Of a stretch of 64,000 nt of DNA, positions 1 to 64,000 are shown piece by piece; position 1 is the first letter of the stretch, and each line of letters starts with the position of its first letter. Location of the stretch: contig JACAEN010000026.1 of the NCBI GenBank assembly GCA_013388845.1, forward strand, positions 101,328-165,327, read 5' to 3'. The DNA is from Chloroflexota bacterium. Its GTDB lineage: Bacteria; Chloroflexota; Dehalococcoidia; GIF9; AB-539-J10. Both the position numbers and the translations under genes were made by a program. The notes below the pieces were generated by a model. The model was not told the origin of the DNA. It was given only the letters and a program-made list of their open reading frames with translations, and did not search any database.

Positions 1-414
1 CTTGAGGTCGGGCCTGAAGTAGATTAAAAGCTTGACCGCTGAAGCTCCCATTCTCTTCACCTTTTTGACGCTCCAGCCGGGCAGAAGCTCAGTGATTCTG
101 GCCGTACTATCGCCACTGTACCCGGTTTTCTCCACGCTGACGAGGAGCCCCTTGATTCCTGATAAGACACCAGAGGCTATAGCCTGAGCAGCTCCATATT
201 CCGGGTCAAGCAATACGGCACTGGCAAATGGCGCTACCGCCTGACATAGGTCAAGCTTGAAATCGACCATATCCTGATAGCTCACCGCATCAGGGTTCTT
301 CTCATTCAGGGCTCGCTTAAGTGCCCCTCTGTGGTCAATGGCACACATTGTCATCATGCCCTTGGAATCAGCCAATTGCTGGAGCCCTCTTAGCTTGCCG
401 ATAGATATGTTCAT
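1..414 (-). CDS. Class I aldolase of the tagatose-1,6-bisphosphate aldolase (LacD/YihT) family, N-terminal part; the gene runs off the window start
   Basis: Minus-strand translation from the ATG at 412-414 gives MNISIGKLRGLQQLADSKGMMTMCAIDHRGALKRALNEKNPDAVSYQDMV...LLDPEYG...EKTGY...VKLLIYF. This matches LacD-family motifs (DQRGALK, LLDPEYG, EKTGY, VKFLLY). Confidence 0.7.
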   Translation of the reverse strand, partial: MNISIGKLRGLQQLADSKGMMTMCAIDHRGALKRALNEKNPDAVSYQDMVDFKLDLCQAVAPFASAVLLDPEYGAAQAIASGVLSGIKGLLVSVEKTGYSGDSTARITELLPGWSVKKVKRMGASAVKLLIYFRPDLK

Positions 415-423
415 CGCATCACC

Positions 424-780
424 TCATGGCCGACCATGTTTCTTCGTCTCCTGGAGGGCAAAGGCTGCAGCTCCGAGCACCCCTGAATTTCGACCCAGTT
501 CGGCAGAAGCAAAGCGCACAGCCTGGAAAGACTCCTTACATGCTCCCTCGCCAGCCACCTTGAAGGCTGGCTTGAGCAGCATATCACCGATGTTGGATAA
601 ACCACCACCAATAACTATCAACTCAGGGTTGAATATGTTTATTAAATTGGCTAGCCCCACTCCCACATAGTAGCCAGTCCGAGAAATAAGCTCTTTAGCT
701 AAACCATCACCTGGCTCAGCAGCACTATGAATGACCTGCGCCGTCACCTGTTCTACATCGCCATCTTGGATCATGCTCAT
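424..780 (-). pseudogene. C-terminal fragment of a ROK/BadF-type sugar kinase (118 aa; the N-terminal ATPase half is missing), likely a gene remnant
   Basis: ELIVIGGGLSNIG... and GEGACKESF motifs typical of the ROK/BadF C-terminus. The in-frame upstream sequence (…IVTKPIIAIGTGLQAGK) hits TGA/TAG/TGA stops after only about 17 codons, so no N-terminal domain can be encoded. Confidence 0.5.
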
Positions 781-1056
781 CTTCCCAGCTTGGAGACCTG
801 TCCCAATGGCGATAATCGGTTTTGTTACAATTCACTATCATTGTATACCAGGGTAGATAATTAAAGAAGACAGGGCGTCATTATTTACGATCTATTCCCT
901 AAATTAATCCGCAATTTTCCCTCCTGCTATCAAGGAGGGCAACCGAGCCGTTTTGGACCAAATTCGTCGAAAATTCTGGGACTCCGCTTAAATCCAGACA
1001 TTGATTTATTACAGTTATTGATAGTATACTTTCATCACACACAGGGGAGGTATTCG

Positions 1057-2190
1057 ATGAAGTTATCTTGTCTTCAAGAAAATTTGAGCAAGGGGCTAAG
1101 CATTGTAGGAAGAGCTGTAGCTACTAGGTCCACTTTACCTATCACCCAAAATATCCTTTTGTCCGCCGAGCAATCGCGTCTCAAATTGGCCGCCACCAAC
1201 CTGGAAATGGCGACCACGTGCTGGATTGACGCTAAAGTGAAACAAAAAGGAGAAATAACGGTGCCCGCTCGCTTGCTCATCGACTTTGTTAATTCCTTGC
1301 CCAACGACTTAATTGAAATCAATCTTCCCGCTAATAGCCGCATCTTGGAGCTTAAGAGTGGCCATTTCCAAGCCCATATTCACGGCATCGATGCTGCGGA
1401 TTTCCCACCTATCCCTCAGATAAGTGATGGCCTAACTACCACCGTTGTGGCAGACAGCCTCAGGGAAGGAATTACACAGGTCGCTTTTGCCGCTGCCACT
1501 GAAGAATCGCGCCCGGTATTGACCGGAATTAACACTGAGTTCGATGGCATGCAACTCAACTTGGTGGCTGCCGATGGTTTCAGGCTCGCTGTCTACAAGA
1601 CAACTCTTAACTCGCCGGTCAGCGAGAAAGCTACGGTTATCATCCCAGCGAGAACCCTCAATGAACTGAATCGCCTTCTTAGCGAGCAGGAGGAACCCGT
1701 AGAAATCACTGTAAACGAAAAAAAGAGCCAGGTCCTCTTCCGTCTCAAGGATGCCGAGCTGGTTTCTCAGCTCATTCAAGGTTCCTTCCCCAATTATTCC
1801 CAAGTTATCCCTCAAAGCTATACCACGCGAGCTGTAGTGGACATTAATGAATTTCTGCGGGTTACTAAAATGTCCTCCATATTTGCTCGCGATGCCAGTG
1901 GCATAGTTCGCCTGGTCATCACCCCGGGCTCTGAACTAACTCCAGGAAAGGTAACTGTTTCAGCTCAGGCTGAGGAAGTTGGAGGCAATGTTGGTGAAAT
2001 TGACGCTCTCATTGACGGAGAAGAGGCGAAAATCGCCTTCAATGTAAAATATCTTTCCGATGTTCTATCTGTTCTGCCCCAAGCCCAAGTCGCTCTGGAA
2101 CTCACTACCCCCTCAAGCCCGGGCGTCATCCGCCCTATAGGCGTAGATAATTATGTTCATGTGGTCATGCCCATGTTTGTCCAGTGGTAA
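1057..2190 (+). CDS. dnaN: DNA polymerase III beta sliding clamp
   Basis: MKLSCLQENLSKGLSIVGRAVATRSTLPITQNILL... has a typical DnaN N-terminus. Length about 377 aa. RBS GGGGAGG lies 7 nt upstream of the ATG at 1057. Confidence 0.9.
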   Translation: MKLSCLQENLSKGLSIVGRAVATRSTLPITQNILLSAEQSRLKLAATNLEMATTCWIDAKVKQKGEITVPARLLIDFVNSLPNDLIEINLPANSRILELKSGHFQAHIHGIDAADFPPIPQISDGLTTTVVADSLREGITQVAFAAATEESRPVLTGINTEFDGMQLNLVAADGFRLAVYKTTLNSPVSEKATVIIPARTLNELNRLLSEQEEPVEITVNEKKSQVLFRLKDAELVSQLIQGSFPNYSQVIPQSYTTRAVVDINEFLRVTKMSSIFARDASGIVRLVITPGSELTPGKVTVSAQAEEVGGNVGEIDALIDGEEAKIAFNVKYLSDVLSVLPQAQVALELTTPSSPGVIRPIGVDNYVHVVMPMFVQW

Positions 2191-2438
2191 TTTGTTTGGT
2201 ATTCAACCGAAAACCTAAGTTACAAGAGCGATTAAGCTAAGGCAAGCCCAGAAACACTATCACTAAGCCGGCGACTATCATTGCCACACCCAAAGCCAAT
2301 AAACCAATCAATAACTTCCTATTCAAACATAAGATCCTTTTCAAGTAGATGGCTTGTATAATACTAGAACGCCAAACAAAAAGAAAGGACTGGTGCTGTA
2401 CTTAATAGCTAAGCATTATGCATACAGCATGGTGAGTG

Positions 2439-3794
2439 CTATTCCGCGATGGGGAGAGTGAATGAAAAACGGCTTCCCCTTCCCAATTCGCTCTGGACTG
2501 TGATTTTTCCGCCGTGGGCTTCCACTAGGCGCTTGGCAATTGTAAGGCCAAGGCCGCTGCCCCCGGTGGCTCTGGCACGGGACTTGTCTACTCTGTAGAA
2601 GCGCTCAAAGATATTAGGCAGATCCTCAGCAGGAATGCCTTCGCCAGTATCAGATACGGAAACCTCCACCCAATCACCCCGTGTCATAGCAGCCACGGTG
2701 ATATTGCCTCCCTTGGGAGTGTAAGTGACGGCATTCTCTAAAAGGTTATACAGCACCTGGTTGACCCGTTGGCGGTCAATGTTAACCAGTGGCAGATTAT
2801 GAGGCAGGTCAAGGGACAGCAATATCTCCTTTGCTGTCATCTTGGGCTGCCAGGAAATTGCCGCCTGCTTGATTAACTTGCCGATGTTTTCCTCCCGGCA
2901 AGCGAGCTTTAGTTTGCCAGCTTCGGCGAGACTTAGCTCCTGGAGCTCATCAACCAGTCGTGACAGCAGGCCCACCTCTTCATTGAGGGAGTGAATAGTG
3001 GCGGCATTTGGCTTCATTACCCGATCACGAATTGCTTCAAGATAGCCTTTAATATTGGAAAGAGGTGTCCGCAGTTCGTGAGCGACATCGGCAACCAGAT
3101 TCCGCCGTAACTGCTCGGCGCGTTCCAAGTCAGCGGCCATAGAGTTAAAAGCTTGTGCCAGCATCCCAACTTCGCCTTTGCCCCGAATTTGAACCCTTTG
3201 GGACAAATCTCCTCGTCCCAATCGCTTGGCAGCCTCCGCGAGCACACCGATGGGCGACGATATCCTCCGCGATAAGACGAGAGTCAATAGAAAAGCAAGT
3301 ACGACCGCCAGCACGCTTCCCAGAATAAGCGAACGCCTCACCGACGCCGACAGTCTTCGGAACGGAGCAATATATAGCTCTGCCCTTGGGTCAGGAGTGA
3401 TGTATACTGTTCCTATGGTCGTCACTGGTAGGCCCCAGAAGCTCCAGGACAGCTCAATAGGATTGTCTGATGAGTCAGTGTAGTTCATCCCTACAAGTTT
3501 TTTCTGTGAATCGGCTATGACCGTCCCGTTGACAGCGACCAATATAATGTGTGTCCCAGAGACAAGCGCCGCACCTTCGACTACGGACTGGACATCTCCC
3601 CATTGCAGTCCTTGTTTCCAATAATGGTAATATAGCATAGACAATATCTGCTGATCACGATACTGCGCACTTGTTTGCTCCTGACGTTCCATTTCGGTAG
3701 CAATACGTTCACTAACGAAGAAATATATAGTGCCGACAGTCACCGCTACTACCGCCACGAAAGCCATCAAGAGACGAAACCACAACTTATGCAT
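2439..3794 (-). CDS. Two-component sensor histidine kinase (TM-HAMP-HisKA-HATPase)
   Basis: N-terminal TM segment, HAMP region, H-box [19 protein letters not shown], and ATPase motifs ([12 protein letters not shown]…GLGLTIAK). Confidence 0.85.
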
Positions 3795-3796
3795 TA

Positions 3797-4486
3797 CTAC
3801 TGTTCACCTCCCACAAACTTATAGCCGACTCCGTATACCGTCTTTATATACCTAGGGTGGCTGGGATCTGGCTCCAGCTTTCGGCGTATATTAAGAACGT
3901 GAACATCAATGGTGCGGTCGAAACCCTCAAAATCGTAGCCCAAAGCCTGTTCAATCAGGTCTGCCCGGGTGAAGACCCTACCCGGCTCCTTGACCAGAGT
4001 CCACAGTATCTTGAATTCAACACTGGTCAAATTCAGCGGTCTGCTAGCAAACCACGCTTCGTGCTTCGTAAAATCCATACTAAGTCCACCAACCTTAATC
4101 TCCTCAGGGCCTCGTTCTCCAGGAAGACGTCTTAGCACTGCTCGTATTCGAGCCACTAGTTCCTTAGGGCTAAAAGGCTTGGTCACATAGTCGTCGGCAC
4201 CTATGTCTAAGCCTGTCAACTTGTCTTGGTCAGTGGTCTTGGCAGTGAGCATGATGATTGGTACATCGGATTCGCATCGCAGTGTACGACAGACCTCAAG
4301 TCCATCGATGTCTGGCAGCATAAGGTCAAGAACAATGAGGTCGGGGCAGCCTTCTCGAGCCAGGCGCAGAGCCTCAATACCATCATACGCAGTTAGAACC
4401 TGATAATCGTCCCGTTCCAAGTAGAGCTTGACCAACTCCACAGTCTTTACATCGTCATCAACCACCAGAATCTTCTTGTCTGCCAT
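3797..4486 (-). CDS. OmpR-family response regulator (receiver + winged-helix)
   Basis: [12 protein letters not shown]…[14 protein letters not shown] receiver domain. C-terminal [13 protein letters not shown] winged helix. Sits directly downstream of the kinase, so the two are translationally coupled. Confidence 0.9.
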
Positions 4487-4524
4487 TGCCAGTCTCGTGG
4501 TGATTCTCCACGCCTCCCTAAATG

Positions 4525-4979
4525 TTATAACAGAAATGTTAAAAAATTAATATGTTGTGCTGGCTGACCACATGGGTTACACTGGACTACGGATCTTAGC
4601 AGGCTCCTTTTCAATATACCCCATAGGAGCAAGGTAGGCAAGAGATTGGTGCGGGCGGTTGAAGTTATCCCGACAGGTCGGGACAATGGGCTTTCTCCGA
4701 TTGGCATCGGAGCAAAAGCTGGCTGGCTTTCTTGGTAACTCCTTGTAGTAAGTCAGTAACACTACTAACCATAGCATGAGTGTTACCAATGTATCTCAGC
4801 CTCCGTATCCAGCGAGGCTCTACACTGTGTAGAGGAGCATTGATGTCTACTGGGGACAGATGCTCATGAGATTTGCGCCATCTCGAACTTAGCTCCACAC
4901 AATTCAACGAAGAACTGAGAGACACTTGATAGTATGTGCGAGTAATATACGCCTGTAGACACAGTGTTGTGTTTTGCAT
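4525..4979 (-). mobile_element. Degraded IS3/IS481-type transposase remnant (frameshifted C-terminal fragments of the integrase core)
   Basis: Overlapping frames encode …YYKELPRKPASFCSDANRRKPIVPTCRDNFNRPHQSLAYLAPMGYIEKE. This resembles the conserved C-terminus of DDE integrases (…FYNxxRxHSSLGYLSPxEF). There is no intact ORF, and no terminal inverted repeats could be defined. Confidence 0.5.
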
Positions 4980-5168
4980 CGGACATCCGACCAGTAAGAG
5001 CCGTTGGACAAGCTAGGACTAAAGTAATAGAACAATAGGACTAAAGTAACATAATAAGTAGTACAAATGGGTAATTGACACTTTTCAAAGCAAGGGTCAT
5101 AGTGATTGTATGGTATGGCATAACAGACTAAGATTTTTGGAAAACTAGACTGTTACTGAGCCTGAATA

Positions 5169-7709
5169 ATGTATAGGAGGTGGTCTACGAGCAAGTCAAG
5201 ATTTTTGATAGCCTTGGGTGTTATCTTTGCTATGGTGCTGCCATCTTTGATTGTGCTTATACCGGCGAACACTGCCCAGGCTCAGCTTGCTAATACTCCG
5301 TGGCCTATGTTCGGCTGGAATCTGCAGCACACCAGCAGAAGCCCTTACACGGGTCCTGAGGTACCGGTACTGAAGTGGAGCTTCACCACAGAGGGGACCA
5401 TCACTTCTTCCCCCGCCATAGGAGCTGATGGCACTATCTACGTGGGCTCTTCCGATAATAAGCTCTATGCTATAAACCCCGACGGCACCCTGAAGTGGAG
5501 CTATGACACCTTCAGGGATGTAGAGTCTTCCCCAGCCATAGGTACTGATGGCACTATCTATGTGGGCTGCAATTATATGTGGATCTATGCCATAAACCCG
5601 GATGGCACCTTCAAGTGGAAATATGAGGCAAGTGGTGCTGTCTTATCTTCCCCTGCTATAGGGGGTGATGGCACCATCTATGTGGGCTCTAATGATAAGG
5701 ATCTCTATGCCATAAACCCCGGCGGCAGCTTAAAGTGGAACTTCACTACAGGTGGCGCTATCGTATCCTCCCCTGCTATAGGTGTTGATGGCACCATCTA
5801 TGTGGGCTCTAACGATGGTAAGCTCTACGCTATAAACCCCACCAATCACAGCAACCCGAAGTGGAGTTTCGCTACCGGGGGCGCACTCCAGTCTTCCCCT
5901 GCTATAGGAGCCGATGGCACCATCTATGTCGGCTCTTTTGATAACAATCTCTATGCAGTAACCTCCAATGGTACCTTGAAGTGGAGTTTCACCACGGGCG
6001 GTGCTGTCAAGTCATCTCCGGCTATAGGAGCTGATGGCACTATTTATGTGGGCTCTAATGATAAGAAACTCTATGCTATAACACCCGACGGCACTTTGAA
6101 ATGGAGCTTGCCGACGGGTGGCGCGGTCGAGTCCTCCCCGGCCATAGGAGCCGATGGCACTATTTATGTAGGCTCTGATGATAGTAAGCTCTATGCCGTA
6201 AGCCTCGATGGCACCCTGAAGTGGAGCTTAATCACAGGGGGTGCTGTGAAGTCTTCTCCGGCTATAGGGGCTGATGGCACCATCTATGTGGGCTCTGATG
6301 ATAACAAGCTCTATGCCATTACGGAGGGTCCTTGGCCCAAGTTTCGCCAGAACCCGCAAAATAGGGGCAGAAGTTCTTACACCGGTCCTACGGTACCGCA
6401 ACTGAAGTGGAGCTTGCTCACTGAAGGTTGTGTCGAATCCTCCCCTGCCATAGGGGCTAATAGCACCATCTATGTGGGCTCTAATGATAATAAGCTCTAC
6501 GCCATAAACCCCGATGGCACTTTGGAATGGAGCTTCGCCACAGGTGGCGCCGTCAAGTCTTCTCCGGCTATAGGAGCTGATGGCACCATCTACGTGGGCT
6601 CTAATGATGGCAAGCTCTATGCTATAAGATCCGACGGTACTCTGAAGTGGAGCTTCGCCACAGGAGGTGCTGTCGGCTCCTCCCCTGCCATAGGGGCTAA
6701 TAGCACCATCTATGTGGGCTCTAATGATAATAAGCTCTACGCCATAAACCCCGACGGCACACTGAAGTGGAGATATACCACAAGTGGCGCTGTCAGTTCC
6801 TCCCCTGCCGTAGGAGCCAATGGCACCATCTATGTCGGCTCCTCTGATAATAAGCTCTACGCCATAACCCCCGCTGGCACTTTGGAGTGGAGCTACGCCA
6901 CAGAGGGTGCTGTCGTCTCTTCCCCCGCTATAGCGGCTGATAGCACTATCTATGTTGGCTCCTGTGATAAGAAGCTGTACGCCATGAACCCCGATGGCAC
7001 TCTGAAATGGAGATACGCCACAGAGGGTGCTGTCGTCTCTTCCCCAGCCATAGGAGCTGATGGCACCATCTATGTGGGCTCCTCTGACGATAGACTCTAC
7101 GCCATAAAGCCCGGTGGTGCTCTGAAATGGAGATACGGCACAAAGGGCGATATCGAGTCTTCCCCCGCTATAGGAGCTGATGGCACCCTCTATGTTGGCT
7201 CTACTGATAAGAAGCTCTATGCCATAGCCTCCGGTGGCACCCTGAACTGGAGCTTCGTCACCGGCGGCCAGGTCCGCTCTTCCCCCGCTATAGGAGCTGA
7301 TGGCACCATCTATGTTGGCTCTTCTGATAATAAGCTCTGTGCAATTGTGGAAGGAGAGGCTAACTCGCCGTGCTTCATCGCCACCGCAGCCTACGGCACC
7401 CCCATGGCCGAGGAAATACAAATCCTACGTGAGTTCCGAGATGAATATCTGCTGACCAACCCTGCAGGGCAAGCTCTAGTCGACATTTATTACAAGGTTA
7501 GCCCACCGATCGCCCAGTTCATAACAGGGCATCCCAGCCTGAAGCCAATGGTGAGGGCTGGGCTGGTGCCGGCTGTAGTCATGAGCACCGTAGCCGTCAA
7601 CACTACTCCGGCTGAAAAAATAGCTATTGTGGGCTTGCTGGTGCTGGTTTGCGTGGCAGCGGTTGTTTGGGCAACAAGGTGGCAAAACAGAGGCCCAAAG
7701 TATACCTGA
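5169..7709 (+). CDS. Secreted/surface PQQ-like beta-propeller repeat protein (two tandem ~8-bladed propellers) with a C-terminal CFIATAAYG-motif domain plus TM anchor
   Basis: Signal peptide. About 16 repeats of …SSPAIGADGTIYVGSxDxKLYAIxPDGTLKWSF…. The linker …PWPKFRQNPQNRGRSSYTGPTVPQLKWS echoes the N-terminal …PWPMFGWNLQHTSRSPYTGPEVPVLKWS, indicating an internal duplication. C-terminus is CFIATAAYGTPMAEEIQILREFRDEYL…IAIVGLLVLVCVAAVVWATRW. Confidence 0.8.
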   Translation: MYRRWSTSKSRFLIALGVIFAMVLPSLIVLIPANTAQAQLANTPWPMFGWNLQHTSRSPYTGPEVPVLKWSFTTEGTITSSPAIGADGTIYVGSSDNKLYAINPDGTLKWSYDTFRDVESSPAIGTDGTIYVGCNYMWIYAINPDGTFKWKYEASGAVLSSPAIGGDGTIYVGSNDKDLYAINPGGSLKWNFTTGGAIVSSPAIGVDGTIYVGSNDGKLYAINPTNHSNPKWSFATGGALQSSPAIGADGTIYVGSFDNNLYAVTSNGTLKWSFTTGGAVKSSPAIGADGTIYVGSNDKKLYAITPDGTLKWSLPTGGAVESSPAIGADGTIYVGSDDSKLYAVSLDGTLKWSLITGGAVKSSPAIGADGTIYVGSDDNKLYAITEGPWPKFRQNPQNRGRSSYTGPTVPQLKWSLLTEGCVESSPAIGANSTIYVGSNDNKLYAINPDGTLEWSFATGGAVKSSPAIGADGTIYVGSNDGKLYAIRSDGTLKWSFATGGAVGSSPAIGANSTIYVGSNDNKLYAINPDGTLKWRYTTSGAVSSSPAVGANGTIYVGSSDNKLYAITPAGTLEWSYATEGAVVSSPAIAADSTIYVGSCDKKLYAMNPDGTLKWRYATEGAVVSSPAIGADGTIYVGSSDDRLYAIKPGGALKWRYGTKGDIESSPAIGADGTLYVGSTDKKLYAIASGGTLNWSFVTGGQVRSSPAIGADGTIYVGSSDNKLCAIVEGEANSPCFIATAAYGTPMAEEIQILREFRDEYLLTNPAGQALVDIYYKVSPPIAQFITGHPSLKPMVRAGLVPAVVMSTVAVNTTPAEKIAIVGLLVLVCVAAVVWATRWQNRGPKYT

Positions 7710-7908
7710 TGGCAAAGTTTGCGCATCAGCCTGCTGTAATACCTCTGGCAATGCTTTTTTGGCATAATAATCTTCTTTTTTCCTCTGAGACTACTCAATT
7801 GTCGTCACCCTGGAATGCGAGTTTGAAGGCGAAAAAGCATACGGGTGGGGAGACACTCAATCGCCCGCCGCAATAAAACAAGAGATCAGGCTAAAAAACC
7901 CCGATACT

Positions 7909-8562
7909 GTGCTAAAATTTCAATTGATGCCAGACATACATTATGTTATCCGTCCTATGAAGTACGAGGATATTCCCCAGGTAGTCCAGATTGATCGAGA
8001 GGCTTTCCCTGGTGAGTGGGTGTTTCGCTCTCAATCAGCCTATAAGCAGGACTTGGACAACCCGTCCGTTCGCTACATAGTAGCTTATAAGAGGAGAGGT
8101 GTCCCAGAATCTGGGGAAGAAGCGACGTGGAAACTGCCTTGGTTCAAGCGGCTCTTCAGTGGTGAGCGCCGTCTTAACGTATTGGAAAACATAGTTGGTT
8201 TTTCGGGATTCTGGATGATGTTGCAAGAGGCACATATCATTGCCATTGGCGTCAGAAACAGTTATCGTCAGCTGGGCATAGGAGAAGGTTTGCTCATCGC
8301 AACCATTGAACTGGCACAGATATTGAATGCTAATGTCGTTACTCTGGAAGTGCGTGCTTCTAATAGAATAGCTCAGGAACTTTATAAGAAGTATGGCTTC
8401 CAGGTAATGGGGAGGCGCCTGAGGTATTATTCAAGCGATGGAGAGGACGCCATAATCATGAGCACGGATAATATTATCTCTTTGCCATTTCAAGCATCTT
8501 TTCAGCAGTTGAAAAAAGCCCACGCTCAAGGACACCCCGAGATTCTTTATCAGGTCTGCTAA
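7909..8562 (+). CDS. rimI: GNAT-family N-acetyltransferase (RimI-like)
   Basis: …IAIGVRNSYRQLGIGEGLL…LEVRASNRIAQELYKKYGF acetyl-CoA-binding motifs of GNAT/RimI. The exact start is ambiguous. Confidence 0.65.
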   Translation: MLKFQLMPDIHYVIRPMKYEDIPQVVQIDREAFPGEWVFRSQSAYKQDLDNPSVRYIVAYKRRGVPESGEEATWKLPWFKRLFSGERRLNVLENIVGFSGFWMMLQEAHIIAIGVRNSYRQLGIGEGLLIATIELAQILNANVVTLEVRASNRIAQELYKKYGFQVMGRRLRYYSSDGEDAIIMSTDNIISLPFQASFQQLKKAHAQGHPEILYQVC

Positions 8563-9662
8563 CTATATTTATTCAGGATAGCCTTAAAGGAATCTATAAC
8601 AAACGCTAGCTGCTCCTTATCAGCGGCAAAGGTGGACAGTTTGAAAGACCGGGCTAAGCCTGGCTGTGGTCCCCAAATTCCTCTTTCCTTTAGTTCTTTG
8701 TAGAGGAAATAGCCCCTCTCTCGAACCCGCTGGGATATTTCGTAGAGCACCGGGGCTTCAAAGTGCAGTAAGTCATGCCTGTGCGGCTTTTCTCCCAATT
8801 GCTTAAAGCCTAATTTCTCAAGTTCCGTGGAAAACCACTGCGCTTTAGATACCTGCTCCTCCCAATGCTGAACTCTTTCTTTTACCTGGGGAAAGGAAGC
8901 CATGAGTGTTATCAGAGGAACACCCCTTACGGTACAGCCAAGGAGTTCAATCTCTTTATTGCTATGTTTGCCCGATTTTCTCAACACTATCTCCTCCCAT
9001 TTCTTCTTCATTCCCAGTACCCCCACAGGGCCGGCCGAGGCCATGCTTTTGTGGCCGCTGCCAATAATGAAATCAGCCCCTATCTCCTCCATATTTACAG
9101 GCATTCTGCCCACAGCGTATGCCCCGTTAAGGATGTAAGGGACATTGTGTTCTTGAGCGATTTCTCCTAACCTTCTGGCGTCGGGAAGATTCCCGTAGTT
9201 GCCGTCTGGGTAAGTTAATAAGATTAGTTTAGGGGCGTGTTTTTTGATGAGCGGTTCATATTCGTTAACGTCGACTCTAAATTCCGGATGTCCGGAATGA
9301 GGCACTTCGATTATGTTCAATCCCGCCCTTTCTGCAGCGACGACCGTTGTATAATGCCTGTTGGCATCAACAAGAATCGAATCCCCGGGCTTAGCTAGTG
9401 AGTGCATCACCATGAATTTAGCCTCTCGAGCTCCATGGGTTATAGTGGCAACTTCACAGCCCAAAAACTGAGGTAGGAGCTTCTGGACAAAGTCTCGGAT
9501 GGGGGGATTGGTTATATTACATAAAACTCCCTGGCAAAAGTCGCACACGGAATATCCATCCCCAAATTCCACTAAAGCCTCCTTGGCAGCCTCTGTAAGC
9601 ATGCCACCTGTCTGTAAAGGCATCAGGTTGATAAGCCCTTTATGTTCCCTTTGCAATGACAT
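8559..9662 (-). CDS. pscS: O-phospho-L-seryl-tRNA:Cys-tRNA synthase (SepCysS), PLP-dependent
   Basis: 367 aa. N-terminal CxxC (GYSVCDFCQG), PLP-lysine motif GSGHKSM and a third conserved Cys (LLGCTVRG). These fit the SepCysS active-site Cys triad and its fold family. Same operon as the SepRS gene. Confidence 0.7.
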   Translation of the reverse strand: MSLQREHKGLINLMPLQTGGMLTEAAKEALVEFGDGYSVCDFCQGVLCNITNPPIRDFVQKLLPQFLGCEVATITHGAREAKFMVMHSLAKPGDSILVDANRHYTTVVAAERAGLNIIEVPHSGHPEFRVDVNEYEPLIKKHAPKLILLTYPDGNYGNLPDARRLGEIAQEHNVPYILNGAYAVGRMPVNMEEIGADFIIGSGHKSMASAGPVGVLGMKKKWEEIVLRKSGKHSNKEIELLGCTVRGVPLITLMASFPQVKERVQHWEEQVSKAQWFSTELEKLGFKQLGEKPHRHDLLHFEAPVLYEISQRVRERGYFLYKELKERGIWGPQPGLARSFKLSTFAADKEQLAFVIDSFKAILNKYS

Positions 9663-9876
9663 TATCCCAATTCCTGACCTTTATTACTTGAGGCAATCGC
9701 GAAATCCTAGGATCAGACTTGGCCAATTCTAACAAGAACTCGAACAAAAATCCAAATATTGAGTTCTGATTGTCAGTTGGCCATCAACAACGAGAAGACG
9801 CTTTCAGAGGTGTTTGAGTTCACCTAGTCAAACGAGGCATGTGATCTCACAAATTTAGGAGCACCGGGCTAGCGGG

Positions 9877-10212
9877 TCACTGTGTGAGTCTCATTATTAG
9901 AAGCGCTATTCCCAGATAAGTGACGATGCCGGTAATGAGCGAGCCCGCCAAGCCTATACGAGGCAGAAGAAACAATACAGCAACGACGTAGAGCACCCAC
10001 GGTGGCAATAGTATCAGCATACTTCTGGTATAAGAAACAGCAGCATCTGTTCCGCTAGCCAGATATATACTGCAGATAGTTACCACGCTAATAGCGGGGA
10101 AGAAGGCAATAAATGCCGCAAGCAAACTTTTTGCGTGACTTCCAAAATACGTTGCGGCGGAGACTACGGCTCCACCAATCACAAAATATACTGGCAACAT
10201 CTTGATGTCCAT
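9877..10212 (-). CDS. Small multi-pass membrane protein of unknown function between the SepRS and SepCysS genes
   Basis: 111 aa, four hydrophobic helices, same strand as its neighbours. Confidence 0.45.
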   Translation of the reverse strand: MDIKMLPVYFVIGGAVVSAATYFGSHAKSLLAAFIAFFPAISVVTICSIYLASGTDAAVSYTRSMLILLPPWVLYVVAVLFLLPRIGLAGSLITGIVTYLGIALLIMRLTQ

Positions 10213-10259
10213 AGTGTTCCCTCACATTACAATATCTTGTTATCCTGGTATATTAGTAT

Positions 10260-11768
10260 TTAGAGTTTCTTCACATCTATAGTCACGAATACTGCCCCAC
10301 CGACCCCTATTTTCTTCTGCTGCCCTTCAATATGCTGTCGCACAGCTTCGGGAATCTGGAGATTAAGGTCAGAAAGATGTCTTACCCCCTTCACCTGATA
10401 AGTTAAGTTATCATTGCTGCTTTCTATTGCGGCGGCGGCACCCATGGCGATAGCACGCATGTAGTTTATCCCTGTATATACTCCCGAAGGCACAATATCG
10501 CTATAGATAGTGCCATTGGCCACGCAGATTTCGTTGAAACCAGCCGGACCGATTAATCTCTTGCCAGCCTCTGTTTCCACAACTTTCACCTCGATAGACT
10601 TATCTTTCCAGGCCACAAACTCGCAGGGGGCAATCTCATCTTTATGCTTTCGGGCGGTTTCCTCAATCGCTTTGGCTATTCTCCGTCCCCGAGCTGTCTG
10701 AGGGCTGGCGATATAGGTAATAGATTTGGCTATCTCTTCGTCAGAATACTCGACTACGGAGAATTGGGGGTATGCCAGTTTCCTCACATCGTTTATTTCA
10801 TAAATAAGCATCCCCAGTCGCTCAATGCCAAACCCAGCGTTGAACACAGGGTATTTAATGTCGAAATTAGCCAGGGCCACAGGTGAATACATGCCAATGT
10901 CCGCTATCTCGAGCCAAGTGCCCTTATATTTGACGAAGACTTCCTGCTCCTGTCCGGGGGCATAGTACTTGGATGTTGCTATTTTGGTCTCGAATTTGAT
11001 GTCGGGAAAGCCATACTGTTGCATGATTTTCGTTGTTATCGTCCTTCCTGCTTCTAGAGACATCTCGGGGTCCATGACTACAATGGACGCTGAGTGGTGC
11101 ACTCGCAAATGGTGCGCATCTTCCCTTTGCTCGTTGCGATATCTGGGACCCACGGAGAATAGGGCGATGGGGAAGCTAGCTTTATCCTGTAGTGCCGCCA
11201 AGGTATGAAACCAGGTCGCTGTCATGTGGCTTCTTAAGGTCTTGTTGGATGGCGCTGGCTTTAGCTCTTTCAACTCGGGGAAAACTTTATCCAGGAGCTC
11301 CGTAGCTTGGTAATCCGTGATGCTCAGTCCGGCGATGAGATCTTCGATGAGATTATCGGCTTCGATTTCCCCCTTTTTGTAGTTTCTCAAAATGGTCTGC
11401 AATTTTTCAATGTCAATTTCTTCGCCTATTTTCTTTATCTCGGCTATTCTTTTGGCACTCAGCCCGATGTCGGGGCGGGGCAGTTCAGCTAAGTAAAAAG
11501 CCCTGTCCAATATAACCCGGGCTTCTGGCCCATACTGCTTGACCACATCAGTATCGGGCAATATAGTAAGGTTCTCGACCTCATCGAAACCGAGGTCTAA
11601 TAGAATCCGGCGAGATTTCTCAATCAATTCGCGAACAAGATGAGGTTTGCCTTTCCTTGTTAGGGTGATTTCTGTGCCTGCGGGGACAAGCTTCCCCGTA
11701 GCTACCCAAGCTTCAGTAAAGTTGCTTTTTGCCTCGGACTTTATTTCACCTGTATCGAAGGTTGCCAT
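10260..11768 (-). CDS. sepS: O-phosphoseryl-tRNA synthetase (SepRS), class II aaRS of the PheRS-alpha lineage
   Basis: 502 aa. Class II motifs …TLRSHMTATWF…, …GPRYRNEQ…, …GFGIERLGML… (motif 3). The N-terminal and C-terminal extensions resemble SepRS rather than PheS. A SepCysS gene lies two genes downstream. Confidence 0.7.
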   Translation of the reverse strand: MATFDTGEIKSEAKSNFTEAWVATGKLVPAGTEITLTRKGKPHLVRELIEKSRRILLDLGFDEVENLTILPDTDVVKQYGPEARVILDRAFYLAELPRPDIGLSAKRIAEIKKIGEEIDIEKLQTILRNYKKGEIEADNLIEDLIAGLSITDYQATELLDKVFPELKELKPAPSNKTLRSHMTATWFHTLAALQDKASFPIALFSVGPRYRNEQREDAHHLRVHHSASIVVMDPEMSLEAGRTITTKIMQQYGFPDIKFETKIATSKYYAPGQEQEVFVKYKGTWLEIADIGMYSPVALANFDIKYPVFNAGFGIERLGMLIYEINDVRKLAYPQFSVVEYSDEEIAKSITYIASPQTARGRRIAKAIEETARKHKDEIAPCEFVAWKDKSIEVKVVETEAGKRLIGPAGFNEICVANGTIYSDIVPSGVYTGINYMRAIAMGAAAAIESSNDNLTYQVKGVRHLSDLNLQIPEAVRQHIEGQQKKIGVGGAVFVTIDVKKL

Positions 11769-11811
11769 GGGTGCAAAGTATACCTCAAATACCCTGAAGG
11801 TAGCTAGCCTT

Positions 11812-12078
11812 CTACTGCTTCTTTGCTGGAGTGTCTCCTACCCTCTCTACCTCGATGGTGCATTCTGTAACTAATGCGGCAATTGCCCCCAGCGCAGCCA
11901 GCACCGGAGCTGCTAGCGCTGTTACCGCCGCTACGCCAACGCCTACTGTCAGAGGGATGTCTATCAGAGGACGTCCCTTGTGTATTAACCGAACTCTCCT
12001 GATATTTCCTTGATGCACTAGCTCCTTGATTTTCTCAACTACTTCACATCCGTCTACAGTGAACTTCTCAGTTGGCAT
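11812..12078 (-). CDS. DUF4342-like small protein
   Basis: …IDIPLTVGVGVAAVTALAAPVLAALGAIAALVTECTIEVER… is a characteristic DUF4342 core. Confidence 0.55.
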   Translation of the reverse strand: MPTEKFTVDGCEVVEKIKELVHQGNIRRVRLIHKGRPLIDIPLTVGVGVAAVTALAAPVLAALGAIAALVTECTIEVERVGDTPAKKQ

Positions 12079-12092
12079 TGTCTTTGACCTCC

Positions 12093-12596
12093 TTACTTGC
12101 TAATGAGCCCCGTCAGATATTGCTTCAGCATGTCTAGTGCCGCATCTGCAGCGTCCCGCTTGTTTTCCTCGCGGTTTCCCGGGAGGACATGTTTTTGACA
12201 CAAGCTCTTACCTTCGGCGGCCAGGCTTAGGTAAAACAAACCCACCGGTTTTTCAGGAGTACCACCTGAAGGACCAGCAATCCCCGTATCGGAGACGCAT
12301 ATGTCCACTTTCAAGAGCTTCCTGCCACCTTGAGCCATCTCTCGAGCTGTTTGCTCGCTCACGGCACCATATTTTTTAATAGTGGCCCTTCTTACCCCCA
12401 GCAAGGCAATTTTCACTTCGTTGTTGTAGGCTACTATAGAGCCCTTGAAGTAGTCCGAACTGCCGGGCACATTGGTTATCCTGTCCGCTATCCTGCCGCC
12501 GGTCGCTGACTCCACAGTGCCGATGGTCAGGAATTTTCCCGTCTTGGCCTGGTATTCCCTTATTAGCCGGGCGATTTCTGCTTCCACTCTCGCCAT
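12093..12596 (-). CDS. pncC: CinA C-terminal domain protein (PncC-type NMN amidohydrolase)
   Basis: …LTIGTVESATGGRIADRITNVPGSSDYFKGSIVAYNNEVK… is the CinA C-terminal signature. Confidence 0.8.
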   Translation of the reverse strand: MARVEAEIARLIREYQAKTGKFLTIGTVESATGGRIADRITNVPGSSDYFKGSIVAYNNEVKIALLGVRRATIKKYGAVSEQTAREMAQGGRKLLKVDICVSDTGIAGPSGGTPEKPVGLFYLSLAAEGKSLCQKHVLPGNREENKRDAADAALDMLKQYLTGLISK

Positions 12597-12637
12597 TGTT
12601 GGTTAATTCTAGCAGATTTCCTTGCTATAATTCAGTA

Positions 12638-13417
12638 ATGGCTGAATTTAGCGACACAATTACCTTTCTGGGCACTGCCGGTGCCCGCTTCATCGTGGTT
12701 CGCCAGTTTCTGGCCTCTGGAGGTGCCTGGCTTAAGCTGGGCAACGCTCAAATACTCCTTGACCCCGGTCCTGGCTGCTTGGTTCAGGTTGCCAAGAGAA
12801 AGCTCGATGCTACGAAACTCGACGCTATCATCTTATCTCATAAGCATTTAGACCACAGCGGGGATATTAACATCATGATTGAAGCCATGACCGACGGAGG
12901 CACCAAGAGGCGAGGCATGGTCTTTGCTCCCGCCGATGCCCTGAATCAAGACCCTGTTGTTTTGTCCTATTTGCGGTCTTATCTTCAGGATATACAAGTT
13001 CTAACTGAAGGTGGGAGTTATAAAGTTAGCGATATTTCCTTCAAGACGCCCGTCAGGCATAAGCATCCCGTGGAAACCTATGGTTTTATCTTCCAAACGC
13101 CGCGGCATACTTTCTCCTGGATTATTGATACTAGATATTTTGAAGATCTGGCCAGTCATTATGAAGGCGATTTGCTGATTATCAATGTGGTCCGCTTAAA
13201 GCCCGGAGCTCCTCTGGACCATTTGTCTCTTCCTGAAGCGCGGAGCATAATCAAGCAGGTAAAGCCTAAGGCTGCCATTCTTACCCATTTTGGCATGACC
13301 ATGTGGCGGGCTAAACCCTGGGAGTTGGCTAAGAAACTGAGCGAAGAAACTGGGATTTCGGTAATCGCCGCCAGGGACGGCATGACATTCGACCTGGCAC
13401 AGTTAGACAGCCCATAA
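12638..13417 (+). CDS. MBL-fold metallo-hydrolase
   Basis: MAEFSDTITFLGTAGA… and the HxHxDH motif (ILSHKHLDHSGD). Confidence 0.75.
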   Translation: MAEFSDTITFLGTAGARFIVVRQFLASGGAWLKLGNAQILLDPGPGCLVQVAKRKLDATKLDAIILSHKHLDHSGDINIMIEAMTDGGTKRRGMVFAPADALNQDPVVLSYLRSYLQDIQVLTEGGSYKVSDISFKTPVRHKHPVETYGFIFQTPRHTFSWIIDTRYFEDLASHYEGDLLIINVVRLKPGAPLDHLSLPEARSIIKQVKPKAAILTHFGMTMWRAKPWELAKKLSEETGISVIAARDGMTFDLAQLDSP

Positions 13418-13465
13418 AAGCTTGGTTCTGGAGTCCAGATTTATCCATTAGTATCTCCTAGGCTA

Positions 13466-14524
13466 TCACTTAGGCAGGAAGGTTTTGAGTAAATTCCACG
13501 AAGCCTCTGGCCTCAGTTCCCAGACATATGAAGTATCAACCACATCCGGGTTGTTGCATTGCCAGCATCCCTTGGTCATATTTGCCACCTCGCGACGGTC
13601 CCAGTTTTTCATTATCTCATCGAATGGGGATGTTCTCACATTTCCGTAAGGTCTATCATGGTTGAAACAGTTCGTTACGTTGCCTTCCGGCGTCACGGTT
13701 ACAAAAACAAAAGGCGCACGACAAACATAAGGCCTCATATTTAGCAAGTATCTGTGCAGATATGTTCGAGAGTTATTTATGGGATAGCCCCTCTTTTTCA
13801 GGTCAAGTAATTCTCTGGCTACTTGCTGCTCTGACTCCCGCGATGCCAGAGCTTCTTTGTTCGTCTCTCCGGTATCTCTGGCAATTCCTTCCTTGGCCGG
13901 GCAGACCCAGAGCGATACGCTGAGAGAGCGAGCAAGCTCTGCCATTTGCCCCATCACTTTCTCATTCCCTCGATGCAGGAGACAGTTGATGACAATCTTC
14001 TTGGGCGAGTTCATCCTCTTTAAGGTCTCTATGCCCTCGATAGCTTTCGCGAAGAGACCGGGCATGCCTCGGAAGGAATCGTGCCCCTTGCTTTCGGGAT
14101 AATCCAGTGAGACTATAATGCACCGGACTTCTTTGGCGATTTCATGCGCCCTGTCTGGTAGAAGGAGTCCGTTGGTGATTACAGTCGTCATCATTCCATT
14201 TTCGCGGGAAGAACGGCAGAGCTGGCCAATGTCCTGGCGCAAGAGGGGTTCTCCACCCCATATCGCATTTGCTATAAATCCTGCATCTTTGGCGCCACGA
14301 TAGAGGTGTTCGATGGCGCTTGTTTCCAGTTCGTCTGCTTTGTTATCACGCCAGAGACATGTCGGGCACTGGCAATTGCATCGTCCTGTGACCAGATGTG
14401 AGAGAAAAAACGGGCCTCGCCTGCCGGAGCGACTTGCCAGCAGAGTTCTGATGAAGCGGGCGATATCGCCCCAATCCCAGCGTGCACCCGAATCTCGTTG
14501 CTTTTCTAGCATGGCATGCACCAC
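13466..14524 (-). CDS. Radical SAM enzyme with C-terminal SPASM/twitch Cys cluster
   Basis: CxxxCxxC (GRCNCQCPTC). Further Cys-rich C-terminus (…VCRAPF…NCFNHD…GCWQCNNPD). Confidence 0.75.
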   Translation of the reverse strand: MVHAMLEKQRDSGARWDWGDIARFIRTLLASRSGRRGPFFLSHLVTGRCNCQCPTCLWRDNKADELETSAIEHLYRGAKDAGFIANAIWGGEPLLRQDIGQLCRSSRENGMMTTVITNGLLLPDRAHEIAKEVRCIIVSLDYPESKGHDSFRGMPGLFAKAIEGIETLKRMNSPKKIVINCLLHRGNEKVMGQMAELARSLSVSLWVCPAKEGIARDTGETNKEALASRESEQQVARELLDLKKRGYPINNSRTYLHRYLLNMRPYVCRAPFVFVTVTPEGNVTNCFNHDRPYGNVRTSPFDEIMKNWDRREVANMTKGCWQCNNPDVVDTSYVWELRPEASWNLLKTFLPK

Positions 14525-14653
14525 CCCTCGTACATTATGCTAAATCAACCCCCAAAAATCTTCTACTTTTTGGAGACCCGATAGGTTCGAATTTCGGATT
14601 TACAGATTTCCACGGGGATCGCGAGATTTTGGCGGTTGGATTCAGTAGAATGA

Positions 14654-14781
14654 GAGCTTCTTGGCAACGACATATTTTCCCAGAGGGTCCCCCCTCAAGT
14701 ATCGTCTGCGCTGGAGCGTTTCACTTCCGTGTTCGGGATGGGAACGGGTGGTTCCACTCCGCTAGAGTCACCAAGAAGCTC
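14654..14781 (-). rRNA. rrf: 5S ribosomal RNA, orphan (no 23S rRNA adjacent)
   Basis: Minus-strand sequence GCTTCTTGGTGACTCTAGCGGAGTGGAACCACCCGTTCCCATCCCGAACACGGAAGTGAAACGCTCCAGCGC…GTTGCCAAGAAGC aligns with the bacterial 5S consensus (CCCATGCCGAACTCAGAAGTGAAACGCCGTAGCGCC). Helix I terminal pairing is GCTTCTTGG/CCAAGAAGC. Confidence 0.8.
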
Positions 14782-14961
14782 TCTACTATAGTATACCGTG
14801 TTTCGGGAAAAATACGCAAGCCTGTATGCATAGACTTTCAAAACATCCAGTTGCTATTCTGAGTCCTTCGCTTGTTTGTTGTCACTCTGACTCTGAGTGA
14901 AGTGGAAAGGAATAATCTAATTGACGAGCCCAAATATGTATAATGCTGGCGATATTTCGAG

Positions 14962-15561
14962 ATGACGCAGGGCAATCTGAACAGAGAAGGTAGCAGTTCA
15001 TCTGTTAACGTGCTTTCTTCTGTGCTGAGGATCTTGGATGCCGAGAACCGGCTGATCGAGCGTGCTGACCAAAAGGCAATATCACTGCTCTCCGCTCTCG
15101 GCGTGTTTATGGTCTTCTTCATCGTTTACCATCGCGTCATCCCGATTAACCTGTTTACGGTTATACTATTGTCAATATACTTCGCCGTTTCTTTGCTGGC
15201 TATAGTGAGCCTCATCCTGGCAGTGCGTCCCAGGATTCGCATGGTTGAGGAGGAGACAGGAGACGCGGATAAAGCAGCCGCATGTGAGCCGGCCTTCTTC
15301 GTGGGAATCTGCAAATTCCCGATTTTGTCAGCTTACAGACAGGCTCTTCAGGATATGATGAAAGATGAAGCATCGATTGTCAATGTCTACACCAGGCAGA
15401 TCTTTGGCCTGGCTCGGGTCAACGCAGCCAAGTACAGAAATATCCAGCGTGCTGTCCTTCTGGTCATTATCGCATTGGCGGTGGAATTGGCTCTCGTGGC
15501 TTACCTGTTTATCTATTATCACGCCCAGGGGGCGACACTGCTGCCGCCGATTACTGGCTAG
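14962..15561 (+). CDS. Hypothetical membrane protein (N-terminal cytoplasmic helix, two adjacent TM helices, helical cytoplasmic segment, C-terminal TM helix)
   Basis: 199 aa ORF with clear TM segments. No recognisable catalytic motif and a weak RBS. Confidence 0.4.
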   Translation: MTQGNLNREGSSSSVNVLSSVLRILDAENRLIERADQKAISLLSALGVFMVFFIVYHRVIPINLFTVILLSIYFAVSLLAIVSLILAVRPRIRMVEEETGDADKAAACEPAFFVGICKFPILSAYRQALQDMMKDEASIVNVYTRQIFGLARVNAAKYRNIQRAVLLVIIALAVELALVAYLFIYYHAQGATLLPPITG

Positions 15562-16038
15562 GATTTGCATTTTTTCGACGAGGCTTGCTCTCAAAGATTA
15601 CTGTCTCTCCCCCTCAGGATAAGAGCTTTCTTCAAATTCCCCCTTAAAGGTGAGAAAACCGTAGTGCGAGGCTCCTGCCCGCCAGAGCTTGGCAGGCAGG
15701 TCAGCCTCGCTCCAGAGAGAGGATAAGAGGGTGCCAGTGGAGCTGGCCACGTCCTTCAATTTCGTGCTCTTGACAACTCCCCCTCTTAGGATAAGAGGGG
15801 GTTGGGGGAGTTACGACTTTCCAATGCTCATAACCCCCTTTAATACCCCTTACCCTAAGGGGGATAACGGGGAAAGAGCCCTAAATCCTAAACATTTAGC
15901 GCCGTGCACGACCTTGAAAGGTCGCACTACAATCGTGCTCGGAATTTGCCGACTAAGAAGCGGAATCTTGGGAAAACTCACCCCTGCCCTCCTGTGCTAT
16001 AATGGTTTCCAAATCTCATAGAGAGGAGGTTTGTTCTC

Positions 16039-16833
16039 ATGGATTGGGGCATGCAGAATCGTCTGGCGCAATTAGTTCAAGCGGATGGCCGCTGTTTATT
16101 TTTGCCTGTGGATCATGGCTATTTTCAGGGTCCTATCAAGAAACTGGAGAACCCGCGCCAAACTCTGGAGCCCCTTCTCCCTTACACCGATGCTATTTTC
16201 ATTACCAGAGGGGTTTTGAGATCGTGTGTTGACCCTGACAGGGCGAAACCAATCATCCTGAGGGTCTCTGGCGGCACCAGCATAAAAGGAAAAGACCTGG
16301 CTCACGAGGGGATAACCACCTCAATGGAGGAAGCCATCCGACTCAATGCCTGTGCGGTGGGCATCTCCATCTTCGTGGGAACTGATTATGAGCATGATTC
16401 CTTGCTAAATCTAGCTAAGCTTGTTGACGAAGGGGAAAGGCATGGCATCCCGGTAATGGCTGTCACCGCCGTGGGCCGGGAACTGGAGAAGCGCGAGTCC
16501 CGCTATCTGGCTCTGTCCTGTCGTATTGCTGCTGAGTTGGGTGCTCGATTGGTTAAGACTTATTACTGTGACAAATTCGAGAGGGTTACCCGCGGCTGCC
16601 CTGTTCCCGTGGTCATTGCTGGCGGGCCAAAAGTTCCTACTGGATTTGAAGTTCTTAAATTTGTGTATGACGGCCTTCAGAAAGGCGCCATCGGTGTGAA
16701 TCTAGGGAGAAACATCTGGCAAAATGAGCACCCCGTGGCCATGATCAGAGCCATGCGCGCCATCATCCATGAGAAGGCCACCCCTGAGCAAGCCCAAGAG
16801 CTATACGATAGCGTAAAGGGTGGAACACCGTAA
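16039..16833 (+). CDS. Class I fructose-bisphosphate aldolase of the DhnA/FbaB (archaeal-type) family
   Basis: …LFLPVDHGYFQGP…VSGGTSIKGKD…KTYYCD…VVIAGGPK… aligns with the DhnA-type aldolase / ADH synthase family. RBS GAGGAGG upstream. TATAAT at 15998-16003. Confidence 0.8.
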   Translation: MDWGMQNRLAQLVQADGRCLFLPVDHGYFQGPIKKLENPRQTLEPLLPYTDAIFITRGVLRSCVDPDRAKPIILRVSGGTSIKGKDLAHEGITTSMEEAIRLNACAVGISIFVGTDYEHDSLLNLAKLVDEGERHGIPVMAVTAVGRELEKRESRYLALSCRIAAELGARLVKTYYCDKFERVTRGCPVPVVIAGGPKVPTGFEVLKFVYDGLQKGAIGVNLGRNIWQNEHPVAMIRAMRAIIHEKATPEQAQELYDSVKGGTP

Positions 16834-16957
16834 TAGTCTGTGATTCATAAAATGCAAACTACCTCCCTAGGGTTCTCACGTGAAATTCCAACCCTCGAGG
16901 AAGAAGTAACTTATTTGAAGTGAAACCTCATTACAAACAGGAGTAACCATCATAAAA

Positions 16958-17677
16958 ATGAAAAAGAGGAAAATGATACCAATATTACTGGTGGTCATGA
17001 TAGTTGCAGTTGTTGTGATAAGCGTATTCTTTGGACTCAGATTGGGCAAGGAAACATGGACGGAATCCTTCAATCTCGAAGAATGTAATTTCTCTGCGAC
17101 TGGAAGGAACTATTACTTCATTTTAGAGCCGGGATATCAATTAACCTTAGAAGGGAGCGAAGGTCAAAAGGGGGTTGAACTTATAATCACTGTGTTGAAT
17201 GAGACGGTGAAAATTGGAAATGTGGAAACCAGGGTTGTAGAAGAAAGGGAAACAAAAAACGGCGAATTGGTTGAGGTCTCCAGAAACTTTTTTGCCATAT
17301 GCACCCAAACTAACAGCGTATTCTATCTTGGTGAAGATGTGGACATCTATGAAGGTGGAGAAATTGTAAGCCATGAAGGTGCTTGGCAGGCGGGGATCGG
17401 AGACGCCAAAGCAGGTTTGATGATGCCCGGGATTATCCTGCTGGGGGCAAGATATTATCAGGAGGTAGCACCCGGTGTAGCTATGGATAGAGCAAAAATA
17501 TTAAGTAACGAAGAAATAGTCGATTCGCCTGCGGGTAGGTTTGATAAGTGTTTAAAAATAGAAGAAACAACGCCTTTGGAGCCCGGGGTTAAGGAATACA
17601 AATTCTACGCTGAAGGAGTCGGTCTTGTAAGAGATGGAGACTTGTTGTTAACCGAGTATGGATTTGTTAGCGAATAA
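16958..17677 (+). CDS. Hypothetical N-terminally membrane-anchored protein
   Basis: Signal-anchor MKKRKMIPILLVVMIVAVVVISVFF. No recognised domain. Confidence 0.5.
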   Translation: MKKRKMIPILLVVMIVAVVVISVFFGLRLGKETWTESFNLEECNFSATGRNYYFILEPGYQLTLEGSEGQKGVELIITVLNETVKIGNVETRVVEERETKNGELVEVSRNFFAICTQTNSVFYLGEDVDIYEGGEIVSHEGAWQAGIGDAKAGLMMPGIILLGARYYQEVAPGVAMDRAKILSNEEIVDSPAGRFDKCLKIEETTPLEPGVKEYKFYAEGVGLVRDGDLLLTEYGFVSE

Positions 17678-17909
17678 CAATTCAGAAAATATCGTGGGTT
17701 GGGCGGACTCCGAGTTCATTTATGCAATTGTTAACTGACATCGGCTTGCCTCCTATTCTGCTTGTGACAGTGAGAGGGGGCTTGACCGATTCCATAGTGG
17801 GAGGTGATGCCTATGGGAAAACAAAGCTAGCTTCTTTGCCTGCGGGTGATAGGGAGTTAGCCTGTTTCATTTCAAAGGCCCGCTAAACTGAAAAAAGGAG
17901 GTGACATTT

Positions 17910-18191
17910 ATGAAGAGACCTTCTTGGGAGGAACCCTTTGAGGACCGTGAAGATGCAAAGAAACACCTTTGTACCACGGGGCTGGCGGGGCACGCTTGTT
18001 GTTTTCTTGGTGCTGTGTTTGCTCTCTTGGGAATCATTGGTGATGCTGCAAACGCGACTCTTGGCCTGGAGCCCACATCTTGGTTACTGTTGGCTGTTTT
18101 TGCTTCTGTAGCTGGCATTCCTATGTGGATTATCTGGGGAATGTCTATGCATTTGCTTGGCATAGAGGCCAAAACTAAAGTGAAAGAGTAG
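17910..18191 (+). CDS. Small hypothetical membrane protein
   Basis: RBS AAGGAGG 7 nt upstream of the ATG at 17910. Two TM helices. Confidence 0.45.
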   Translation: MKRPSWEEPFEDREDAKKHLCTTGLAGHACCFLGAVFALLGIIGDAANATLGLEPTSWLLLAVFASVAGIPMWIIWGMSMHLLGIEAKTKVKE

Positions 18192-18418
18192 CTCTTGTTT
18201 AGTTGTGGGTGCAGGACTGATTGTCTAGTTTGCAGGGAGGTGGCCTGAGCAGCAAAAGCGAGTAAATAGTAGCTGCCCAATTCATTGGGCTTGCTCGTAA
18301 CAGATAGGTTTATCTACAGATTCCCCGCTTAAGGTAAGAGGGGCTAGGGGAGTTATGAAAGAAGCCTAGATGTGGTGGCGGGGTTTAGCGCCGCCTTGCG
18401 GTCTGAGAGGAAAATGCC

Positions 18419-19447
18419 ATGCGTGTAGCTATGTATTACAACAATCGGGATGTCCGTCTGGAGGAGATGCCTGTGCCCCAGATTGGCCCGGGCGAGGTGC
18501 TGATGCGGGTGGAAGCCAGCGGCATCTGTGGCACTGATTTGCTGGAATGGTATCGCCGGCACAAAGCCCCTTTAGTCCTGGGTCATGAAGTCGCCGGTGT
18601 GATTGTGGCTGTTGGGGAGGGGGTGGAACATCATAAAGTGGGTGAGCGGATTTGTGCCGCCCATCACGTTCCTTGTAACACTTGCCACTATTGCCTCATT
18701 GGACACCACACCGTTTGCGATACGCTGCGTCAGGCGAACTTCGACCCTGGTGGCTTTGCTGAGTATGTGCGGCTGCCGCGCATCAATGTGGAGCAAGGCA
18801 TATTTCCCTTGCCTGACGAGGTATCGTTTGGGGAAGCGACCTTTGTCGAGCCGCTGGCTTGCGTCCTGCGTGGGCAAAGATTAGCTCATTTCCAGCCGGA
18901 GCAGACTGTCCTTGTTATCGGCTGCGGCGTGGCTGGGCTCCTCCATATACAACTGGCTCGGGCTTCAGGTGCCAGTCGCATTATCGCCACGGATATCCTT
19001 GATTATCGCCTGGAGGCAGCCCGGAGGTTTGGAGCCGATGTTGCCATTCAGGCTAACGAATATACGCCAGCCTATGTGCGTGGTGTAGCTGACGGTCGTC
19101 TGGCTGACCTCGTCATAATATGTACCGGGGCGACAGCAGCGATAGCTCAGGCATTGGATTCGGTGGAGCGGGGAGGCACTGTTCTCTTCTTCGCACCCAC
19201 GGAGCCGGGTGTTAGCGTTCCCATATCGGTGAACGACCTGTTCTGGCGCAATGAGATAACGCTCACCAGTTCCTATGGGGGTAGCCCTGCCGATTATGCC
19301 GCCGCCTTGGAGCTGATACAGTCTGGCAAAATACGAGTGCGGCAGATGATCACCCATCGTTTGAGCCTGGCGGAAACAGGCTTGGGATTTCAGCTTGTGG
19401 CAGGGGCTCAGGACTGTCTCAAGGTCATCATCGAGCTCCAGAGGTAG
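18419..19447 (+). CDS. Zinc-dependent alcohol dehydrogenase (MDR family; threonine/sorbitol dehydrogenase-like)
   Basis: GICGTDL…GHEVAG… catalytic-zinc motif. Structural-zinc Cys cluster CNTCHYCLIGHHTVC. GxGxxG (VIGCGVAG). Confidence 0.85.
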   Translation: MRVAMYYNNRDVRLEEMPVPQIGPGEVLMRVEASGICGTDLLEWYRRHKAPLVLGHEVAGVIVAVGEGVEHHKVGERICAAHHVPCNTCHYCLIGHHTVCDTLRQANFDPGGFAEYVRLPRINVEQGIFPLPDEVSFGEATFVEPLACVLRGQRLAHFQPEQTVLVIGCGVAGLLHIQLARASGASRIIATDILDYRLEAARRFGADVAIQANEYTPAYVRGVADGRLADLVIICTGATAAIAQALDSVERGGTVLFFAPTEPGVSVPISVNDLFWRNEITLTSSYGGSPADYAAALELIQSGKIRVRQMITHRLSLAETGLGFQLVAGAQDCLKVIIELQR

Positions 19448-19676
19448 CTCCATACCGGAGTATGGGGCACCACAGAACAGCTGGCAGGGCCTCATAGCGG
19501 TCTGCAGCGGTTGACGCGAGCCTGACGAGGGACATGGCATCACCCGAGCTCATCCTCTTGTGCAAAATACGTGGATTGTGGGCCAGGGCAGGCGCTTGAT
19601 ATGCGGGTGTCAGAGATGATAATATCTTTAGTGACTTAAAATCTGATACAGTAGGGTCAAAGAGGGGAAAAAGTTG

Positions 19677-20123
19677 ATGGAGAGTCGTGGCAGGGTAGGC
19701 GTGTCGCTACGTGTGTTCGCTCTTGTCCTCTGCGTGGCCTTAATCTTCACTCTGGCAGTGGTAGGATGGCTGGCACTGTAGGGAGAGCCCGAAGGGGAGG
19801 GGTACCTGATACCTGCTGAGTTCGAGAATCTGACCATACTCCGCATAGGCGGTGGTACCCTTGCCGCCCAGCTGGTTGACCGTTTAGAGGAGATGAAAGG
19901 CGACGTAGTTCGTTCGTCCGACATCCCGGAAGCTGTGGAGCTTAGTCCTGAGGTTGTTGTCATATTTGGTGGTGAGTGGTTTGAACAAAGAATTTATGAT
20001 GCGGAGCTTCATGACTTCCTCAGACTTGCCTCGTCGCGAGGTGCTAGCATGGTCATGGTTAGGGGGACCACCTCTAAGTTCTTTGAAGCGTTAGACACGG
20101 CTGGAATCATAGGATTCCTGTAA
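19677..20123 (+). pseudogene. ORF interrupted by an in-frame TAG: a 34 aa signal/TM peptide followed, after the TAG at 19779-19781, by a 113 aa domain
   Basis: RBS AGAGGGG upstream of the ATG at 19677. MESRGRVGVSLRVFALVLCVALIFTLAVVGWLAL-TAG-GEPEGEGYLIPAEFENLTILRIGGGTLAAQLV…IIGFL all lie in one frame. Confidence 0.35.
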
Positions 20124-20498
20124 CTGAGACTGGGGAAGTAAGAAACCCCGCTGCCGACAATCCACCTTTGGTAGGCTTCAGGATGAAGACAGAAGGTGGG
20201 TTTACGTTTCCTTGTTTGCTGTTTGGTTGGGGGACTGTCTCTGTGGAATCGCTTATTGGATTGCTTGCGTCAACAGCACAACCATTCTAGCTCTGACCTG
20301 CCAGGATGTGGCAATATCAGTGGCCAAATTCGGCATACCGGAATCCAACCTCCTAAGAAATCCAAACATCGAAATCCACAGGTCAAAACCTGAGACAAAT
20401 GGTGGTAAGGAGAATAGAGAATCCACTAGCCAATAGGAAAATCTTCTGAGCGCTGAATTCTCACTACTGACTACTGTCTACTAGTTTCCTAAAGGTGA

Positions 20499-20867
20499 TT
20501 ATCGAGCCGCAGAGGTAGTGGCTGCTTCCCGACCGAGCGACAACATCAGGTAACAATATGGCTTAATGTTACACACTGCCTCAGCAGACTCCATAAGGGC
20601 CTGAATCAACTGGTTAGAGGTGATAGGAAGAAGCTCAAAATTGGTAGGAAAAGTTAATTTAAGTGCATTGACTTTTGCCACATTGCCCGAGAGGTCGATG
20701 ATTTCCCCAAAGCCAATTGTTGTTATGGTGATGACTGTCATGTAGAGGGTGTCCACAAATGAGTATTGTTTGCCGCCGATGAACCAATAGCCCACCGTGC
20801 CTATCAGTAGGATAGCTATGAGGATGACAGCAGCCAAGACAAATCTTCTGTAAATTTTTAAAGCCAT
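20499..20867 (-). CDS. Small pore-loop (K+ channel-like, TIGFGE signature) membrane protein, possibly truncated
   Basis: TM1 – pore helix – TITTIGFGE selectivity-filter-like motif. The C-terminal tail is atypical. Confidence 0.45.
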   Translation of the reverse strand: MALKIYRRFVLAAVILIAILLIGTVGYWFIGGKQYSFVDTLYMTVITITTIGFGEIIDLSGNVAKVNALKLTFPTNFELLPITSNQLIQALMESAEAVCNIKPYCYLMLSLGREAATTSAAR

Positions 20868-21110
20868 CGTTGTCCCCGTATTTTATACGATAGACTGACT
20901 TGCCTCAAGGTCTGGCTTGCTGGTGGCTCAGTCCATGTGAATAAGGTATTGCTGAGGTGGTCAGCGGCAGGGGGCGGGCGCAGAGCAACGTGAGCATTCT
21001 CTGTGCAATTATCAGACTGGCACGTTTGGGTAGGCACGGCTCATGGCGGGATTGAATTACGAGGGAAGAGATATCACCCTCATCCTTCGATAAACTCAGG
21101 ACAGGCTCTG

Positions 21111-21137
21111 AATCCTCTCCCGTCGAGGGAGAGGATT
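21111..21137. terminator. Strong hairpin AATCCTCTCCC-gtcga-GGGAGAGGATT downstream of the NTPase gene
   Basis: 11 bp perfect stem. Its core matches the hairpin at 55384-55408. Confidence 0.5.
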
Positions 21138-21138
21138 C

Positions 21139-21657
21139 TTACTCTTCCGTTAGCCAGGTTAGGACTTTTCGCATTATCTCGGTGCGGTTGTCTCTGGTTA
21201 CCAGGAGGACTTCCACTTGGGGATGGCGTTTGATTTGGTCGGCAAAGGGGTGGGGGTTGAGCATGATGGTGCCCAGAACTTTTCGGCTGCTGTTCAGGGC
21301 TTGCATCACGGCTTCTCGGAACTGCGGCGAGAGAAGCTCCATCTTGCCAATCTCATCAATAACTATCAAGTCGCTTTTTTTCAGCGCTTGACGCAGAGCG
21401 GAAACGCCCACCCTGTCCAAGGCATCGGTGTCCACTCGGTATTTGCTTACCTGACGAGGGCTGGAGATGTTAATGTGGGCTAATATCGCCTCCTGTCCAT
21501 CGAGGGTGACAATGCGGAACCCCTGCCTTACTCCCCCTGTCCGTATCTCTTCGGTGTAGAAGCCACCGCCTTGGACTTTGGTTCTGGCTAGCGCCTCTTT
21601 AATGAGAGCAGTTTTACCCACCCCTGGTTTTCCGGCGAGCAGGAGGCTTCTTTTCAT
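21139..21657 (-). CDS. THEP1/COG1618-family NTPase
   Basis: Walker A LLAGKPGVGKT and Walker B LIVIDEIG. Size and order match the THEP1 family. Confidence 0.75.
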   Translation of the reverse strand: MKRSLLLAGKPGVGKTALIKEALARTKVQGGGFYTEEIRTGGVRQGFRIVTLDGQEAILAHINISSPRQVSKYRVDTDALDRVGVSALRQALKKSDLIVIDEIGKMELLSPQFREAVMQALNSSRKVLGTIMLNPHPFADQIKRHPQVEVLLVTRDNRTEIMRKVLTWLTEE

Positions 21658-22017
21658 CTTTTTCTTTCTCTGCTACAGTTTCCGCCTTCGCTTGTTGCTC
21701 TGCTAAGGCCTGAGCCTTTCTCTTTTCCTTAAGCTTCTTTTGGCGTCGGCGATGTTTTAAGGCAGCTACTCTTTTCCTCTTATTCATCTCCCCTGCGCTA
21801 GATATAAATCTTGGTGGTTATTTTACCATATTGAGGGTGAGGTGCACTTTGATATTTGGGTAGTAGATAGGTAAATGCTAAAATTCCGTTAAGATTTAGG
21901 CAGCCGTGGCAATTTTATAGTGAGCTGGGGATAGGAGAGGGGGGGATACATCCTCGCCTGTCCTCTCCCTTCAAAAGAGAAGGATTCCTATGGAGATTTC
22001 TGGTCATACTATAATAG

Positions 22018-23382
22018 CTATCTCTTATATTTCCATCTTGTTCCTTGAGGGGTATCTTCAATGGTTACTCCTAAATTGGCTAACCCACTCCTAATTTTAT
22101 CGGCTAGCTGCCACTGCTGGTTTTGCCGTAAATCATCCCTAGTGGATACCAAGAGACTGATGAATGCTTCTGCGTCCGGTGTAACTTGTGTCTTTCCTTT
22201 TAAAGTAAGACCTAGGATGCCTGCTAGCTTGGATAAGGTATGCTGCGCTTTAGTTATATTTACACCTTGTTCTGCGCCACGGTTTATTTCCTTCATCAAT
22301 TCGAAGAGGACGGCTATTGCCTGTGCAGTATTGAAGTCGTCGTCCATAGCTTCGACAAATTTCTGCTCGGAGGGCTCCGCCTTGAGTATAGTAGCTCCCT
22401 TGTCTGCATTAGCTCGATGGGTCAATGCCCAACGCAATCTTTCTGCAGCCCTCTCGTTTGCTTCCAGAGCCTCCTCACTGTAGATGAGTGGATTCCGATA
22501 ATGCGAGCTAAGGATAAAAAGGCGAATAGCATCGGAACTAAAGCGACCCAAAGCGTCTTTGATGCTTACCAAATTACCTGTACTCTTACTCATTTTTTGC
22601 TTATCCTGCTGCATCAACCCATTATGTAGCCAGTATCGGACAAAAGGAGTCTCCTGGGTAAAACTTTCTGATTGAGCTATTTCGTTCTCGTGATGAGGAA
22701 AGACAAGGTCTTGCCCGCCACCATGGATATCAATAGTGTCGTCGAGGTGCTTTAACGCCATAGCACTACATTCAATGTGCCACCCTGGCCTACCCTCCCC
22801 CCAAGGGCTCTCCCAGAAAGGCTCACCAGGTTTTGACGCTTTCCATAAAGCGAAATCTAACGGATACTCTTTCTTTTCTTGATAGTTGCTAGCTTTAGGA
22901 ATCATCTCTGGCAGGCTCCGGTGACTTAGTTTGCCATAGTGGGGAAAATTCCTGACGCGGAAGTAAATACTTCCCTCAGACTCGTAAGCGTAGCCCTTAG
23001 CTAGCAGACCTTGGATAATTTCAATAATTTTTGGTATTTCCTCGCTTGCTTTGGGATAGACATCGGCCCGCTCTACATTCAATGCATCCATGTCGGAAAA
23101 ATATCGGTCAACATATTTGTTGGCTAGCTCTGCTGGTGGAATTCCTAACTGGTTAGCACGCTCTATGATCTTATCGTCGATGTCGGTAAAGTTTTGTACG
23201 TGTTTAACTTTATAGCCCTTGAATCTCAGGTAGCGTTTGATCACATCAAAGATTATGTAAGTCATGGCGTGCCCAATATGGCTTTCGTCGTAAGCAGTAA
23301 TGCCACAGACATACATGGTTACCACTTCGCTGCGGGGATGAAAATCATCCTTTCGTCCGGTTAGGGTATTAAACACTTTCAT
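22018..23382 (-). CDS. cysS: Cysteinyl-tRNA synthetase (class I)
   Basis: HIGH (ESHIGHAMTY), the zinc-binding Cys, and KMSKS (KMSKSTGN). 454 aa. Confidence 0.9.
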   Translation of the reverse strand: MKVFNTLTGRKDDFHPRSEVVTMYVCGITAYDESHIGHAMTYIIFDVIKRYLRFKGYKVKHVQNFTDIDDKIIERANQLGIPPAELANKYVDRYFSDMDALNVERADVYPKASEEIPKIIEIIQGLLAKGYAYESEGSIYFRVRNFPHYGKLSHRSLPEMIPKASNYQEKKEYPLDFALWKASKPGEPFWESPWGEGRPGWHIECSAMALKHLDDTIDIHGGGQDLVFPHHENEIAQSESFTQETPFVRYWLHNGLMQQDKQKMSKSTGNLVSIKDALGRFSSDAIRLFILSSHYRNPLIYSEEALEANERAAERLRWALTHRANADKGATILKAEPSEQKFVEAMDDDFNTAQAIAVLFELMKEINRGAEQGVNITKAQHTLSKLAGILGLTLKGKTQVTPDAEAFISLLVSTRDDLRQNQQWQLADKIRSGLANLGVTIEDTPQGTRWKYKR

Positions 23383-23464
23383 CTCTTTGCCCCGGGGGTG
23401 ATTGATAACTTTCCCAGTTCTATTCAGTGAATCACATCTCAGGTCAGCTAATTTTTTTGGAAAC

Positions 23465-23493
23465 TTGACAAATTCATGACCCCATGCTATTAT
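23465..23493 (+). promoter_or_regulatory. Sigma70-like promoter (TTGACA-17 nt-TATTAT) for the Rrf2 regulator operon
   Basis: TTGACA at 23465-23470, 17 nt spacer, TATTAT at 23488-23493. Confidence 0.55.
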
Positions 23494-23495
23494 AT

Positions 23496-23515
23496 ACTAA
23501 AATGATTATTTTAGT
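23496..23515 (+). promoter_or_regulatory. 20 bp AT-rich palindrome (ACTAAAATGATTATTTTAGT), a candidate Rrf2/CymR-type operator between the -10 box and the RBS
   Basis: 9 of 10 positions are symmetric. Its position overlaps the transcription start region of the downstream Rrf2 gene, which would suit autoregulation. Confidence 0.45.
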
Positions 23516-23535
23516 CAACAATTCAGGAGAAGTCA

Positions 23536-23979
23536 ATGAAACTTTCTACTAGGGGACGATACGGAGTCAGGGCACTTTTGGATTTAGCTCTTCATTCTTG
23601 TGAAGGAACCGTGCTACTAAGGGATATTGCCCGAAGGCAGGAGATTTCACTGCCCTACCTAGAGCACGTGATCACTCCCCTAGTAGCTGCTGGTCTGATG
23701 AAGACCACCCGCGGGCCTCGGGGCGGTGTTTTGCTACTTAAGTCTCCTGCAGAGATTAAGCTCAGTGAGGTGATTGGATTTCTGGAAGGCTCCATTGCCC
23801 CGGTGGATTGTGTTGATAATCCCGATGTGTGTCGCCGCTCTGCTTTTTGTGTTACCCGGGATATCTGGGGCGAGGTGAAGGAGGCCGTGCATCAGGTCTT
23901 AGATTCTATAACCTTACAAGACCTGGTTGAGCGTCAGAGGGAAAAGGGGCAAACAGGTACAGGGATGTATTACATTTGA
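23536..23979 (+). CDS. Rrf2-family transcriptional regulator (CymR/IscR-like)
   Basis: MKLSTRGRYGVRALLDLA… is a typical Rrf2 wHTH. It heads an operon containing cysK and cysE. Confidence 0.85.
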   Translation: MKLSTRGRYGVRALLDLALHSCEGTVLLRDIARRQEISLPYLEHVITPLVAAGLMKTTRGPRGGVLLLKSPAEIKLSEVIGFLEGSIAPVDCVDNPDVCRRSAFCVTRDIWGEVKEAVHQVLDSITLQDLVERQREKGQTGTGMYYI

Positions 23980-24064
23980 ATAGCCTTAGCCTCGGGAAAT
24001 GTGTTCATAAAACGTGGGTAGGCATTTTAGAGATTATTTTGTTTATGAATCGGAGGAAAGTGAA

Positions 24065-25078
24065 ATGGCAAAGATAACTCAAAACGTGGAGAGGCTTAAA
24101 TACAAGACGATAGAGCTACCGAAGCTAACCAGAGGGATAGCCAGAGATTCTACCGAGTTAATTGGGAATACACCTCTGGTCAGGCTGAACCGGGTGACTG
24201 AGGGGGTGAAGGCCGAGGTGGTGGCTAAGCTTGAATCCTTTAATCCCCTGGGAAGCGTAAAGGATAGAATTGGAGTATCTATGATTGTTGATGCTGAAGA
24301 GAAGGGGCTGATCGGCAAAGATACGGTGATTGTCGAACCAACTAGTGGCAATACTGGAATTGCCCTAGCTTTTGTCTGCGCTGCCAGGGGATACAGGCTT
24401 ATTCTCACCATGCCTGATACTATGTCTGTGGAGCGGAGGCAGCTTCTGTCTATTTTGGGAGCTGAGCTGGTCTTGACCCCTGGGGCGGAAGGGATGCCGG
24501 GAGCGGTGAAGAAAGCGGAACAATTGGTGGCGGAAAATCCCGATTATTTTATGCCCCAACAGTTTAATAATCCGGCAAATCCTGAGATACACCGACTGAC
24601 CACAGCAGAAGAAATCTGGAGGGATACTGGAGGTGAAGTAGATATTCTGGTTGCTGGTGTAGGAACGGGAGGGACAATCACAGGAGTGGCTGAGGTGATA
24701 AAGAAAAGGAAACCCGAATTTAAAGCTATAGCTGTTGAGCCTGCTGCTTCCCCAGTTCTTTCTGGGGGCAAGCCTGGCTCTCACAAAATTCAGGGTATCG
24801 GCGCGGGATTCATCCCCCAAATTCTCAGGCTAGATCTGGTTGATGAGATTATCAGGGTTACCAATGAGGATGCCGGGGCTATGGCCAGGAGATTAGCTAA
24901 AGAGGAAGGGATATTGGCTGGCATATCCTCAGGTGCAGCAACTTGGGCAGCGTTGGAGGCGGCCAAAAGAACAGAAAACAAAGACAAGCTTATCGTGGTA
25001 GTTTTGCCTGACACGGGAGAGCGCTATCTGTCCACCTGGCTTTTCCAAGAACTTTACCAAGCGGCATCGGGTCCGTAA
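24065..25078 (+). CDS. cysK: Cysteine synthase A / O-acetylserine sulfhydrylase (CysK/MccA family)
   Basis: …IGNTPLVRL…SVKDRIG…[12 protein letters not shown]…[10 protein letters not shown]… motifs. RBS GGAGGAAAG before the ATG at 24065. N-terminal extension of about 20 aa. Confidence 0.85.
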
Positions 25079-25151
25079 AAAGTGGAATGTATTACACGCT
25101 GAGCTGGAGAAATTTATCTACAGCCTAGCCAAAAAGCGAAAGGAGGAGTAA

Positions 25152-25955
25152 ATGAAGTTTTCAGAAATATCGGAAAAACAGGTTACGAAGGCGATCATAT
25201 CAGAGTTCAGCAGAGAATTTGAGGATTACATCGAAACTGATGTAATCGTAGTAGGTGCCGGACCTAGCGGGCTTATTGCCTCAAAAGAACTCGCGGAGAA
25301 GGGCATAAAAACGCTCCTTATCGAGAGCAACAACTACCTCGGTGGAGGCTTTTGGATCGGTGGCTATCTAATGAATAAGATAACACTGAGGGCTCCTGCT
25401 CAGGCGATTCTGAATGAAATTGGAGTCCCCTATAAAGAGGCAGAAGGGGGATTGTATGTGGCAAATGGACCACATGCATGCTCTAAGTTAATTGCCGCCG
25501 CTTGTGACGCCGGCGTTAAGGTATTAAGCATGACGAAGTTCGATGATGTGGTGGTAAGGGAAAACCGTGTCTGTGGGGTGGTCATCAACTGGACGCCTGT
25601 ATCAGCACTTCCGAGGGCAATCACCTGCGTCGACCCAATTGGTATTGAATCAAAACTTGTGATTGATGCCACGGGACACGATGCTGCAGTTGCTCGCTCG
25701 CTCGAAGAGCGAGGTCTGGTGAATATCAAAGGGCTTGGCGCCATGTGGGTTGCACAATCAGAGGACGCGGTTCTTGAGTATACAAAAGAGATATACCCGG
25801 GTCTGATTGTAACAGGAATGGCGGTTGCCACCACATTTGGTCTTCCCAGGATGGGTCCAACTTTTGGCGCTATGCTCTTCTCAGGAAAGAAGGCTGCAAA
25901 AGCTGCTCTGGAGCTCTTATCAAAGGAACAGTCTCTAGTCGGCATCACCTCTTAA
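25152..25955 (+). CDS. thi4: Thi4-family thiazole synthase, paralog 1 (Cys at the putative sulfur-donor position: …AITCVDP…)
   Basis: [14 protein letters not shown] motif and …[11 protein letters not shown]… give a full-length Thi4 alignment. Confidence 0.8.
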
Positions 25956-26006
25956 GAAGTATATCCCTACAAAAGCTAGTTGACAGGTAACAGGGAAAAA
26001 CGATTA

Positions 26007-26720
26007 ATGTTTAAAACGTTAAGAGAGGATATTCAAACGGTTTTTGCCAAGGACCCGGCAGCAAGGAGCACGCTGGAGGTCATCTTCTGCTATCCCGGCC
26101 TCCACGCCCTGTGGTTTCATCGTTTCAGCCATTTCTTATGGAGGCATAAGCTGCGATTTTTGGCGCGTCTACTCTCCCACTTTAATCGCTTCTTAACTGG
26201 CATCGAGATTCACCCTGGAGCTAGAGTTGGCCGGAGGTTCTTTATTGACCATGGGGCAGGGGTGGTTATCGGGGAGACAGCTGAGATTGGGGACGATGTC
26301 TTGCTGTATCAGGGGGCTGTCTTAGGGGGAACAACCTTAAGGAGGGGAAAACGCCACCCCACCATTGGCAATAACGTGGTGATGGGAGCTGGTGCGATAG
26401 CCCTAGGCGCTATTACGATCGGCGATAATGCCCGAATCGGTGCTGGCTCAGTGGTGGTAAAGTCGATACCGCCTGGGGCTACGGTGGTGGGAATTCCAGG
26501 AAGAATAGCAGAAGACCACCGAAAGCCGCTCATGGATTTGGAGCACGGTAACCTGCCTGACCCAGTGGCGGAAGCCATCAGGTTTGTCTTAAGGAAGCAG
26601 GACAGGTTAGAGGAACGCCTGAGAAAATTAGAGAGTGCTACTGGAATAGCATCTCTCGAAGAGGAGTTACAAGAGAAGCTAATGATAGAAGCAATATTCA
26701 GCCAGGGAGGGGGCATATGA
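26007..26720 (+). CDS. cysE: Serine O-acetyltransferase
   Basis: N-terminal SATase helix region ([15 protein letters not shown]…) and hexapeptide repeats ([26 protein letters not shown]…). The start is ambiguous; a TTG at 25980 is the alternative. Confidence 0.8.
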
Positions 26721-27859
26721 AATTTGAGACCATTGCTATTCACGCTGGAGGGAGGCCGGATAGGGCCTTTGGCGCTGTCTCGGTGCCTATCTACCAAACA
26801 TCAACCTTTGTCTTTGAGGATGTCGGTAAGACAAAAGGCTACGACTACTCTCGCACGGCAAATCCGACGAGAAAGGTTCTAGAAGATACCATTGCTCAGC
26901 TTGAAGGGGGGAAAGCTGGCTTCGCCTTCGCCACTGGAATGGCGGCTGAGACTACGGTTATGCATCTTCTGAAAGCGGGCGACCATGTAATCTCGGGAGA
27001 CGATGTTTATGGAGGAACCTACAGATTATTTCAAGATGTGATGAGCGCCTTTGGATTGGAATTCACCTTTCTTAGACTAGACAAACGGGAAGGAATTGAA
27101 GAAGCAATAAAGCCTAGTACCAAGATGCTGTGGCTAGAAACGCCCTCCAATCCGCTGCTCAACATCATTGACATCGAGATGGTGGTTGATATTGCTAAAA
27201 AACATAAACTGCTAACAGTAGCAGATAATACCTTTGCCACCCCTTATTTCTTAAGACCAATTGAATACGGGGTTGACCTCGTTGTTCACTCCACTACCAA
27301 GTATCTCAACGGGCACTGCGATGTTGTTGGTGGCGCTGTGGTGACCGCCACCGATGAACTAACTCAAAAGGTGCAATTTCTACTCAATGCCATGGGAACC
27401 TGTGCTGCTCCCTTCGACTGCTGGTTGGTGCTTCGTGGGATTGAGACTCTCCCAGTGAGAATGAAGCAACATGAGGAGAATGCCCTTACCGTGGCAAACT
27501 ACCTTAAGAGGCATCCCAGAGTAAAGAGAGTGCTTTATCCTGGGCTCAGATCTCATCCGGGACACGAAATCGCCAAAAAACAGATGAAAGGATTCGGTGG
27601 GGTGGTATCTTTTGAACTAGGAACTAGTATTGAAGCTGTCAATACTTTTCTAAGAAAGCTCAGGGTCTTTTCCTTGGCGGAATCGTTGGGTGGCGTCGTC
27701 TCTCTTGCTGAGCATCCAGCTACCATGAGTCATGCCTCGATGCCCGAGGATTATAGGGAGAGGGTGGGGATTAGCGATGAACTCATCAGGTTATCGGTTG
27801 GTTTGGAAAATGTTGACGATTTGATCCAAGATTTGGAGCAGGCGCTCGGTGGCCTGTGA
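26717..27859 (+). CDS. Cys/Met-metabolism PLP enzyme (cystathionine gamma-synthase/gamma-lyase family; MetB/MccB-like)
   Basis: …IYQTSTF…, the PLP lysine in …[10 protein letters not shown]…, 380 aa. Confidence 0.8.
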
Positions 27860-27869
27860 AGGACGGTTG

Positions 27870-29060
27870 ATGAAACTATACCAGGTAGTTGTAAAAGACA
27901 TTATGAGAAGGAAAAAACGAGTGCTATATGCCTCGCTGGGCGTGGTTATTGGTATTACAACAATCATTGCCGTGCTGACAATTGCCCTTGCCGGGCAAAC
28001 GAATATCTATGGTCAATTGGAAAAATATGGCGCTAATTTAGTCGTCATGCCTGCAATAAGCGATATTGATATAGGATTAGGCGATCTAAGTCTCGGCACT
28101 TTGGCAGTGGGAGAAAATTACATTTCCGAAGACAAATTGCCCCAGGTCAGACAAATAGCAGATGGCAAGATAAGAGAGGCATTGAATATCGAAGATGAGG
28201 CAGATATTGCCACGATTGCTCCGAAACTCTACATGAACACCAAGGTAAATGGAACGTCTGTAATAGTAGTTGGAATAGACCCTCAAGAAGAGCGCCAACT
28301 CAAGACGTGGTGGAGAGTCTCAAAAGGGAGGTACCTCGAAGCCCCAGACGAGGCACTGGTTGGGGCAATAGCCGCTGAGCTACTAAAATTCAATGTAGGC
28401 GACAAAATTACACTTAACGGGGCAGAGCTAACCATTACCGGCATTCTCGAGGAGACAGGCTCAAACGAAGATTATCAGGTTTTCATTCCTATGGAAACGG
28501 CACAGAAGGCATTCGATAAAGAGGGATTGGTTTCCTCAGTAGACATTCGTGCACTGTGCAATGCATGCCCTACCTCAGATATTGCGAGTGCCATTAACGA
28601 GAACATGCCGGGAGTCCGTGCAGTTGCCGTAAAGCAAATAGCTGAAACTGAAATGGGCATGCTGGAGAAGATAAGTAAGTTTCTATTCGCTTTAGCTGCA
28701 ATCACATTGGCCGTCGGATGCTTTGGTGTGGTCAACACGATGATGACCTCGGTTCATGAAAGAATCAAGGACATCGGCATAATGAGAGCAGTGGGGGCAT
28801 CACGCAATCAAATAATGAAGATTTTCCTCTACGAGGCCGTTATCGTTGGGATAGCTGGGGGCTTCCTTGGTTATCTAGCTGGGACTTTACTAGCATATCT
28901 AATCGGGCCGCTGATTTTTGGGGGCCTAGCCGTTACTTATGTTCCCCAGTATTTCCTCCCTTCATTGGCTCTGGCTACCTTTATTGCCATCATAGCGAGC
29001 GTGTACCCTGCGTTCCGTGCCTCCAGAATTAAGGTCGCTGACTCTTTCAGATCATTGTGA
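27870..29060 (+). CDS. ABC transporter permease, FtsX/MacB-like
   Basis: N-terminal TM helix, large periplasmic domain, and a C-terminal 3-TM FtsX domain. Confidence 0.75.
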   Translation: MKLYQVVVKDIMRRKKRVLYASLGVVIGITTIIAVLTIALAGQTNIYGQLEKYGANLVVMPAISDIDIGLGDLSLGTLAVGENYISEDKLPQVRQIADGKIREALNIEDEADIATIAPKLYMNTKVNGTSVIVVGIDPQEERQLKTWWRVSKGRYLEAPDEALVGAIAAELLKFNVGDKITLNGAELTITGILEETGSNEDYQVFIPMETAQKAFDKEGLVSSVDIRALCNACPTSDIASAINENMPGVRAVAVKQIAETEMGMLEKISKFLFALAAITLAVGCFGVVNTMMTSVHERIKDIGIMRAVGASRNQIMKIFLYEAVIVGIAGGFLGYLAGTLLAYLIGPLIFGGLAVTYVPQYFLPSLALATFIAIIASVYPAFRASRIKVADSFRSL

Positions 29061-29069
29061 GGTAGCAAA

Positions 29070-29756
29070 ATGCTGGAAATCAAAAACATATCGAAAGTCT
29101 ACGGAGCGGGCACAACTAAAGTAGTTGCCTTAAATAACGTTTCCCTTCGTGTGAACAAAGGCGATTTCATAGCCGTTATGGGGCCTTCTGGAAGTGGAAA
29201 GTCCACTCTTCTGAATATCATCGGTGGTTTAGATTCTCCTTCCAGCGGCGAAGTGCTTTTAGACGCTAAACGCATCGACAATCTGGATGAGAATGCCCTC
29301 GTTGAGATCAGAAGGGAGAAAATTGCCTACGTTTTTCAGGAATATCATCTGATTCCATCGCTCACTGCTCTTGAAAATGTCCTTTTGCCTTTGACATTCT
29401 GCGGGGCGAATAAGAAAGACCAGAAAGCATTGGATATCTTGAAAAGAGTGGGGCTAGAAAAAAGGGCTGAACATAAGCCCAGCCAGTTAAGCGGCGGTGA
29501 GCAACAGAGAGTAGCAATTGCTAGAGCCCTGGTTAATGACCCATCTCTTATTCTAGCGGACGAGCCAACGGGCAATATGGACCGGAAAACGGGAAAGGAA
29601 ATCTTAGCTTTATTCGATCAACTAAACAGAGAGGGTCGCAGCATTGTTATGGTTACTCATGACCCTGAGATAGCTGAGTATGCCAAAGAAATCGTAGTTC
29701 TCCAAGATGGTCAGATTGTAGACAAGATTAATCAAGAAGGAGGCAATAAATGTTGA
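29070..29756 (+). CDS. ABC transporter ATP-binding protein (MacB/LolD-type)
   Basis: Walker [10 protein letters not shown], signature LSGGEQQR, Walker B ILADEPT. Confidence 0.9.
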
Positions 29757-30235
29757 AGAAGATAATACTCATCCTGGTGTTGCTCATATTGGTTTCAAGC
29801 ATAGTTGCATGTAGCAGTAATGGCACACAAAGTAGCCAGCGAATAGAAGCGACGTGGGTTGAGCCACAGGTAGTTGGCGATACTGTATCCATACCAGTAA
29901 GTGAGGTCGAAAATAATTGGAATGTCCACTTTAATGTAAATACACCAGGCGGGGATATGAATTTCATGGCCTATGTGTTGGATGGAGAAATCTATGTCCG
30001 GGCAAATGTTTGCCCACCATGCCAGTCAATAGGCTTTTCTCTTGACGAAGACATTCTAGTATGCGATAGGTGCGCGACTACTTTCAGGGCACAAACAGGC
30101 GAAGGAATCAGCGGAGCCTGTGTGGGTTATCCCAAAGCAGCAGTTGCATACGAGATTAGCGGTGGCAACATAGTAATGAACAGCACCGACCTCGCGACTG
30201 CCTATCAAGATACTATTGAACCTGGGTGGCCTTAA
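29750..30235 (+). CDS. Lipoprotein with CPPC…CDRC zinc-ribbon-like motif
   Basis: Signal peptide plus lipobox (IVACSS). Two CxxC pairs. Confidence 0.5.
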   Translation: MLKKIILILVLLILVSSIVACSSNGTQSSQRIEATWVEPQVVGDTVSIPVSEVENNWNVHFNVNTPGGDMNFMAYVLDGEIYVRANVCPPCQSIGFSLDEDILVCDRCATTFRAQTGEGISGACVGYPKAAVAYEISGGNIVMNSTDLATAYQDTIEPGWP

Positions 30236-30299
30236 AGAGTAAACGATAGAAATTCGTGGAGTTGAGTCCTGATTGCACCAGATAAGGAGGACAGGATAA

Positions 30300-31298
30300 A
30301 TGGTGACCAGAAAAACAACAAGTAGAGAAAGAGAGCTCGAATTGAGCAGAGGGGCGGCACGAAAGAACAGCCTGATGATAATATCAGCGGCAATTGTGGT
30401 GGCAGCAGTGCTGCTTTTGGTCCTATTTAACCCGCTGTCAGCCAATCATCGGCCAGCCATCGCCAGTCTGGAAGCTGAGTCGGAGAGAGTTCTTCCTTCG
30501 AGAAGCTGCCAGATTGCGTGTAATGCTTCAGACCGTGATGGCGACGGGCTAAGCTATAACTGGTCGGCTAGTGGAGGTGAAATAAGTGGGGAGGGAGCTA
30601 CGGTTACCTGGACCGCTCCCGACTCTGCAGGCTCCTACAATGTTACAGTAACGGTGACCGATGGCCGCGGTGGCGAAGTCACGAAACAGATAACCATCAC
30701 AGTGAGAGCTAATAAGCCGCCAACCATTACCAGCCTAGGAGCCGGTGCAGACTGGACCACCCCTTTGGATAGTATCCAGGTGACGTGTACTGCTTCAGAC
30801 CCTGATGATGATGAGCTGAACTATGAGTGGTCAACCAGCGGAGGTAATATTACCGGCACGGGACCTGAAGTTATCTGGACTGCTCCCGAAGAAGTTGGCA
30901 TATACCACGTCACAGTTGCGGTTACCGATGGTCACGGTGAAGAAGACACAAGGTTGGTATATCTCAGCGTGTCAAATGATCCTCCGCCAATTATTGAAGA
31001 TCTGATTGTTACTGCCGAGCACCAATACTTGAAGGAAACCACTACTGGGTACAACGTCGGGAAAACAAAAGAATACGATATTGAGTGCATTGCTTCAAAC
31101 ACGAGCGGCGAACTGGTTTATGAATGGTCATGCGATGGTGGCGAGATTTTCGGGGAGGGCTCTATGATTACCTGGACTGCCCCGGATGTGTCCGTTGAAG
31201 TTACAGTCACGGTGGTAGTGACTGATGTCGCTGATAATAGTGTGAGCAAGAGCATAATTCTTAATGTGGTGCCTTGTTCAGCATGCATTTTTGGATAA
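30300..31298 (+). CDS. Membrane-anchored protein with three PKD-like repeats
   Basis: N-terminal TM anchor. Three repeats of C(N/T)ASD(R/P)DGD(G/E)L(S/N)Y(N/E)WS(A/T)SGG…TW(T)APD…Y…VTV(T/A)VTDG. Confidence 0.6.
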   Translation: MVTRKTTSRERELELSRGAARKNSLMIISAAIVVAAVLLLVLFNPLSANHRPAIASLEAESERVLPSRSCQIACNASDRDGDGLSYNWSASGGEISGEGATVTWTAPDSAGSYNVTVTVTDGRGGEVTKQITITVRANKPPTITSLGAGADWTTPLDSIQVTCTASDPDDDELNYEWSTSGGNITGTGPEVIWTAPEEVGIYHVTVAVTDGHGEEDTRLVYLSVSNDPPPIIEDLIVTAEHQYLKETTTGYNVGKTKEYDIECIASNTSGELVYEWSCDGGEIFGEGSMITWTAPDVSVEVTVTVVVTDVADNSVSKSIILNVVPCSACIFG

Positions 31299-31323
31299 AA
31301 TTAGGGGATAAAGAGAGGAAGAT

Positions 31324-32541
31324 TTGTCCTATGCTATAGCCTTGCGCTGCCGGAAGTGTGGGCGAGAATATCCGTTGGAGCCTCTTAATCTATGTGACTT
31401 CTGTTTTAGTCCGTTAGAGGTGATCTACGACTACAAGTCTATAAGTAAAGCGGTAAGTCGGGAAAAGATTATCAAGGGGCCGCCAAGCATGTGGCGCTAC
31501 AAAGACTTGCTGCCTGTCGATGATGATATAGTGGACATTGGCACGGGATTTACTCCTCTTGTTAAGGCTGATAACTTGGAGCAGGCACTGGGGTTGGAGA
31601 AGCTTTATATTAAAAATGACTGCCTTAACCCAACGTACTCCTTCAAGGACCGGGTGGTCTCGATAGCTATCACCAAGGCACGAGAATTTGGATTTGATAC
31701 CGTGGCTTGTGCCTCAACAGGCAATCTGGCAGCTAGCGTGGCGGCTCATGCCGCCAAAGCAAATATAAAGTCCTATGTTTTCGTTCCCTCCGATGTAGAA
31801 CCAAGTAAGCTGACAGGAATAGCAATCTATAACCCGGTTCTGGTGATTGTTAGGGGAAGTTACGACGATGTCAACCGCCTCTGTAGCCAGTTAGCACAGA
31901 AGTATGATTGGGGGTTCATCAACATTAATCTCCGACCTTACTATGCTGAGGGGAGCAAAACCCTAGGTTATGAAGTAGCTGAGCAACTGGGATGGCTTGC
32001 CCCTGATTGTGTAGTGGCCCCTGCTGCCTCAGGGCTCCTCTTTACCAGGATATGGAAAAGCCTGGACGAGCTTTCTATGCTGGGTTTAATTCAACCAGTC
32101 AATACTCACATGTATGTCACCCAGGCTGCGGGTTCTTCCCCAATTGTCAATGCTTTTGAGGCAGGCACTCTCCATGTGCACCCAGTGAAACCAAATACCA
32201 TCGCCAAGTCTATAGCTATTGGGGACCCGGCCGATGGTTATTATGCATTGAGAGTTGCCCGACAGTCAGGGGGTGGAGCCTGCGCTGTTACCGATGAAGA
32301 AATGGTTGCGGGAATGAAGCTGCTGGCTGAAACTGAAGGCATTTTCGCCGAGACTGCTGGTGGTGTGGTAATAGCTGGGTTGAGAAAGTTAGTAACTTCA
32401 GGAGTAATTAAAAAGGATGAGCTTACAGTGGCTTTCATTACCGGAGCAGGACTCAAAACACAAGAAGTGATAGCCGGAGAAGTGCGTCCCATAGTAATCC
32501 AACCCAACTTGGAATCCTTTGAGGAAATTTTTGGTAAGTGA
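31324..32541 (+). CDS. Threonine-synthase-family PLP enzyme with N-terminal Cys4 zinc ribbon (ThrC or MetM-like O-phosphohomoserine-utilising enzyme)
   Basis: CRKCG…CDFC ribbon. PLP-lysine motif TYSFKDR. The Gly-rich loop is conserved. 405 aa. Confidence 0.75.
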   Translation: MSYAIALRCRKCGREYPLEPLNLCDFCFSPLEVIYDYKSISKAVSREKIIKGPPSMWRYKDLLPVDDDIVDIGTGFTPLVKADNLEQALGLEKLYIKNDCLNPTYSFKDRVVSIAITKAREFGFDTVACASTGNLAASVAAHAAKANIKSYVFVPSDVEPSKLTGIAIYNPVLVIVRGSYDDVNRLCSQLAQKYDWGFININLRPYYAEGSKTLGYEVAEQLGWLAPDCVVAPAASGLLFTRIWKSLDELSMLGLIQPVNTHMYVTQAAGSSPIVNAFEAGTLHVHPVKPNTIAKSIAIGDPADGYYALRVARQSGGGACAVTDEEMVAGMKLLAETEGIFAETAGGVVIAGLRKLVTSGVIKKDELTVAFITGAGLKTQEVIAGEVRPIVIQPNLESFEEIFGK

Positions 32542-32606
32542 GCTTGAGTCTGTAATATCCTACTCGTGTTATAATTTGGTTCTAGGAGAAATATCAGGAG
32601 GACAAG

Positions 32607-32849
32607 ATGGTTAAGCGAAGAGTAAGGTTCACCTTTCCCCCAGAATTGATCAAGGAGCCCATCATTTACAAACTTGGCCAGCAGTTTGAGGTAGTGACCA
32701 ATATCCGCCGTGCCGATATAAATGGAGATAAGGGCTGGGTAGTTCTTGAGTTGGAGGGGGAAGGAGAAGATATCGAGCGTGGAATTGCCTGGGTAACGGC
32801 CAAGGGGGTGAGGGTCGACTCTGTCAGTGGCGACGTGGTGGAGGGCTAA
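32607..32849 (+). CDS. Standalone NIL-domain protein (80 aa)
   Basis: Homologous to the N-terminal domain of the NIL-ferredoxin at 47445: RRVRFTFPPELIKEPIIYKLGQQFEVVTNIRRA…WVVLELEGE… versus RRIVLHFPPNITGQPVVYRLVKDFGLTFNILKA…LLVMELSGE…. RBS CAGGAGG. Confidence 0.6.
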   Translation: MVKRRVRFTFPPELIKEPIIYKLGQQFEVVTNIRRADINGDKGWVVLELEGEGEDIERGIAWVTAKGVRVDSVSGDVVEG

Positions 32850-32870
32850 GAATATAGTGGGGAGATAGCT

Positions 32871-33881
32871 ATGGATAGATATTCAAGGCAGATACTTGTA
32901 GCAAATATTGGAGAATCTGGCCAGCAGAAACTCTTAAGAAGCAGGGTTCTACTCGTTGGTTGTGGTGCGCTAGGTACAGTGATAGCCAACAACCTTGTTA
33001 GGGCTGGGGTCGGCTATATAAAGATCGTGGACAGGGATTGCGTTGAACTGGATAATCTCCAGCGACAGATGCTATTCGACGAAGAGGATGTGGAAAAGCG
33101 GATGCCCAAGGCATTGGCAGCAGCCAATAAGCTACGCAGGATAAACTCCTCTATAGAAATACAAGCTGAGGTGAAGGATGTTACCCAGAAGAATGTTGAA
33201 TGGTTGGTCAGGGATATAGATATCGTCCTGGATGCGACCGACAACCTCGAAACGCGCCTGCTGATAAATGATGCCTGCTTTAAACATAATATCCCTTGGA
33301 TATATGGTGCTGTGATATCGAGCTGCGGTATGACGATGAATATCATTCCCGGAGAGACAGCTTGCTTTAGGTGTCTCCTTCCTTACGTGCCAGCCCCAGG
33401 TTCCGCTCTTACCTGCGACACCGCCGGAGTGCTGAATGCGATACCGACCGTAATCGCGTCGCTTCAGTCCAATGAGGCGATCAAGATCCTTTTAGGGGAT
33501 AAGCATGTGAATCAGGGACTGCTGGTAATTGACTTGATGGATAATAGCTTCGAGAAAATCCCCGTGGGGAAAAGGGATGATTGCCCATTATGCCGGGACA
33601 GAAAGTTTGAGTATTTAGACAAAAAAGGGTTGAGTGAGCCGATCAAGCTATGCGGGAGGGAGATGGTACAGATCACCCCACAAAGGGAGATGGAGGTCTC
33701 ACTAGAAGATCTCAAGGAAAAGTTAGAGAGGGTAGGCGACGCTTCCTATATGGGATATCTATTAAGGTTCAGTGTGGACAAATATGAACTAATAATTTTC
33801 CCCGATGGGAGAGCTTTTGTGAAAGGCGTTAGTGACAAGGAGACGGCGAGAAGCCTGTACGCTAAGTACATCGGGGTATAG
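32871..33881 (+). CDS. E1-like ThiF/MoeB/HesA-family activating enzyme with CxxC zinc site and an extra domain of about 90 aa at the C-terminus
   Basis: RQIL…GQQKL…VLLVGCGALG… nucleotide-binding motif. …CFRC…CPLC… zinc pairs. Confidence 0.8.
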   Translation: MDRYSRQILVANIGESGQQKLLRSRVLLVGCGALGTVIANNLVRAGVGYIKIVDRDCVELDNLQRQMLFDEEDVEKRMPKALAAANKLRRINSSIEIQAEVKDVTQKNVEWLVRDIDIVLDATDNLETRLLINDACFKHNIPWIYGAVISSCGMTMNIIPGETACFRCLLPYVPAPGSALTCDTAGVLNAIPTVIASLQSNEAIKILLGDKHVNQGLLVIDLMDNSFEKIPVGKRDDCPLCRDRKFEYLDKKGLSEPIKLCGREMVQITPQREMEVSLEDLKEKLERVGDASYMGYLLRFSVDKYELIIFPDGRAFVKGVSDKETARSLYAKYIGV

Positions 33882-33936
33882 GTATGGGGCTTATCATTAG
33901 CACTTCGAGAATGCTAAAAGCAAAGAAAGAGTTAGA

Positions 33937-34221
33937 ATGAGCATCATGGTGAGGATTCCTTCCCTACTGCACCAACAAACAAAGGGGCAGAAGGTAGTGG
34001 ATGTGACAGCAAATGATGCCTTGGAGTGCCTGAATAACTTGGGGGCTCAATCTCCGGGCCTTCAGCGATGGCTCTATGGCAAGCAGAGCGAGTTATGGTC
34101 TCAGGTTCATATTTTCATCAATGGGGAGCAGGCTTCCGTCGGTGAATTATTAAAGTATGGCGATGAACTCTCAATGACGCTTGTCATTGCCGGTGGGATA
34201 GAACTTGTATGGCAACCATGA
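33937..34221 (+). CDS. ThiS/MoaD/CysO-like sulfur-carrier protein with 7 residues (IELVWQP) after the Gly-Gly
   Basis: Beta-grasp pattern MVRIPSLL…VDV…LECLNNL…IFINGE…[20 protein letters not shown]. The stop overlaps the iscS start. Confidence 0.6.
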
Positions 34222-35384
34222 AGCGCATATATCTGGATCATGCTGCCACCACGCCAACTCATCCTGAGGTGGTACAGGCCATGCTGCCTTATTTTACTGA
34301 GGCGTTTGGCAATCCTTCGAGTATCTATTCTTATGGACAAGAAGCGAAGGGAGCTATAGAAGAGGCCAGAACTAAGGTAGCGGAATTTATCGGTGCCCGG
34401 AGCGAGGAGATTATCTTTACCAGTGGAGGAACGGAGGCGGATAATTTCGCCCTTAAGGGCATTGCCTATGCCAATGAACATAAAGGGAATCACATCATCA
34501 CTACCGCCATTGAGCACCATGCCGTGATTGAGGCGTGCAAGTTTTTAGAGAGAAGAGGATTCAGGATAACTTACCTGCCGGTGGATAAATACGGCCTGGT
34601 TGACCCTGACGATGTGAAAAGAGCTATTACTGACAAGACTATCCTCATCTCAGTCATGCATGCGAGCAACGAAGTGGGTACTATAGAGCCTATAGGCGAA
34701 ATAGGCAAAATTGCTAAAGAGGCGGACATCTATTTTCACAGCGATGCTGTGCAAACGGTAGGACACATTCCAGTGAATGTGGATGAACTCAAGGTGGACT
34801 TGCTCTCCATTTCAGGGCATAAATTCTACGGGCCCAAGGGAGTGGGGGCGCTGTATGTCAGAAAGGGCACTAGGTTAGTTCCCTTTGTACACGGAGGTGG
34901 GCAGGAAAGGCGGCGGCGCGCTGGTACGGAAAATGTCCCAGCTATCGTGGGGCTGGGCAAGGCGGCGGAGCTGGCTGGGCAGGGGATGGGCAAGGAAGCA
35001 GAACGGTTGGCTTATCTTCGTGATAAGCTGATTAAAGGTCTCAGGGAGAAGATTGACCACACCCGCTTGAATGGTCATCCCACAAGAAGGTTGCCCAACA
35101 ATGTCAATATCAGCGTGGATTTTGTGGAAGGGGAGTCCATGCTTTTGAATCTCGATCTAGAGGGCATCTGTGCTTCCACTGGGTCGGCCTGCAGCTCCTC
35201 AAGCCTAGAGCCGTCCCACGTTCTTCTGGCACTGGGGCTTTCTCCCGAGCAAGCTCACGGTTCGCTCAGGTTCACGCTGGGGCGGGAAAACACGGAAACA
35301 GACGTGGAGCGAGTACTAGAGGTCTTGCCGGGAATTGTCAGCAAGTTGAGAGCCATGTCCCCGCTTTTGAAAACTCAACAGTAG
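34218..35384 (+). CDS. iscS: Cysteine desulfurase (IscS/NifS), copy 1
   Basis: …[10 protein letters not shown]…, the PLP lysine in …[12 protein letters not shown]…, and the active-site SACSS. Confidence 0.85.
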
Positions 35385-35386
35385 GA

Positions 35387-35806
35387 ATGGAACAAATGCC
35401 TGATGTCCCGTCGCAGTACAGCGAGAAGGTAATGGAGCACTTCAAGAATCCCCGCAATGTTGGGGAAATGGAGAACCCGGACGGCGTGGGACGGGTCGGT
35501 AATCCGGTGTGCGGCGATATTATGGAGCTTTACATTAAAGTAAAGGATGGCATCATAGTTGACGCTAAATTCAAGACCTTTGGCTGTGGAGCAGCCATTG
35601 CCACCAGTTCCATGGTCACTGAGATGGTGAAGGGCAAGACTATAGAAGAAGCTCTGAAAATCTCCAACAAAGCAGTAGCCGAAGCTCTGGATGGGCTGCC
35701 GCCGGTCAAGATGCACTGCTCGATCCTGGCTGAGGAGGCGCTTAAATCGGCCATTGAGGATTACTTAGACAACTCAAAGAAGAGAGGAAGAGCCGCAAAA
35801 CGATGA
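35387..35806 (+). CDS. iscU: Fe-S cluster scaffold IscU/NifU-like, copy 1
   Basis: …NPRNVGEM…GNPVCGDIM…FKTFGCGAAIA…HCS… (three Cys ligands). Confidence 0.85.
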   Translation: MEQMPDVPSQYSEKVMEHFKNPRNVGEMENPDGVGRVGNPVCGDIMELYIKVKDGIIVDAKFKTFGCGAAIATSSMVTEMVKGKTIEEALKISNKAVAEALDGLPPVKMHCSILAEEALKSAIEDYLDNSKKRGRAAKR

Positions 35807-35862
35807 TGCATGTGGTAGTGGCCGGTTTTGCCGCATATTGAATTGTAAGCAGAGGGCGGATT

Positions 35863-36264
35863 GTGAGTACAGAAGAGGAAATCTTGAGCTCCAGCCGAGT
35901 TGTAGCTGTGGTTGGGCTTTCCTGGAAACCTCACCGACCAAGCTATAAAGTAGCCAGTTACCTAAAAGAGCAAGGCTATAAGATAATTCCCGTAAACCCC
36001 ACTGAGAAGGAGATATTGGGAGGAGTTTGTTATCCTGCACTCGCATCCATTCCAGAGCCTGTGGATGTAGTTGACATCTTTCGCCGCTCGGAAGAGGTGC
36101 CACCTATTGTAGAAGAGGCAATCAGGATAGGAGCAAAGGCAGTGTGGATGCAGGAAGGAGTGATAAGCGAGGAGGCAGCCGCCCGAGCCAGAGAAGCTGG
36201 ACTCAAGGTGGTTATGGATAAGTGCATGCTTAAGGAGCACCGAAAGCTACACGGTAAAGGATAG
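35863..36264 (+). CDS. CoA-binding domain protein (YccU-like)
   Basis: …VVAVVGLSWKPHRPSYKV…GYKIIPVNP… is a CoA-binding Rossmann fold. Confidence 0.7.
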   Translation: MSTEEEILSSSRVVAVVGLSWKPHRPSYKVASYLKEQGYKIIPVNPTEKEILGGVCYPALASIPEPVDVVDIFRRSEEVPPIVEEAIRIGAKAVWMQEGVISEEAAARAREAGLKVVMDKCMLKEHRKLHGKG

Positions 36265-36486
36265 GTCATAATCGATTTTCGTAGAGGCTTCGGAGAAAAT
36301 TAGCATTCAAAACCGGCTATGTAAGGACAGCCGGGTCATTCTAGACGACGGTATGAAGCGGAGTACAGTCAAAAGAAACGACTTAGGCAGGCAAACGTCG
36401 CCAGAAACAAGCTGTAATGTATATACTGAAGCGGAAGTTAGGGGTACAAGCAGATAAAATCGGGGAAATTGTCGAGGGTGCACGTC

Positions 36487-36696
36487 GTGAAGGTAAGAGT
36501 AGATAGAGATTTGTGTATTGGAGTGGGTAATTGCGTTGCCTATGCACCAACAGTCTTTGAACTTGACCAGGAGAGCAAAGCAGTAGTTCTTGATCCTTCC
36601 TCGGTTGACGATGATATTCTGTTGGAGGCAGCTAAAAGCTGTCCCGAAAATGCCATCATTGTTGAGGACGATGAAGGACATCAACTTTATCCCTGA
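36487..36696 (+). CDS. Small single-cluster ferredoxin (CxxVxxC…CP, 3Fe-4S-type pattern)
   Basis: MKVRVDRDLCIGVGNCVAYAP…AAKSCPENAI. GTG start. A TTG at 36469 is the alternative start. Confidence 0.55.
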   Translation: MKVRVDRDLCIGVGNCVAYAPTVFELDQESKAVVLDPSSVDDDILLEAAKSCPENAIIVEDDEGHQLYP

Positions 36697-36767
36697 GCTT
36701 GGCAGCAGACTTCGCAGTAAATTCAGGATGCTTGATTCTTTTGGGGTATAATTAAGGAGGTGTCCTT

Positions 36768-37955
36768 ATGAAGAAGGTATATCTGGACAATGCCTCAACT
36801 ACTCCTCTTCTCCCTGAGGTTCGTGAAGCAATGCTGCCCTTTTTAGGAGAGGACTTTGGGAACCCATCCTGTCTTCACGATTGGGGAGATACGGCACGGG
36901 AAGCTATGGAAAATGCTCGGACCGAAGTGGCTCAGCTTATTGGTGCTGACGCTGAGGAAATAATCTTCACCGCCAGTGGCACTGAGAGCAATAACTTCGC
37001 CGTTAAAGGTCTGGCACTAGCGCAACAAAACGAGGGCAAGCATGTAGTAGTCTCAGCTATTGAGCATTTCTCGGTGCTGCACTCAGCGAAGACTCTGGAG
37101 AAATGGGGCTTTGAACTGAGTCTGGTTCCAGTAGACAGGTATGGTGTGATTGACCCCGAGGATGTGCGGCGCAGCATCAGGAAAGATACCGTGCTAGTAT
37201 CCATTATGCACGCTAATAACGAGGTGGGTACTATAGAGCCAATCAAGGAGATTGCCAAAGTCGCCAAGGAAAGAGGCGTGGTTTTCCACACTGACGCCGT
37301 GGCTACTGCGGGCACAATTCCGGTCGATGTAAGGGAGCTAGGGATAGACGCCTTGAGCCTGGCAGGAAACCAGTTCTACGGTCCCAAGGGAGTCGGTGCT
37401 CTTTGGGTACGCAAGGGGGTGCGTATTTTACCTTTCCTCGATGGTGGAGTCCAGGAAGGGGGCCGGCGCGCCGGGACGGAGAACATCCCAGCCATTGTTG
37501 GCTTGGGCAAGGCGGCTGAGTTGGCCAGGATGCATATGAAAACTCGAATAGAGCACCTTAGCCGCCTCCGTAACCGCTTGCTGACAGAATTGCCCAACAA
37601 GATTGACCATGTAGTAGTTACCGGGCACCCCCAGAATCGCCTTCCTGGGCATGCCAGCTTCTGTGTGGAATTTATCGAGGGCGAAGCCATGCTCATGTTA
37701 TTGAACAGCCAAGGGGTTGCTGTCACCAGCGGCTCGGCATGCACCTCGAGAGCGCTTAAAGCGTCACATGTGCTCATTGCCATGGGTTTACCCCATGCGC
37801 TGGCTCAGGGTTCCCTCCTTTTCAGCTTCGGTTTAGATAATACTTCTGAAGATATAGACTACGTCCTTGAAGTGCTGCCTCCCATTGTGGACAGATTGCG
37901 ACAGATGTCGCCACTTTATGCTAAATTTACCAAAACAAGCAAAGGAGGCCAATAA
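36768..37955 (+). CDS. iscS: Cysteine desulfurase (IscS/NifS), copy 2
   Basis: Paralog of copy 1 (…[10 protein letters not shown]…[12 protein letters not shown]…SGSACTS…). RBS AAGGAGG. Confidence 0.85.
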
Positions 37956-37956
37956 T

Positions 37957-38346
37957 ATGCCAGTTTATAGTGAAAAAGTCATGGAACATTTCATGAACCC
38001 TCGCAATGTTGGAGAGATTGAGAACCCCGATGGTGTTGGGGAGGTAGGCAACCCGGTATGTGGGGATATGATGACCTTCTACATAAAGGTCAAAGATAAC
38101 CGTCTGGAAGATGTTAAGTTCAGGACTTTTGGTTGCGGGGCAGCTATCGCTGTTTCCAGCATGGTGAGCGAGATGGCTAAGGGCAAAACCCTAGAAGAAG
38201 CGCTGAAAATCACGCCCCGCTCAGTGGCCGATGAGCTGGAGGGATTACCCAAGCAAAAATTTCATTGCTCCAATCTGGGTGCTCAAGCTTTAAGGAAAGC
38301 GATAGAAGATTATCTGAGCAAAAAGAAAAAGGGAGGAAAAAAGTGA
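37957..38346 (+). CDS. iscU: Fe-S cluster scaffold IscU/NifU-like, copy 2
   Basis: MPVYSEKVMEHFMNPRNVGEI…GNPVCGDMM…FGCGAAIA…HCS. RBS AAAGGAGG. Confidence 0.85.
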   Translation: MPVYSEKVMEHFMNPRNVGEIENPDGVGEVGNPVCGDMMTFYIKVKDNRLEDVKFRTFGCGAAIAVSSMVSEMAKGKTLEEALKITPRSVADELEGLPKQKFHCSNLGAQALRKAIEDYLSKKKKGGKK

Positions 38347-38531
38347 TGGCAAGGAAAAAAGAGAAAAAAGTGCGCCTTTGTTGTCCCTACTGTGAGCAGG
38401 AGATAATGGAGGCGGATTTCCCGTACTGCCAGGCTTGCCAGGTGACTATTTTTTACTGTCCCAAGTGCCGGAAGCCCCTGCCCCGCGAGAATATGGTATG
38501 CCCTCATTGTGGGGCTGAGATTAAGGGCTGA
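38346..38531 (+). CDS. Small zinc-ribbon protein (61 aa, four CxxC pairs)
   Basis: MARKKEKKVRLCCPYCEQ…CQAC…CPKC…CPHCG. Its ATG overlaps the iscU stop. Confidence 0.45.
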   Translation: MARKKEKKVRLCCPYCEQEIMEADFPYCQACQVTIFYCPKCRKPLPRENMVCPHCGAEIKG

Positions 38532-38620
38532 GAACTCTTTTCTGCTGAATTCAGAATGAGATATAAGTCACATACAAACATCCCAGCATAAGATATTATT
38601 GTTCCAAAGAGGTTTGGATT

Positions 38621-38872
38621 ATGGTGGATTCTAAGTCACCCAAGCAGGCTCATCACACCTTGGATTGTATAGGACTCTACTGCCCCACGCCAGTGCTAAA
38701 AACTAGACAGGAAATAGACAAACTTGCCATTGGCGAAATTCTGGAGGTACTGGCTGATGATCCGGCTGCTGAGGAGGACCTTAAAGCTTGGGCTAAGCGG
38801 ACCGGGCAAAAAATACTTGAGATAAAGAAAACCAATGAAGGTATGAGATTTCTCATACAAAAGAAGAAATAG
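38621..38872 (+). CDS. tusA: TusA-like sulfurtransferase
   Basis: CPxP motif in LDCIGLYCPTPVLKT. Confidence 0.75.
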   Translation: MVDSKSPKQAHHTLDCIGLYCPTPVLKTRQEIDKLAIGEILEVLADDPAAEEDLKAWAKRTGQKILEIKKTNEGMRFLIQKKK

Positions 38873-38882
38873 GAGGTTAACG

Positions 38883-39251
38883 ATGGCTAGGAAAAAGCAT
38901 CTGCTCTACGTTCAAACAAGCGGTGTCGATTCGCCAAAGCGCCTTTACGCGCCTTTCGTCTTGGCCACGACAGCTAGGGCCATGGATATTGATGCTACCA
39001 TCTATTTCCTGGGTCTGGGAATAACAGTGGTAAAGAAGGGTATGGCTGAGACGGTTAAAGAGGGCAACTTCCCCAGCCTGAGGGAGATAATGGACCAGGC
39101 TATAAAGGCCGGGGTAAAACTGCTGGTCTGTGAACAAAGTACCCAGTTGCTTCGCATGGAAAGGGGAGACTTCATACCAGAGGCCAAGGTTGTCGGCGCT
39201 GCCACACTCAATGACTTAGTTCTGGAAGCCGATGGCACTATGTGGTTCTAG
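38883..39251 (+). CDS. DsrE/DsrF/TusD-like sulfur-relay protein
   Basis: …LYVQTSG…ATIYFLGLGITVVKKG…KLLVCEQST… is the DsrE-fold pattern. Confidence 0.6.
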   Translation: MARKKHLLYVQTSGVDSPKRLYAPFVLATTARAMDIDATIYFLGLGITVVKKGMAETVKEGNFPSLREIMDQAIKAGVKLLVCEQSTQLLRMERGDFIPEAKVVGAATLNDLVLEADGTMWF

Positions 39252-39426
39252 GTAAAGCAGGAACAGTCTTGTTTGGCTCACCTGGTACCGCTGGAACTAT
39301 CCAAAAAAACAGCTTTCTGCTTGCTTGGTGGTGGTTAGACATCTCAGGCAGTGTCCCGTCTAAGGCTTATTGCCATTTCTTGATAGGTGAATGAACTATC
39401 GCTGCGCAAATGTCAGGAGGTTAATT

Positions 39427-40185
39427 ATGAAGGAAAAGGAAATCAAAAAAGTGGTGAAGAGTAGATATGCTCGGATAGCTAAGCAAGACCAAGAAACCTG
39501 TTGCCCGAGCTGTGGATTGGGTATCAGTCCTCTGGTGCAAGCTGAAGCTATCGGATACTCCAAGGAGGATTTAAGCCGTATTCCGAAAGAGGCGATTATG
39601 AGGTTGGGGTGTGGCAATCCCAGTGCAATAGCAGAGCTAAAAACGGGTGAGGTGGTTCTGGATTTAGGTTCAGGAGCCGGGGTAGATGTGTTCTTGGCAG
39701 CTAACAAAGTTGGTCCGACTGGCAAGGTTATCGGGGTGGATATGACGAAAGAGATGGTGAATAAGGCAGGGCAAATCGCTAGGAAATACGGTTACGGTAA
39801 CGCGGAGTTTCGCTTGGGGGAAATTGAGAGGCTCCCTCTGGAGGATGAATCTGTGGATGCCATTATCAGCAACTGTGTTATCAATCTTTCCCCGGATAAG
39901 TCAAGAGTCTTCAAGGAAGCCTATCGGGTATTGAAGTCTGGAGGAAGGCTCATCGTTTCTGATATTGTGTCGGAGGGTGCCATTCCTGACCAAATAAAGA
40001 CTGACGCGGATGCCTGGGCATGTTGTATCGGCGGGGCTTTAGAGCAGCAGGAGTATTTGGAAAAGATAAAGGAAGCTGGCTTTAGGAATGTGCAGGTGAT
40101 GTCCAGAAAAGAGTTCTATGTAGAAGGCGAGGCAAGCCAAACGCTGGGGAAGCTTCTGAGCATTATCGTGAAGGCATACAAGTGA
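39427..40185 (+). CDS. arsM: ArsM-like SAM-dependent methyltransferase (arsenite methyltransferase family)
   Basis: SAM motif VLDLGSGAG. Conserved Cys positions are CCPSCG, LGCGNP, SNCVINL and WACCIGG. Confidence 0.7.
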   Translation: MKEKEIKKVVKSRYARIAKQDQETCCPSCGLGISPLVQAEAIGYSKEDLSRIPKEAIMRLGCGNPSAIAELKTGEVVLDLGSGAGVDVFLAANKVGPTGKVIGVDMTKEMVNKAGQIARKYGYGNAEFRLGEIERLPLEDESVDAIISNCVINLSPDKSRVFKEAYRVLKSGGRLIVSDIVSEGAIPDQIKTDADAWACCIGGALEQQEYLEKIKEAGFRNVQVMSRKEFYVEGEASQTLGKLLSIIVKAYK

Positions 40186-40201
40186 GGAAATAAGCCGCAA
40201 T

Positions 40202-41194
40202 ATGCTGCAGTATTTAATAGTATTTAAGGAATATCTCATTGAGGTATTGCCCTTCCTGGCGATAGGGTTTCTCCTCAGTGGTTTAATTCATGAATTTGTG
40301 CCGACAAGGTGGGTGGAGAGGCATCTCGGTGGAGGGGGTGTGAAGCCAATCCTTTATTCCACCCTAGTGGGGACAATCCTTCCTCTGTGCTGTTTCGGCT
40401 CGCTGCCGGTGGCGGTGAGCTTGCGTCAAAAAGGGGCGACGCTGGGATCAGTTCTAGCCTTTCTGGTGGCAACGCCCGCTACCTCTATAAGTGCCCTTCT
40501 GGTGGCTTACGGTCTCCTGGGACTAAAGTTTACTATATTCATCTTCTTTGCCGTAATAGCCATGGGTTTAGTCATGGGATTGGTGGGAAATGCTATCGGA
40601 GGCAAAGCCAAAGTCTTTGTTCCCCCAGCGGGGGAAGCTCTCGACCCGGTTTGTGGGATGACTGTCCAGGTGGAGAAAGCGGCTAAAACCGAATATGGTG
40701 GGGAAACCTATTACTTTTGCTGTTCCCACTGCCAGCAAGCCTTTGAAGGTAGTCCCAAGGAATATATAGGAGGCTCCCGGCAAATTGGTCACCGAGTAAA
40801 GCATGTATTCAGGTATGCCTTTGTGGATATGGTCAAGGAGATTGGTCCGGAGTTACTTCTGGGACTGGCTCTGGCAGCTCTGGTGGCGGCGGTAGCCCCG
40901 GTGGGTGAGTTCGTGGGCGCTCATTTTGGTGGGGGATGGGGGTATCTTTTCGCCTTGGGCTTTGGCTTAGTTATGTATATCTGCTCCACAGCCAGCGTTC
41001 CCCTGGTGCACGCTTTTGTGACGCAAGGAATGAATGTGGGCGCGGGAATGGTGCTACTCTTGGTGGGTCCGATTACGAGTTGGGGCACTATCCTGGTTAT
41101 GAGAAAGGAATTCGGGGGCAGGATTCTGGCCGTTTACTTGGCGGTCGTCTGTGCGATGTCTCTGGGTCTGGGCTATTGCTTCTCGCTGATATAG
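40202..41194 (+). CDS. DUF318/ArsP-like permease with embedded YHS/TRASH metal-binding domain
   Basis: Multi-TM protein with an LPLCCFGSLP motif and an internal soluble insert DPVCGMTV…YYFCCSHCQQAF (YHS-type). Confidence 0.6.
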   Translation: MLQYLIVFKEYLIEVLPFLAIGFLLSGLIHEFVPTRWVERHLGGGGVKPILYSTLVGTILPLCCFGSLPVAVSLRQKGATLGSVLAFLVATPATSISALLVAYGLLGLKFTIFIFFAVIAMGLVMGLVGNAIGGKAKVFVPPAGEALDPVCGMTVQVEKAAKTEYGGETYYFCCSHCQQAFEGSPKEYIGGSRQIGHRVKHVFRYAFVDMVKEIGPELLLGLALAALVAAVAPVGEFVGAHFGGGWGYLFALGFGLVMYICSTASVPLVHAFVTQGMNVGAGMVLLLVGPITSWGTILVMRKEFGGRILAVYLAVVCAMSLGLGYCFSLI

Positions 41195-41289
41195 TGGCAT
41201 AAGAAAGGCTGTCTGCCAATTGTGTATAATAAGGTCACGTGATTTAGGATGGGGCTAACGAGCTTTAAAAGAGAAAGGAGGGATAGATT

Positions 41290-41445
41290 ATGAAAATTGT
41301 CAGCTTATGTTCTAAAGGCTCATGTTGTCCGGTAGTCAAAATCACAGATGAACATGTGGAAATAGGAGAGAAGGGCAACACCTGTGTCCTTACAAAGGAG
41401 CAATGGGAAGCCCTTAAAGAGAAGATACTCAAGAAAGAGCTATAA
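41290..41445 (+). CDS. Small Cys-rich protein (51 aa)
   Basis: Strong RBS AAAGGAGGG 7 nt upstream of the ATG. MKIVSLCSKGSCCPVVKITDEHVEIGEKGNTCVLTKEQWEALKEKILKKEL. Not in the supplied ORF track because it is under 60 aa. Confidence 0.35.
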   Translation: MKIVSLCSKGSCCPVVKITDEHVEIGEKGNTCVLTKEQWEALKEKILKKEL

Positions 41446-41575
41446 AACGGGAAACCCGAATAAAGCTGATAGCCCCACCCGCTCCGCGAAAACGCACAGG
41501 ATAAAGGAATTTGGTTTGATTATTTTGCAATTTTGGTATGCCAGAGAATAAGGGTTGAAAGATAAAGGTCGGCAC

Positions 41576-42316
41576 ATGTTAACGAAGGACGATTTGATTA
41601 GATACGGACGCCAGATTTTGTATACAGACTTTGGCCAAGAAGGACAGAAAAAACTCAAGCAGTCCAAAGTAGTGGTAGCCGGGCTTGGTGGGCTGGGATG
41701 CTCTGCTGCTCTGTATCTCACGTGTGCCGGCATAGGCTGTATCACCCTGATAGACTGTGACCGTGTGGAACTCTCCAATTTGAACCGCCAGGTTCTGCAT
41801 TATGAGGAAGATATTGGAGAGGGGAAGCCCTTCTCGGCAGCAAGGAAGCTGACTAACTTAAACTCTTCAATGGAGGTTACACCTGTTTTCAAAAAGATTA
41901 CTGAACGTAATGCTCGGGAGCTTATAAAGGGAGCAAATTTGGTAATAGATGGGATGGACGATTTTAGGACCAGATCTATTATTAATAAGGCGTGTGTTGC
42001 CGAAGGAATACCCTTCGTCCATGGGGGTGTTCATGGGCTCTTTGGTGAGGTCACTACCATACTCCCGGGGAGGACGCCCTGTCTGGCGTGTATTTTCCCC
42101 GAAGTTCCCCGCAGGAGAAGCGCGGTCCCTGTTTTTGGTGTAACCCCGGCTTTAGTTGCCATCTTGCAGGTGACGGAAGCGATTAAACTTCTGGCCGGGT
42201 TCGGGCGTTTGCTGACAGGGAAGATGTTGTATTTCAACGGTGAAACGATGGAGTTCACATTCTGCAAACTGGCGAGAAACCCGGATTGCCAAGTGTGCGG
42301 GACAAAGGAGGTCTGA
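41576..42316 (+). CDS. E1-like MoeB/ThiF-family adenylyltransferase, copy 2
   Basis: …RQIL…GQKKL…VVVAGLGGLGC… and the CxxC…CxxC zinc site (…CLAC…CQVC). A TTG at 41555 is an alternative start. Confidence 0.8.
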   Translation: MLTKDDLIRYGRQILYTDFGQEGQKKLKQSKVVVAGLGGLGCSAALYLTCAGIGCITLIDCDRVELSNLNRQVLHYEEDIGEGKPFSAARKLTNLNSSMEVTPVFKKITERNARELIKGANLVIDGMDDFRTRSIINKACVAEGIPFVHGGVHGLFGEVTTILPGRTPCLACIFPEVPRRRSAVPVFGVTPALVAILQVTEAIKLLAGFGRLLTGKMLYFNGETMEFTFCKLARNPDCQVCGTKEV

Positions 42317-42320
42317 AAGA

Positions 42321-42593
42321 ATGAGTATGACGATAAGGCTTCATCCATTTCTGCAACACCTTACTGGCGGGCAAGAGGTGGTGGAGGTGGCGGGGCGCAC
42401 CACTGGTGAATGTATTGAGAACTTGGAAAGTCGTTTCCCGGGTATCAGACAGCAGATTCGTGATAAGAAAGGGCAGCTGCGTCCTTATTGTGAAATTCTT
42501 CTTAACTCCGAATCCACTTATCCTAACGAGCTAACTACCACGGTGAAAGACGGAGACCTGATTGACATTTTGTTTATCGTTACTGGAGGGTAA
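42321..42593 (+). CDS. MoaD/ThiS-like sulfur carrier ending in Gly-Gly
   Basis: RBS AAAGGAGG. MSMTIRLHPFLQHLTGGQEVVEV…DGDLIDILFIVTGG*. Confidence 0.65.
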   Translation: MSMTIRLHPFLQHLTGGQEVVEVAGRTTGECIENLESRFPGIRQQIRDKKGQLRPYCEILLNSESTYPNELTTTVKDGDLIDILFIVTGG

Positions 42594-42617
42594 TGGCAGG
42601 ATAAAACTGGTGACTGC

Positions 42618-43061
42618 ATGGCTAAAATAATCGCCGTTTGTAGCAGTAAAGAAAAAGGTACCAAAAAGGAAGCCCTAGTCGAAGGTATCCTTAAGGAAGG
42701 CTACGGCCTAGTTGGCGATGCCCATGCTGACTGCTGTACGCATCGGCAAGTGAGCCTATTGGCGATGGAGAGTATCGATAAGATGAGAAAGTTGGGTTTC
42801 GAGGTAAGTCCTGGAGATTTTGCTGAAAATCTTACCACCCAAGGGGTAGAACTTGTCTCTCTGCCTGTAGGCACAAGGATCTCCATTGGACAGGACGTCC
42901 TTCTTGAGGTCACCCAGATTGGCAAGCAGTGCCACAACGGGTGTGCCATTTATCGGCAAATAGGCAAATGCGTCATGCCTAAGGAAGGGGTATTTGTCAA
43001 GGTAGTTCGCGGCGGCTTTGTCAGGGCTGGAGACCGGGTAAGGATAGAAAAAAATGGATAA
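42618..43061 (+). CDS. MOSC-domain protein
   Basis: MOSC beta-barrel pattern with a conserved Cys (…GKQCHNGC…). Confidence 0.65.
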   Translation: MAKIIAVCSSKEKGTKKEALVEGILKEGYGLVGDAHADCCTHRQVSLLAMESIDKMRKLGFEVSPGDFAENLTTQGVELVSLPVGTRISIGQDVLLEVTQIGKQCHNGCAIYRQIGKCVMPKEGVFVKVVRGGFVRAGDRVRIEKNG

Positions 43062-43845
43062 CGAGACAGAAAAATTTTCTATATTGAAGCTCACTGAAAA
43101 GGGGAGCAGCAGCATTGAAGCTGAAGTGGCCAGAGAGGTTCCCCTTACCATCATTTTAAATAACCAGGAATTGGTAACTTTGCTCTGTTCCCCCACAGAT
43201 TCGAAGTATTTGGCTGTCGGCTTTCTTTCCTCCGAAGGGTTCCTGAGAAACAAGGATGAAATCAAAAGGATAATGGTTGATAGCGAGAGGGGTGTGGTTC
43301 GGCTGGAAACTGTAGAAGATAAAGAATTTACGAAAGATGTCTTGTTCAAACGGATCATATCTTCGGGGTGTGGCAGAGGGGCTTCTTTCTATAGTGCCGC
43401 CGATGCCACCAGTCAAAAGGTGCAGTCACAGATGAAAATATTGGCTGATGAAATCTTTGTGCTGGTAAATGAATTTCAACACAGCTCTGAGGTCTATCTG
43501 GCAACGCACGGGGTTCATAGTGCTGCTCTGTGCGATAACAAAAGCGTTCTCGTTTTTAGTAATGATATCGGGCGGCATAACGCTATCGACAAAATCTTTG
43601 GGAAGTGCCTACTCGAGGACATACCCACCAACGACCGAGTGATAATAACCAGTGGCAGAATTTCCTCAGAGATATTACATAAAGTGGCCAAACGGGGTAT
43701 ACCTATAATAATCTCTATATCCGCACCGACTAGCCTCGGGGTGAAGATAGCGGATAATTTGGGCATCACTTTAGTCGCCTCTGTCAGGGGGAGGAGGATG
43801 AATGTCTACACCCATGGATGGAGGATAACACCGGATGGAAAGTAA
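43054..43845 (+). CDS. fdhD: FdhD-family sulfurtransferase
   Basis: Conserved SGCG loop (RIISSGCGRG), …IGRHNAIDK…. Confidence 0.8.
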   Translation: MDNETEKFSILKLTEKGSSSIEAEVAREVPLTIILNNQELVTLLCSPTDSKYLAVGFLSSEGFLRNKDEIKRIMVDSERGVVRLETVEDKEFTKDVLFKRIISSGCGRGASFYSAADATSQKVQSQMKILADEIFVLVNEFQHSSEVYLATHGVHSAALCDNKSVLVFSNDIGRHNAIDKIFGKCLLEDIPTNDRVIITSGRISSEILHKVAKRGIPIIISISAPTSLGVKIADNLGITLVASVRGRRMNVYTHGWRITPDGK

Positions 43846-44749
43846 GAATGCTGACCTGATAGAGAAAATCCTAGACCTGAAGAAAACAAGGAACGCGGTT
43901 ATCCTGGCCCATAACTACCAGTTGGGTGAGGTTCAGGATATAGCCGACTTTGTCGGCGATTCTTTAGAGCTAAGCCAAAATGCTGCCAAAACCAATGCCG
44001 GTGTAATCGTGTTCTGCGGAGTTCACTTCATGGCGGAGACAGCCTCCATCCTCTGTCCTGATAAAGTGGTCTTGCTTCCTGATATGAACGCTGGCTGCCC
44101 CATGGCAGATATGATTACCGCCGAACGCTTGCGGGCGAAGAAAAAGGAACATCCCCAAGCAGTGGTGGTCTGTTACATCAACTCCTCAGCCGAAGTCAAG
44201 GCAGAATCAGATATTTGCTGCACCTCTGCCAATGCAATCAAAGTCATAGAAAGCCTGGATGCTCGGGAGATACTTTTTATCCCCGACCAGTATCTCGGGC
44301 ATTACATCTCCGCCAAGACAGGCAGAAAGATGATTCTCTGGCCCGGCTTCTGTCCCACTCATGTCAGGATAAGGCCTGAAAGGATAAAGGAGTTGAAGAG
44401 GGAATATCCTCAAGCCAAGGTGGTAGTGCATCCAGAGTGCACGCCAGAGGTTATTGCTCTGGCTGACGAGGTATTCAGCACCAGCGGCATGTGCCGATAT
44501 GCCCGACGAAATGAGGTCAGGGAGATGGTCGTGGGCACAGAGATTGGCATCATACACCGACTCAAAAAAGAGAATCCTGGTAAGAGGTTTATTCCTGTTT
44601 CCGAGCAGGCAATATGTCCCAACATGAAGTTGATTACCCTGGAGAAAGTTTTGTGGTCTCTGGAGGAGATGAATCCTGAGGTCAAGGTTCCTGAAGGGGT
44701 TCGGGTCAGGGCCAAAGCTGCCGTGGATAAAATGCTCCAGATAAGCTAA
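43835..44749 (+). CDS. nadA: Quinolinate synthase A
   Basis: …AVILAHNYQ…FCGVHFMAET… and the three Fe-S Cys residues. Confidence 0.85.
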   Translation: MESKNADLIEKILDLKKTRNAVILAHNYQLGEVQDIADFVGDSLELSQNAAKTNAGVIVFCGVHFMAETASILCPDKVVLLPDMNAGCPMADMITAERLRAKKKEHPQAVVVCYINSSAEVKAESDICCTSANAIKVIESLDAREILFIPDQYLGHYISAKTGRKMILWPGFCPTHVRIRPERIKELKREYPQAKVVVHPECTPEVIALADEVFSTSGMCRYARRNEVREMVVGTEIGIIHRLKKENPGKRFIPVSEQAICPNMKLITLEKVLWSLEEMNPEVKVPEGVRVRAKAAVDKMLQIS

Positions 44750-44754
44750 GGAGT

Positions 44755-45078
44755 ATGAAAAAAACAGAAAAATTAGTCATTCTTATCACTACCAGCAGCG
44801 AGGAAGAAGCTCGTAAGATTGCGGAGTCGCTGGTCAATCATAAAAAGGCTGCCTGTGTAAACATTGTGCCCAGGGTGGATTCGCTTTTCTGGTGGAAGGG
44901 CGAGCTTGAGTCAGCCCAGGAGGGTCTCTTGCTGGTTAAAACCAAGGCCTCGCTGTTTCCTGAGGTAGTGGAGCTAGTAAAAAGAATGCACAGTTATGAA
45001 GTGCCGGAAATCATCGCCCTGCCGATTATCGCTGGCAGCGACGATTATCTCAAGTGGCTAGACAATACTTGTCAATAA
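44755..45078 (+). CDS. cutA: CutA1 divalent-cation tolerance protein
   Basis: …LVILITTSSEEEARKIAESLVNHKKAACVNI…HSYEVPEIIALPI…. Confidence 0.8.
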   Translation: MKKTEKLVILITTSSEEEARKIAESLVNHKKAACVNIVPRVDSLFWWKGELESAQEGLLLVKTKASLFPEVVELVKRMHSYEVPEIIALPIIAGSDDYLKWLDNTCQ

Positions 45079-45138
45079 CGGTATACTAGCACGTCTTCGA
45101 AGCTGCCGCTTGATGAGCCAGATGGAGGCTAACTAAGG

Positions 45139-45918
45139 ATGGATGAAGTTGTTATTTCCCGTGCCATTGTGGAAAGCTACCTGAAAGACTTCATGGGGGC
45201 GACGGAGGTGGATGTGGCTGTAGCTGGGGCAGGGCCATCCGGGCTGGTCACTGCCTACTATTTGGCCAGGGAAGGAATAAAGGTAGCGGTATTTGAGAAG
45301 ATGCTTCATATTGGGGGCGGTATGCCTGGAGGAGGTATGATGTTTAACCGCATCGTCCTTCAGGAGGAAGGCAAGCGGATGCTAGACGAATTTGGCGTAT
45401 CAGCTAAGGAATATAAAAAGGGGTATTATGTTGCCGATTCGCTGGAGGCTATTTCCACTATCTGCTCGAAGGCGATAAAAGCCGGTGCAAAAGTCTTCAA
45501 TTTGATTAGTGTTGAAGACGTCATGGTTCGGGAAGATGACAGGGTAACCGGGTTTGTTTTGAATTGGAGCGCAGTTTCTTGGTCCAAGCTCCATGTGGAC
45601 CCTCTAACTGTAAGGTGCAAGGTGGCTGTAGATGCCACTGGGCATGATGCCGAAGTCTGTCGTATCGTGGTAAGGAAGATAGGTCCGAAGTTAAGGACGA
45701 AAACGGGTGATGTGATGGGGGAGAAGCCTATGTGGGCTGAGAAAGGGGAAAAGGAAATATTGAAAAATACCAGAGAGGTTTATCCCGGGTTAGTAGTTGC
45801 CGGCATGACTGCCAACAGCGTTTTTGGTTCCCCGAGGATGGGAGCTATTTTCGGGGGCATGCTGTTATCCGGTAAAAAGGCAGCCCGGGTAGCTATGGAG
45901 CTCCTTAAGCAAGGTTAA
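45139..45918 (+). CDS. thi4: Thi4-family thiazole synthase, paralog 2 (His at the putative sulfur-donor position: …KLHVDP…)
   Basis: VAVAGAGPSGL, …VAVDATGHDAEV…. Full-length Thi4 alignment, closest to the archaeal type. Confidence 0.8.
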   Translation: MDEVVISRAIVESYLKDFMGATEVDVAVAGAGPSGLVTAYYLAREGIKVAVFEKMLHIGGGMPGGGMMFNRIVLQEEGKRMLDEFGVSAKEYKKGYYVADSLEAISTICSKAIKAGAKVFNLISVEDVMVREDDRVTGFVLNWSAVSWSKLHVDPLTVRCKVAVDATGHDAEVCRIVVRKIGPKLRTKTGDVMGEKPMWAEKGEKEILKNTREVYPGLVVAGMTANSVFGSPRMGAIFGGMLLSGKKAARVAMELLKQG

Positions 45919-46033
45919 ATTTGCTATGTCAAAGGGAATTTAATTGTCACCCTGAACGATAGTGAAGGGTCTGTAGATTCTTCGCCCCGACTTGTCGGGG
46001 CTCAGAATGACAAGAATGATTGTGAGAATTGCT

Positions 46034-47236
46034 ATGGCCAAGACGATAGCGGAAATCAACGAGAAAATCAGAAAAGGTAAGGCTGTGGTGGTAACTGCTG
46101 AGGAAGTGATTGACATCGCTAAAGAAAAGGGCGTGAAGAGAGCAGCCGAGGAAATTGACGTCGTTACTACAGGCACCTTCAGCCCTATGTGCGGGTCTGG
46201 TGCCTTCCTTAATATTGGGCATTCCAAACCGAGGATCAAGCTGGGTGGTGGCAAGGTTTACCTTAATGATATTCCGGTCTATACCGGCATGGCTGCTGTG
46301 GATATTTTCCTCGGAGCCACTGCCCTTCCTGATGATGACCCCAGGAATAAATTTTATCCCGGGGAGTTCAATTATGGTGGTGGGCATGTAATTGAGGAAC
46401 TGATAGCAGGGAAGGATATAAGGCTTACGGCTGCGGCTTACGGGACGGACTGCTATCCACGGAAAAAGTTGGAGACGCTGATTAACATTAAGGACATAAA
46501 TGAGGCCATTCTATTTAATATCAGGAATGCCTATCAGAACTATAATGTGGCAGTGAACCTCTCCGATAAGGTTATCTATACCTATATGGGGGTGCTCAAG
46601 TCGAATCTGGGAAATGCTAACTACTGCAGTGCTGGGCAACTCTCACCGCTGTTGAATGACCCTTACTATAAGACCATAGGTGTGGGGACGAAGATTTTCC
46701 TGGGTGGTGGCATAGGTTATGTGGCCTGGCATGGCACCCAGCATAATCCTACTGCTCTCAGAGGAGACAATGGGGTGCCACGGCGGGGAGCGGGGACGCT
46801 GGCTGTGATTGGAGATTTGAAGCAGATGAAGATGGGGTGGTTGGTGGGGACAAGCATGCTGGGCTATGGTGCCACATTAACTGTGGGTATAGGTGTCCCA
46901 ATACCCATACTTTCCGAAGAGATTCTGCGCTACACTTTGGTAACCGATGCTGACATCTTGGCACCGGTGGTGGACTATTCCGAGGCTTATCCCCAGATGA
47001 AGCCAGATATTCTGGGAGAGGTTAGCTATGCTGAACTGAAGAGTGGTCACATAAAGGTTCAGGGAAAGGATGTGCCCACAGCTTCTTTGTCTAGCTATCC
47101 TAAAGCGGTGGAAATTGCTAATATCTTGAAAAAGTGGATAGAAAGGGGCGAGTTTTTGCTTACCGAGCCCGTGGCTCCATTGCCAGGGATAGAATCAGGC
47201 ATAACATTCAAGCCACTCAAAGAGAGACCAATATGA
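46034..47236 (+). CDS. COG1900/DUF39 homocysteine-biosynthesis protein (homolog of methanogen MA1821)
   Basis: MAKTIAEINEKIRKGKAVVVTAEEV… and conserved Cys-containing segments. A NIL-ferredoxin gene lies immediately downstream. Confidence 0.75.
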   Translation: MAKTIAEINEKIRKGKAVVVTAEEVIDIAKEKGVKRAAEEIDVVTTGTFSPMCGSGAFLNIGHSKPRIKLGGGKVYLNDIPVYTGMAAVDIFLGATALPDDDPRNKFYPGEFNYGGGHVIEELIAGKDIRLTAAAYGTDCYPRKKLETLINIKDINEAILFNIRNAYQNYNVAVNLSDKVIYTYMGVLKSNLGNANYCSAGQLSPLLNDPYYKTIGVGTKIFLGGGIGYVAWHGTQHNPTALRGDNGVPRRGAGTLAVIGDLKQMKMGWLVGTSMLGYGATLTVGIGVPIPILSEEILRYTLVTDADILAPVVDYSEAYPQMKPDILGEVSYAELKSGHIKVQGKDVPTASLSSYPKAVEIANILKKWIERGEFLLTEPVAPLPGIESGITFKPLKERPI

Positions 47237-47444
47237 TGCATAAACTCTAAATCCCAAGCACCAAATCCTAAAAGAAAATTAAAAGGCAAAAGTAAAAATG
47301 CAAAGTGACAGGGCAAAACTTAACAATCATTTTAGTAAAGCCTTTTTGCATGTTGAAGTGTAATTTTAATTTTTTGTCTTTGATTTTTGATATTTGTTAG
47401 GATTTGTTTAGGATTTAGAAATTGGAGGTTAGGATTTTATAGAG
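47237..47444. repeat. AT-rich intergenic repeat element, copy A
   Basis: Core gcaaaagtaaaaatgcaaagtgacagggcaaaac plus the terminal motif gatttgtttaggatttaga. The 5' end carries the inverse motif ctctaaatccc…aaatcctaaa. Confidence 0.6.
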
Positions 47445-47855
47445 ATGAATGTTTCTAGAAGAATAGTGCTTCACTTTCCGCCTAATATAACAGGGCAGCC
47501 GGTCGTTTACCGCCTGGTTAAAGATTTTGGTCTCACCTTTAACATCCTCAAAGCTTCGGTATCACCAGGGCAGGAAGGACTGCTGGTAATGGAGCTGAGC
47601 GGTGAGCAGAAGAACTACGACAAAGGCATCAAATACCTCACCGAGGCTGGGGTGGAAATCCAGTCCTTGAGCCAGGACGTCGTCCGCGATGAATCCCAGT
47701 GCACTCATTGTGGAGCTTGTATCACTATTTGCCCCACTGAGGCTTTCTCTCTGGAGCCCAAAACCAGGAAAGTGCTCTTTGACCATAATAAGTGCGTTGT
47801 CTGCGGACTGTGTGTTAAGGCTTGCCCGCCTCGAGCGATGATACTGTATTTCTGA
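47445..47855 (+). CDS. NIL domain–4Fe-4S ferredoxin fusion (homolog of methanogen MA1822)
   Basis: N-terminal NIL domain plus two CxxCxxCxxxCP motifs (CTHCGACITICP, CVVCGLCVKACP). Confidence 0.75.
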   Translation: MNVSRRIVLHFPPNITGQPVVYRLVKDFGLTFNILKASVSPGQEGLLVMELSGEQKNYDKGIKYLTEAGVEIQSLSQDVVRDESQCTHCGACITICPTEAFSLEPKTRKVLFDHNKCVVCGLCVKACPPRAMILYF

Positions 47856-48011
47856 CCGCAGAAATTCAAAAATCAAAGGTCAAAAATAAAAATGAGAAAT
47901 CAAAACGCAACAATTTTTGACTTTTGTTCTGTCACTTTGCATTTTTCTTTTTGCATTTTGCATTCTGAAGGAATTTGTTTAGGATTTAGAGATTAGATTT
48001 TATATCTGACC
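47856..48011. repeat. AT-rich intergenic repeat element, copy B (core in inverted orientation relative to A)
   Basis: gttctgtcactttgcatttttctttttgc is the reverse complement of copy A's gcaaaaagaaaaatgcaaagtgacagaac-type core. It ends in ggaatttgtttaggatttagagattagatttta. Confidence 0.6.
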
Positions 48012-48737
48012 ATGTCTGAGCCACGCTTCTACCGTCACTGGATTAAGGACAGCGGGTTGGTTTCCTTTGAGGTAGCGGTAAAGCAGACAGACCTATACAT
48101 CCGCTCTCAGCGTAATCTGAAAGATAAAGCTCTTGACTCTGTGCTAAAGCACCGTGGCTCTCTCGAGGCGTATATCGGGCATCATCCTCTTTTCCTGACT
48201 ACATTGGAGCCTTATCAGGCTGAAGCCGAAGCCCCAGCCATCGTCAAAGAAATGGCCAGGGTATCTCAATTAACAGGTGTTGGTCCGATGGCTGCAGTAG
48301 CGGGCGCCATTGCTGAAGCAGTAGGTCGGGATTTGCTCGCTTTCTCGCCAGAGGTAATTGTGGAGAATGGTGGCGATATTTTTCTGAAAATATCCAAGAA
48401 GAGGCTGGTAGGTATCTACGCTGGGCAATCCGCTTTTACCAAAAAAATTGCCCTGGAAATCTTGCCCCGAGAAACACCACTGGGCATATGTACATCTTCA
48501 GGGACGGTAGGGCATTCTTTAAGCCTGGGCAGTGCTGATGCTGTTGTTGCTCTTTCCCCCTCGGCTGCTTTAGCTGATGCCGCAGCCACCGCGCTAGGCA
48601 ATATAGTCAGGGCTGCAAATGATATCCCTGAGGCAATTGAAAAAGCGCAAAGTATCGAGGGGCTGTGTGGCGTGGTTATTATCGTGGGCGACAAGATGGG
48701 CGTCTGGGGCAAGGTCAGAATCGTGCCCCTTACTTAG
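48012..48737 (+). CDS. UPF0280/COG2122 ApbE-like protein (homolog of methanogen MA1715-type sulfide-assimilation factor)
   Basis: 241 aa ApbE-like fold, clustered with the COG1900 and NIL-ferredoxin genes. Confidence 0.55.
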   Translation: MSEPRFYRHWIKDSGLVSFEVAVKQTDLYIRSQRNLKDKALDSVLKHRGSLEAYIGHHPLFLTTLEPYQAEAEAPAIVKEMARVSQLTGVGPMAAVAGAIAEAVGRDLLAFSPEVIVENGGDIFLKISKKRLVGIYAGQSAFTKKIALEILPRETPLGICTSSGTVGHSLSLGSADAVVALSPSAALADAAATALGNIVRAANDIPEAIEKAQSIEGLCGVVIIVGDKMGVWGKVRIVPLT

Positions 48738-48778
48738 TTCTTTCTTTTTTGCCTCAAGCAGTGATAAAGTTTTAAGCA

Positions 48779-49714
48779 ATGATAAACTTGCCAAACCTGC
48801 GTGTGCAAATAGCCCCTCGGCATCCTAAGGGGTTAATGTTGTCTAATCCTGTGATGATAGCTGCGGGCATAATTGGCTATGCCACGGAGTACGCTGAAAT
48901 TGCTGACATGCAAAAGTTGGGCGCTATTATTTGTAAGGGGACGACGCTTAGGCCCAAAAGAGGTAATGCCCAGCCACGACTGGTGGAAACTGCCAGTGGT
49001 CTGCTCAATTCAGTGGGCTTGGAGAATATCGGTGTGGATGCTCTGATTAAGGAGAAAGCGCCTGTCTGGGCAAGATGGCGGGTTCCAGTTATTGTTAATG
49101 TGGCCGGGGAAACAATAGACGAATATGTGGCTGTGACAAAAAAGTTGGAAGGCGTGCCCGGGGTCAGTGGCATTGAGCTAAATATTAGCTGCCCTAATGT
49201 TTCCGCAGGAGGGATGGAATTTGGTGTCGACCCCAAGCCTGCCGCTCGGGTAACTTCAGCGGTTAAAGCTGCCACCACCTTACCGGTTATCGTAAAGTTG
49301 AGCCCCAATGTAACCGATATTAAGGAAATCGCTTTAGCCGTGGAAGAAGCTGGAGCCGATGCCCTGTCTTTGATTAACACGCTGAAGGGCATGGCAATTG
49401 ATATAAACCAAAGGAAGCCACGCTTAGGGAATATTGTAGGCGGACTTTCTGGTCCGGCTATCAAGCCTGTAGCCCTTTACATGGTCTTCGAGGTAGCCCG
49501 GGTGGTTCATATTCCGGTGATAGGCTGTGGCGGCATTGCCTGTGCTGAGGATGCTCTGGAATTTATTATGGCTGGAGCCACGGCTATACAGATTGGCACA
49601 GCCTGTCTGACCGACCCTCAAGTCGGTCTCAATGTATTAGAGGGAATGGAGAGTTTCCTAAGGCAGAACGGGGTTAAAAATCTAGCCGACATAATTGGTG
49701 CCGCTCAGGCTTAG
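48779..49714 (+). CDS. pyrD: Dihydroorotate dehydrogenase catalytic subunit (class 1)
   Basis: …NPVMIAAG…GAIICKGTT…NSVGL.N.G…, active-site Cys in ISCPN, …IGCGGI…. Confidence 0.85.
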   Translation: MINLPNLRVQIAPRHPKGLMLSNPVMIAAGIIGYATEYAEIADMQKLGAIICKGTTLRPKRGNAQPRLVETASGLLNSVGLENIGVDALIKEKAPVWARWRVPVIVNVAGETIDEYVAVTKKLEGVPGVSGIELNISCPNVSAGGMEFGVDPKPAARVTSAVKAATTLPVIVKLSPNVTDIKEIALAVEEAGADALSLINTLKGMAIDINQRKPRLGNIVGGLSGPAIKPVALYMVFEVARVVHIPVIGCGGIACAEDALEFIMAGATAIQIGTACLTDPQVGLNVLEGMESFLRQNGVKNLADIIGAAQA

Positions 49715-49860
49715 TTTTTGTAACGATGTTAAATTCTAATTTCGAAGCTCTAAACAAATCCGAGTATCAAAATTCTAAGCTCTAAACTGTTTTGGTCATT
49801 TATATTTTTTGTGCTTTGATATTGTTTAGAATTTGGTGCTTGAGATTTAGGATTTCTTAT
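49715..49860. repeat. AT-rich intergenic repeat element, copy C (more diverged)
   Basis: gctctaaacaaatcc…ttctaagctctaaac…gatattgtttagaatttggtgcttgagatttaggatttc. Confidence 0.45.
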
Positions 49861-50019
49861 CTTCTGCCCCTTGACCATCCTTATGTTGCGCTGAAGATTG
49901 CTTCGTCGCCCTGATTCCATCGGGGCTTAAAATGTTACAGTGCTTAGGATAGGCTCCGCCAAGAATCCTGCGCACAGCTCAGGACGGTGTCCAGAGATTT
50001 TGCAGCGTTCAGCTTAATG

Positions 50020-50799
50020 CTATCTACTTTTCTCTCTGCCTTTCTCTGCCTCACCAGCCTTGCCCAAAAGGGCAGTCATTATATCTATGGGTACGGGGAA
50101 GACTATGGTATTGGTCTTTTCTGTAGTAATGGTAGTCAATGTCTGCAAATAGCGAAGCTGGAGAGCTGAAGGCTGACTGGAAATGACTTTGGCAGCCTCG
50201 GCCAACTTCTCTGCTGCCTGGTATTCACCCTCGGCATGAACTACCTTGGCTCTTCTCTCTCGCTCAGCCTCGGCCTGGGCGGCCATCGCCCTCTGCATTG
50301 TTTGCGGCAGTTGCACCTCCTTAACCTCCACCATGCTCACTTTTATACCCCAGGGATCAGTGCCTTCGTCTACTATCGACTTTATCTTTTCATTGAGCCT
50401 GTCCCGCTGGGCTAGTAACTCATCCAGCGTAGATTGTCCGACGACATTTCTTAGAGTGGTCTGAGCAAGGAGCGAGGTCGCCTTGATATAATCGAGCACC
50501 TTGAGAATAGCATCTGCGGCATTGACCACCCGGAAGTAAACTACGGCGTCAACCCTGACAGTAACATTATCCACGCTGATGCATTCTTGGGCGGGAACGT
50601 CCATGGTGACTATCCGAAGGTCAACTTTCCGCACAGTCTCAATGAAAGGTATAATCAAGACTAAACCTGGCCCTCTCAGACCCACGAATCTGCCCAGTCG
50701 GAAAACGCCCACTCTTTCGTACTCTCGAACGATTTTGATGGCTGCCGATAGAAGTATTATGACTATTACTGCGATAATAAAATAAATGAACCAGGTCAT
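50020..50799 (-). CDS. SPFH/band-7 (stomatin-like) protein
   Basis: N-terminal TM, SPFH core (…RLGRF…GPGL…IPFIE…), C-terminal coiled coil. Confidence 0.85.
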   Translation of the reverse strand: MTWFIYFIIAVIVIILLSAAIKIVREYERVGVFRLGRFVGLRGPGLVLIIPFIETVRKVDLRIVTMDVPAQECISVDNVTVRVDAVVYFRVVNAADAILKVLDYIKATSLLAQTTLRNVVGQSTLDELLAQRDRLNEKIKSIVDEGTDPWGIKVSMVEVKEVQLPQTMQRAMAAQAEAERERRAKVVHAEGEYQAAEKLAEAAKVISSQPSALQLRYLQTLTTITTEKTNTIVFPVPIDIMTALLGKAGEAEKGREKSR

Positions 50800-51101
50800 G
50801 TTTCCTCCTTGTCTTTAGATTTTCTGGTCACCCACAATGTCAATCCTTGGGTCTTGGTTATTATCACCTCCTCTCCGGGTTCTATTGTACTATCTTCAGC
50901 TATGGCTGTCCATAACTCTCCCTCAGCCAGAACCGTGCCCTTGGGATTGAGGGTTGTGCGCACCACAACTTCCTTCCCTATCATCTCCTCGACACCAGCC
51001 GAGAGTTTTCGTTTCTGCCCCTTTACGATGGCGTAAATAACGAAACCAACAAAGGCGACGGCAAATACTATGGCTATGATAATTGGTCCTGTTATCTCCA
51101 T
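50796..51101 (-). CDS. NfeD-like short form (TM + OB-fold)
   Basis: …GKEVVVRTTLNPKGTVLAEGELWTAIAEDSTIEPGEEVIITKTQGLTLWV… matches the NfeD C-terminal OB domain. Confidence 0.7.
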   Translation of the reverse strand: MEITGPIIIAIVFAVAFVGFVIYAIVKGQKRKLSAGVEEMIGKEVVVRTTLNPKGTVLAEGELWTAIAEDSTIEPGEEVIITKTQGLTLWVTRKSKDKEET

Positions 51102-51113
51102 GGCACTACCTTT

Positions 51114-52427
51114 TTATTCCTTTAGTTTCTTAGCCACCCACAATTTCAAGGCTTCCATTTTGGTTATTACTACCTCCTCACCTGGTTCTACTCTACCGCT
51201 TTCCGACGTCGCCGTCCATAATTCTCCCTCGGCTAAAACCGTGCCCGTAGGGTCGAGAGGTGTTTTGGCTATAGCTGTTTCCCCAATCATTCCCTCAGCT
51301 CCGGTCGTCTTGCGTTGTCTTTGCCCACGAATAATAGCGCCGAGGACAAAGATGGCGAAGGCGGTAAAGCCTGCTGCCACCCCGGCGATTAGCCTCCAAT
51401 CTAGCTTTACCCCTGGGCTGTGACTGAACAATATCAGCGAGCCCATAACCAGCGAAGCTATTCCTCCGGCGGTCAATAGCCCAAAGCTAGCAGTGAAATA
51501 CTCGGCGATAAACAGTCCTACTGCCAGTAAAATAAGGGCTATGCCTCCCCAGTAAGCATTAAGCACACCCAGGGAATAAAACGCCAGGAGTAAGCTGATG
51601 CCGCCAATTACGCCGGGGAAAACCAGCCCTGGGCTGGAAATCTCAGTAATTAACCCTATAGTAGCTAGAGTTAACAGTATATAGGCAATGTTGGGGTCGC
51701 TGATGGTTTGCAGGAATCTTTCAACGGCATTCATTTCGTTTCTAGTCGAACCGTAGCTTGTGGTATTGATGGTAACCTCCTCGCCACTGGCTAGTGTAAC
51801 CTTCCAGCCATTGATTTGCGAAATAAGGCTTTCCAGATTCTCAGCTCGCAGGTTGATAAGGTTACATTCCAAGGCATCGACATCGGTGAATGATTTACTT
51901 TGCGTAACTGCTAGCTCAGCCTCTTCCATATTGCGGCCACGCTCTTCAGCTATCGTCTTCATCCACTTAGCTGAGAACTCAACTATTTTTTTCATCTGGT
52001 CTTCGGGTATTTCCTCTCCTCCAGCAGCTACCGGATGAGCAGCGCCGATGGTCGTGCCCGGCGTCATGGCTGCTATGTGAGCTGATAGGGTAATGAAGGT
52101 TCCTGCCGAGGCTGCCCAGGCACCTTTGGGTGAGACGTAAACCGCGATGGGCACATTAGCGTTCATAATCCTCTGCACTATCTTCTCGGTGGAGTCCAGA
52201 AGCCCACCCGGGGTATTTAGCTCAATTATACAGACAGTGGTGCCATGCTCCTCTGCCTGCGTGATGCCCCGGTCAATATAGTCTGCTATCACGGGCACAA
52301 TGGTGCCATCCACGGTCAGGACTTCCACGGTAGTAGGGCTGGCGGCAGCGATCAGACTGCCTCCTAACCCCGCAGCTATGGGCATCACAAACAAAGCTAG
52401 GAAGAAAAACTTAAGCCTCTTTCTCAT
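51114..52427 (-). CDS. NfeD long form (membrane-bound ClpP-class serine protease domain + TM + OB-fold)
   Basis: ClpP-like N-domain, multi-TM middle section, C-terminal OB domain homologous to the short form (…GETAIAKTPLDPTGTVLAEGELWTATSESGRVEPGEEVVITKMEALKLWV…). Confidence 0.75.
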   Translation of the reverse strand: MRKRLKFFFLALFVMPIAAGLGGSLIAAASPTTVEVLTVDGTIVPVIADYIDRGITQAEEHGTTVCIIELNTPGGLLDSTEKIVQRIMNANVPIAVYVSPKGAWAASAGTFITLSAHIAAMTPGTTIGAAHPVAAGGEEIPEDQMKKIVEFSAKWMKTIAEERGRNMEEAELAVTQSKSFTDVDALECNLINLRAENLESLISQINGWKVTLASGEEVTINTTSYGSTRNEMNAVERFLQTISDPNIAYILLTLATIGLITEISSPGLVFPGVIGGISLLLAFYSLGVLNAYWGGIALILLAVGLFIAEYFTASFGLLTAGGIASLVMGSLILFSHSPGVKLDWRLIAGVAAGFTAFAIFVLGAIIRGQRQRKTTGAEGMIGETAIAKTPLDPTGTVLAEGELWTATSESGRVEPGEEVVITKMEALKLWVAKKLKE

Positions 52428-52691
52428 CGTGTTGTTATATTCCGAGTTAATTATAGACTAAGCCATTAAAAGCAACAAAAACCTTCCACTCAATCATTGA
52501 AGCTAGACACAGCTTAGTGTAGAATAGGCTCAATTACCCCACGAAAATCACAAGATTTTCGTGGCGACCCCGGTAATAACCTCAGACTTCATACGGGGTT
52601 CTCGCCGAAATCTTTTGATTCTTGGCGAAGGGGAGATACTTGAAAAGTTTTTTGAGGTTGACTGAGAATGAGGAACCAGAAGTGTAAGGGG

Positions 52692-53912
52692 ATGCAGGAC
52701 TGGCTCCCCGAGGACATGTTACGCTTTCGCCATATTGAAGACGTCTTCCGGATTTGTTGTCGTAACTGGGGCTATCAGGAGGTAAGGACACCAACCCTAG
52801 AATACCTCCACTTGTTTACGGCTACAGGAACACTTACTCCAGGCATGTTGAGCAAGGTATATTCCTTTCTGGATTGGGATGGCTGGAGTGGTGAGCGAGT
52901 TGTCTTGAGACCAGATGGCACTATTCCTGTAGCCCGACTCTACATTGACAGTCTAAGCGGACAAAAATTAGCCAGGCTTTTCTATGTGACTAACATCTTC
53001 GCTTTCGAGGGAACTGGAAAAGAGAATAGAGAGCGCTGGCAGTGTGGTGCTGAATTTTTCGGTGGTGCCAAACCTGCTGCGGATGTGGAGGTAATTCTGC
53101 TGGCTGAAGAAGTTATCTGCAAACTAGGTCTCAGCAATGTCGGGCTGCAATTGTCCCACGCTGGCTTGGTGAAGGCATTGCTCAAAGAGTTTAAGGTCAG
53201 CCCCGCTGAGGAAGCTAAGATGGTGAGCCGCATTTTAGAAGGGGATTGGCAAGCATTAACCAAGGCGAAATCGCCTAACCCCGAGACTGACAGACTTATA
53301 GCTGCGCTATTAGGACTCAAGGGAAAATCGAGCAGCTTTCTACACAATGTAAAGGCTTCATTTCCCAAAGCTTCGCGGGACTTCAAGTCCAGCCTGGAAG
53401 ACTTCATAAGCATCGCCACCTTGCTGGATAACCAAAGTTGCTGCTACAAAATTGATATCGCGGCCATGCATGGCTTTGAGTATTATACTGGAGTCTGTTT
53501 TCAATTCTTGGCAGCTGGGGAAAAAATAGGTGGTGGAGGAAGATATGATAACCTTGTACCCCTTATGAACGGAGAGAACATCCCCGCCTGTGGATTTGCT
53601 CTATATGTGGACCCGATAATGAAACTACTTCCGCTGGAGAAAGAGAAAAAGGGCAAATCCGGAATCCTGGTTAAAGGTCGGGAAGCGACTCCCGAGATAA
53701 TAAAGAAGTGCTTTGCTGTGGCGGAATCGCTTCGTGACGCTGGACACCCAGCAGAGCTTAACTTCACGGGTCGAGAAGAATCCAGCTATAGGTGGGTCGT
53801 CTCGGTTTCTGGAAAAGAGCCGTCTCCGTTTGTGCTCAAAGATTGTATACAGAAGCGACGGCGAGAGGTGGCTTCTGTGGCCGAGATTCTTAAAGTGGTA
53901 AGTGAGGAATGA
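52692..53912 (+). CDS. hisZ: HisRS-like protein, probably the ATP phosphoribosyltransferase regulatory subunit HisZ (HisS not excluded)
   Basis: Class II HisRS-like core (…GMQDWLPEDM…, …RYDNLV…). Its stop overlaps the hisG start. Confidence 0.6.
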   Translation: MQDWLPEDMLRFRHIEDVFRICCRNWGYQEVRTPTLEYLHLFTATGTLTPGMLSKVYSFLDWDGWSGERVVLRPDGTIPVARLYIDSLSGQKLARLFYVTNIFAFEGTGKENRERWQCGAEFFGGAKPAADVEVILLAEEVICKLGLSNVGLQLSHAGLVKALLKEFKVSPAEEAKMVSRILEGDWQALTKAKSPNPETDRLIAALLGLKGKSSSFLHNVKASFPKASRDFKSSLEDFISIATLLDNQSCCYKIDIAAMHGFEYYTGVCFQFLAAGEKIGGGGRYDNLVPLMNGENIPACGFALYVDPIMKLLPLEKEKKGKSGILVKGREATPEIIKKCFAVAESLRDAGHPAELNFTGREESSYRWVVSVSGKEPSPFVLKDCIQKRRREVASVAEILKVVSEE

Positions 53913-55351
53913 AGGACTGCCAAGTTGGATACATAAAAGTCGCCCTGCCTAAGGGTAGGTTTCTATCGCCTACAGCAAGGTTGCTGGCCGAGACAGACCT
54001 GGGATTTGGAGGTTATAGCGATAGAACAAAACAATATCGCCTTTGCTCGACAAGGTTTCCCAATCTTGCGGCCAAGATACTTCAGGAGAAGGATATTCCC
54101 ATACAGGTGGCTGTCGGGAATTACGACCTAGGTATCTGTGGTTTGGATTGGATTGAAGAATTCGTGGTGAAATATCCTGCCGGAGCTCTGGTGAAAATAT
54201 CGAGTCTCAATTATGGCGAAGGCGGCATATATGCGGTGGCCAGCGCTCAGGGTGGGATAGCCAGTCTCGAGGAGTTATCAGCTCGGAGAAACGATTGTCG
54301 CATAGTAAGTGAGTATCCTAATCTGGCTGAGGCTCTTGCCTTAAATCTCAGGATGAGAAGGTTCAGGATTTTTCCGGTGTGGGGAGCTGCTGAAGCTTAT
54401 CCTCCGGAAAATGCTGATTTGGCGGTGCTCTGGGGAAAGAGTGGGGCACAGCTAGTCGCCCGAGGCTTAATCCCTCTTAAGAAGTTACTCCCGGTGACTG
54501 CTTTTCTAATAGCCAATCGGGAAAGTTTGGAGAACAAAGACTTGAGCCAGATATTAGCGTGCTTCGGCTCCAAGCTTACTGCTGAGCCGCCGACATCAAT
54601 AGAAAATGAGCTTGATAGCTTTAAGAAACAGAAGATTGCTCGCCCTTCATGGCCGGCAAGGGAAATCAACCTGGCTTTGCCTGATGGGCACCAGCAAGCG
54701 CCTACTGCGCAGTTTCTGAGGCGGGCTGGGCTGGCACTTCAGGGCTATTCTGAAGAGGTAGCGAGCCGCCGACCCTCCGCTGATTTAGACTGGCTGGGCA
54801 TCAAAGTAATCAGACCTCAGGATATGCCCTTGCAAGTGGCTAACGGCAATTTCGACCTGGCTATAACTGGTGAGGATTGGCTGCTGGAACACCTCTATCG
54901 CTTCCCCTCAAGCCCGGTGAAAAAATTGTTTGCTCTGGGCTTTGGCACCGTCAAAGTCGTGGCTGCTGTGAGCCAGGAAAAAATGCCCGTGAACAATATT
55001 GACGAGTTGAGGTCGCTTGTTCAAAGCAGCCCTGATTACATCGGGGTTCCTCTGAAAGTAGCCTCGGAGTACATAAATATCGCCGACAAATACTTGCGAG
55101 ACAACCGCATCAGTCCCTATAAGCTGATTCCTACTTGGGGGGCGAGCGAGGCTTTCTTGCCCGAGGACGCCGATATGCTTATTGACAACACTCAGACAGG
55201 AAAGACTCTCAAGGAGCACAATCTGAAGATTATTGATGTGCTCTTCCAGTCCTCGGCGTGTCTAATTGCCAACAAGAATAGTCTGAGGTCTTCCGATAAA
55301 AAAGAGAAAGTAGGGTTTGTTACACGGAAATTACGAGCGGGGCTATCGTGA
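53909..55351 (+). CDS. hisG: ATP phosphoribosyltransferase, tandem-duplicated (two short-form HisG-like units fused, 480 aa)
   Basis: Half 1 carries IKVALPKGRFLSPTARLL…VAVGNYDLGICGLDW…ADLAVLWGKSGAQLVARGL. Half 2 carries INLALPDGHQQAPTAQFL…VANGNFDLAITGEDW…DMLIDNTQTGKTLKEHNL. Confidence 0.7.
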   Translation: MKDCQVGYIKVALPKGRFLSPTARLLAETDLGFGGYSDRTKQYRLCSTRFPNLAAKILQEKDIPIQVAVGNYDLGICGLDWIEEFVVKYPAGALVKISSLNYGEGGIYAVASAQGGIASLEELSARRNDCRIVSEYPNLAEALALNLRMRRFRIFPVWGAAEAYPPENADLAVLWGKSGAQLVARGLIPLKKLLPVTAFLIANRESLENKDLSQILACFGSKLTAEPPTSIENELDSFKKQKIARPSWPAREINLALPDGHQQAPTAQFLRRAGLALQGYSEEVASRRPSADLDWLGIKVIRPQDMPLQVANGNFDLAITGEDWLLEHLYRFPSSPVKKLFALGFGTVKVVAAVSQEKMPVNNIDELRSLVQSSPDYIGVPLKVASEYINIADKYLRDNRISPYKLIPTWGASEAFLPEDADMLIDNTQTGKTLKEHNLKIIDVLFQSSACLIANKNSLRSSDKKEKVGFVTRKLRAGLS

Positions 55352-55383
55352 CAAGTCTTCTTTTTTGTCATTGCGAGCCTTTT

Positions 55384-55408
55384 CCCCTCTCCCTTGACGG
55401 GAGAGGGT
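55384..55408. terminator. Hairpin CCCCTCTCCC-ttgac-GGGAGAGGG between hisG and hisD
   Basis: 8-9 bp stem with the same CCTCTCCC/GGGAGAGG core as 21111-21137. Confidence 0.45.
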
Positions 55409-55425
55409 TAGGGTGAGGGTGAAAC

Positions 55426-56748
55426 GTGAAAAGAGTCCAAGGATTCAATAAAGCAAAAAAGTTACTGACCAGGGAAAACTTCTGGGAGTCTTTCACTACT
55501 CCACCGCGGCTGGCAGCAGAAATAAAGCAAGTCTTTGGCCAGGAGCTCTCAGTTCAGGAAGTAGTTGAGCGTATCATCGGCGAGGTTCGGGATAGGGGTG
55601 ATAAAGCCCTCTTGGATTACACCGAAAGACTGGATGGAGTCCGCCTGGACTCCTTGGAGGTAGATAGCCAAGAAGTTGCTGCTGCTTACGAGATAGCGAG
55701 CAAGAAACTTGTCTCAGCCCTCAAATTCGCAGCCAGAAGAATACAGGATTTCCACATTGCCTGCGGGCACAAAGCTGGCCTAATCTCCATCGACAAGCAT
55801 TTAAGCCAGCAGGTGCGTCCTCTGGACAGGGTGGGATTGTATGTCCCTGGTGGTAGTGCTGCTTATCCGTCCTCGGTGCTGATGATGGCTATACCAGCCA
55901 GAGTGGCTGGGGTTAAGGAAGTCATTATGGTTTCCCCGCCTGCTAAAGATGGCAAGATTCCGGCACCCACGTTGGTAGCCGCTGACATTGCCAAGGTCAA
56001 CCGCATTTTCAAAGTTGGTGGTGCTCAGGCTATTGCGGCACTGGCTTTTGGCACCGAATCCATACCTAGAGTGGATAAAATTTGCGGTCCCGGAAACATC
56101 TTTGTCACCCTAGCTAAGAAAATGGTTTATGGCACAGTGGATATTGACGGACTGGAAGGTCCGAGCGAGGTGATGATTGTGGCTGATGAGAAAGCTAAGC
56201 CGGCTCTTTGCGCTGCTGACCTCCTGGCTCAGGCGGAACATGACCCGCTAGCTTCGGTGATTTTAATCACCACTTCGGCTCACTTGGCTGAGCGGGTGGA
56301 GAAGGAAATTGAGGAGCAACTAGGAAAACTAAAGCGGCTCTCTACTATTCGAACGGCTATTGATGCTGGCATGCTTGTGCTTGTGGAGAACATGGCTCAA
56401 GCAGTGGAATTGGTCAATCTGTTTGCTCCTGAGCACCTCTCAATTATGGTTTCTGATGTCTCAGCTTTGGTTTCCAAAATCCGCAATGCTGGCTGTATTT
56501 TTGTAGGCCGGGACTCGCCTGTGGTTCTAGGCGATTATGTCGCTGGTCCCAGCCATGTATTGCCCACTGGTGGCAGTGCTCGTTTCAGCTCTCCGCTGGG
56601 CGTTGCCGACTTCCTGAAAGTCACTAATATTGTTGCCTTGGATAAGCCTGCCATGCGCAAGTTGAGCCAGGCTGCTAAAGTGATAGCTGAAGCTGAAGGG
56701 CTGGATGCCCACGCCCAGGCTGTAGAAAGAAGGATGAGAGCGAAATAA
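55426..56748 (+). CDS. hisD: Histidinol dehydrogenase
   Basis: …[22 protein letters not shown]…, …AQAEHDP…, …[12 protein letters not shown]…. Confidence 0.9.
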
Positions 56749-56929
56749 AAGATTAAAATGCAAAAGGCAAAAATACAGAGCAAAAATGTGATAAATACTA
56801 AGCACGAAATCTCAAACTCTAAACAAATACAAAGCACGGATGACCAAAATTCGAAACGAGTTTTGATATTTCAATTTAGATATTTGGATTTATTTAGGGT
56901 TTAGAGCTTAGAATTTAGGATTTTCTGTT
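56749..56929. repeat. AT-rich intergenic repeat element, copy D (between hisD and hisC)
   Basis: aaaatgcaaaaggcaaaaatacagagcaaaaatg…ctctaaacaaatac…ggatttatttagggtttagagcttagaatttaggatttt. Confidence 0.55.
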
Positions 56930-58018
56930 ATGGACATAAAAAAACTTATCAGGCCTGAGCTCGTCAAAATGAAGAGTTACACCCCTATCGAGCCTACGGA
57001 AGTTTTGAGCCAGGAAGGTGAATTGCCTTCGGAGAAAATAATAAAGCTTGATGGCAACGAGAATCCTTATAGCTGCTCCCCCAAGGTCTATCAAGCCCTG
57101 GCCACTTATCCTTATTATCATAATTACCCCGACCCGGAGCAAAGAGAGCTACGGAAGGCTTTAGAAGAATATACCGGCTTGGGACGGCAGCACATTGTCT
57201 GCGGCATGGGCAGCGATGAGCTAATTGACCTCATCCTCAGGCTTTTCCTCAAGCCCGGCGACGAGGTTATCAATTGTCCACCGACATTCGGTATGTATCC
57301 CTTTAGCACCGATGTTTGTGGGGGTCAGGTGGTTGATGTGCCCCGCACCGAGAATTTTAACCTTGATATGGTCGGTATAAAAAAGGCATTGACCAGGAGA
57401 ACCAAGGTCATCTTTGTTGCCTCGCCCAATAATCCCACCGGCAACGTCGCTAGCCAGAAGGAAATCTTGGAGCTTGTTGATACCGGCAAGATTGTTGTCG
57501 TGGACGAAGCCTATTTTGAATTTAGCAATGTGACGGTGGCTAACCTGGTGCCCTCTTACCCTAACCTGATAGTCTTGCGCACCTTCAGCAAGTGGGCCGG
57601 CCTGGCTGGCTTAAGGATAGGTTACGGCTTTTTCCCCGTGGAAATTGCTGATTATCTGATGAAGATTAAGCAGCCCTATAACGCCAACGCCGCCGCCCAG
57701 GCTGCGGTGCTAGCTTCCCTGGCCGATATAGAGTACCTTCGTGCTAATGTCGCTAAGATAGTCAGGGAGCGAGAGAGGTTATCGGGTAACCTCAACGAAC
57801 TGGATTGGCTTAAGCCTTACCCTTCGCAAGGAAACTTTATCCTGTGTTCTTTGCCCAAAGGAAAAGCCAAAGAAATCTGGCAACAACTGCGGAAGAAAGG
57901 CATCTTTGTCCGCTATTTTGATACTCCTGAACTAAAGGATTGCCTGCGAATCAGCGTTGGCCGACCTGAGGATACCGATGCTCTGGTTAGGGCATTAAAG
58001 GAGGTTAAACATGGCTGA
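56930..58018 (+). CDS. hisC: Histidinol-phosphate aminotransferase
   Basis: …IKLDGNENP…, the PLP lysine in …RTFSKWAGLAGLRIGY…. Confidence 0.9.
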   Translation: MDIKKLIRPELVKMKSYTPIEPTEVLSQEGELPSEKIIKLDGNENPYSCSPKVYQALATYPYYHNYPDPEQRELRKALEEYTGLGRQHIVCGMGSDELIDLILRLFLKPGDEVINCPPTFGMYPFSTDVCGGQVVDVPRTENFNLDMVGIKKALTRRTKVIFVASPNNPTGNVASQKEILELVDTGKIVVVDEAYFEFSNVTVANLVPSYPNLIVLRTFSKWAGLAGLRIGYGFFPVEIADYLMKIKQPYNANAAAQAAVLASLADIEYLRANVAKIVRERERLSGNLNELDWLKPYPSQGNFILCSLPKGKAKEIWQQLRKKGIFVRYFDTPELKDCLRISVGRPEDTDALVRALKEVKHG

Positions 58019-58601
58019 AAGAAAAGCAAAAGTAGTTCGTGAGACTGCCGAGACGACTGTCAGGGTGGAACTGAACATCGACGGCAGCGGACAATTTCAA
58101 ATCACCACCGGCATAAGGATGTTCGACCACCTGCTTAGCCAGCTAGCTCAGCACGGAGTATTTGACATAAAAATCTCAGCCTCGGGTCCCGACCAGCATC
58201 ACGTAGTTGAGGATGTGGCTATCTCTTTGGGCAAAGCTTTTAACCAGGCATTGGGGAAAAAACAGGGCATTGTTCGTATGGCACATGCTATCGTGCCTAT
58301 GGATGAGGCTCTGGCACAGGTAGCAGTGGATATCGGTGGCAGAGTTTACAGCACAATCGAGGCAGACTTTAACGAAGCCAGCATAGGCGACATGGATGCT
58401 GATTTGATACGGCATTTTCTGGTCTCCCTGGCCTCCGAAGCCAAAATTAACCTCCATGCCAAAGTGCTCAGTGGCATCAACGACCATCACAAAGCCGAAG
58501 CCTTGTTCAAAGCCCTGGGCCGCGCCCTTGACTCCGCCACCCGCATCGACGAGCGCATCTCTGGCAGAGTGCCCAGCACCAAAGAGGTCATTGAGGGATA
58601 A
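58011..58601 (+). CDS. hisB: Imidazoleglycerol-phosphate dehydratase
   Basis: …RETAETTVRVELNIDGSG…, …DHHVVEDVAI…, …[19 protein letters not shown]…. Confidence 0.9.
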   Translation: MAERKAKVVRETAETTVRVELNIDGSGQFQITTGIRMFDHLLSQLAQHGVFDIKISASGPDQHHVVEDVAISLGKAFNQALGKKQGIVRMAHAIVPMDEALAQVAVDIGGRVYSTIEADFNEASIGDMDADLIRHFLVSLASEAKINLHAKVLSGINDHHKAEALFKALGRALDSATRIDERISGRVPSTKEVIEG

Positions 58602-58628
58602 TAAGGAATCCCTATATTGGAGATTTGG

Positions 58629-58934
58629 ATGAAAAAGAATATGAAAACGCTTGACGAAATAAAAAGTATTTTGGCACGGCATAAGAAAGAGTTAGCAGAT
58701 AGGTATAAAGTTAAAGAGATAGGCATATTTGGTTCGTACGTCAAAGGTGAGGAAAGAAGGAAGAGCGATGTAGATATCTTGGTGGAGTTTGAAGAACCCA
58801 TTGGGCTTTTTAAATTTATGGATTTAGAGAGGCATTTAACTGAACTCGTGGGTGAAAGGGTGGACTTGGTTATGAAAACTGCATTAAAACCCAGAATAGG
58901 GAGACGCATTTTGGAGGAAGTTAAATATATATGA
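58629..58934 (+). CDS. mntA: MntA-type minimal nucleotidyltransferase (type VII antitoxin)
   Basis: GS…D(x)D nucleotidyltransferase motif (IGIFGSYVKGEERRKSDVDILV). Overlaps the downstream hepT by 4 nt. Confidence 0.75.
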   Translation: MKKNMKTLDEIKSILARHKKELADRYKVKEIGIFGSYVKGEERRKSDVDILVEFEEPIGLFKFMDLERHLTELVGERVDLVMKTALKPRIGRRILEEVKYI

Positions 58935-59278
58935 AAAAGCGAGAATATGGCGACTATCTTGAGGATATTTCAGACTCTATAGATGCTATTGAAGAATTCG
59001 TAAAAGGGATGGAATTCGAAGATTTTACTAAAGACAGGAAAACGATTTTCGCTGTAGTAAGATGCATTGAGATTATTGGGGAAGCGACAAAGAACATCCC
59101 GAAATCAATTAAAAGTAAATGTCCAGAAATTCCCTGGAAAGATATAGCTGGTATGCGGGATAAGGTCATTCATGAATATTTTGGAGTTGACTTGAAGGTC
59201 GTCTGGAAGACCGTAAAGGAAGACATCCCGCCGATTAAGTCGTTAATTCAAAATGCATTAAAATACCTAGGCGAATAA
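58931..59278 (+). CDS. hepT: HepT-like (DUF86) RNase toxin
   Basis: Rx4HxY motif in …GMRDKVIHEYF…. Confidence 0.8.
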   Translation: MKKREYGDYLEDISDSIDAIEEFVKGMEFEDFTKDRKTIFAVVRCIEIIGEATKNIPKSIKSKCPEIPWKDIAGMRDKVIHEYFGVDLKVVWKTVKEDIPPIKSLIQNALKYLGE

Positions 59279-59342
59279 ACCATGGCAGGGCAATTTTTAC
59301 TGGACTCAGTTGAAGATGAGGTCTATATCCCTGTGTTTCCTT

Positions 59343-59490
59343 CGCCTCCGAAGCCAAAATTAACCTCCATGCCAAAGTGCTTAGCGGCATCAACGACCAC
59401 CACAAAGCCAAAGCCTTGGACTCAGCCACCTGCATTGACGAGCGCATCCTGGGCCGGGTTCCCAGCACCAAAGAGCTTATCGAGGGGTAA
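59343..59490 (+). pseudogene. Duplicated 3' end of hisB (remnant, with an internal deletion of about 27 nt)
   Basis: Direct repeat of 58430-58604. It translates to …[47 protein letters not shown]. The authentic hisB end is …[55 protein letters not shown]. Confidence 0.7.
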
Positions 59491-59558
59491 GCGAGTACGA
59501 AAATCCTGCTTGGAGAGTGCACACTGATGGGCCCGAATGAGAGAGGAGGGACTGTAAT

Positions 59559-60020
59559 TTGCCACAATACTTGACCAAAGCAGGGGAAGAGCAAATCCGG
59601 AAGATGCTTGACTGCCTAGCGGGAAAGTTTAAGCTCTCTTCTTCGCGGAAGGAAAGCTATTTTCGCAATATGGGTTATTACTTGGATAGGCTGTGGTATA
59701 TAATGATAGAAAGTGAGGAGATACCGTTGGTGGCTTTCGAGATAGAGAAGGGAATTCCAAGTAATGAAAGAATTCGCAAAGACATCTTTAATATAGCGCT
59801 GAGCAGGGCACCAAAGGGTTATCTAATCACTGCTCACAAAAAGATACTAGCAAGTGCACAACACAATGGTGGAACTTGGGAGACTTGGTATAGAGACCAT
59901 TTTTTCGAAGCCTTTGACAACTACCGTAAGCCCTTTGTTTCTTGGTGCGATATACAGGTGGTTGATGCAGACATGTTCCTGTCTTCCGGCTCTCTGAGAA
60001 AATCCGTTGTATATCCATAG
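59559..60020 (+). CDS. Hypothetical protein (153 aa)
   Basis: TTG start with RBS GAGAGGAGGG 8 nt upstream. No recognisable motif. Confidence 0.4.
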   Translation: MPQYLTKAGEEQIRKMLDCLAGKFKLSSSRKESYFRNMGYYLDRLWYIMIESEEIPLVAFEIEKGIPSNERIRKDIFNIALSRAPKGYLITAHKKILASAQHNGGTWETWYRDHFFEAFDNYRKPFVSWCDIQVVDADMFLSSGSLRKSVVYP

Positions 60021-60043
60021 TATAGTGATTAGTGGGTGCAAAA

Positions 60044-60361
60044 ATGTCCAGATGCCCAGTGTGTGGGAAAGACCCATGTATAAAAATGTTCTTCTTGAAC
60101 AAGGCTCTAGACTTGTATAGGAATGCTTGCGAAGAAGGAGTGGTAATGTGTCCACAATGCGGGAGCGAGGGATATGTTGGTGAAACGGAACCGTGTCCAA
60201 GGTGCCGAGAGCATGGTTATCCCCCGCCAAGCGCAACCTGCCCAATTTGCAAAAGCCGCGGATGGATAAGTCTGGGCTCCAAAGTTTGCCCACTTTGCAA
60301 AGGAGCCGGCGAAGTCAGCCCGGCTGTAGCTGCCTCTTATAGGGCTAGACCGCCTTTGTAG
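60044..60361 (+). CDS. Small protein with DnaJ-type CxxCxGxG zinc-finger repeats
   Basis: CPVCGKD, CPQCGSEGYVG, CPRCREHGY, CPICKSRGWI, CPLCKGAGEV. Confidence 0.45.
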   Translation: MSRCPVCGKDPCIKMFFLNKALDLYRNACEEGVVMCPQCGSEGYVGETEPCPRCREHGYPPPSATCPICKSRGWISLGSKVCPLCKGAGEVSPAVAASYRARPPL

Positions 60362-60488
60362 TTTGTGGATTATGTCTCACTCGGGCGAATCCTTGTCCTT
60401 CTCCAGTTTGGAGCACTCGGCAGCAGTAGGCAACGGAGCCAAACCATCTATCACAGCTGGTCCTATACAATAGAAAACTGATGCCTAG

Positions 60489-60547
60489 CCTGCGTCGTGC
60501 TATTGGTCAAAGCTATAATGAGCTAGAAATCGACAAAAGTTCGGATT
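60489..60547 (+). repeat. 58 bp direct repeat, copy 1 (contains TATAAT)
   Basis: cctgcgtcgtgctattggtcaaagctataatgagctagaaatcgacaaaagttcggatt is about 93% identical to 61061-61119. Confidence 0.8.
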
Positions 60548-60637
60548 CCCCCCGGCGCGGGGAGCAAGTTTGCTTTTTCCAAATCTTACAGATGCAAAAT
60601 GGCCTGAATTGAGATGTTAGACATCTAGGAGGAGTTA

Positions 60638-61048
60638 ATGCCCAATAGACCAATGAGTCCTGCATTGTTTGAGAGAAAAGCCCGTGATGCTTTCAACAGA
60701 AATGAGGGTACAAACGCGCAAAAGTCTAATGTTACTGTCGGGAAAAAGCAGCATGAGTTTGATTTATACGAACAAGGGGTTGTCGTTGGTGGGATAAGCA
60801 CCTCACCTTGGCTAAATAGAACACCTAAACGCACAAGCAACAGCGGTGGCCAAAACAGGGTGGCGGCGGAATTATTGTGGCTTCACTTTTGCAGGTCTGC
60901 CAAAAGAAAGGTTCTAATTCTCAAAGAGAAAGACATGGCAGACGGCATTAATAACAGATTTGGTGGAAACGGTTTCTTTAGCCCTGCGATAGAAGTTTGG
61001 CTTTATGACCCAACGGCTGATACTATTGCTCACTACTCAGACTTGTAA
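60638..61048 (+). CDS. Hypothetical protein (136 aa) bracketed by the 58 bp direct repeats
   Basis: RBS AGGAGG, 6 nt, then ATG. No recognised domain. Confidence 0.4.
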   Translation: MPNRPMSPALFERKARDAFNRNEGTNAQKSNVTVGKKQHEFDLYEQGVVVGGISTSPWLNRTPKRTSNSGGQNRVAAELLWLHFCRSAKRKVLILKEKDMADGINNRFGGNGFFSPAIEVWLYDPTADTIAHYSDL

Positions 61049-61060
61049 CAGTCCAGCGAG

Positions 61061-61119
61061 CTTGCGTCGTGCTGTTGGTCGAAGCTATAATGAGCCAGAA
61101 ATCGACAAAAGTTCGGATT
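61061..61119 (+). repeat. 58 bp direct repeat, copy 2
   Basis: cttgcgtcgtgctgttggtcgaagctataatgagccagaaatcgacaaaagttcggatt. Confidence 0.8.
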
Positions 61120-61199
61120 TTCTCCCAAGCCAGGGGACAGCATTCCCAGCCTGCTGCTTAAGCGGTAACTCTACTTTTATATATAATATTGGGAAGGTC

Positions 61200-62000
61200 G
61201 TGAGCAAGGTAATCTTGGTGAACCGTGTCTTCAGGATATTCATCGTGATGCTCTTGGCGTTGCTGGGAGCGGTTTTTGTTTTGTCTTGCAATTCGAATGT
61301 CATTCCAGTCTATACATATAACATAACCAATATCTACCCACATGACCGCAATGCTTTCACTCAAGGACTGATTTTCGACGATGGCTTTCTATATGAAGGG
61401 ACAGGGCTTTCTGGGCAATCCTCGTTGCGTAGAGTGGAGCTGGAGACTGGAGAAATCTTGCAAATTTATGAGCTCCCCGAGCAGTTTTTCGGTGAAGGCA
61501 TAACTATTTATGAGGACAAGATCATCCAGCTGACTTGGCAGTCGCACGTTGGGTTTGTCTATGACAAAGATAGTTTTGAGATACTACAGGAGTTCAATTA
61601 TTCAACTGAAGGCTGGGGTATTACGCATGATGGAGAGCGCTTAATCATGAGTGACGGCACGTCAACATTGCATTTCTTAGACCCGCACACCTTTGAGAAA
61701 ATCGGCGAGATTGAGGTATTTGATAACCGTGGTCCTGTAACCAGACTCAATGAATTAGAATATGTCCAGGGGGAAATCTATGCCAATGTCTGGCAGACTG
61801 ACCGCATCGCAATCATTGCACCTGAGACAGGTCGAGTGATTGGGTGGATAGACCTGGCGGGGCTCTTGACTGAGGAAGACCGTAGCCAGCCGGTCGATGT
61901 TTTGAATGGCATTGCGTATGATGCAGAGAATGACCGCTTGTTTGTGACCGGAAAGTTGTGGCCTAAGCTCTTTGAGATTGAAATAGTTTCTCCAGAATAG
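61200..62000 (+). CDS. Glutaminyl-peptide cyclotransferase (plant/bacterial beta-propeller type), lipoprotein
   Basis: …FTQGLIFDDGFLYEGTGLSGQSSLRRVELETGEIL…FGEGIT…. Signal peptide plus VLSC lipobox. The start is uncertain: a GTG at 61200, or the ATG of MLLALL… further downstream. Confidence 0.65.
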   Translation: MSKVILVNRVFRIFIVMLLALLGAVFVLSCNSNVIPVYTYNITNIYPHDRNAFTQGLIFDDGFLYEGTGLSGQSSLRRVELETGEILQIYELPEQFFGEGITIYEDKIIQLTWQSHVGFVYDKDSFEILQEFNYSTEGWGITHDGERLIMSDGTSTLHFLDPHTFEKIGEIEVFDNRGPVTRLNELEYVQGEIYANVWQTDRIAIIAPETGRVIGWIDLAGLLTEEDRSQPVDVLNGIAYDAENDRLFVTGKLWPKLFEIEIVSPE

Positions 62001-62179
62001 CAGAGTTTCCAGGTGAAAGAATTCCCGGCATACTTGACAATAGCTACATACCTGTTTATAATACAAAATACCTAGTAAAGCGAGGTAATTTAAAAAACCG
62101 AGGATTACCGGGAGTTGATGAGTGCCTAGGGGTAGTAGAGGTGACATCGCTCTTGGAGGTAATTCGAGGGTAACGCTGG

Positions 62180-63580
62180 ATGAAAGAGCCGCATACGGTG
62201 CGTCGCTTGGGAGACCTAGCCCGAGCCATCGCTTATCGGCAGGCGTTAATCAGGCATGAGTGCTGGCCCCGCGCCAGACTGGAAGAGTTACAGCAGCGCC
62301 GGCTGGCTGACCTTCTTAATTGGGTAACTCAAAAGTCTCCCTTTTACCGTGAGTTCTGTCGCGCACATCGGCTGGGTCCACCCTATAGTCTCCCGGATTT
62401 CCCGATTCTGGACAAGAAAACCTACATGAAACACTTCGATGAGATTGTCACTGACCCTCGCTTGCGCCTCTCCGAATTACAGGAACACACGGCTCACGTT
62501 TCCGGCGATGAGTATTACCTGGGCAAGTATCGTGTGCTTACTACGGCGGGTAGCTCCGGGCAGAAAACGGTGATGGTCTTCAATCGCAAAGAATGGAGCA
62601 TTCAGGAGGCGGCTAGCATGAGAATTGCCGGCATGATGGGAGTGGTTCCCTTCTCACTGAGACGCCCTACCATTGTGACCATTGGCTCTCCCAGTCCTCT
62701 GCACGATAGTTATCGTCTCCCCCTGAGCATGAATGTTGGCCTTTATCGCTATTACGTGCTACCGGCTACTGCGCCTGTCGAGGAACTGGTTCAGCAATTG
62801 AATTCTATTCAACCCCACGTCCTTCGTGGTTTTCCGTCCATGCTGGGGCTGCTTGTGACAGAGCAGCTTCAAGGGCGCTTGAATATTAATCCCTGTATTA
62901 TCGCGGGTGGTGGCGAACCGCTAACCAGCGAATTAAGGAAGCAACTACAGGCTGCGTGGCCAAAAAGCTCTGTCTTTGACATCTATGGCACTCAGGAGGG
63001 ACTCCGCGCTATGGAGTGCAACCCTAGCCAGGGGCTGCACATCTTCGAAGATTTAGGCATTGTTGAAGTAGTGGATGAGAATAACCGCCCTGTGCCCGAT
63101 GGGACTCTAGGGCATAAGATTCTATTTACCAGCCTCTTCGGCTTTACCCAGCCCGTCATCCGCTACGAAATATCTGATATGGTGGTGCTGGCTTCCGAGC
63201 CATGCCCCTGTGGCCAGCCCTTCCGACGTATTCTGGCCATCAACGGCAGGAATGACGATGTTCTCTACCTTAAAGGTCGAGCGGGAAGACAGGTTGCGGT
63301 TCACCCTGTCCATTTTTGGAACGTTCTGGAAAGCTTCGCGGATATACGGCAGTATCAGGTGGTCCATGAGCCGGATGGTATCTGCTTGCGGCTGATGTTA
63401 GAGGAAGGGAATGGACATGTAGCTCGTAACGTCCGGGAACAGATGGCGCGGAAGTTACGTGCCTTGGGCGTTGAGCGCCCGTCTATCCGTGTGGAACTGG
63501 TCACTGCGCTGGAAGACCGCTCGCGGCATATGGGGAAGTGGAAGAACATCATCTCCAACGTAAACCAATCAAGTCAGTAG
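62180..63580 (+). CDS. Phenylacetate-CoA ligase-like (PaaK/CapK/F390-synthetase family) adenylate-forming enzyme
   Basis: …LTTAGSSGQKTVMVFNRKEW… is the AMP-binding P-loop equivalent. Size and domain order fit PaaK. Confidence 0.65.
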   Translation: MKEPHTVRRLGDLARAIAYRQALIRHECWPRARLEELQQRRLADLLNWVTQKSPFYREFCRAHRLGPPYSLPDFPILDKKTYMKHFDEIVTDPRLRLSELQEHTAHVSGDEYYLGKYRVLTTAGSSGQKTVMVFNRKEWSIQEAASMRIAGMMGVVPFSLRRPTIVTIGSPSPLHDSYRLPLSMNVGLYRYYVLPATAPVEELVQQLNSIQPHVLRGFPSMLGLLVTEQLQGRLNINPCIIAGGGEPLTSELRKQLQAAWPKSSVFDIYGTQEGLRAMECNPSQGLHIFEDLGIVEVVDENNRPVPDGTLGHKILFTSLFGFTQPVIRYEISDMVVLASEPCPCGQPFRRILAINGRNDDVLYLKGRAGRQVAVHPVHFWNVLESFADIRQYQVVHEPDGICLRLMLEEGNGHVARNVREQMARKLRALGVERPSIRVELVTALEDRSRHMGKWKNIISNVNQSSQ

Positions 63581-63614
63581 CCGCGGATTAAAAATGAGTT
63601 ACCAAGGTGGTACA

Positions 63615-64000
63615 TGACGTCTTCTTTATTAGGAGCTATTATACGGGCCCTATTGCCTATCATAAACAAAGTTCACACAATAGCTCTTGGTATCAAGCCT
63701 CTGGGCCGAGACAGCATCATCTGCATTGAGGTAAGACGTCACAAGGGCTGTCCTATCAAGCTGGAAGATGGTTGTGAGGTCAAGCCTGGCGACCTTGTCA
63801 TCAAACTGCATTTGAATAATGCCTGGATTGTCAAGAGATGGCGGTCAAGCTCAGGGTCAGGGATGAGAGGTTTCCCGCGGGGACTTATCTACTACTTCAA
63901 AGAAAGCTTGCAACTCCTGGCCCGAGAAGTAGCTGATGGGAAATATGGTGGCGTCGTTGCCGTATATGGCTGGACTGCCTTTCATATTCACGCCGGGCGG
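63615..64000 (+). CDS. Hypothetical protein, N-terminal part; runs off the window end
   Basis: Open frame from the ATG at 63615 to the window edge. No recognised motif. Confidence 0.3.

Follow-up and report, generated by a model that had tools for sequence, protein, structure and literature searches.

The closest described relatives of the locus studied here are the operons of Chloroflexi/Dehalococcoidia that encode SepRS (the O-phosphoseryl-tRNA synthetase) along with SepCysS (the Sep-tRNA:Cys-tRNA synthase), reported together with their in vitro activity by Mukai et al. (2017, mBio; PMC5424206). The SepRS of "Hot spring Yb1" (JGI24721J44947_10000937) made Sep-tRNA-Cys, and the SepCysS encoded on the same contig produced Cys-tRNA-Cys both in vitro and in E. 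coli (PMC5424206). Papers of 2017 and 2022 described the operon, its in vitro activity, the absence of SepCysE and the co-occurrence of methanogen-type sulfur genes (PMC5424206; PMC8762117); the Discussion of the earlier paper predicted that genes of the HcyBio/NIL-ferredoxin type accompany SepCysS in Chloroflexi. In bacteria, according to published work, neither SepCysE nor a tRNA-Cys linked to the locus is normally present. Bacterial SepRS is recognized by deletion of the m1G37-recognition motif, with an Asp next to the deletion (PMC5424206), and the Asn-X-Gly motif is altered in all SepRS-like proteins described. Complete genomes without SepRS were found to contain no SepCysS (PMC5424206).

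Here we analyzed a 64-kb stretch of Chloroflexota DNA (hereafter, the window). An initial annotation had proposed candidates for SepRS and SepCysS in one minus-strand cluster with cinA-C, a DUF4342 gene and a small membrane protein lying between the two enzymes. All five ORFs were recovered at the same coordinates; they are listed here with the spacer and the downstream neighbor:

7909..8562, plus strand: RimI-type GNAT acetyltransferase in convergent orientation to SepCysS, with a 4-nt overlap at the 3' end of the latter (TIGR01575, 105 bits; cut-off 86.4)
8559..9662, minus strand: predicted SepCysS, clade-I/bacterial type, 367 aa (TIGR02539, PDB match, residues)
9663..9876, minus strand: 214-nt spacer that came with the DUF3147 insertion (alignment with the inserted locus L068 and the uninserted loci L001, L008, L010 and L017)
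9877..10212, minus strand: small 4-TM membrane protein, DUF3147/"GlpM family", 111 aa, between SepRS and SepCysS (weak Pfam match, homologue names)
10260..11768, minus strand: predicted SepRS, bacterial (Chloroflexi) type, 502 aa (TIGR00470, PDB matches, residues)
11812..12078, minus strand: DUF4342 protein of 88 aa whose C-terminal segment is hydrophobic and Gly/Ala-rich (PF14242, 97 bits)
12093..12596, minus strand: CinA C-terminal domain / PncC-type nicotinamide-nucleotide amidohydrolase family, 167 aa, first gene of the cluster (PF02464, 175 bits; TIGR00199, 141 bits against a cut-off of 68.9)

Identity of the Two Enzymes

As had been proposed, the 502-aa protein grouped with SepRS and not with PheRS-alpha. 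It scored 447.5 bits against TIGR00470 (NCBIfam; cut-off 380.65) and 87-88 bits against the PheS models, and in the PDB it matched A. fulgidus SepRS (2DU3) with 374 bits and the best PheRS-alpha with 52.8 bits. The alignment with 2DU3 spans residues 4-498 of the query, up to A. fulgidus (Af) residue 530 of 534, and includes the anticodon-binding domain at the C-terminus, unlike the SepRS-deltaC variants. Residues H181, T183, S226, S228 and N310-A-G312 align with Af H186, T188, S231, S233 and N325-x-G327; the H, T, S228, N and G positions are invariant in 74 clade copies, and the Asn-X-Gly motif, which divides true SepRS from degenerate SepRS-like proteins, is intact. The m1G37 motif (Af 444-451, consisting of Ile444 and the following helix) is deleted, and D424 stands next to the deletion. 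Judged by this trait, the window SepRS is of the bacterial subtype and is without the m1G37 motif of the archaeal one. The gene shows a dN/dS of 0.066-0.082. NCBI already holds an identical protein under the name "O-phosphoserine--tRNA ligase [Chloroflexi bacterium]". The ORF at 10260-11768 is thus predicted to encode a true O-phosphoseryl-tRNA synthetase.

The 367-aa PLP protein grouped with SepCysS, also in agreement with the initial annotation, and generic PLP families were excluded. TIGR02539 gave 543.9 bits (cut-off 365.25) and the next family, SufS, 46 bits; A. fulgidus SepCysS (2E7I) was matched with 485 bits, and cysteine desulfurases with 43 bits or less. The Cys triad (C40, C43 and C243) and the PLP lysine (K205) are kept (Af C39, C42, C247 and K209), R79, H103 and Y104 are conserved in the alignment, and the catalytic residues are invariant in 67-69 clade copies; in a diverse sample, C43Y was found in one locus and C243H in one. 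The protein carries a 4-aa deletion near Af 140-147, is without the 8-aa insertion at Af 234/235, and has a start that corresponds to the N-terminus of the A. fulgidus enzyme, without N-terminal fusion. Its dN/dS is 0.066-0.113, and its gene lies on the same strand as SepRS, 598 nt apart. From these features, the ORF at 8559-9662 can be assigned as a true Sep-tRNA:Cys-tRNA synthase.

Gene Organization and Conservation

The five minus-strand ORFs are separated by 214, 47, 43 and 14 nt. Their spacing, shared strand and conserved order suggest an operon; a scan for consensus promoters and terminators over it gave counts at or below shuffle expectation. Conservation was followed in 63 or 64 informative clade loci for gene neighbors, in 60 for tRNA, and in 51 SepRS loci outside the clade, the latter taken from metagenome contigs scanned with an alignment of non-Dehalococcoidia SepRS. 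SepCysS was the next SepRS-pathway gene downstream of SepRS in 64/64 clade loci, and the median gap was 66 nt. In 58 of the 63, CinA-C immediately preceded either SepRS or DUF4342, often by 14-37 nt, and DUF4342 was upstream of SepRS in 29/63, all with a SepRS identity of at least 78%. The convergent rimI gene, whose position is kept in most loci, marks the downstream boundary of the operon.

Neither CinA-C nor DUF4342 nor DUF3147 occurred in the loci outside the clade (0/51 for all three). They were therefore rejected as general SepRS partners and are lineage-specific neighbors of the operon. The dN/dS of DUF4342 is 0.04-0.10. Against the PDB it gave nothing significant (the top hit, a chain of the unrelated methyl-coenzyme M reductase, had E = 0.061) and no SepCysE chain, and a literature search on DUF4342 found no papers. 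Elsewhere in the window, a replication origin was suspected at the GC-skew switch (14-16.5 kb) and discarded, as that region shows no cluster of E. coli-type DnaA boxes.

The match of the 4-TM protein to DUF3147 (PF11345) is full-length but weak (E = 0.029, 15.2 bits against a cut-off of 23.6), and "GlpM family" and "DUF3147" are the JGI and NCBI labels on homologues that are 63-90% identical. The gene, whose dN/dS is 0.125-0.233, occupies the SepRS-SepCysS slot in 2/64 genome loci, plus 4 metagenome contigs. Farther homologues are found in unrelated contexts, beside NadE, RF-1/PrmC or a PD-(D/E)XK nuclease; with four unrelated neighborhoods among five look-ups, a fixed functional context for DUF3147 was rejected. 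The locus alignment indicates that the 214-nt spacer replaced an ancestral SepRS-SepCysS spacer of ~66 nt together with the first ~12 codons of SepCysS, a protein of 367 aa in the window and in loci L078-L081 versus 379 aa in L137 and L138. Despite this loss, what is left of the N-terminus agrees with that of A. fulgidus SepCysS. The 4-TM gene was inserted recently, is confined to a sublineage and is no conserved component of the pathway. The 214-nt spacer and the ~12 lost N-terminal codons could alter expression coupling.

Other genes have also entered this slot in relatives. In locus L007, a YeeE/YedE sulfur transporter, a class-V aminotransferase of the cysteine-desulfurase type and a Se/S-carrier protein lie directly before DUF3147 and SepCysS, and elsewhere the slot holds a CDF metal exporter or a toxin-antitoxin-like pair. 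An FNT-family channel is present in the upstream slot of several relatives.

tRNA-Cys, SepCysE and the Other Cysteine Genes

ARAGORN detected no tRNA in the 64-kb window, which agrees with the earlier remark that no tRNA-Cys was visible, and none of the 60 related clade loci had a linked tRNA-Cys. In the sample from outside the clade, tRNA-Cys(GCA) stood beside SepRS in 8/51 loci; it never did so in Dehalococcoidia loci. The absence of a visible SepCysE homologue likewise held: no SepCysE/SepCysSn candidate precedes SepCysS, the only ORF of the 214-nt spacer being a 35-aa TTG ORF that overlaps the SepCysS start. Within the window and related loci, DUF4342 and an 83-aa ORF of relatives had no similarity to the SepCysE chains of the PDB.

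The window also encodes other genes of cysteine and sulfur metabolism:

22018..23382, minus strand: canonical CysRS (cysS), the direct route to Cys-tRNA (TIGR00435, 532 bits against a cut-off of 340)
23536..27859, plus strand: Rrf2 regulator, cysK, thi4, cysE and a cystathionine gamma-synthase/lyase-family gene, the tRNA-independent cysteine route, divergent from cysS (profile scores)
24014-25078, plus strand: cysK (TIGR01139, 479.7 bits against a cut-off of 350.95)
25980-26720, plus strand: cysE (TIGR01172, 245.5 bits against a cut-off of 210.65)
45992..48737, plus strand: methanogen-type sulfide-assimilation genes for HcyBio (COG1900), NIL-ferredoxin and an ApbE-like protein (profile matches)

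The canonical cysS and the cysK/cysE pair, which the initial annotation had seen alongside the pathway, passed their equivalog cut-offs. CysRS carries the class I motifs HIGH at residue 35 and KMSKS at residue 263. In the divergent cluster, the Rrf2 regulator scored 129 bits (TIGR00738) and the sulfide-dependent thiazole synthase, thi4, 245 bits (TIGR00292); the Cys/Met PLP enzyme gave a family-level match only, below the equivalog cut-offs. The same cluster is present in loci L139 and L140. Also, CysRS with cysK/cysE lies on the SepRS-operon contig in the two relatives checked, in a search that started from CysRS homologues. The redundancy is thus not peculiar to the window, and the presence of the pathway, CysRS and CysK/CysE on one contig in the window and these two relatives points to a parallel route and not to a replacement. 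Among the sulfide-assimilation genes, HcyBio matched PF01837 with 507 bits, NIL and 4Fe-4S domains were found for NIL-ferredoxin, and the ORF at 48012-48737 is 88% identical to a gene of L140 that has a precomputed PF27030 AbpE_bact match.

Discussion

The locus is very probably a working copy of the tRNA-dependent cysteine pathway of the Chloroflexi/Dehalococcoidia type, parallel to CysRS and CysK/CysE. The basis for this is gene identity, the catalytic residues, purifying selection, clade-wide conservation of the operon and 79.5% identity to an active enzyme. In the proposed pathway, SepRS, a class II enzyme related to PheRS-alpha, would attach O-phosphoserine to tRNA-Cys. SepCysS would eliminate the phosphate via PLP on Lys205, and sulfur on the Cys40/Cys43/Cys243 site, as a persulfide or Fe-S, would convert the tRNA-bound residue to cysteine, yielding Cys-tRNA-Cys without free cysteine. 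Because the archaeal m1G37-reading motif is missing, SepRS should accept a normal bacterial tRNA-Cys with A37. The gene for this tRNA would lie elsewhere in the genome, and CysRS presumably uses the same tRNA. A SepCysE adaptor would play no part, and SepRS and SepCysS would be co-transcribed with CinA-C, DUF4342 and the DUF3147 membrane gene as lineage-specific passengers. The likeliest role may be a sulfide-based supply of cysteine in an Fe-S-rich anaerobe. As CysRS, CysK and CysE are all intact, the pathway is not obviously essential.

Other explanations were considered. Pfam alone is ambiguous, as it finds only the shared class II core (tRNA-synt_2d) in the 502-aa protein and SepSecS/Aminotran_5 in the 367-aa protein, which could then be a PheRS-alpha paralogue or degenerate SepRS-like enzyme and a generic class-V aminotransferase or selenocysteine lyase, respectively. 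However, the equivalog and PDB scores separate SepRS from PheS and PheRS and SepCysS from SufS and the desulfurases by hundreds of bits, and Asn-X-Gly, the Cys triad and the PLP lysine are intact, so that the chance of such a misidentification is practically negligible. It is conceivable, though rather unlikely, that the pathway has a specialized job, either serving a dedicated tRNA-Cys isoacceptor or making cysteine under sulfide-rich/cysteine-poor conditions while CysRS does the bulk of the charging. The coexistence of an intact CysRS with CysK/CysE, here and in the two relatives checked, is compatible with this, as are remarks in the Discussion of PMC8762117 that in organisms with both synthetases SepRS may chiefly serve Cys biosynthesis, and that isoacceptors are partitioned in some methanogens. 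Nevertheless, an operon-linked dedicated tRNA was found in 0/60 clade loci, whereas other clades link tRNA-Cys. A specialized job would be a refinement of the parallel pathway preferred here, with the same mechanism, and the sequence offers nothing to separate the two.

The neighbors might also be functional: CinA-C, DUF4342 and/or DUF3147 could replace the SepCysE adaptor or deliver sulfur to SepCysS, the spacer being a slot that recruits sulfur-donor genes. In favor of such a role are the position of CinA-C in 58/63 clade loci, the purifying selection on DUF4342 and DUF3147, the sulfur-trafficking cargo in the L007 slot and the FNT-family channel. We consider it very unlikely, since the 0/51 count outside the clade makes the association explicable by shared descent, and rimI, convergent and outside the operon, is equally well conserved. 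Moreover, DUF3147 fills the slot in few genomes and otherwise lies in unrelated neighborhoods, PDB searches gave no sequence similarity to SepCysE, and the published Chloroflexi pair was active in vitro without accessory protein. The slot also holds the metal exporter and the toxin-antitoxin-like pair, so its cargo is not consistently sulfur-related. It is likewise highly improbable that the clade's short spacer is a recurrent insertion slot whose proteins, DUF3147 included, form, if the cargo is selected, the physiological sulfur-delivery line to bacterial SepCysS. The slots of the operon are flexible and take up genes for transport and sulfur trafficking, a weak lead on the in vivo sulfur donor of SepCysS.

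Comparison with Known Systems

With the archaeal transsulfursome (methanogens, Archaeoglobus; 2DU3, 2E7I/2E7J, 3WKR, 5X6B/5X6C), the window shares the enzyme families, the catalytic residues and the two-step chemistry. In contrast, it is without SepCysE/SepCysSn, its SepRS is without the m1G37-recognition motif (Af 444-451), and archaeal SepRS is usually beside TRAX or endonuclease V, not SepCysS. The operons of "Ca. Parcubacteria" DG_74_2 and "CG bacterium No. 3" also encode a bacterial-type SepRS, 57-58% identical to that of the window; the published SepCysS of DG_74_2 is without two of the three cysteines.

The window is much closer to the Chloroflexi operon. Its SepRS is 79.5% identical to that of Hot spring Yb1 and 83.1% to that of Chloroflexi bacterium RBG_13_51_36, which had been named among the SepRS carriers; the identity is 87.1% for MTBE-degrading b1 and 90.7% for Lake sediment b1, and with sequences of the 2017 mBio alignment it spans 83-91%. 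Shared traits are the order SepRS-then-SepCysS, the m1G37 deletion with its Asp, the SepCysS indels, the Cys triad, the lack of SepCysE and the co-occurrence with HcyBio/NIL-ferredoxin genes. The window and its small sublineage differ by the DUF3147 insertion and by a SepCysS shorter by ~12 N-terminal residues. The term "CinA" is absent from the main texts of both PMC5424206 and PMC8762117, and the CinA-C/DUF4342 neighbors are unmentioned. In the accessible text of the two papers, CysRS, CysK and CysE of Chloroflexi carriers are also unmentioned, and the sole match to the term CysRS in the supplement is in the archaeal section of the contig table.

The pathway had been described as characteristic of methanogens and rare in bacteria. 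The pathway is real, but its rarity does not hold in this bacterial class, where the operon is present in no fewer than 77 Dehalococcoidia/Chloroflexota genomes at species level, and protein clusters number more than 1,100. The operon of the window is already known and ordinary for a Dehalococcoidia lineage. The work of 2017 had already carried an "archaeal" genetic-code system over to bacteria, and that of 2022 widened this extension; to it the window adds modestly, by documenting the wide spread of the operon and its coexistence with CysRS and CysK/CysE on one contig.

Identification of the SepRS and SepCysS Genes

The five minus-strand ORFs proposed in the initial annotation were recovered at exactly their coordinates, and a convergent gene overlaps the 3′ end of SepCysS by 4 nt:

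7909-8562, convergent to SepCysS, rimI-type acetyltransferase
8559-9662, minus strand, SepCysS, the Sep-tRNA:Cys-tRNA synthase, 367 aa
9877-10212, minus strand, 4-TM membrane protein, 111 aa
10260-11768, minus strand, O-phosphoseryl-tRNA synthetase (SepRS), 502 aa
11812-12078, minus strand, DUF4342 protein
12093-12596, minus strand, CinA-C protein

Pfam recognized only a class II core in the 502-aa protein and only SepSecS/Aminotran_5 in the 367-aa protein, both ambiguous by themselves. For the predicted identities the NCBIfam equivalogs were decisive: the 502-aa protein scored 447.5 bits on TIGR00470 (sepS; curated cut-off 380.65 bits) against at most 88 bits on PheS models, and the 367-aa protein scored 543.9 bits on TIGR02539 (SepCysS; cut-off 365.25 bits) against at most 46 bits for cysteine desulfurases. 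Among solved structures, the top matches were Archaeoglobus fulgidus SepRS (2DU3, 374 bits; best PheRS 53 bits) and SepCysS (2E7I, 485 bits; best desulfurase 43 bits).

Catalytic positions were read by mapping the structure alignments onto A. fulgidus (Af) numbering. SepRS retains H181, T183, S226, S228 and the N310-A-G312 motif; according to PMC8762117, this Asn-X-Gly motif is kept without exception by genuine SepRS, and every degenerate SepRS-like protein has it changed. It lacks Af 444-451 and carries an Asp directly after the deletion, a combination described as characteristic of bacterial SepRS, an enzyme that does not recognize m1G37 (Mukai et al., 2017 mBio, PMC5424206). SepCysS retains the PLP lysine K205, cysteines C40, C43 and C243, and R79, H103 and Y104, and its indels follow the bacterial/clade-I pattern (four residues are deleted near Af 140-147, and the 8-residue insertion at 234/235 is missing). 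The mapped positions are invariant in 67-74 clade copies, and pairwise comparisons of the two genes give dN/dS values of 0.066-0.113. As judged at the sequence level, both genes are complete, under strong purifying selection, and form a conserved two-gene core. Two alternatives had been named beforehand, a PheRS alpha subunit or other class II synthetase for the first protein and a generic aminotransferase or selenocysteine lyase without the Cys triad for the second; the equivalog, structure and residue results speak against both, and the candidate assignments are upheld.

Organization and Conservation of the Cluster

From SepCysS to CinA-C, the gaps between the five genes are 214, 47, 43 and 14 nt, and the base composition is uniform over the region (GC about 47-50%). 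Based on spacing and order, we infer that the five genes are co-transcribed; a consensus scan of the cluster for promoters and terminators was uninformative on this point. Base 12596 is the first base of the longest ORFs of both CinA-C (minus strand) and a divergent MBL-fold gene (plus strand, TTG start). At least one of these starts is over-called; the MBL gene probably begins at the ATG at 12638, which would leave about 40 nt for divergent promoters.

Adjacency was counted in 77 genome loci, of which 63-64 were informative depending on the gene. SepCysS lies downstream of SepRS in 64/64 (median gap 66 nt) and CinA-C upstream of SepRS in 58/63, while DUF4342 occurs in 29/63, all in relatives whose SepRS is at least 78% identical. 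To separate a functional link from inherited synteny, metagenome contigs were scanned with an alignment of non-Dehalococcoidia SepRS. The SepRS-SepCysS adjacency is kept in the clades nearest to the Dehalococcoidia one, and none of the 51 SepRS loci found outside this clade carries CinA-C, DUF4342 or DUF3147; these three are therefore best read as lineage-specific neighbors. For DUF4342, a PDB search returned no relative, and no literature was found.

The 4-TM protein appears to be a member of the DUF3147/"GlpM" small membrane protein family: its match to Pfam DUF3147 is weak and full-length, and the family names are taken from homologs. The gene is present in 2/64 loci. In alignment with relatives, it lies on a cleanly inserted segment of about 0.5 kb that took the place of the ancestral spacer together with the first ~12 SepCysS codons; this accounts for a SepCysS of 367 aa in this sublineage and 379 aa elsewhere. 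The arrangement is real, since it recurs in four independent metagenome contigs. A consistent partner for DUF3147 was rejected, as distant homologs lie in differing neighborhoods (beside NadE, beside RF-1/PrmC, or after a PD-(D/E)XK nuclease).

The SepRS-SepCysS spacer measures about 66 nt in 59/64 loci and holds cargo in the other five, in a position equivalent to 9663-10259 of the window:

L068, DUF3147 alone
L003, 9506-12283, CDF (cation efflux) exporter and SpoIIM-like membrane protein
L009, 9506-10849, CDF exporter
L022, 9521-10363, DUF4258/DUF2283 pair
L007, 9506-14813, CDF exporter, YeeE/YedE sulfur transporter (PF04143), class-V aminotransferase, Se/S-carrier protein (PF11823) and DUF3147

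The spacer acts as an insertion slot in these related loci. The L007 cassette hints at sulfur delivery to SepCysS, but the cargo differs from locus to locus and the cases are very few, and this reading is improbable. Between DUF4342 and SepRS there is another variable slot. It contains a conserved ORF of ~80-83 aa in many relatives, which belongs to no known family and has no Pfam or PDB match, and in several genomes an FNT (formate/nitrite-transporter-family) channel and a cyclic-nucleotide-binding (cNMP) protein on the opposite strand (slot genes: L001 5089-5340; L002 866-1099; L138 9643-9885; L011 5677-5928, 6153-7085(-) and 7102-7560(-)). The 43-nt gap of the window holds none of these three genes.

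Cysteine Metabolism and tRNA-Cys

The initial annotation had also proposed a second route to Cys-tRNA and a tRNA-independent cysteine route, and all three genes concerned scored above their model cut-offs:

22018-23382, cysS, TIGR00435, 532 bits (cut-off 340)
24014-25078, cysK, TIGR01139, 480 bits (cut-off 351)
25980-26720, cysE, TIGR01172, 245.5 bits (cut-off 210.65)

The cysS product has intact HIGH and KMSKS motifs. Divergent from cysS are an Rrf2 regulator, cysK, a sulfide-dependent thiazole synthase, cysE and a cystathionine gamma-synthase/lyase-family enzyme. Many CysRS homologs (82-89% identity) occur in the MAGs that carry the SepRS operon, and in two relatives the CysRS and Rrf2-cysK-cysE cluster shares its contig with that operon (JAGHCA010000094.1, L139 with L013; JAUWYX010000002.1, L140 with L011). 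The coexistence of SepRS with CysRS/CysK/CysE is not special to the window. That the two synthetases coexist is well documented for methanogens, and PMC8762117 treats the matter as one of cysteine biosynthesis as against charging.

ARAGORN detected no tRNA in the whole 64 kb. Since tRNA-Cys is linked to SepRS in 0/60 Dehalococcoidia loci and tRNA-Cys(GCA) lies immediately beside it in 8/51 loci outside this clade (L088, 2201-2272; L100, 6727-6798; L119, L121, L122, L124, L130 and L131), the Dehalococcoidia system probably uses the same housekeeping tRNA-Cys as CysRS. The window has no SepCysSn-like ORF upstream of SepCysS, which agrees with the published pattern, in which bacteria lack SepCysE and only a few of them have SepCysSn.

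HcyBio (COG1900), NIL-ferredoxin and an ApbE-like gene are located at 45992-48737; these are methanogen-type sulfide-assimilation genes, already reported to accompany SepCysS in Chloroflexi (PMC5424206). At 31324-35806, a protein of the threonine-synthase family whose N-terminal segment is rich in Cys (zinc-ribbon-like) is followed by ThiF, a 94-aa protein weakly resembling ThiS, a class-V aminotransferase and NifU. Instead of plain threonine synthesis, this stretch could serve to make a sulfur amino acid by way of a sulfur-carrier protein (thiocarboxylate). The sulfur/cofactor-gene island continues at 36768-49714 with a second class-V aminotransferase and NifU, DsrE, a SAM methyltransferase, an ArsP-type permease with a YHS domain, a second ThiF/ThiS pair, MOSC, FdhD, NadA, a second Thi4, HcyBio, NIL-ferredoxin, the ApbE-like protein and a DHO-dehydrogenase-family protein. 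In L140, the block from Thi4 through HcyBio, NIL/Fer and ApbE-like to DHOdh is syntenic.

Other Features of the Window

Three adjoining or nearby genes, also found together in the related locus L078, were observed with no nucleotide cyclase seen near them:

12596-13417, plus strand, MBL-fold hydrolase, whose relatives give weak or faint Anti-Pycsar Apyc1 matches
13466-14524, minus strand, radical SAM/SPASM protein with weak viperin-like matches (54 bits), adjoining the next gene
14962-15561, plus strand, membrane protein of the PycTM type, a Pycsar effector (61.6 bits in Pfam, 56 bits in PADLOC)

At about 14000-16500, GC skew changes sign (cumulative minimum ~14-15.5 kb) and gene orientation passes from mostly minus to mostly plus, with dnaN at 1018-2190, which suggests a replication origin nearby; DnaA boxes matching the E. 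coli consensus with one mismatch allowed do not cluster there. An 846-aa protein (5169-7709, plus strand) is made of ~20 near-identical repeats of ~40 aa, "SSPAIGADGTIYVGS.D.KLYAI", beta-propeller/PQQ-like by eye; its N-terminus is signal-like, and a C-terminal "CFIATAAYG" segment precedes a membrane helix. Several relatives have a fragmentary homolog beyond rimI.

Comparison with Known Systems

The window SepRS is present identically in NCBI under the name "MAG: O-phosphoserine--tRNA ligase [Chloroflexi bacterium]". At E ≤ 1e-10 it matches more than 1,100 protein clusters, the best 120 at 87-92% identity. With one genome per GTDB species, 77 SepRS loci (64-92% identity) were found, all in Dehalococcoidia/Chloroflexota MAGs; they include that of Chloroflexi bacterium RBG_13_51_36 (L017, 83%), named as a SepRS carrier by Mukai et al. 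(2017; PMC5424206). Identities to published SepRS were computed from the supplement alignment of the same paper:

Lake sediment b1, 90.7%
MTBE-degrading b1, 87.1%
RBG_13_51_36, 83.1%
Hot spring Yb1, 79.5%
"CG bacterium No. 3", 58.2%
Parcubacteria DG_74_2, 56.8%

Hot spring Yb1 is contig JGI24721J44947_10000937, whose genes 32 and 33, the Chloroflexi SepRS and SepCysS, were synthesized and purified, and formation of Sep-tRNA-Cys and Cys-tRNA-Cys was demonstrated in vitro and in E. coli (PMC5424206). That SepRS charges tRNA-Cys, with A37 or G37, with phosphoserine, and its SepCysS, a PLP enzyme that is brown and contains Fe-S, turns Sep-tRNA-Cys into Cys-tRNA-Cys without SepCysE (PMC5424206).

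By analogy with this 79.5%-identical enzyme, the window SepRS would load phosphoserine onto tRNA-Cys, and SepCysS would convert the phosphoseryl-tRNA to Cys-tRNA-Cys, likewise with no SepCysE. We infer that this copy is active, uses the unlinked housekeeping tRNA-Cys, and supplies cysteine from sulfide in parallel to CysK/CysE and CysRS. The initial observation is confirmed and its interpretation supported. The finding is already known, as the gene is so annotated in NCBI and both a publication and assays exist for the clade; at this level of identity, the window pair is a close ortholog of the biochemically validated Hot spring Yb1 pair.

Follow-up and report, generated by a model that had tools for sequence, protein, structure and literature searches.

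Known routes and the locus

The closest described system is the MetM/MetO route of Streptomyces albulus (Hasebe et al. 2024, as cited in PMC12172450 and the GapMind 2026 preprint). In what these two sources give of it, MetM is a ThrC-fold PLP enzyme that converts O-phospho-L-homoserine to homocysteine with the MetO thiocarboxylate, and SAM-riboswitch control has been reported for Streptomyces metM. A cyanobacterial (Microcystis) member of the family has shown threonine synthase and deaminase activity in vitro (PMC12172450). Here we describe a locus in a 64-kb window (the whole stretch of DNA that was analysed) from a Chloroflexota/Dehalococcoidia MAG that resembles MetM/MetO in pairing a ThrC-homologous PLP enzyme carrying an N-terminal ribbon with a ~90-aa carrier gene beside it. 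The enzyme is 51% identical to a riboswitch-controlled actinomycete orthologue, has a common signature with that family and bears the name threonine synthase that is often wrongly given to its members. The locus differs from MetM/MetO in that an 80-aa NIL protein is encoded between enzyme and carrier, that a dedicated long ThiF-type E1 and a NifS lie in the cluster where MetM/MetO uses a distant MoeZ, that there is no SAM riboswitch, the operon being led in relatives by an Rrf2 regulator, and that the carrier is diverged and C-terminally capped with no Mec/JAMM gene seen nearby.

Three other systems invite comparison. In CysO-CysM-Mec+-MoeZ of Mycobacterium tuberculosis, the thiocarboxylate of an E1-activated MoaD/ThiS-fold carrier likewise attacks a PLP-bound intermediate and some carriers need JAMM trimming or hydrolysis, but the PLP enzyme has the CysK/CysM fold rather than the ThrC fold and acts on O-phosphoserine, the E1 has the rhodanese domain that the E1 in the window lacks, and the product is cysteine. 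The HcyS-HcyF-HcyD-MetY system of Wolinella succinogenes is a thiocarboxylate-dependent route to homocysteine in which a metalloprotease has to trim the carrier C-terminus; its PLP enzyme, however, is an O-acetylhomoserine sulfhydrylase of the Cys/Met-metabolism fold, and its activated substrate is an acyl-homoserine, not phosphohomoserine. The DUF39 (HcyBio)/NIL-ferredoxin/COG2122 pathway (PMC5764234), encoded 12 kb downstream in the window, also yields homocysteine and uses a NIL domain, although its chemistry is a reductive sulfur addition to aspartate semialdehyde and its NIL is fused to ferredoxin, whereas the NIL of the focal locus is free and paired with a PLP enzyme.

Gene content of the window

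A preliminary description of the window had reported four co-directional, tightly spaced genes, and this arrangement was confirmed: four + strand ORFs encode the PLP enzyme (31324..32541, 405 aa, TTG start, annotated threonine synthase), the stand-alone NIL protein (32607..32849, 80 aa), the long-form ThiF/MoeB-type E1 (32871..33881, 336 aa) and the carrier (33937..34221, 94 aa), with gaps of 65, 21 and 55 nt. Its account of the individual proteins was largely accurate as well. The enzyme combines an N-terminal Cys4 ribbon (C9/C12/C24/C27) with a ThrC-fold catalytic domain (PALP, 4e-70) whose PLP lysine is K108 within SFKDR, and the NIL protein has NIL as its sole domain (PF09383, 54 bits against a cutoff of 24, 1e-14). 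The E1 joins a ThiF adenylation domain (PF00899, 5e-77, residues 4-239) to a conserved extra C-terminal domain of ~95 residues, and its motifs are readable as GCGALG (GxGxxG), the zinc ligands CFRC and CPLC, and the Cys in TCDTAGV. An HMM that we trained on 56 MetO-like carriers (MetO HMM) aligns end to end with the MoaD/ThiS-fold carrier (positions 1-91, 49.7-50.5 bits). The carrier ORF overlaps by 13 nt a gene for a NifS-type cysteine desulfurase (nifS, 34209..35384, +; TIGR03402, 609.7 bits > 530.75 cutoff), and a NifU/IscU-type Fe-S scaffold gene follows (nifU, 35387..35806, +; TIGR03419, 215.7 bits > 187.9 cutoff), so that both lie immediately downstream, as first noted. NifS is the likely sulfur source and is found 3' of NIL (or of the carrier) in most close relatives examined, with L091 and L162 as exceptions; NifU/IscU belongs to the same operon and is not necessarily part of the homocysteine route.

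Judged from relatives, a + strand block at 23536..27859 encoding an Rrf2 regulator, CysK, a Thi4-like paralogue, CysE and a cystathionine gamma-synthase/lyase-family enzyme belongs, as an upstream section, to the same sulfur amino-acid operon, and in relatives a CGS-like gene lies directly 5' of the enzyme gene. Downstream at 41555..42593 (+) are a second E1 (253 aa, MoeB-like) and a second MetO/MoaD-like carrier (~42321-42593; MetO HMM 63.8 bits; NCBIfam SAMP1 and MoaD matches below their cutoffs) that has a free ...TGG end. This pair is also present in L001, a relative without the focal E1 and carrier, and is a possible alternative sulfur donor. An independent homocysteine route is encoded at 45992..48737 (+) by DUF39/HcyBio (PF01837, 4e-152), the NIL-ferredoxin and a COG2122-type protein (PRK04334.1-3, 314 bits > 271 cutoff), and because of this route the homocysteine function of the focal genes may be redundant. 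The four-gene order recurs in the metagenome contigs L087-L089 and in the independent assembly L159, which may derive from the same reads as the window.

Placement of the PLP enzyme and its neighbours

The 405-aa 'threonine synthase' falls into the MetM family; it is ThrC-like but not a canonical threonine synthase. As a positive control we used a Nonomuraea locus in which a SAM riboswitch (68.7 bits) is followed first by a ThrC-like gene, whose product is 50.9% identical to the enzyme over 98% of the query, and then by a gene for a 91-aa carrier ending in AVAGG; this is the metM/metO arrangement given in PMC12172450 and in the GapMind preprint. The carrier of the window aligns with the Nonomuraea carrier over its full length. 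A phylogeny of the PLP enzyme, which the preliminary description had proposed as a check, nests it in the MetO-linked clade: canonical ThrCs lie far outside as an outgroup, and the clade of the window falls inside the MetO/NIL-linked Chloroflexota with neither a long branch nor a reversion.

Structurally characterised ThrCs (e.g. Aquifex 2zsj, B. subtilis 6cgq, T. thermophilus 1uim) have the same fold and the SFKDR motif and are matched over the catalytic domain at HMMER 1e-60 to 2e-52, but they differ in gene context, which for the enzyme's family consists of carriers, NIL and SAM riboswitches, in lacking the extra N-terminal Cys4 ribbon, and at 26 positions that tell the family apart from canonical ThrC. 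The enzyme is non-canonical at 26/26 of these and carries the family majority residue at 25, the remaining one being R242 (majority K, canonical A). The substitutions extend into the active-site loops, where STGNT, NSxNPxRxEGQKT (N-SxNPYRxEGQKT in our loop comparison) and PVGNAGN (PVGNAG) of canonical ThrC are replaced by STGNL, NINLRPYYAEGSKT and PAASG in the enzyme. Some of the 26 positions presumably lie in the phosphate-binding loop of the Thermus ThrC structures. By analogy, the substrate is probably the same as that of canonical threonine synthase.

The genomic setting points the same way. We surveyed 80 genomes, spread over about ten phyla or lineages, with homologs 55-76% identical to the enzyme and found a MetO-like carrier within 2.5 kb of the enzyme gene in 71; in the window the gene for the MetO-type carrier belongs to the same operon as the enzyme gene and is 1.4 kb downstream of it, with NIL and E1 in between. 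A NIL gene adjoins the enzyme in 27 of the 80, among them Chloroflexota, Nitrospirota, Elusimicrobiota and Methylomirabilota. Enzyme, NIL and carrier form clean three-gene units in L157/L158, and a MetO-NIL fusion ORF is present in one genome (L040). A SAM riboswitch stands directly 5' of the enzyme gene in 17 relatives in addition to Nonomuraea, namely at 8/8 Actinomycetota loci and 9/31 Chloroflexota loci (4 with NIL; 3 without an adjacent carrier), and none was found in the window; such control is a lineage-specific and not a universal trait. The comparison with Streptomyces MetM/MetO made in the preliminary description was therefore sound, since the ThrC-related enzyme is of MetM type and the carrier belongs to the MetO family. 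The expectation that the gene neighbourhood would be conserved held for enzyme and NIL and, family-wide, for enzyme and carrier, and failed for the E1 and carrier in the nearest relatives, where these two are not stably linked to the enzyme and enzyme plus NIL is the stable core.

Proposed route

These data are best explained, in our view and with somewhat better than even confidence, by MetM-type homocysteine synthesis with a MetO-family carrier and NIL as a conserved accessory. The long E1 would adenylate the Gly-Gly carboxylate of the carrier and the NifS encoded next to it would supply sulfur to give the carrier thiocarboxylate (carrier-COSH). The PLP enzyme would eliminate phosphate from O-phosphohomoserine, the thiocarboxylate would add at the gamma carbon, and homocysteine would be released and then methylated elsewhere, with NIL tuning either the enzyme or the transfer between carrier and enzyme. 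What the analysis establishes is the family to which the enzyme belongs, the synteny, the link to riboswitches and the fold of NIL; the substrate, the sulfur donor and the role of NIL are inferred. The preliminary description had allowed for either homocysteine or cysteine as the product; we found no pointers to cysteine.

The carrier and its C-terminus

The carrier is 35-37% identical to Chloroflexota MetO-like carriers and matches Pfam ThiS weakly (18.9 bits, below the 22.5 cutoff). It does not end in Gly-Gly: the Gly-Gly (34192-34197) is followed by a seven-residue tail, IELVWQP (34198-34218), owing to one extra T (~34194) within the GG codons relative to L087 and L091. Such a 1-nt insertion would block the Gly-Gly carboxylate, and the four genes would then no longer be a working thiocarboxylate module, their carrier arm being a recently inactivated remnant in this strain. 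We consider this reading possible, if rather doubtful. The extra T is reproduced in L159, although the two assemblies may share the same reads, and a search of the 64-kb window for JAMM/Mec-type motifs was negative, but apart from the insertion the ORF is intact, and a protease may lie outside the window. Tails of 1-7 residues past the GG are moreover common among MetO-like carriers of intact clusters (e.g. L008, L012, L033), and JAMM genes stand beside some tailed-carrier clusters (L086, L011, L034, L040), both of which argue against loss of function. More consistent with a remnant is that the carrier of the window is the most diverged of its group, with the lowest MetO HMM score (50 vs 66-75 bits) and 83% identity to the L087 copy where the E1 has 94%, and that decay has occurred in parallel in L004, where the carrier is interrupted by a stop, and in L088/89, where it is N-terminally truncated.

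Elsewhere among close relatives there is no such carrier (L001, L003), or a 62-aa ThiS takes its place beside the E1 (L092-L104, L163), and carrier and E1 look dispensable in the lineage of the window. Given the capped Gly-Gly and the lability of E1 and carrier, the enzyme of the favoured MetM-type route may therefore depend on a protease encoded elsewhere, the second carrier (42321-42593) or free sulfide.

The long-form E1

The E1 matches the long-form subfamily model PRK12475 over its full length but short of the cutoff (376 against 510 bits), and among equivalog models it scores highest with ThiF, again short of the cutoff (TIGR02356, 249 against 275 bits). We found no rhodanese domain in it: PRK07878 (MoeZ-type) covers residues 2-239 only, and the C-terminal domain has weak TBP-like similarity without a rhodanese match. 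E1 homologues occur in the same operon in relatives, and the long E1 usually neighbours Thi4-like, DUF6775 and 62-aa ThiS genes. This setting raises a second alternative, in which enzyme and NIL are a MetM-type pair, the enzyme using sulfide or the second carrier, and in which E1, carrier and NifS stem from a Thi4-like/DUF6775/ThiS/ThiF relay (e.g. for thiazole or another thiolation) and were brought beside NIL by local rearrangement. The ThiF-like score is in keeping with such a relay, as is the gene order NifS-NifU-Thi4-like-DUF6775-ThiS(62 aa)-E1 in relatives whose E1 is 74-85% identical. More distant E1 homologues (41-56% identity) are found together with NifS-like genes where the enzyme is missing, L155 retains the E1 and has no enzyme, and the carrier beside the E1 is decaying in several genomes. 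We nevertheless judge this alternative unlikely. The carrier beside NIL belongs to the ~90-aa MetO family and is not a short ThiS (MetO HMM 50-75 vs 12.5 bits), and in L091 and L004 it directly follows NIL, the canonical MetO position. Cluster variants keep the E1 with either the carrier or the 62-aa ThiS, suggesting that one E1 may serve whichever carrier is present. In addition, the long E1 lies 3' of SAM-riboswitch-controlled enzyme genes in Anaerolineae (L025, L037), and in a Syntrophaceae genome (L040) a MetM-MetO-NIL cluster likewise comes with Thi4-like/DUF6775 genes.

Least probable of all is that the enzyme is a plain threonine synthase, possibly the organism's only one, with E1, carrier and NIL serving other processes: its database name and that of its relatives, the curated thrC cutoffs that it exceeds (NCBIfam equivalogs TIGR00260, 281>167, and PRK08197, 316>303), the lack of a second ThrC homologue within the 64-kb window, the dispensable carriers of the nearest relatives, the DUF39 route that already provides homocysteine and the threonine made in vitro by the Microcystis homologue all fit this reading, but it is opposed by the 26 non-canonical positions, by the tree, by SAM riboswitches that persist on carrier-less family members (L017, L025, L037), by the separate canonical ThrC seen where one is visible (L033, L036; Microcystis thrC2), and by SAM-riboswitch-controlled, MetO-linked members that also meet or nearly meet the cutoffs, so that the 'threonine synthase' HMM label does not discriminate.

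The NIL protein

A free-standing NIL domain was at first thought unusual, an impression that did not survive a wider search: 7997 of 8000 scored candidates reach E<=1e-5, and the 120 that score best are proteins of 80-100 aa (116 of exactly 80 aa) with no Pfam domain besides NIL. In close relatives with sequence past the enzyme, NIL adjoins it in every case except L007 and L155, and in L155 the enzyme gene is deleted and NIL kept. Judged from this distribution, the 80-aa NIL is a widespread and highly conserved partner of the MetM-type enzyme. The MetM/MetO pathway itself is already known; a small NIL protein as a partner of the MetM system appears to be new, as our literature search found no report of it.

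The only solved structures that match NIL, by profile and by fold, are the C2 domains of MetN from the MetNI methionine importer: a profile search of the PDB returned these alone (2e-8), and an AF2 model (pLDDT 76) aligned with them in Foldseek at TM 0.75-0.80 (3dhx/3dhw). The nearly invariant N32 of NIL aligns with MetN N295, and the N295A substitution in MetN abolishes L-Met binding. Unlike the free 80-aa NIL, the MetN domain is attached to an ABC ATPase, and as a dimer it inhibits transport. NIL is a conserved accessory of the enzyme and would most likely be a subunit, related to MetN C2, that senses a small ligand (methionine or homocysteine). More tentatively, six or more lineages may have it as a genuine third component of MetM/MetO, acting as a Met/Hcy-sensing regulatory subunit or as a carrier-enzyme hand-off factor. 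If so, NIL would be a 'methionine-family ligand' module common to MetN import, the DUF39 pathway (in the NIL-ferredoxin) and the MetM pathway, and what it does in the DUF39 pathway, so far unexplained, would become directly testable. Apart from this protein the window encodes NIL just once more, as had been stated, in the NIL-ferredoxin (47445-47855; NIL HMM 64 bits), and the two copies are 38% identical.

Gene organization of the locus

The positions given in the preliminary description for the four co-directional ORFs are exact, and Pfam and NCBIfam bear out its domain assignments: an enzyme of 405 aa with the PALP/ThrC fold and an N-terminal C9/C12/C24/C27 ribbon (31324-32541), an 80-aa protein consisting of a NIL domain and nothing else (32607-32849), a ThiF-type E1 of 336 aa with about 95 additional C-terminal residues (32871-33881), and a 94-aa ThiS/MoaD-like carrier recognized by a weak match (33937-34221). 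The intergenic gaps are 65, 21 and 55 nt. Cysteine desulfurase and scaffold genes directly follow, as had also been noted: a NifS gene (34209-35384), which overlaps the carrier ORF by 13 nt, and then a NifU gene (35387-35806).

Genes of sulfur metabolism crowd the surrounding 25 kb. Upstream are, in order, Rrf2, CysK, a Thi4-like paralogue, CysE and a cystathionine-gamma-synthase-family (CGS-like) enzyme, while downstream are a second NifS/NifU pair, TusA, DsrE and a second E1 and carrier with MOSC and FdhD; farther downstream Thi4 precedes the DUF39/NIL-ferredoxin/COG2122 homocysteine pathway. The CGS-like and enzyme genes are adjacent in all relatives seen, whereas here they are split by a 3.4-kb block (27849-31298) found in this strain only (also at locus L159), which encodes a MacB-type ABC permease and ATPase, an FtrD-like protein and a PKD/Ig-repeat protein.

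The enzyme groups with MetM rather than with threonine synthases

The enzyme is 100% identical to a database entry named 'threonine synthase' from a Chloroflexota MAG, and its nearest relatives are from Dehalococcoidia/Dehalococcoidales. The enzyme scores above the cutoffs of curated 'threonine synthase' models, a result to which we give no weight because riboswitch-controlled, carrier-linked members of the family score alike. The GapMind 2026 preprint cautions that threonine synthase is a name under which MetM 'is often misannotated'. A tblastn search of a plasmid collection matched the enzyme to a mis-filed Nonomuraea chromosome with 50.9% identity over 98% of the protein. The Nonomuraea homologue has a SAM riboswitch (RF00162, 68.7 bits) directly upstream and a 91-aa ORF ending AVAGG directly downstream, which is the metM-metO layout that the GapMind 2026 preprint and PMC12172450 credit to Hasebe et al. 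2024. The likeness to Streptomyces MetM/MetO proposed in the preliminary description is thus upheld, also by the carrier genes of the wider family described below.

To compare the enzyme with true ThrC, as had been suggested, we built a neighbour-joining tree with four canonical ThrCs (Aquifex 2zsj, B. subtilis 6cgq and, from loci L033 and L036, the short paralogues next to the cluster). The canonical ThrCs formed a long outgroup branch, and the window enzyme fell, together with relatives of 76-90% identity, within a MetO/NIL-linked Chloroflexota clade. We further defined signature positions as those where a residue common to at least 90% of the family differs from the residue invariant among canonical ThrCs. 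There are 26 such positions, and the window enzyme has the canonical residue at none of them; the motifs that differ are SFKDRVV, STGNL, NINLRPYYAEGSKT, PAASG and KSIAIGDPADG vs SFKDRGM, STGNT, N-SxNPYRxEGQKT, PVGNAG and TAIxIGNPxSW, respectively, in canonical ThrC. The phosphate that directs water to C-beta in Thermus ThrC structures is presumably bound by two loops, Asn-Ser...Arg and GNAGN; if so, replacement of these loops would fit an altered reaction specificity.

A less probable rival reading is that the enzyme is the cell's real threonine synthase, and in its favor the window already encodes the DUF39 route to homocysteine. However, the 26-position signature, the tree placement and the presence of riboswitches on relatives that lack a carrier all run contrary to it. 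Readings as a cysteate synthase or an O-phosphoserine sulfhydrylase were rejected: TIGR03844 gives only 69.5 bits vs a cutoff of 325, and the SAM riboswitches indicate methionine. A literature search for statements on Dehalococcoidia homocysteine or threonine synthases returned nothing decisive. We conclude that the window enzyme belongs to the MetM family, and its chemistry in this organism is probably MetM-type.

One protein (P0175) taken for an actinomycete MetM on amino-acid composition turned out to be from Acidobacteria. The one cyanobacterial member that we read, from Microcystis (L081, 4318-5622), is missing the ribbon cysteines, with one Cys left in the N-terminal region shown, so the zinc ribbon is not universal in the MetM family.

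Distribution, carrier linkage and riboswitches

Scanning a single genome for each species with an alignment of ribbon-bearing family members gave 80 loci at 55-76% identity, from Chloroflexota, Cyanobacteriota, Actinomycetota, Nitrospirota, Nitrospinota, Elusimicrobiota, Methylomirabilota, Thermodesulfobacteriota, Aquificota and a Syntrophaceae MAG. HMM annotation of ORFs placed a MetO-like carrier, typically ending ...SIVPAVAGG, within 2.5 kb and on the same strand as the enzyme in 71 of the 80, which means that the neighborhood of enzyme and carrier is conserved family-wide. Rfam scans, covering all 31 Chloroflexota, all 8 Actinomycetota and most other non-cyanobacterial loci, identified a SAM riboswitch immediately 5' of the enzyme gene in all 8 Actinomycetota and in 9 of the 31 Chloroflexota, three of which (L017, L025 and L037) have no adjacent carrier. 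The locus and its relatives show that the MetM family is ancient and widespread.

Three loci have further features. An Aquificaceae MAG (L031, 148-1377) harbors a solitary family member with neither carrier nor NIL nearby; given that Aquifex is among the organisms without a known homocysteine route (Price et al. 2018), the L031 gene is a candidate for the missing route. A Chloroflexi MAG (L036) has a T-box leader (7116-7542, 104 bits) directly after the MetO-like gene and, upstream of the cluster, encodes a canonical ThrC of 366 aa. In L025, a 483-aa ORF (4470-5921) lies between the riboswitch-controlled enzyme gene and a long E1 and contains a match to Rfam PYLIS_3, the mttB pyrrolysine insertion element (5418-5517, 42.6 bits).

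The NIL protein

A free-standing NIL domain had been considered unusual, but this does not hold: in a profile search that scored only the 8000 candidates with most words in common with the query, 7997 matched at E<=1e-5, and the best 120 of the 8000 are all 80-100 aa long, 116 being exactly 80 aa; they share 66-100% identity with the window NIL and have NIL as their sole Pfam domain. The neighborhood of NIL with the enzyme proved to be conserved. The NIL gene adjoins the enzyme gene in 27 of the 80 genomes, namely 19/31 Chloroflexota, 3/3 Nitrospirota single genomes of Elusimicrobiota, Methylomirabilota, Thermodesulfobacteriota and Syntrophaceae, and one unclassified genome; the 29 cyanobacteria, the 8 Actinomycetota and the 2 Nitrospinota all lack it. 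Chloroflexota have the order enzyme-NIL-carrier, other lineages enzyme-carrier-NIL, and loci L157 and L158 have a clean three-gene unit amid unrelated genes. In the Syntrophaceae MAG (L040), a single 171-aa ORF (7288-7803) joins a MetO-like carrier to NIL through a 4-residue linker (...IIPAIAGG-SFLK-RRVMLTFPP...), with a JAMM-motif gene nearby (9353-9754); this ORF may be a ubiquitin-fusion-like precursor or else an assembly error.

Four NIL-bearing operons (L012, L016, L021 and L046) are under SAM riboswitches, tying NIL itself to methionine metabolism; as these loci have both, we rejected the idea that NIL replaces the riboswitch. Among solved structures, the NIL profile matched MetN C2 domains only (2e-8 to 7e-6 for full-length matches). 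An AlphaFold model from 26 sequences (pLDDT 76) predicts a beta-alpha-beta-beta-alpha-beta fold that superposes on MetN C2 with TM 0.75-0.80, better than on ACT/PII-like folds. The nearly invariant N32, in the NIRRA motif, aligns to E. coli MetN N295, and the MetN N295A substitution lowers L-methionine binding to undetectable levels (PMC6233128). NIL has no cysteine and is therefore not a persulfide carrier. With low confidence, we suggest that NIL senses a ligand and acts as an accessory to the enzyme or the carrier. Two results temper this reading. A search for enzyme residues tracking NIL, as a docking surface might, gave three weak positions, all confounded by phylogeny, and none beyond it. 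Further, a genome labelled Peptococcaceae (L155, GCA_054600955.1, 5764-6243) has lost the enzyme gene and all but a 27-codon remnant of the CGS-like gene, and keeps an intact NIL before NifS-NifU, along with the long E1, CysK and CysE.

Carrier and turnover of the sulfur-donor arm

The window carrier matches the MetO HMM end to end (49.7 bits) and is 35-37% identical to Chloroflexota MetO-like carriers, which places it in the MetO-like family and not with the short ThiS type. Compared with loci L087 and L091, it has an extra T within the Gly-Gly codons (GCCGG-GGGATAG -> GCCGGTGGGATAG), through which the stop codon is missed and seven residues (IELVWQP) follow the Gly-Gly; the same T was found again in an independent Logan assembly. 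Tails of 1-7 residues are present on other MetO-like carriers, and a regex search of the 64-kb window revealed no JAMM/Mec protease motif. The donor arm may thus be impaired in this strain. The region 41555-43845 encodes a second E1 (253 aa) and MetO/MoaD-like carrier, followed by MOSC and FdhD and then NadA; this carrier (42321-42593) has a free GG end and a MetO HMM score of 63.8 bits. The second pair may act in molybdenum-cofactor sulfuration, with the MetM-type enzyme, or in both roles.

The long E1 of the four-gene cluster lacks a rhodanese domain; it aligns end to end with the long-form PRK12475 model, at a score under the cutoff. Its C-terminal domain (33594-33878), a conserved stretch of about 95 aa (LCGR..VQI...FPDGRAxIKGT.D...ARSLYAxYIG), has weak similarity to single TBP repeats (PDB 2z8u, 9e-4; Pfam TBP in 4 of 20 members). 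A single-sequence AlphaFold model of the E1 was unusable (pLDDT 33).

We compared donor arms by a metagenome scan with the E1 and tblastn with the 62-aa ThiS and DUF6775. Three relatives (L087-L089) share the window gene order with E1s 93-94% identical, and the carrier is intact in L087 alone (ending IAGG before the stop) and N-terminally truncated in L088 and L089. L091 is arranged as enzyme-NIL-carrier-Thi4-like-DUF6775-E1, and L092, L094, L104 and L163 as enzyme-NIL-NifS-NifU-Thi4-like-DUF6775-ThiS(62 aa)-E1, of which L093, L095-L097, L100-L103 and L116 show the E1-proximal part (Thi4-like-DUF6775-ThiS-E1). The Thi4-like paralogue, DUF6775/DUF7001, 62-aa ThiS and E1 form a conserved sub-cluster across L092-L104, L116 and L163 (e.g. 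L163, 5826-8243). Clusters with the same E1 thus differ in their carrier, which is either MetO-like or the 62-aa ThiS. In two Anaerolineae (L025 and L037), the long E1 also comes after an enzyme gene under riboswitch control. In L004 (9523-9988) and likewise L005, N- and C-terminal pieces of a short MoeB-like E1 lie between NIL and a carrier gene with an in-frame TAA at codon 18, which is a decaying donor arm; in L001 and L003 E1 and carrier are both missing at the site, L001 retaining the second E1/carrier pair. Enzyme and NIL are the conserved core in this lineage, and the sulfur-donor arm is interchangeable.

The window itself has neither DUF6775 nor the short ThiS, and its Thi4-like paralogue (25152-25955) is displaced to between cysK and cysE. 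In the Syntrophaceae MAG (L040, 11711-12451), a Thi4-like gene and a DUF6775 homologue come after the MetM-MetO-NIL cluster.

Proposed pathway and its relation to known systems

From the family membership of enzyme and carrier, the synteny, the SAM-riboswitch linkage and the NIL fold, we infer a pathway in which the E1 would adenylate the carrier, NifS-derived sulfur would convert it to a thiocarboxylate, and the PLP enzyme would use this in a gamma-replacement turning O-phosphohomoserine into homocysteine, with NIL modulating homocysteine formation in response to methionine-family ligands. In this strain, the second carrier or sulfide could be the donor instead. More generally, the turnover of E1 and carrier genes suggests that the enzyme is able to switch sulfur donor, which bears on sulfur delivery in sulfidic vs sulfide-poor habitats.

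The pathway type has been known only since 2024, when MetM/MetO was described in Streptomyces. The published picture comprises two genes, and the NIL partner is not part of it; in the library searched by full text for a link between NIL and sulfur carriers, the one relevant paper was Price et al. 2018 on DUF39. What appears to be new is the NIL accessory in at least six lineages, the long E1 and NifS encoded in the operon, and the evidence for donor-arm turnover. The routine labelling of family members as threonine synthase affects the prediction of auxotrophies in Dehalococcoidia and other uncultured anaerobes. The NIL partner also provides a handle on NIL roles outside the MetN transporter, including the DUF39/NIL-ferredoxin homocysteine pathway in the window.

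Other features of the window

The sole Rfam match in the 64 kb is a lone 5S rRNA gene on the reverse strand (14659-14775, 102 bits), with no match to 16S or 23S rRNA anywhere in the window. Also on the reverse strand, the intervals 8559-11768 and 22018-23382 hold SepRS (TIGR00470, 447 bits, cutoff 381), SepCysS (TIGR02539, 544 bits, cutoff 365) and a normal CysRS, so the genome has both direct and tRNA-dependent routes to Cys-tRNA. A 111-aa ORF flanked by SepRS and SepCysS has no family match and is possibly SepCysE.
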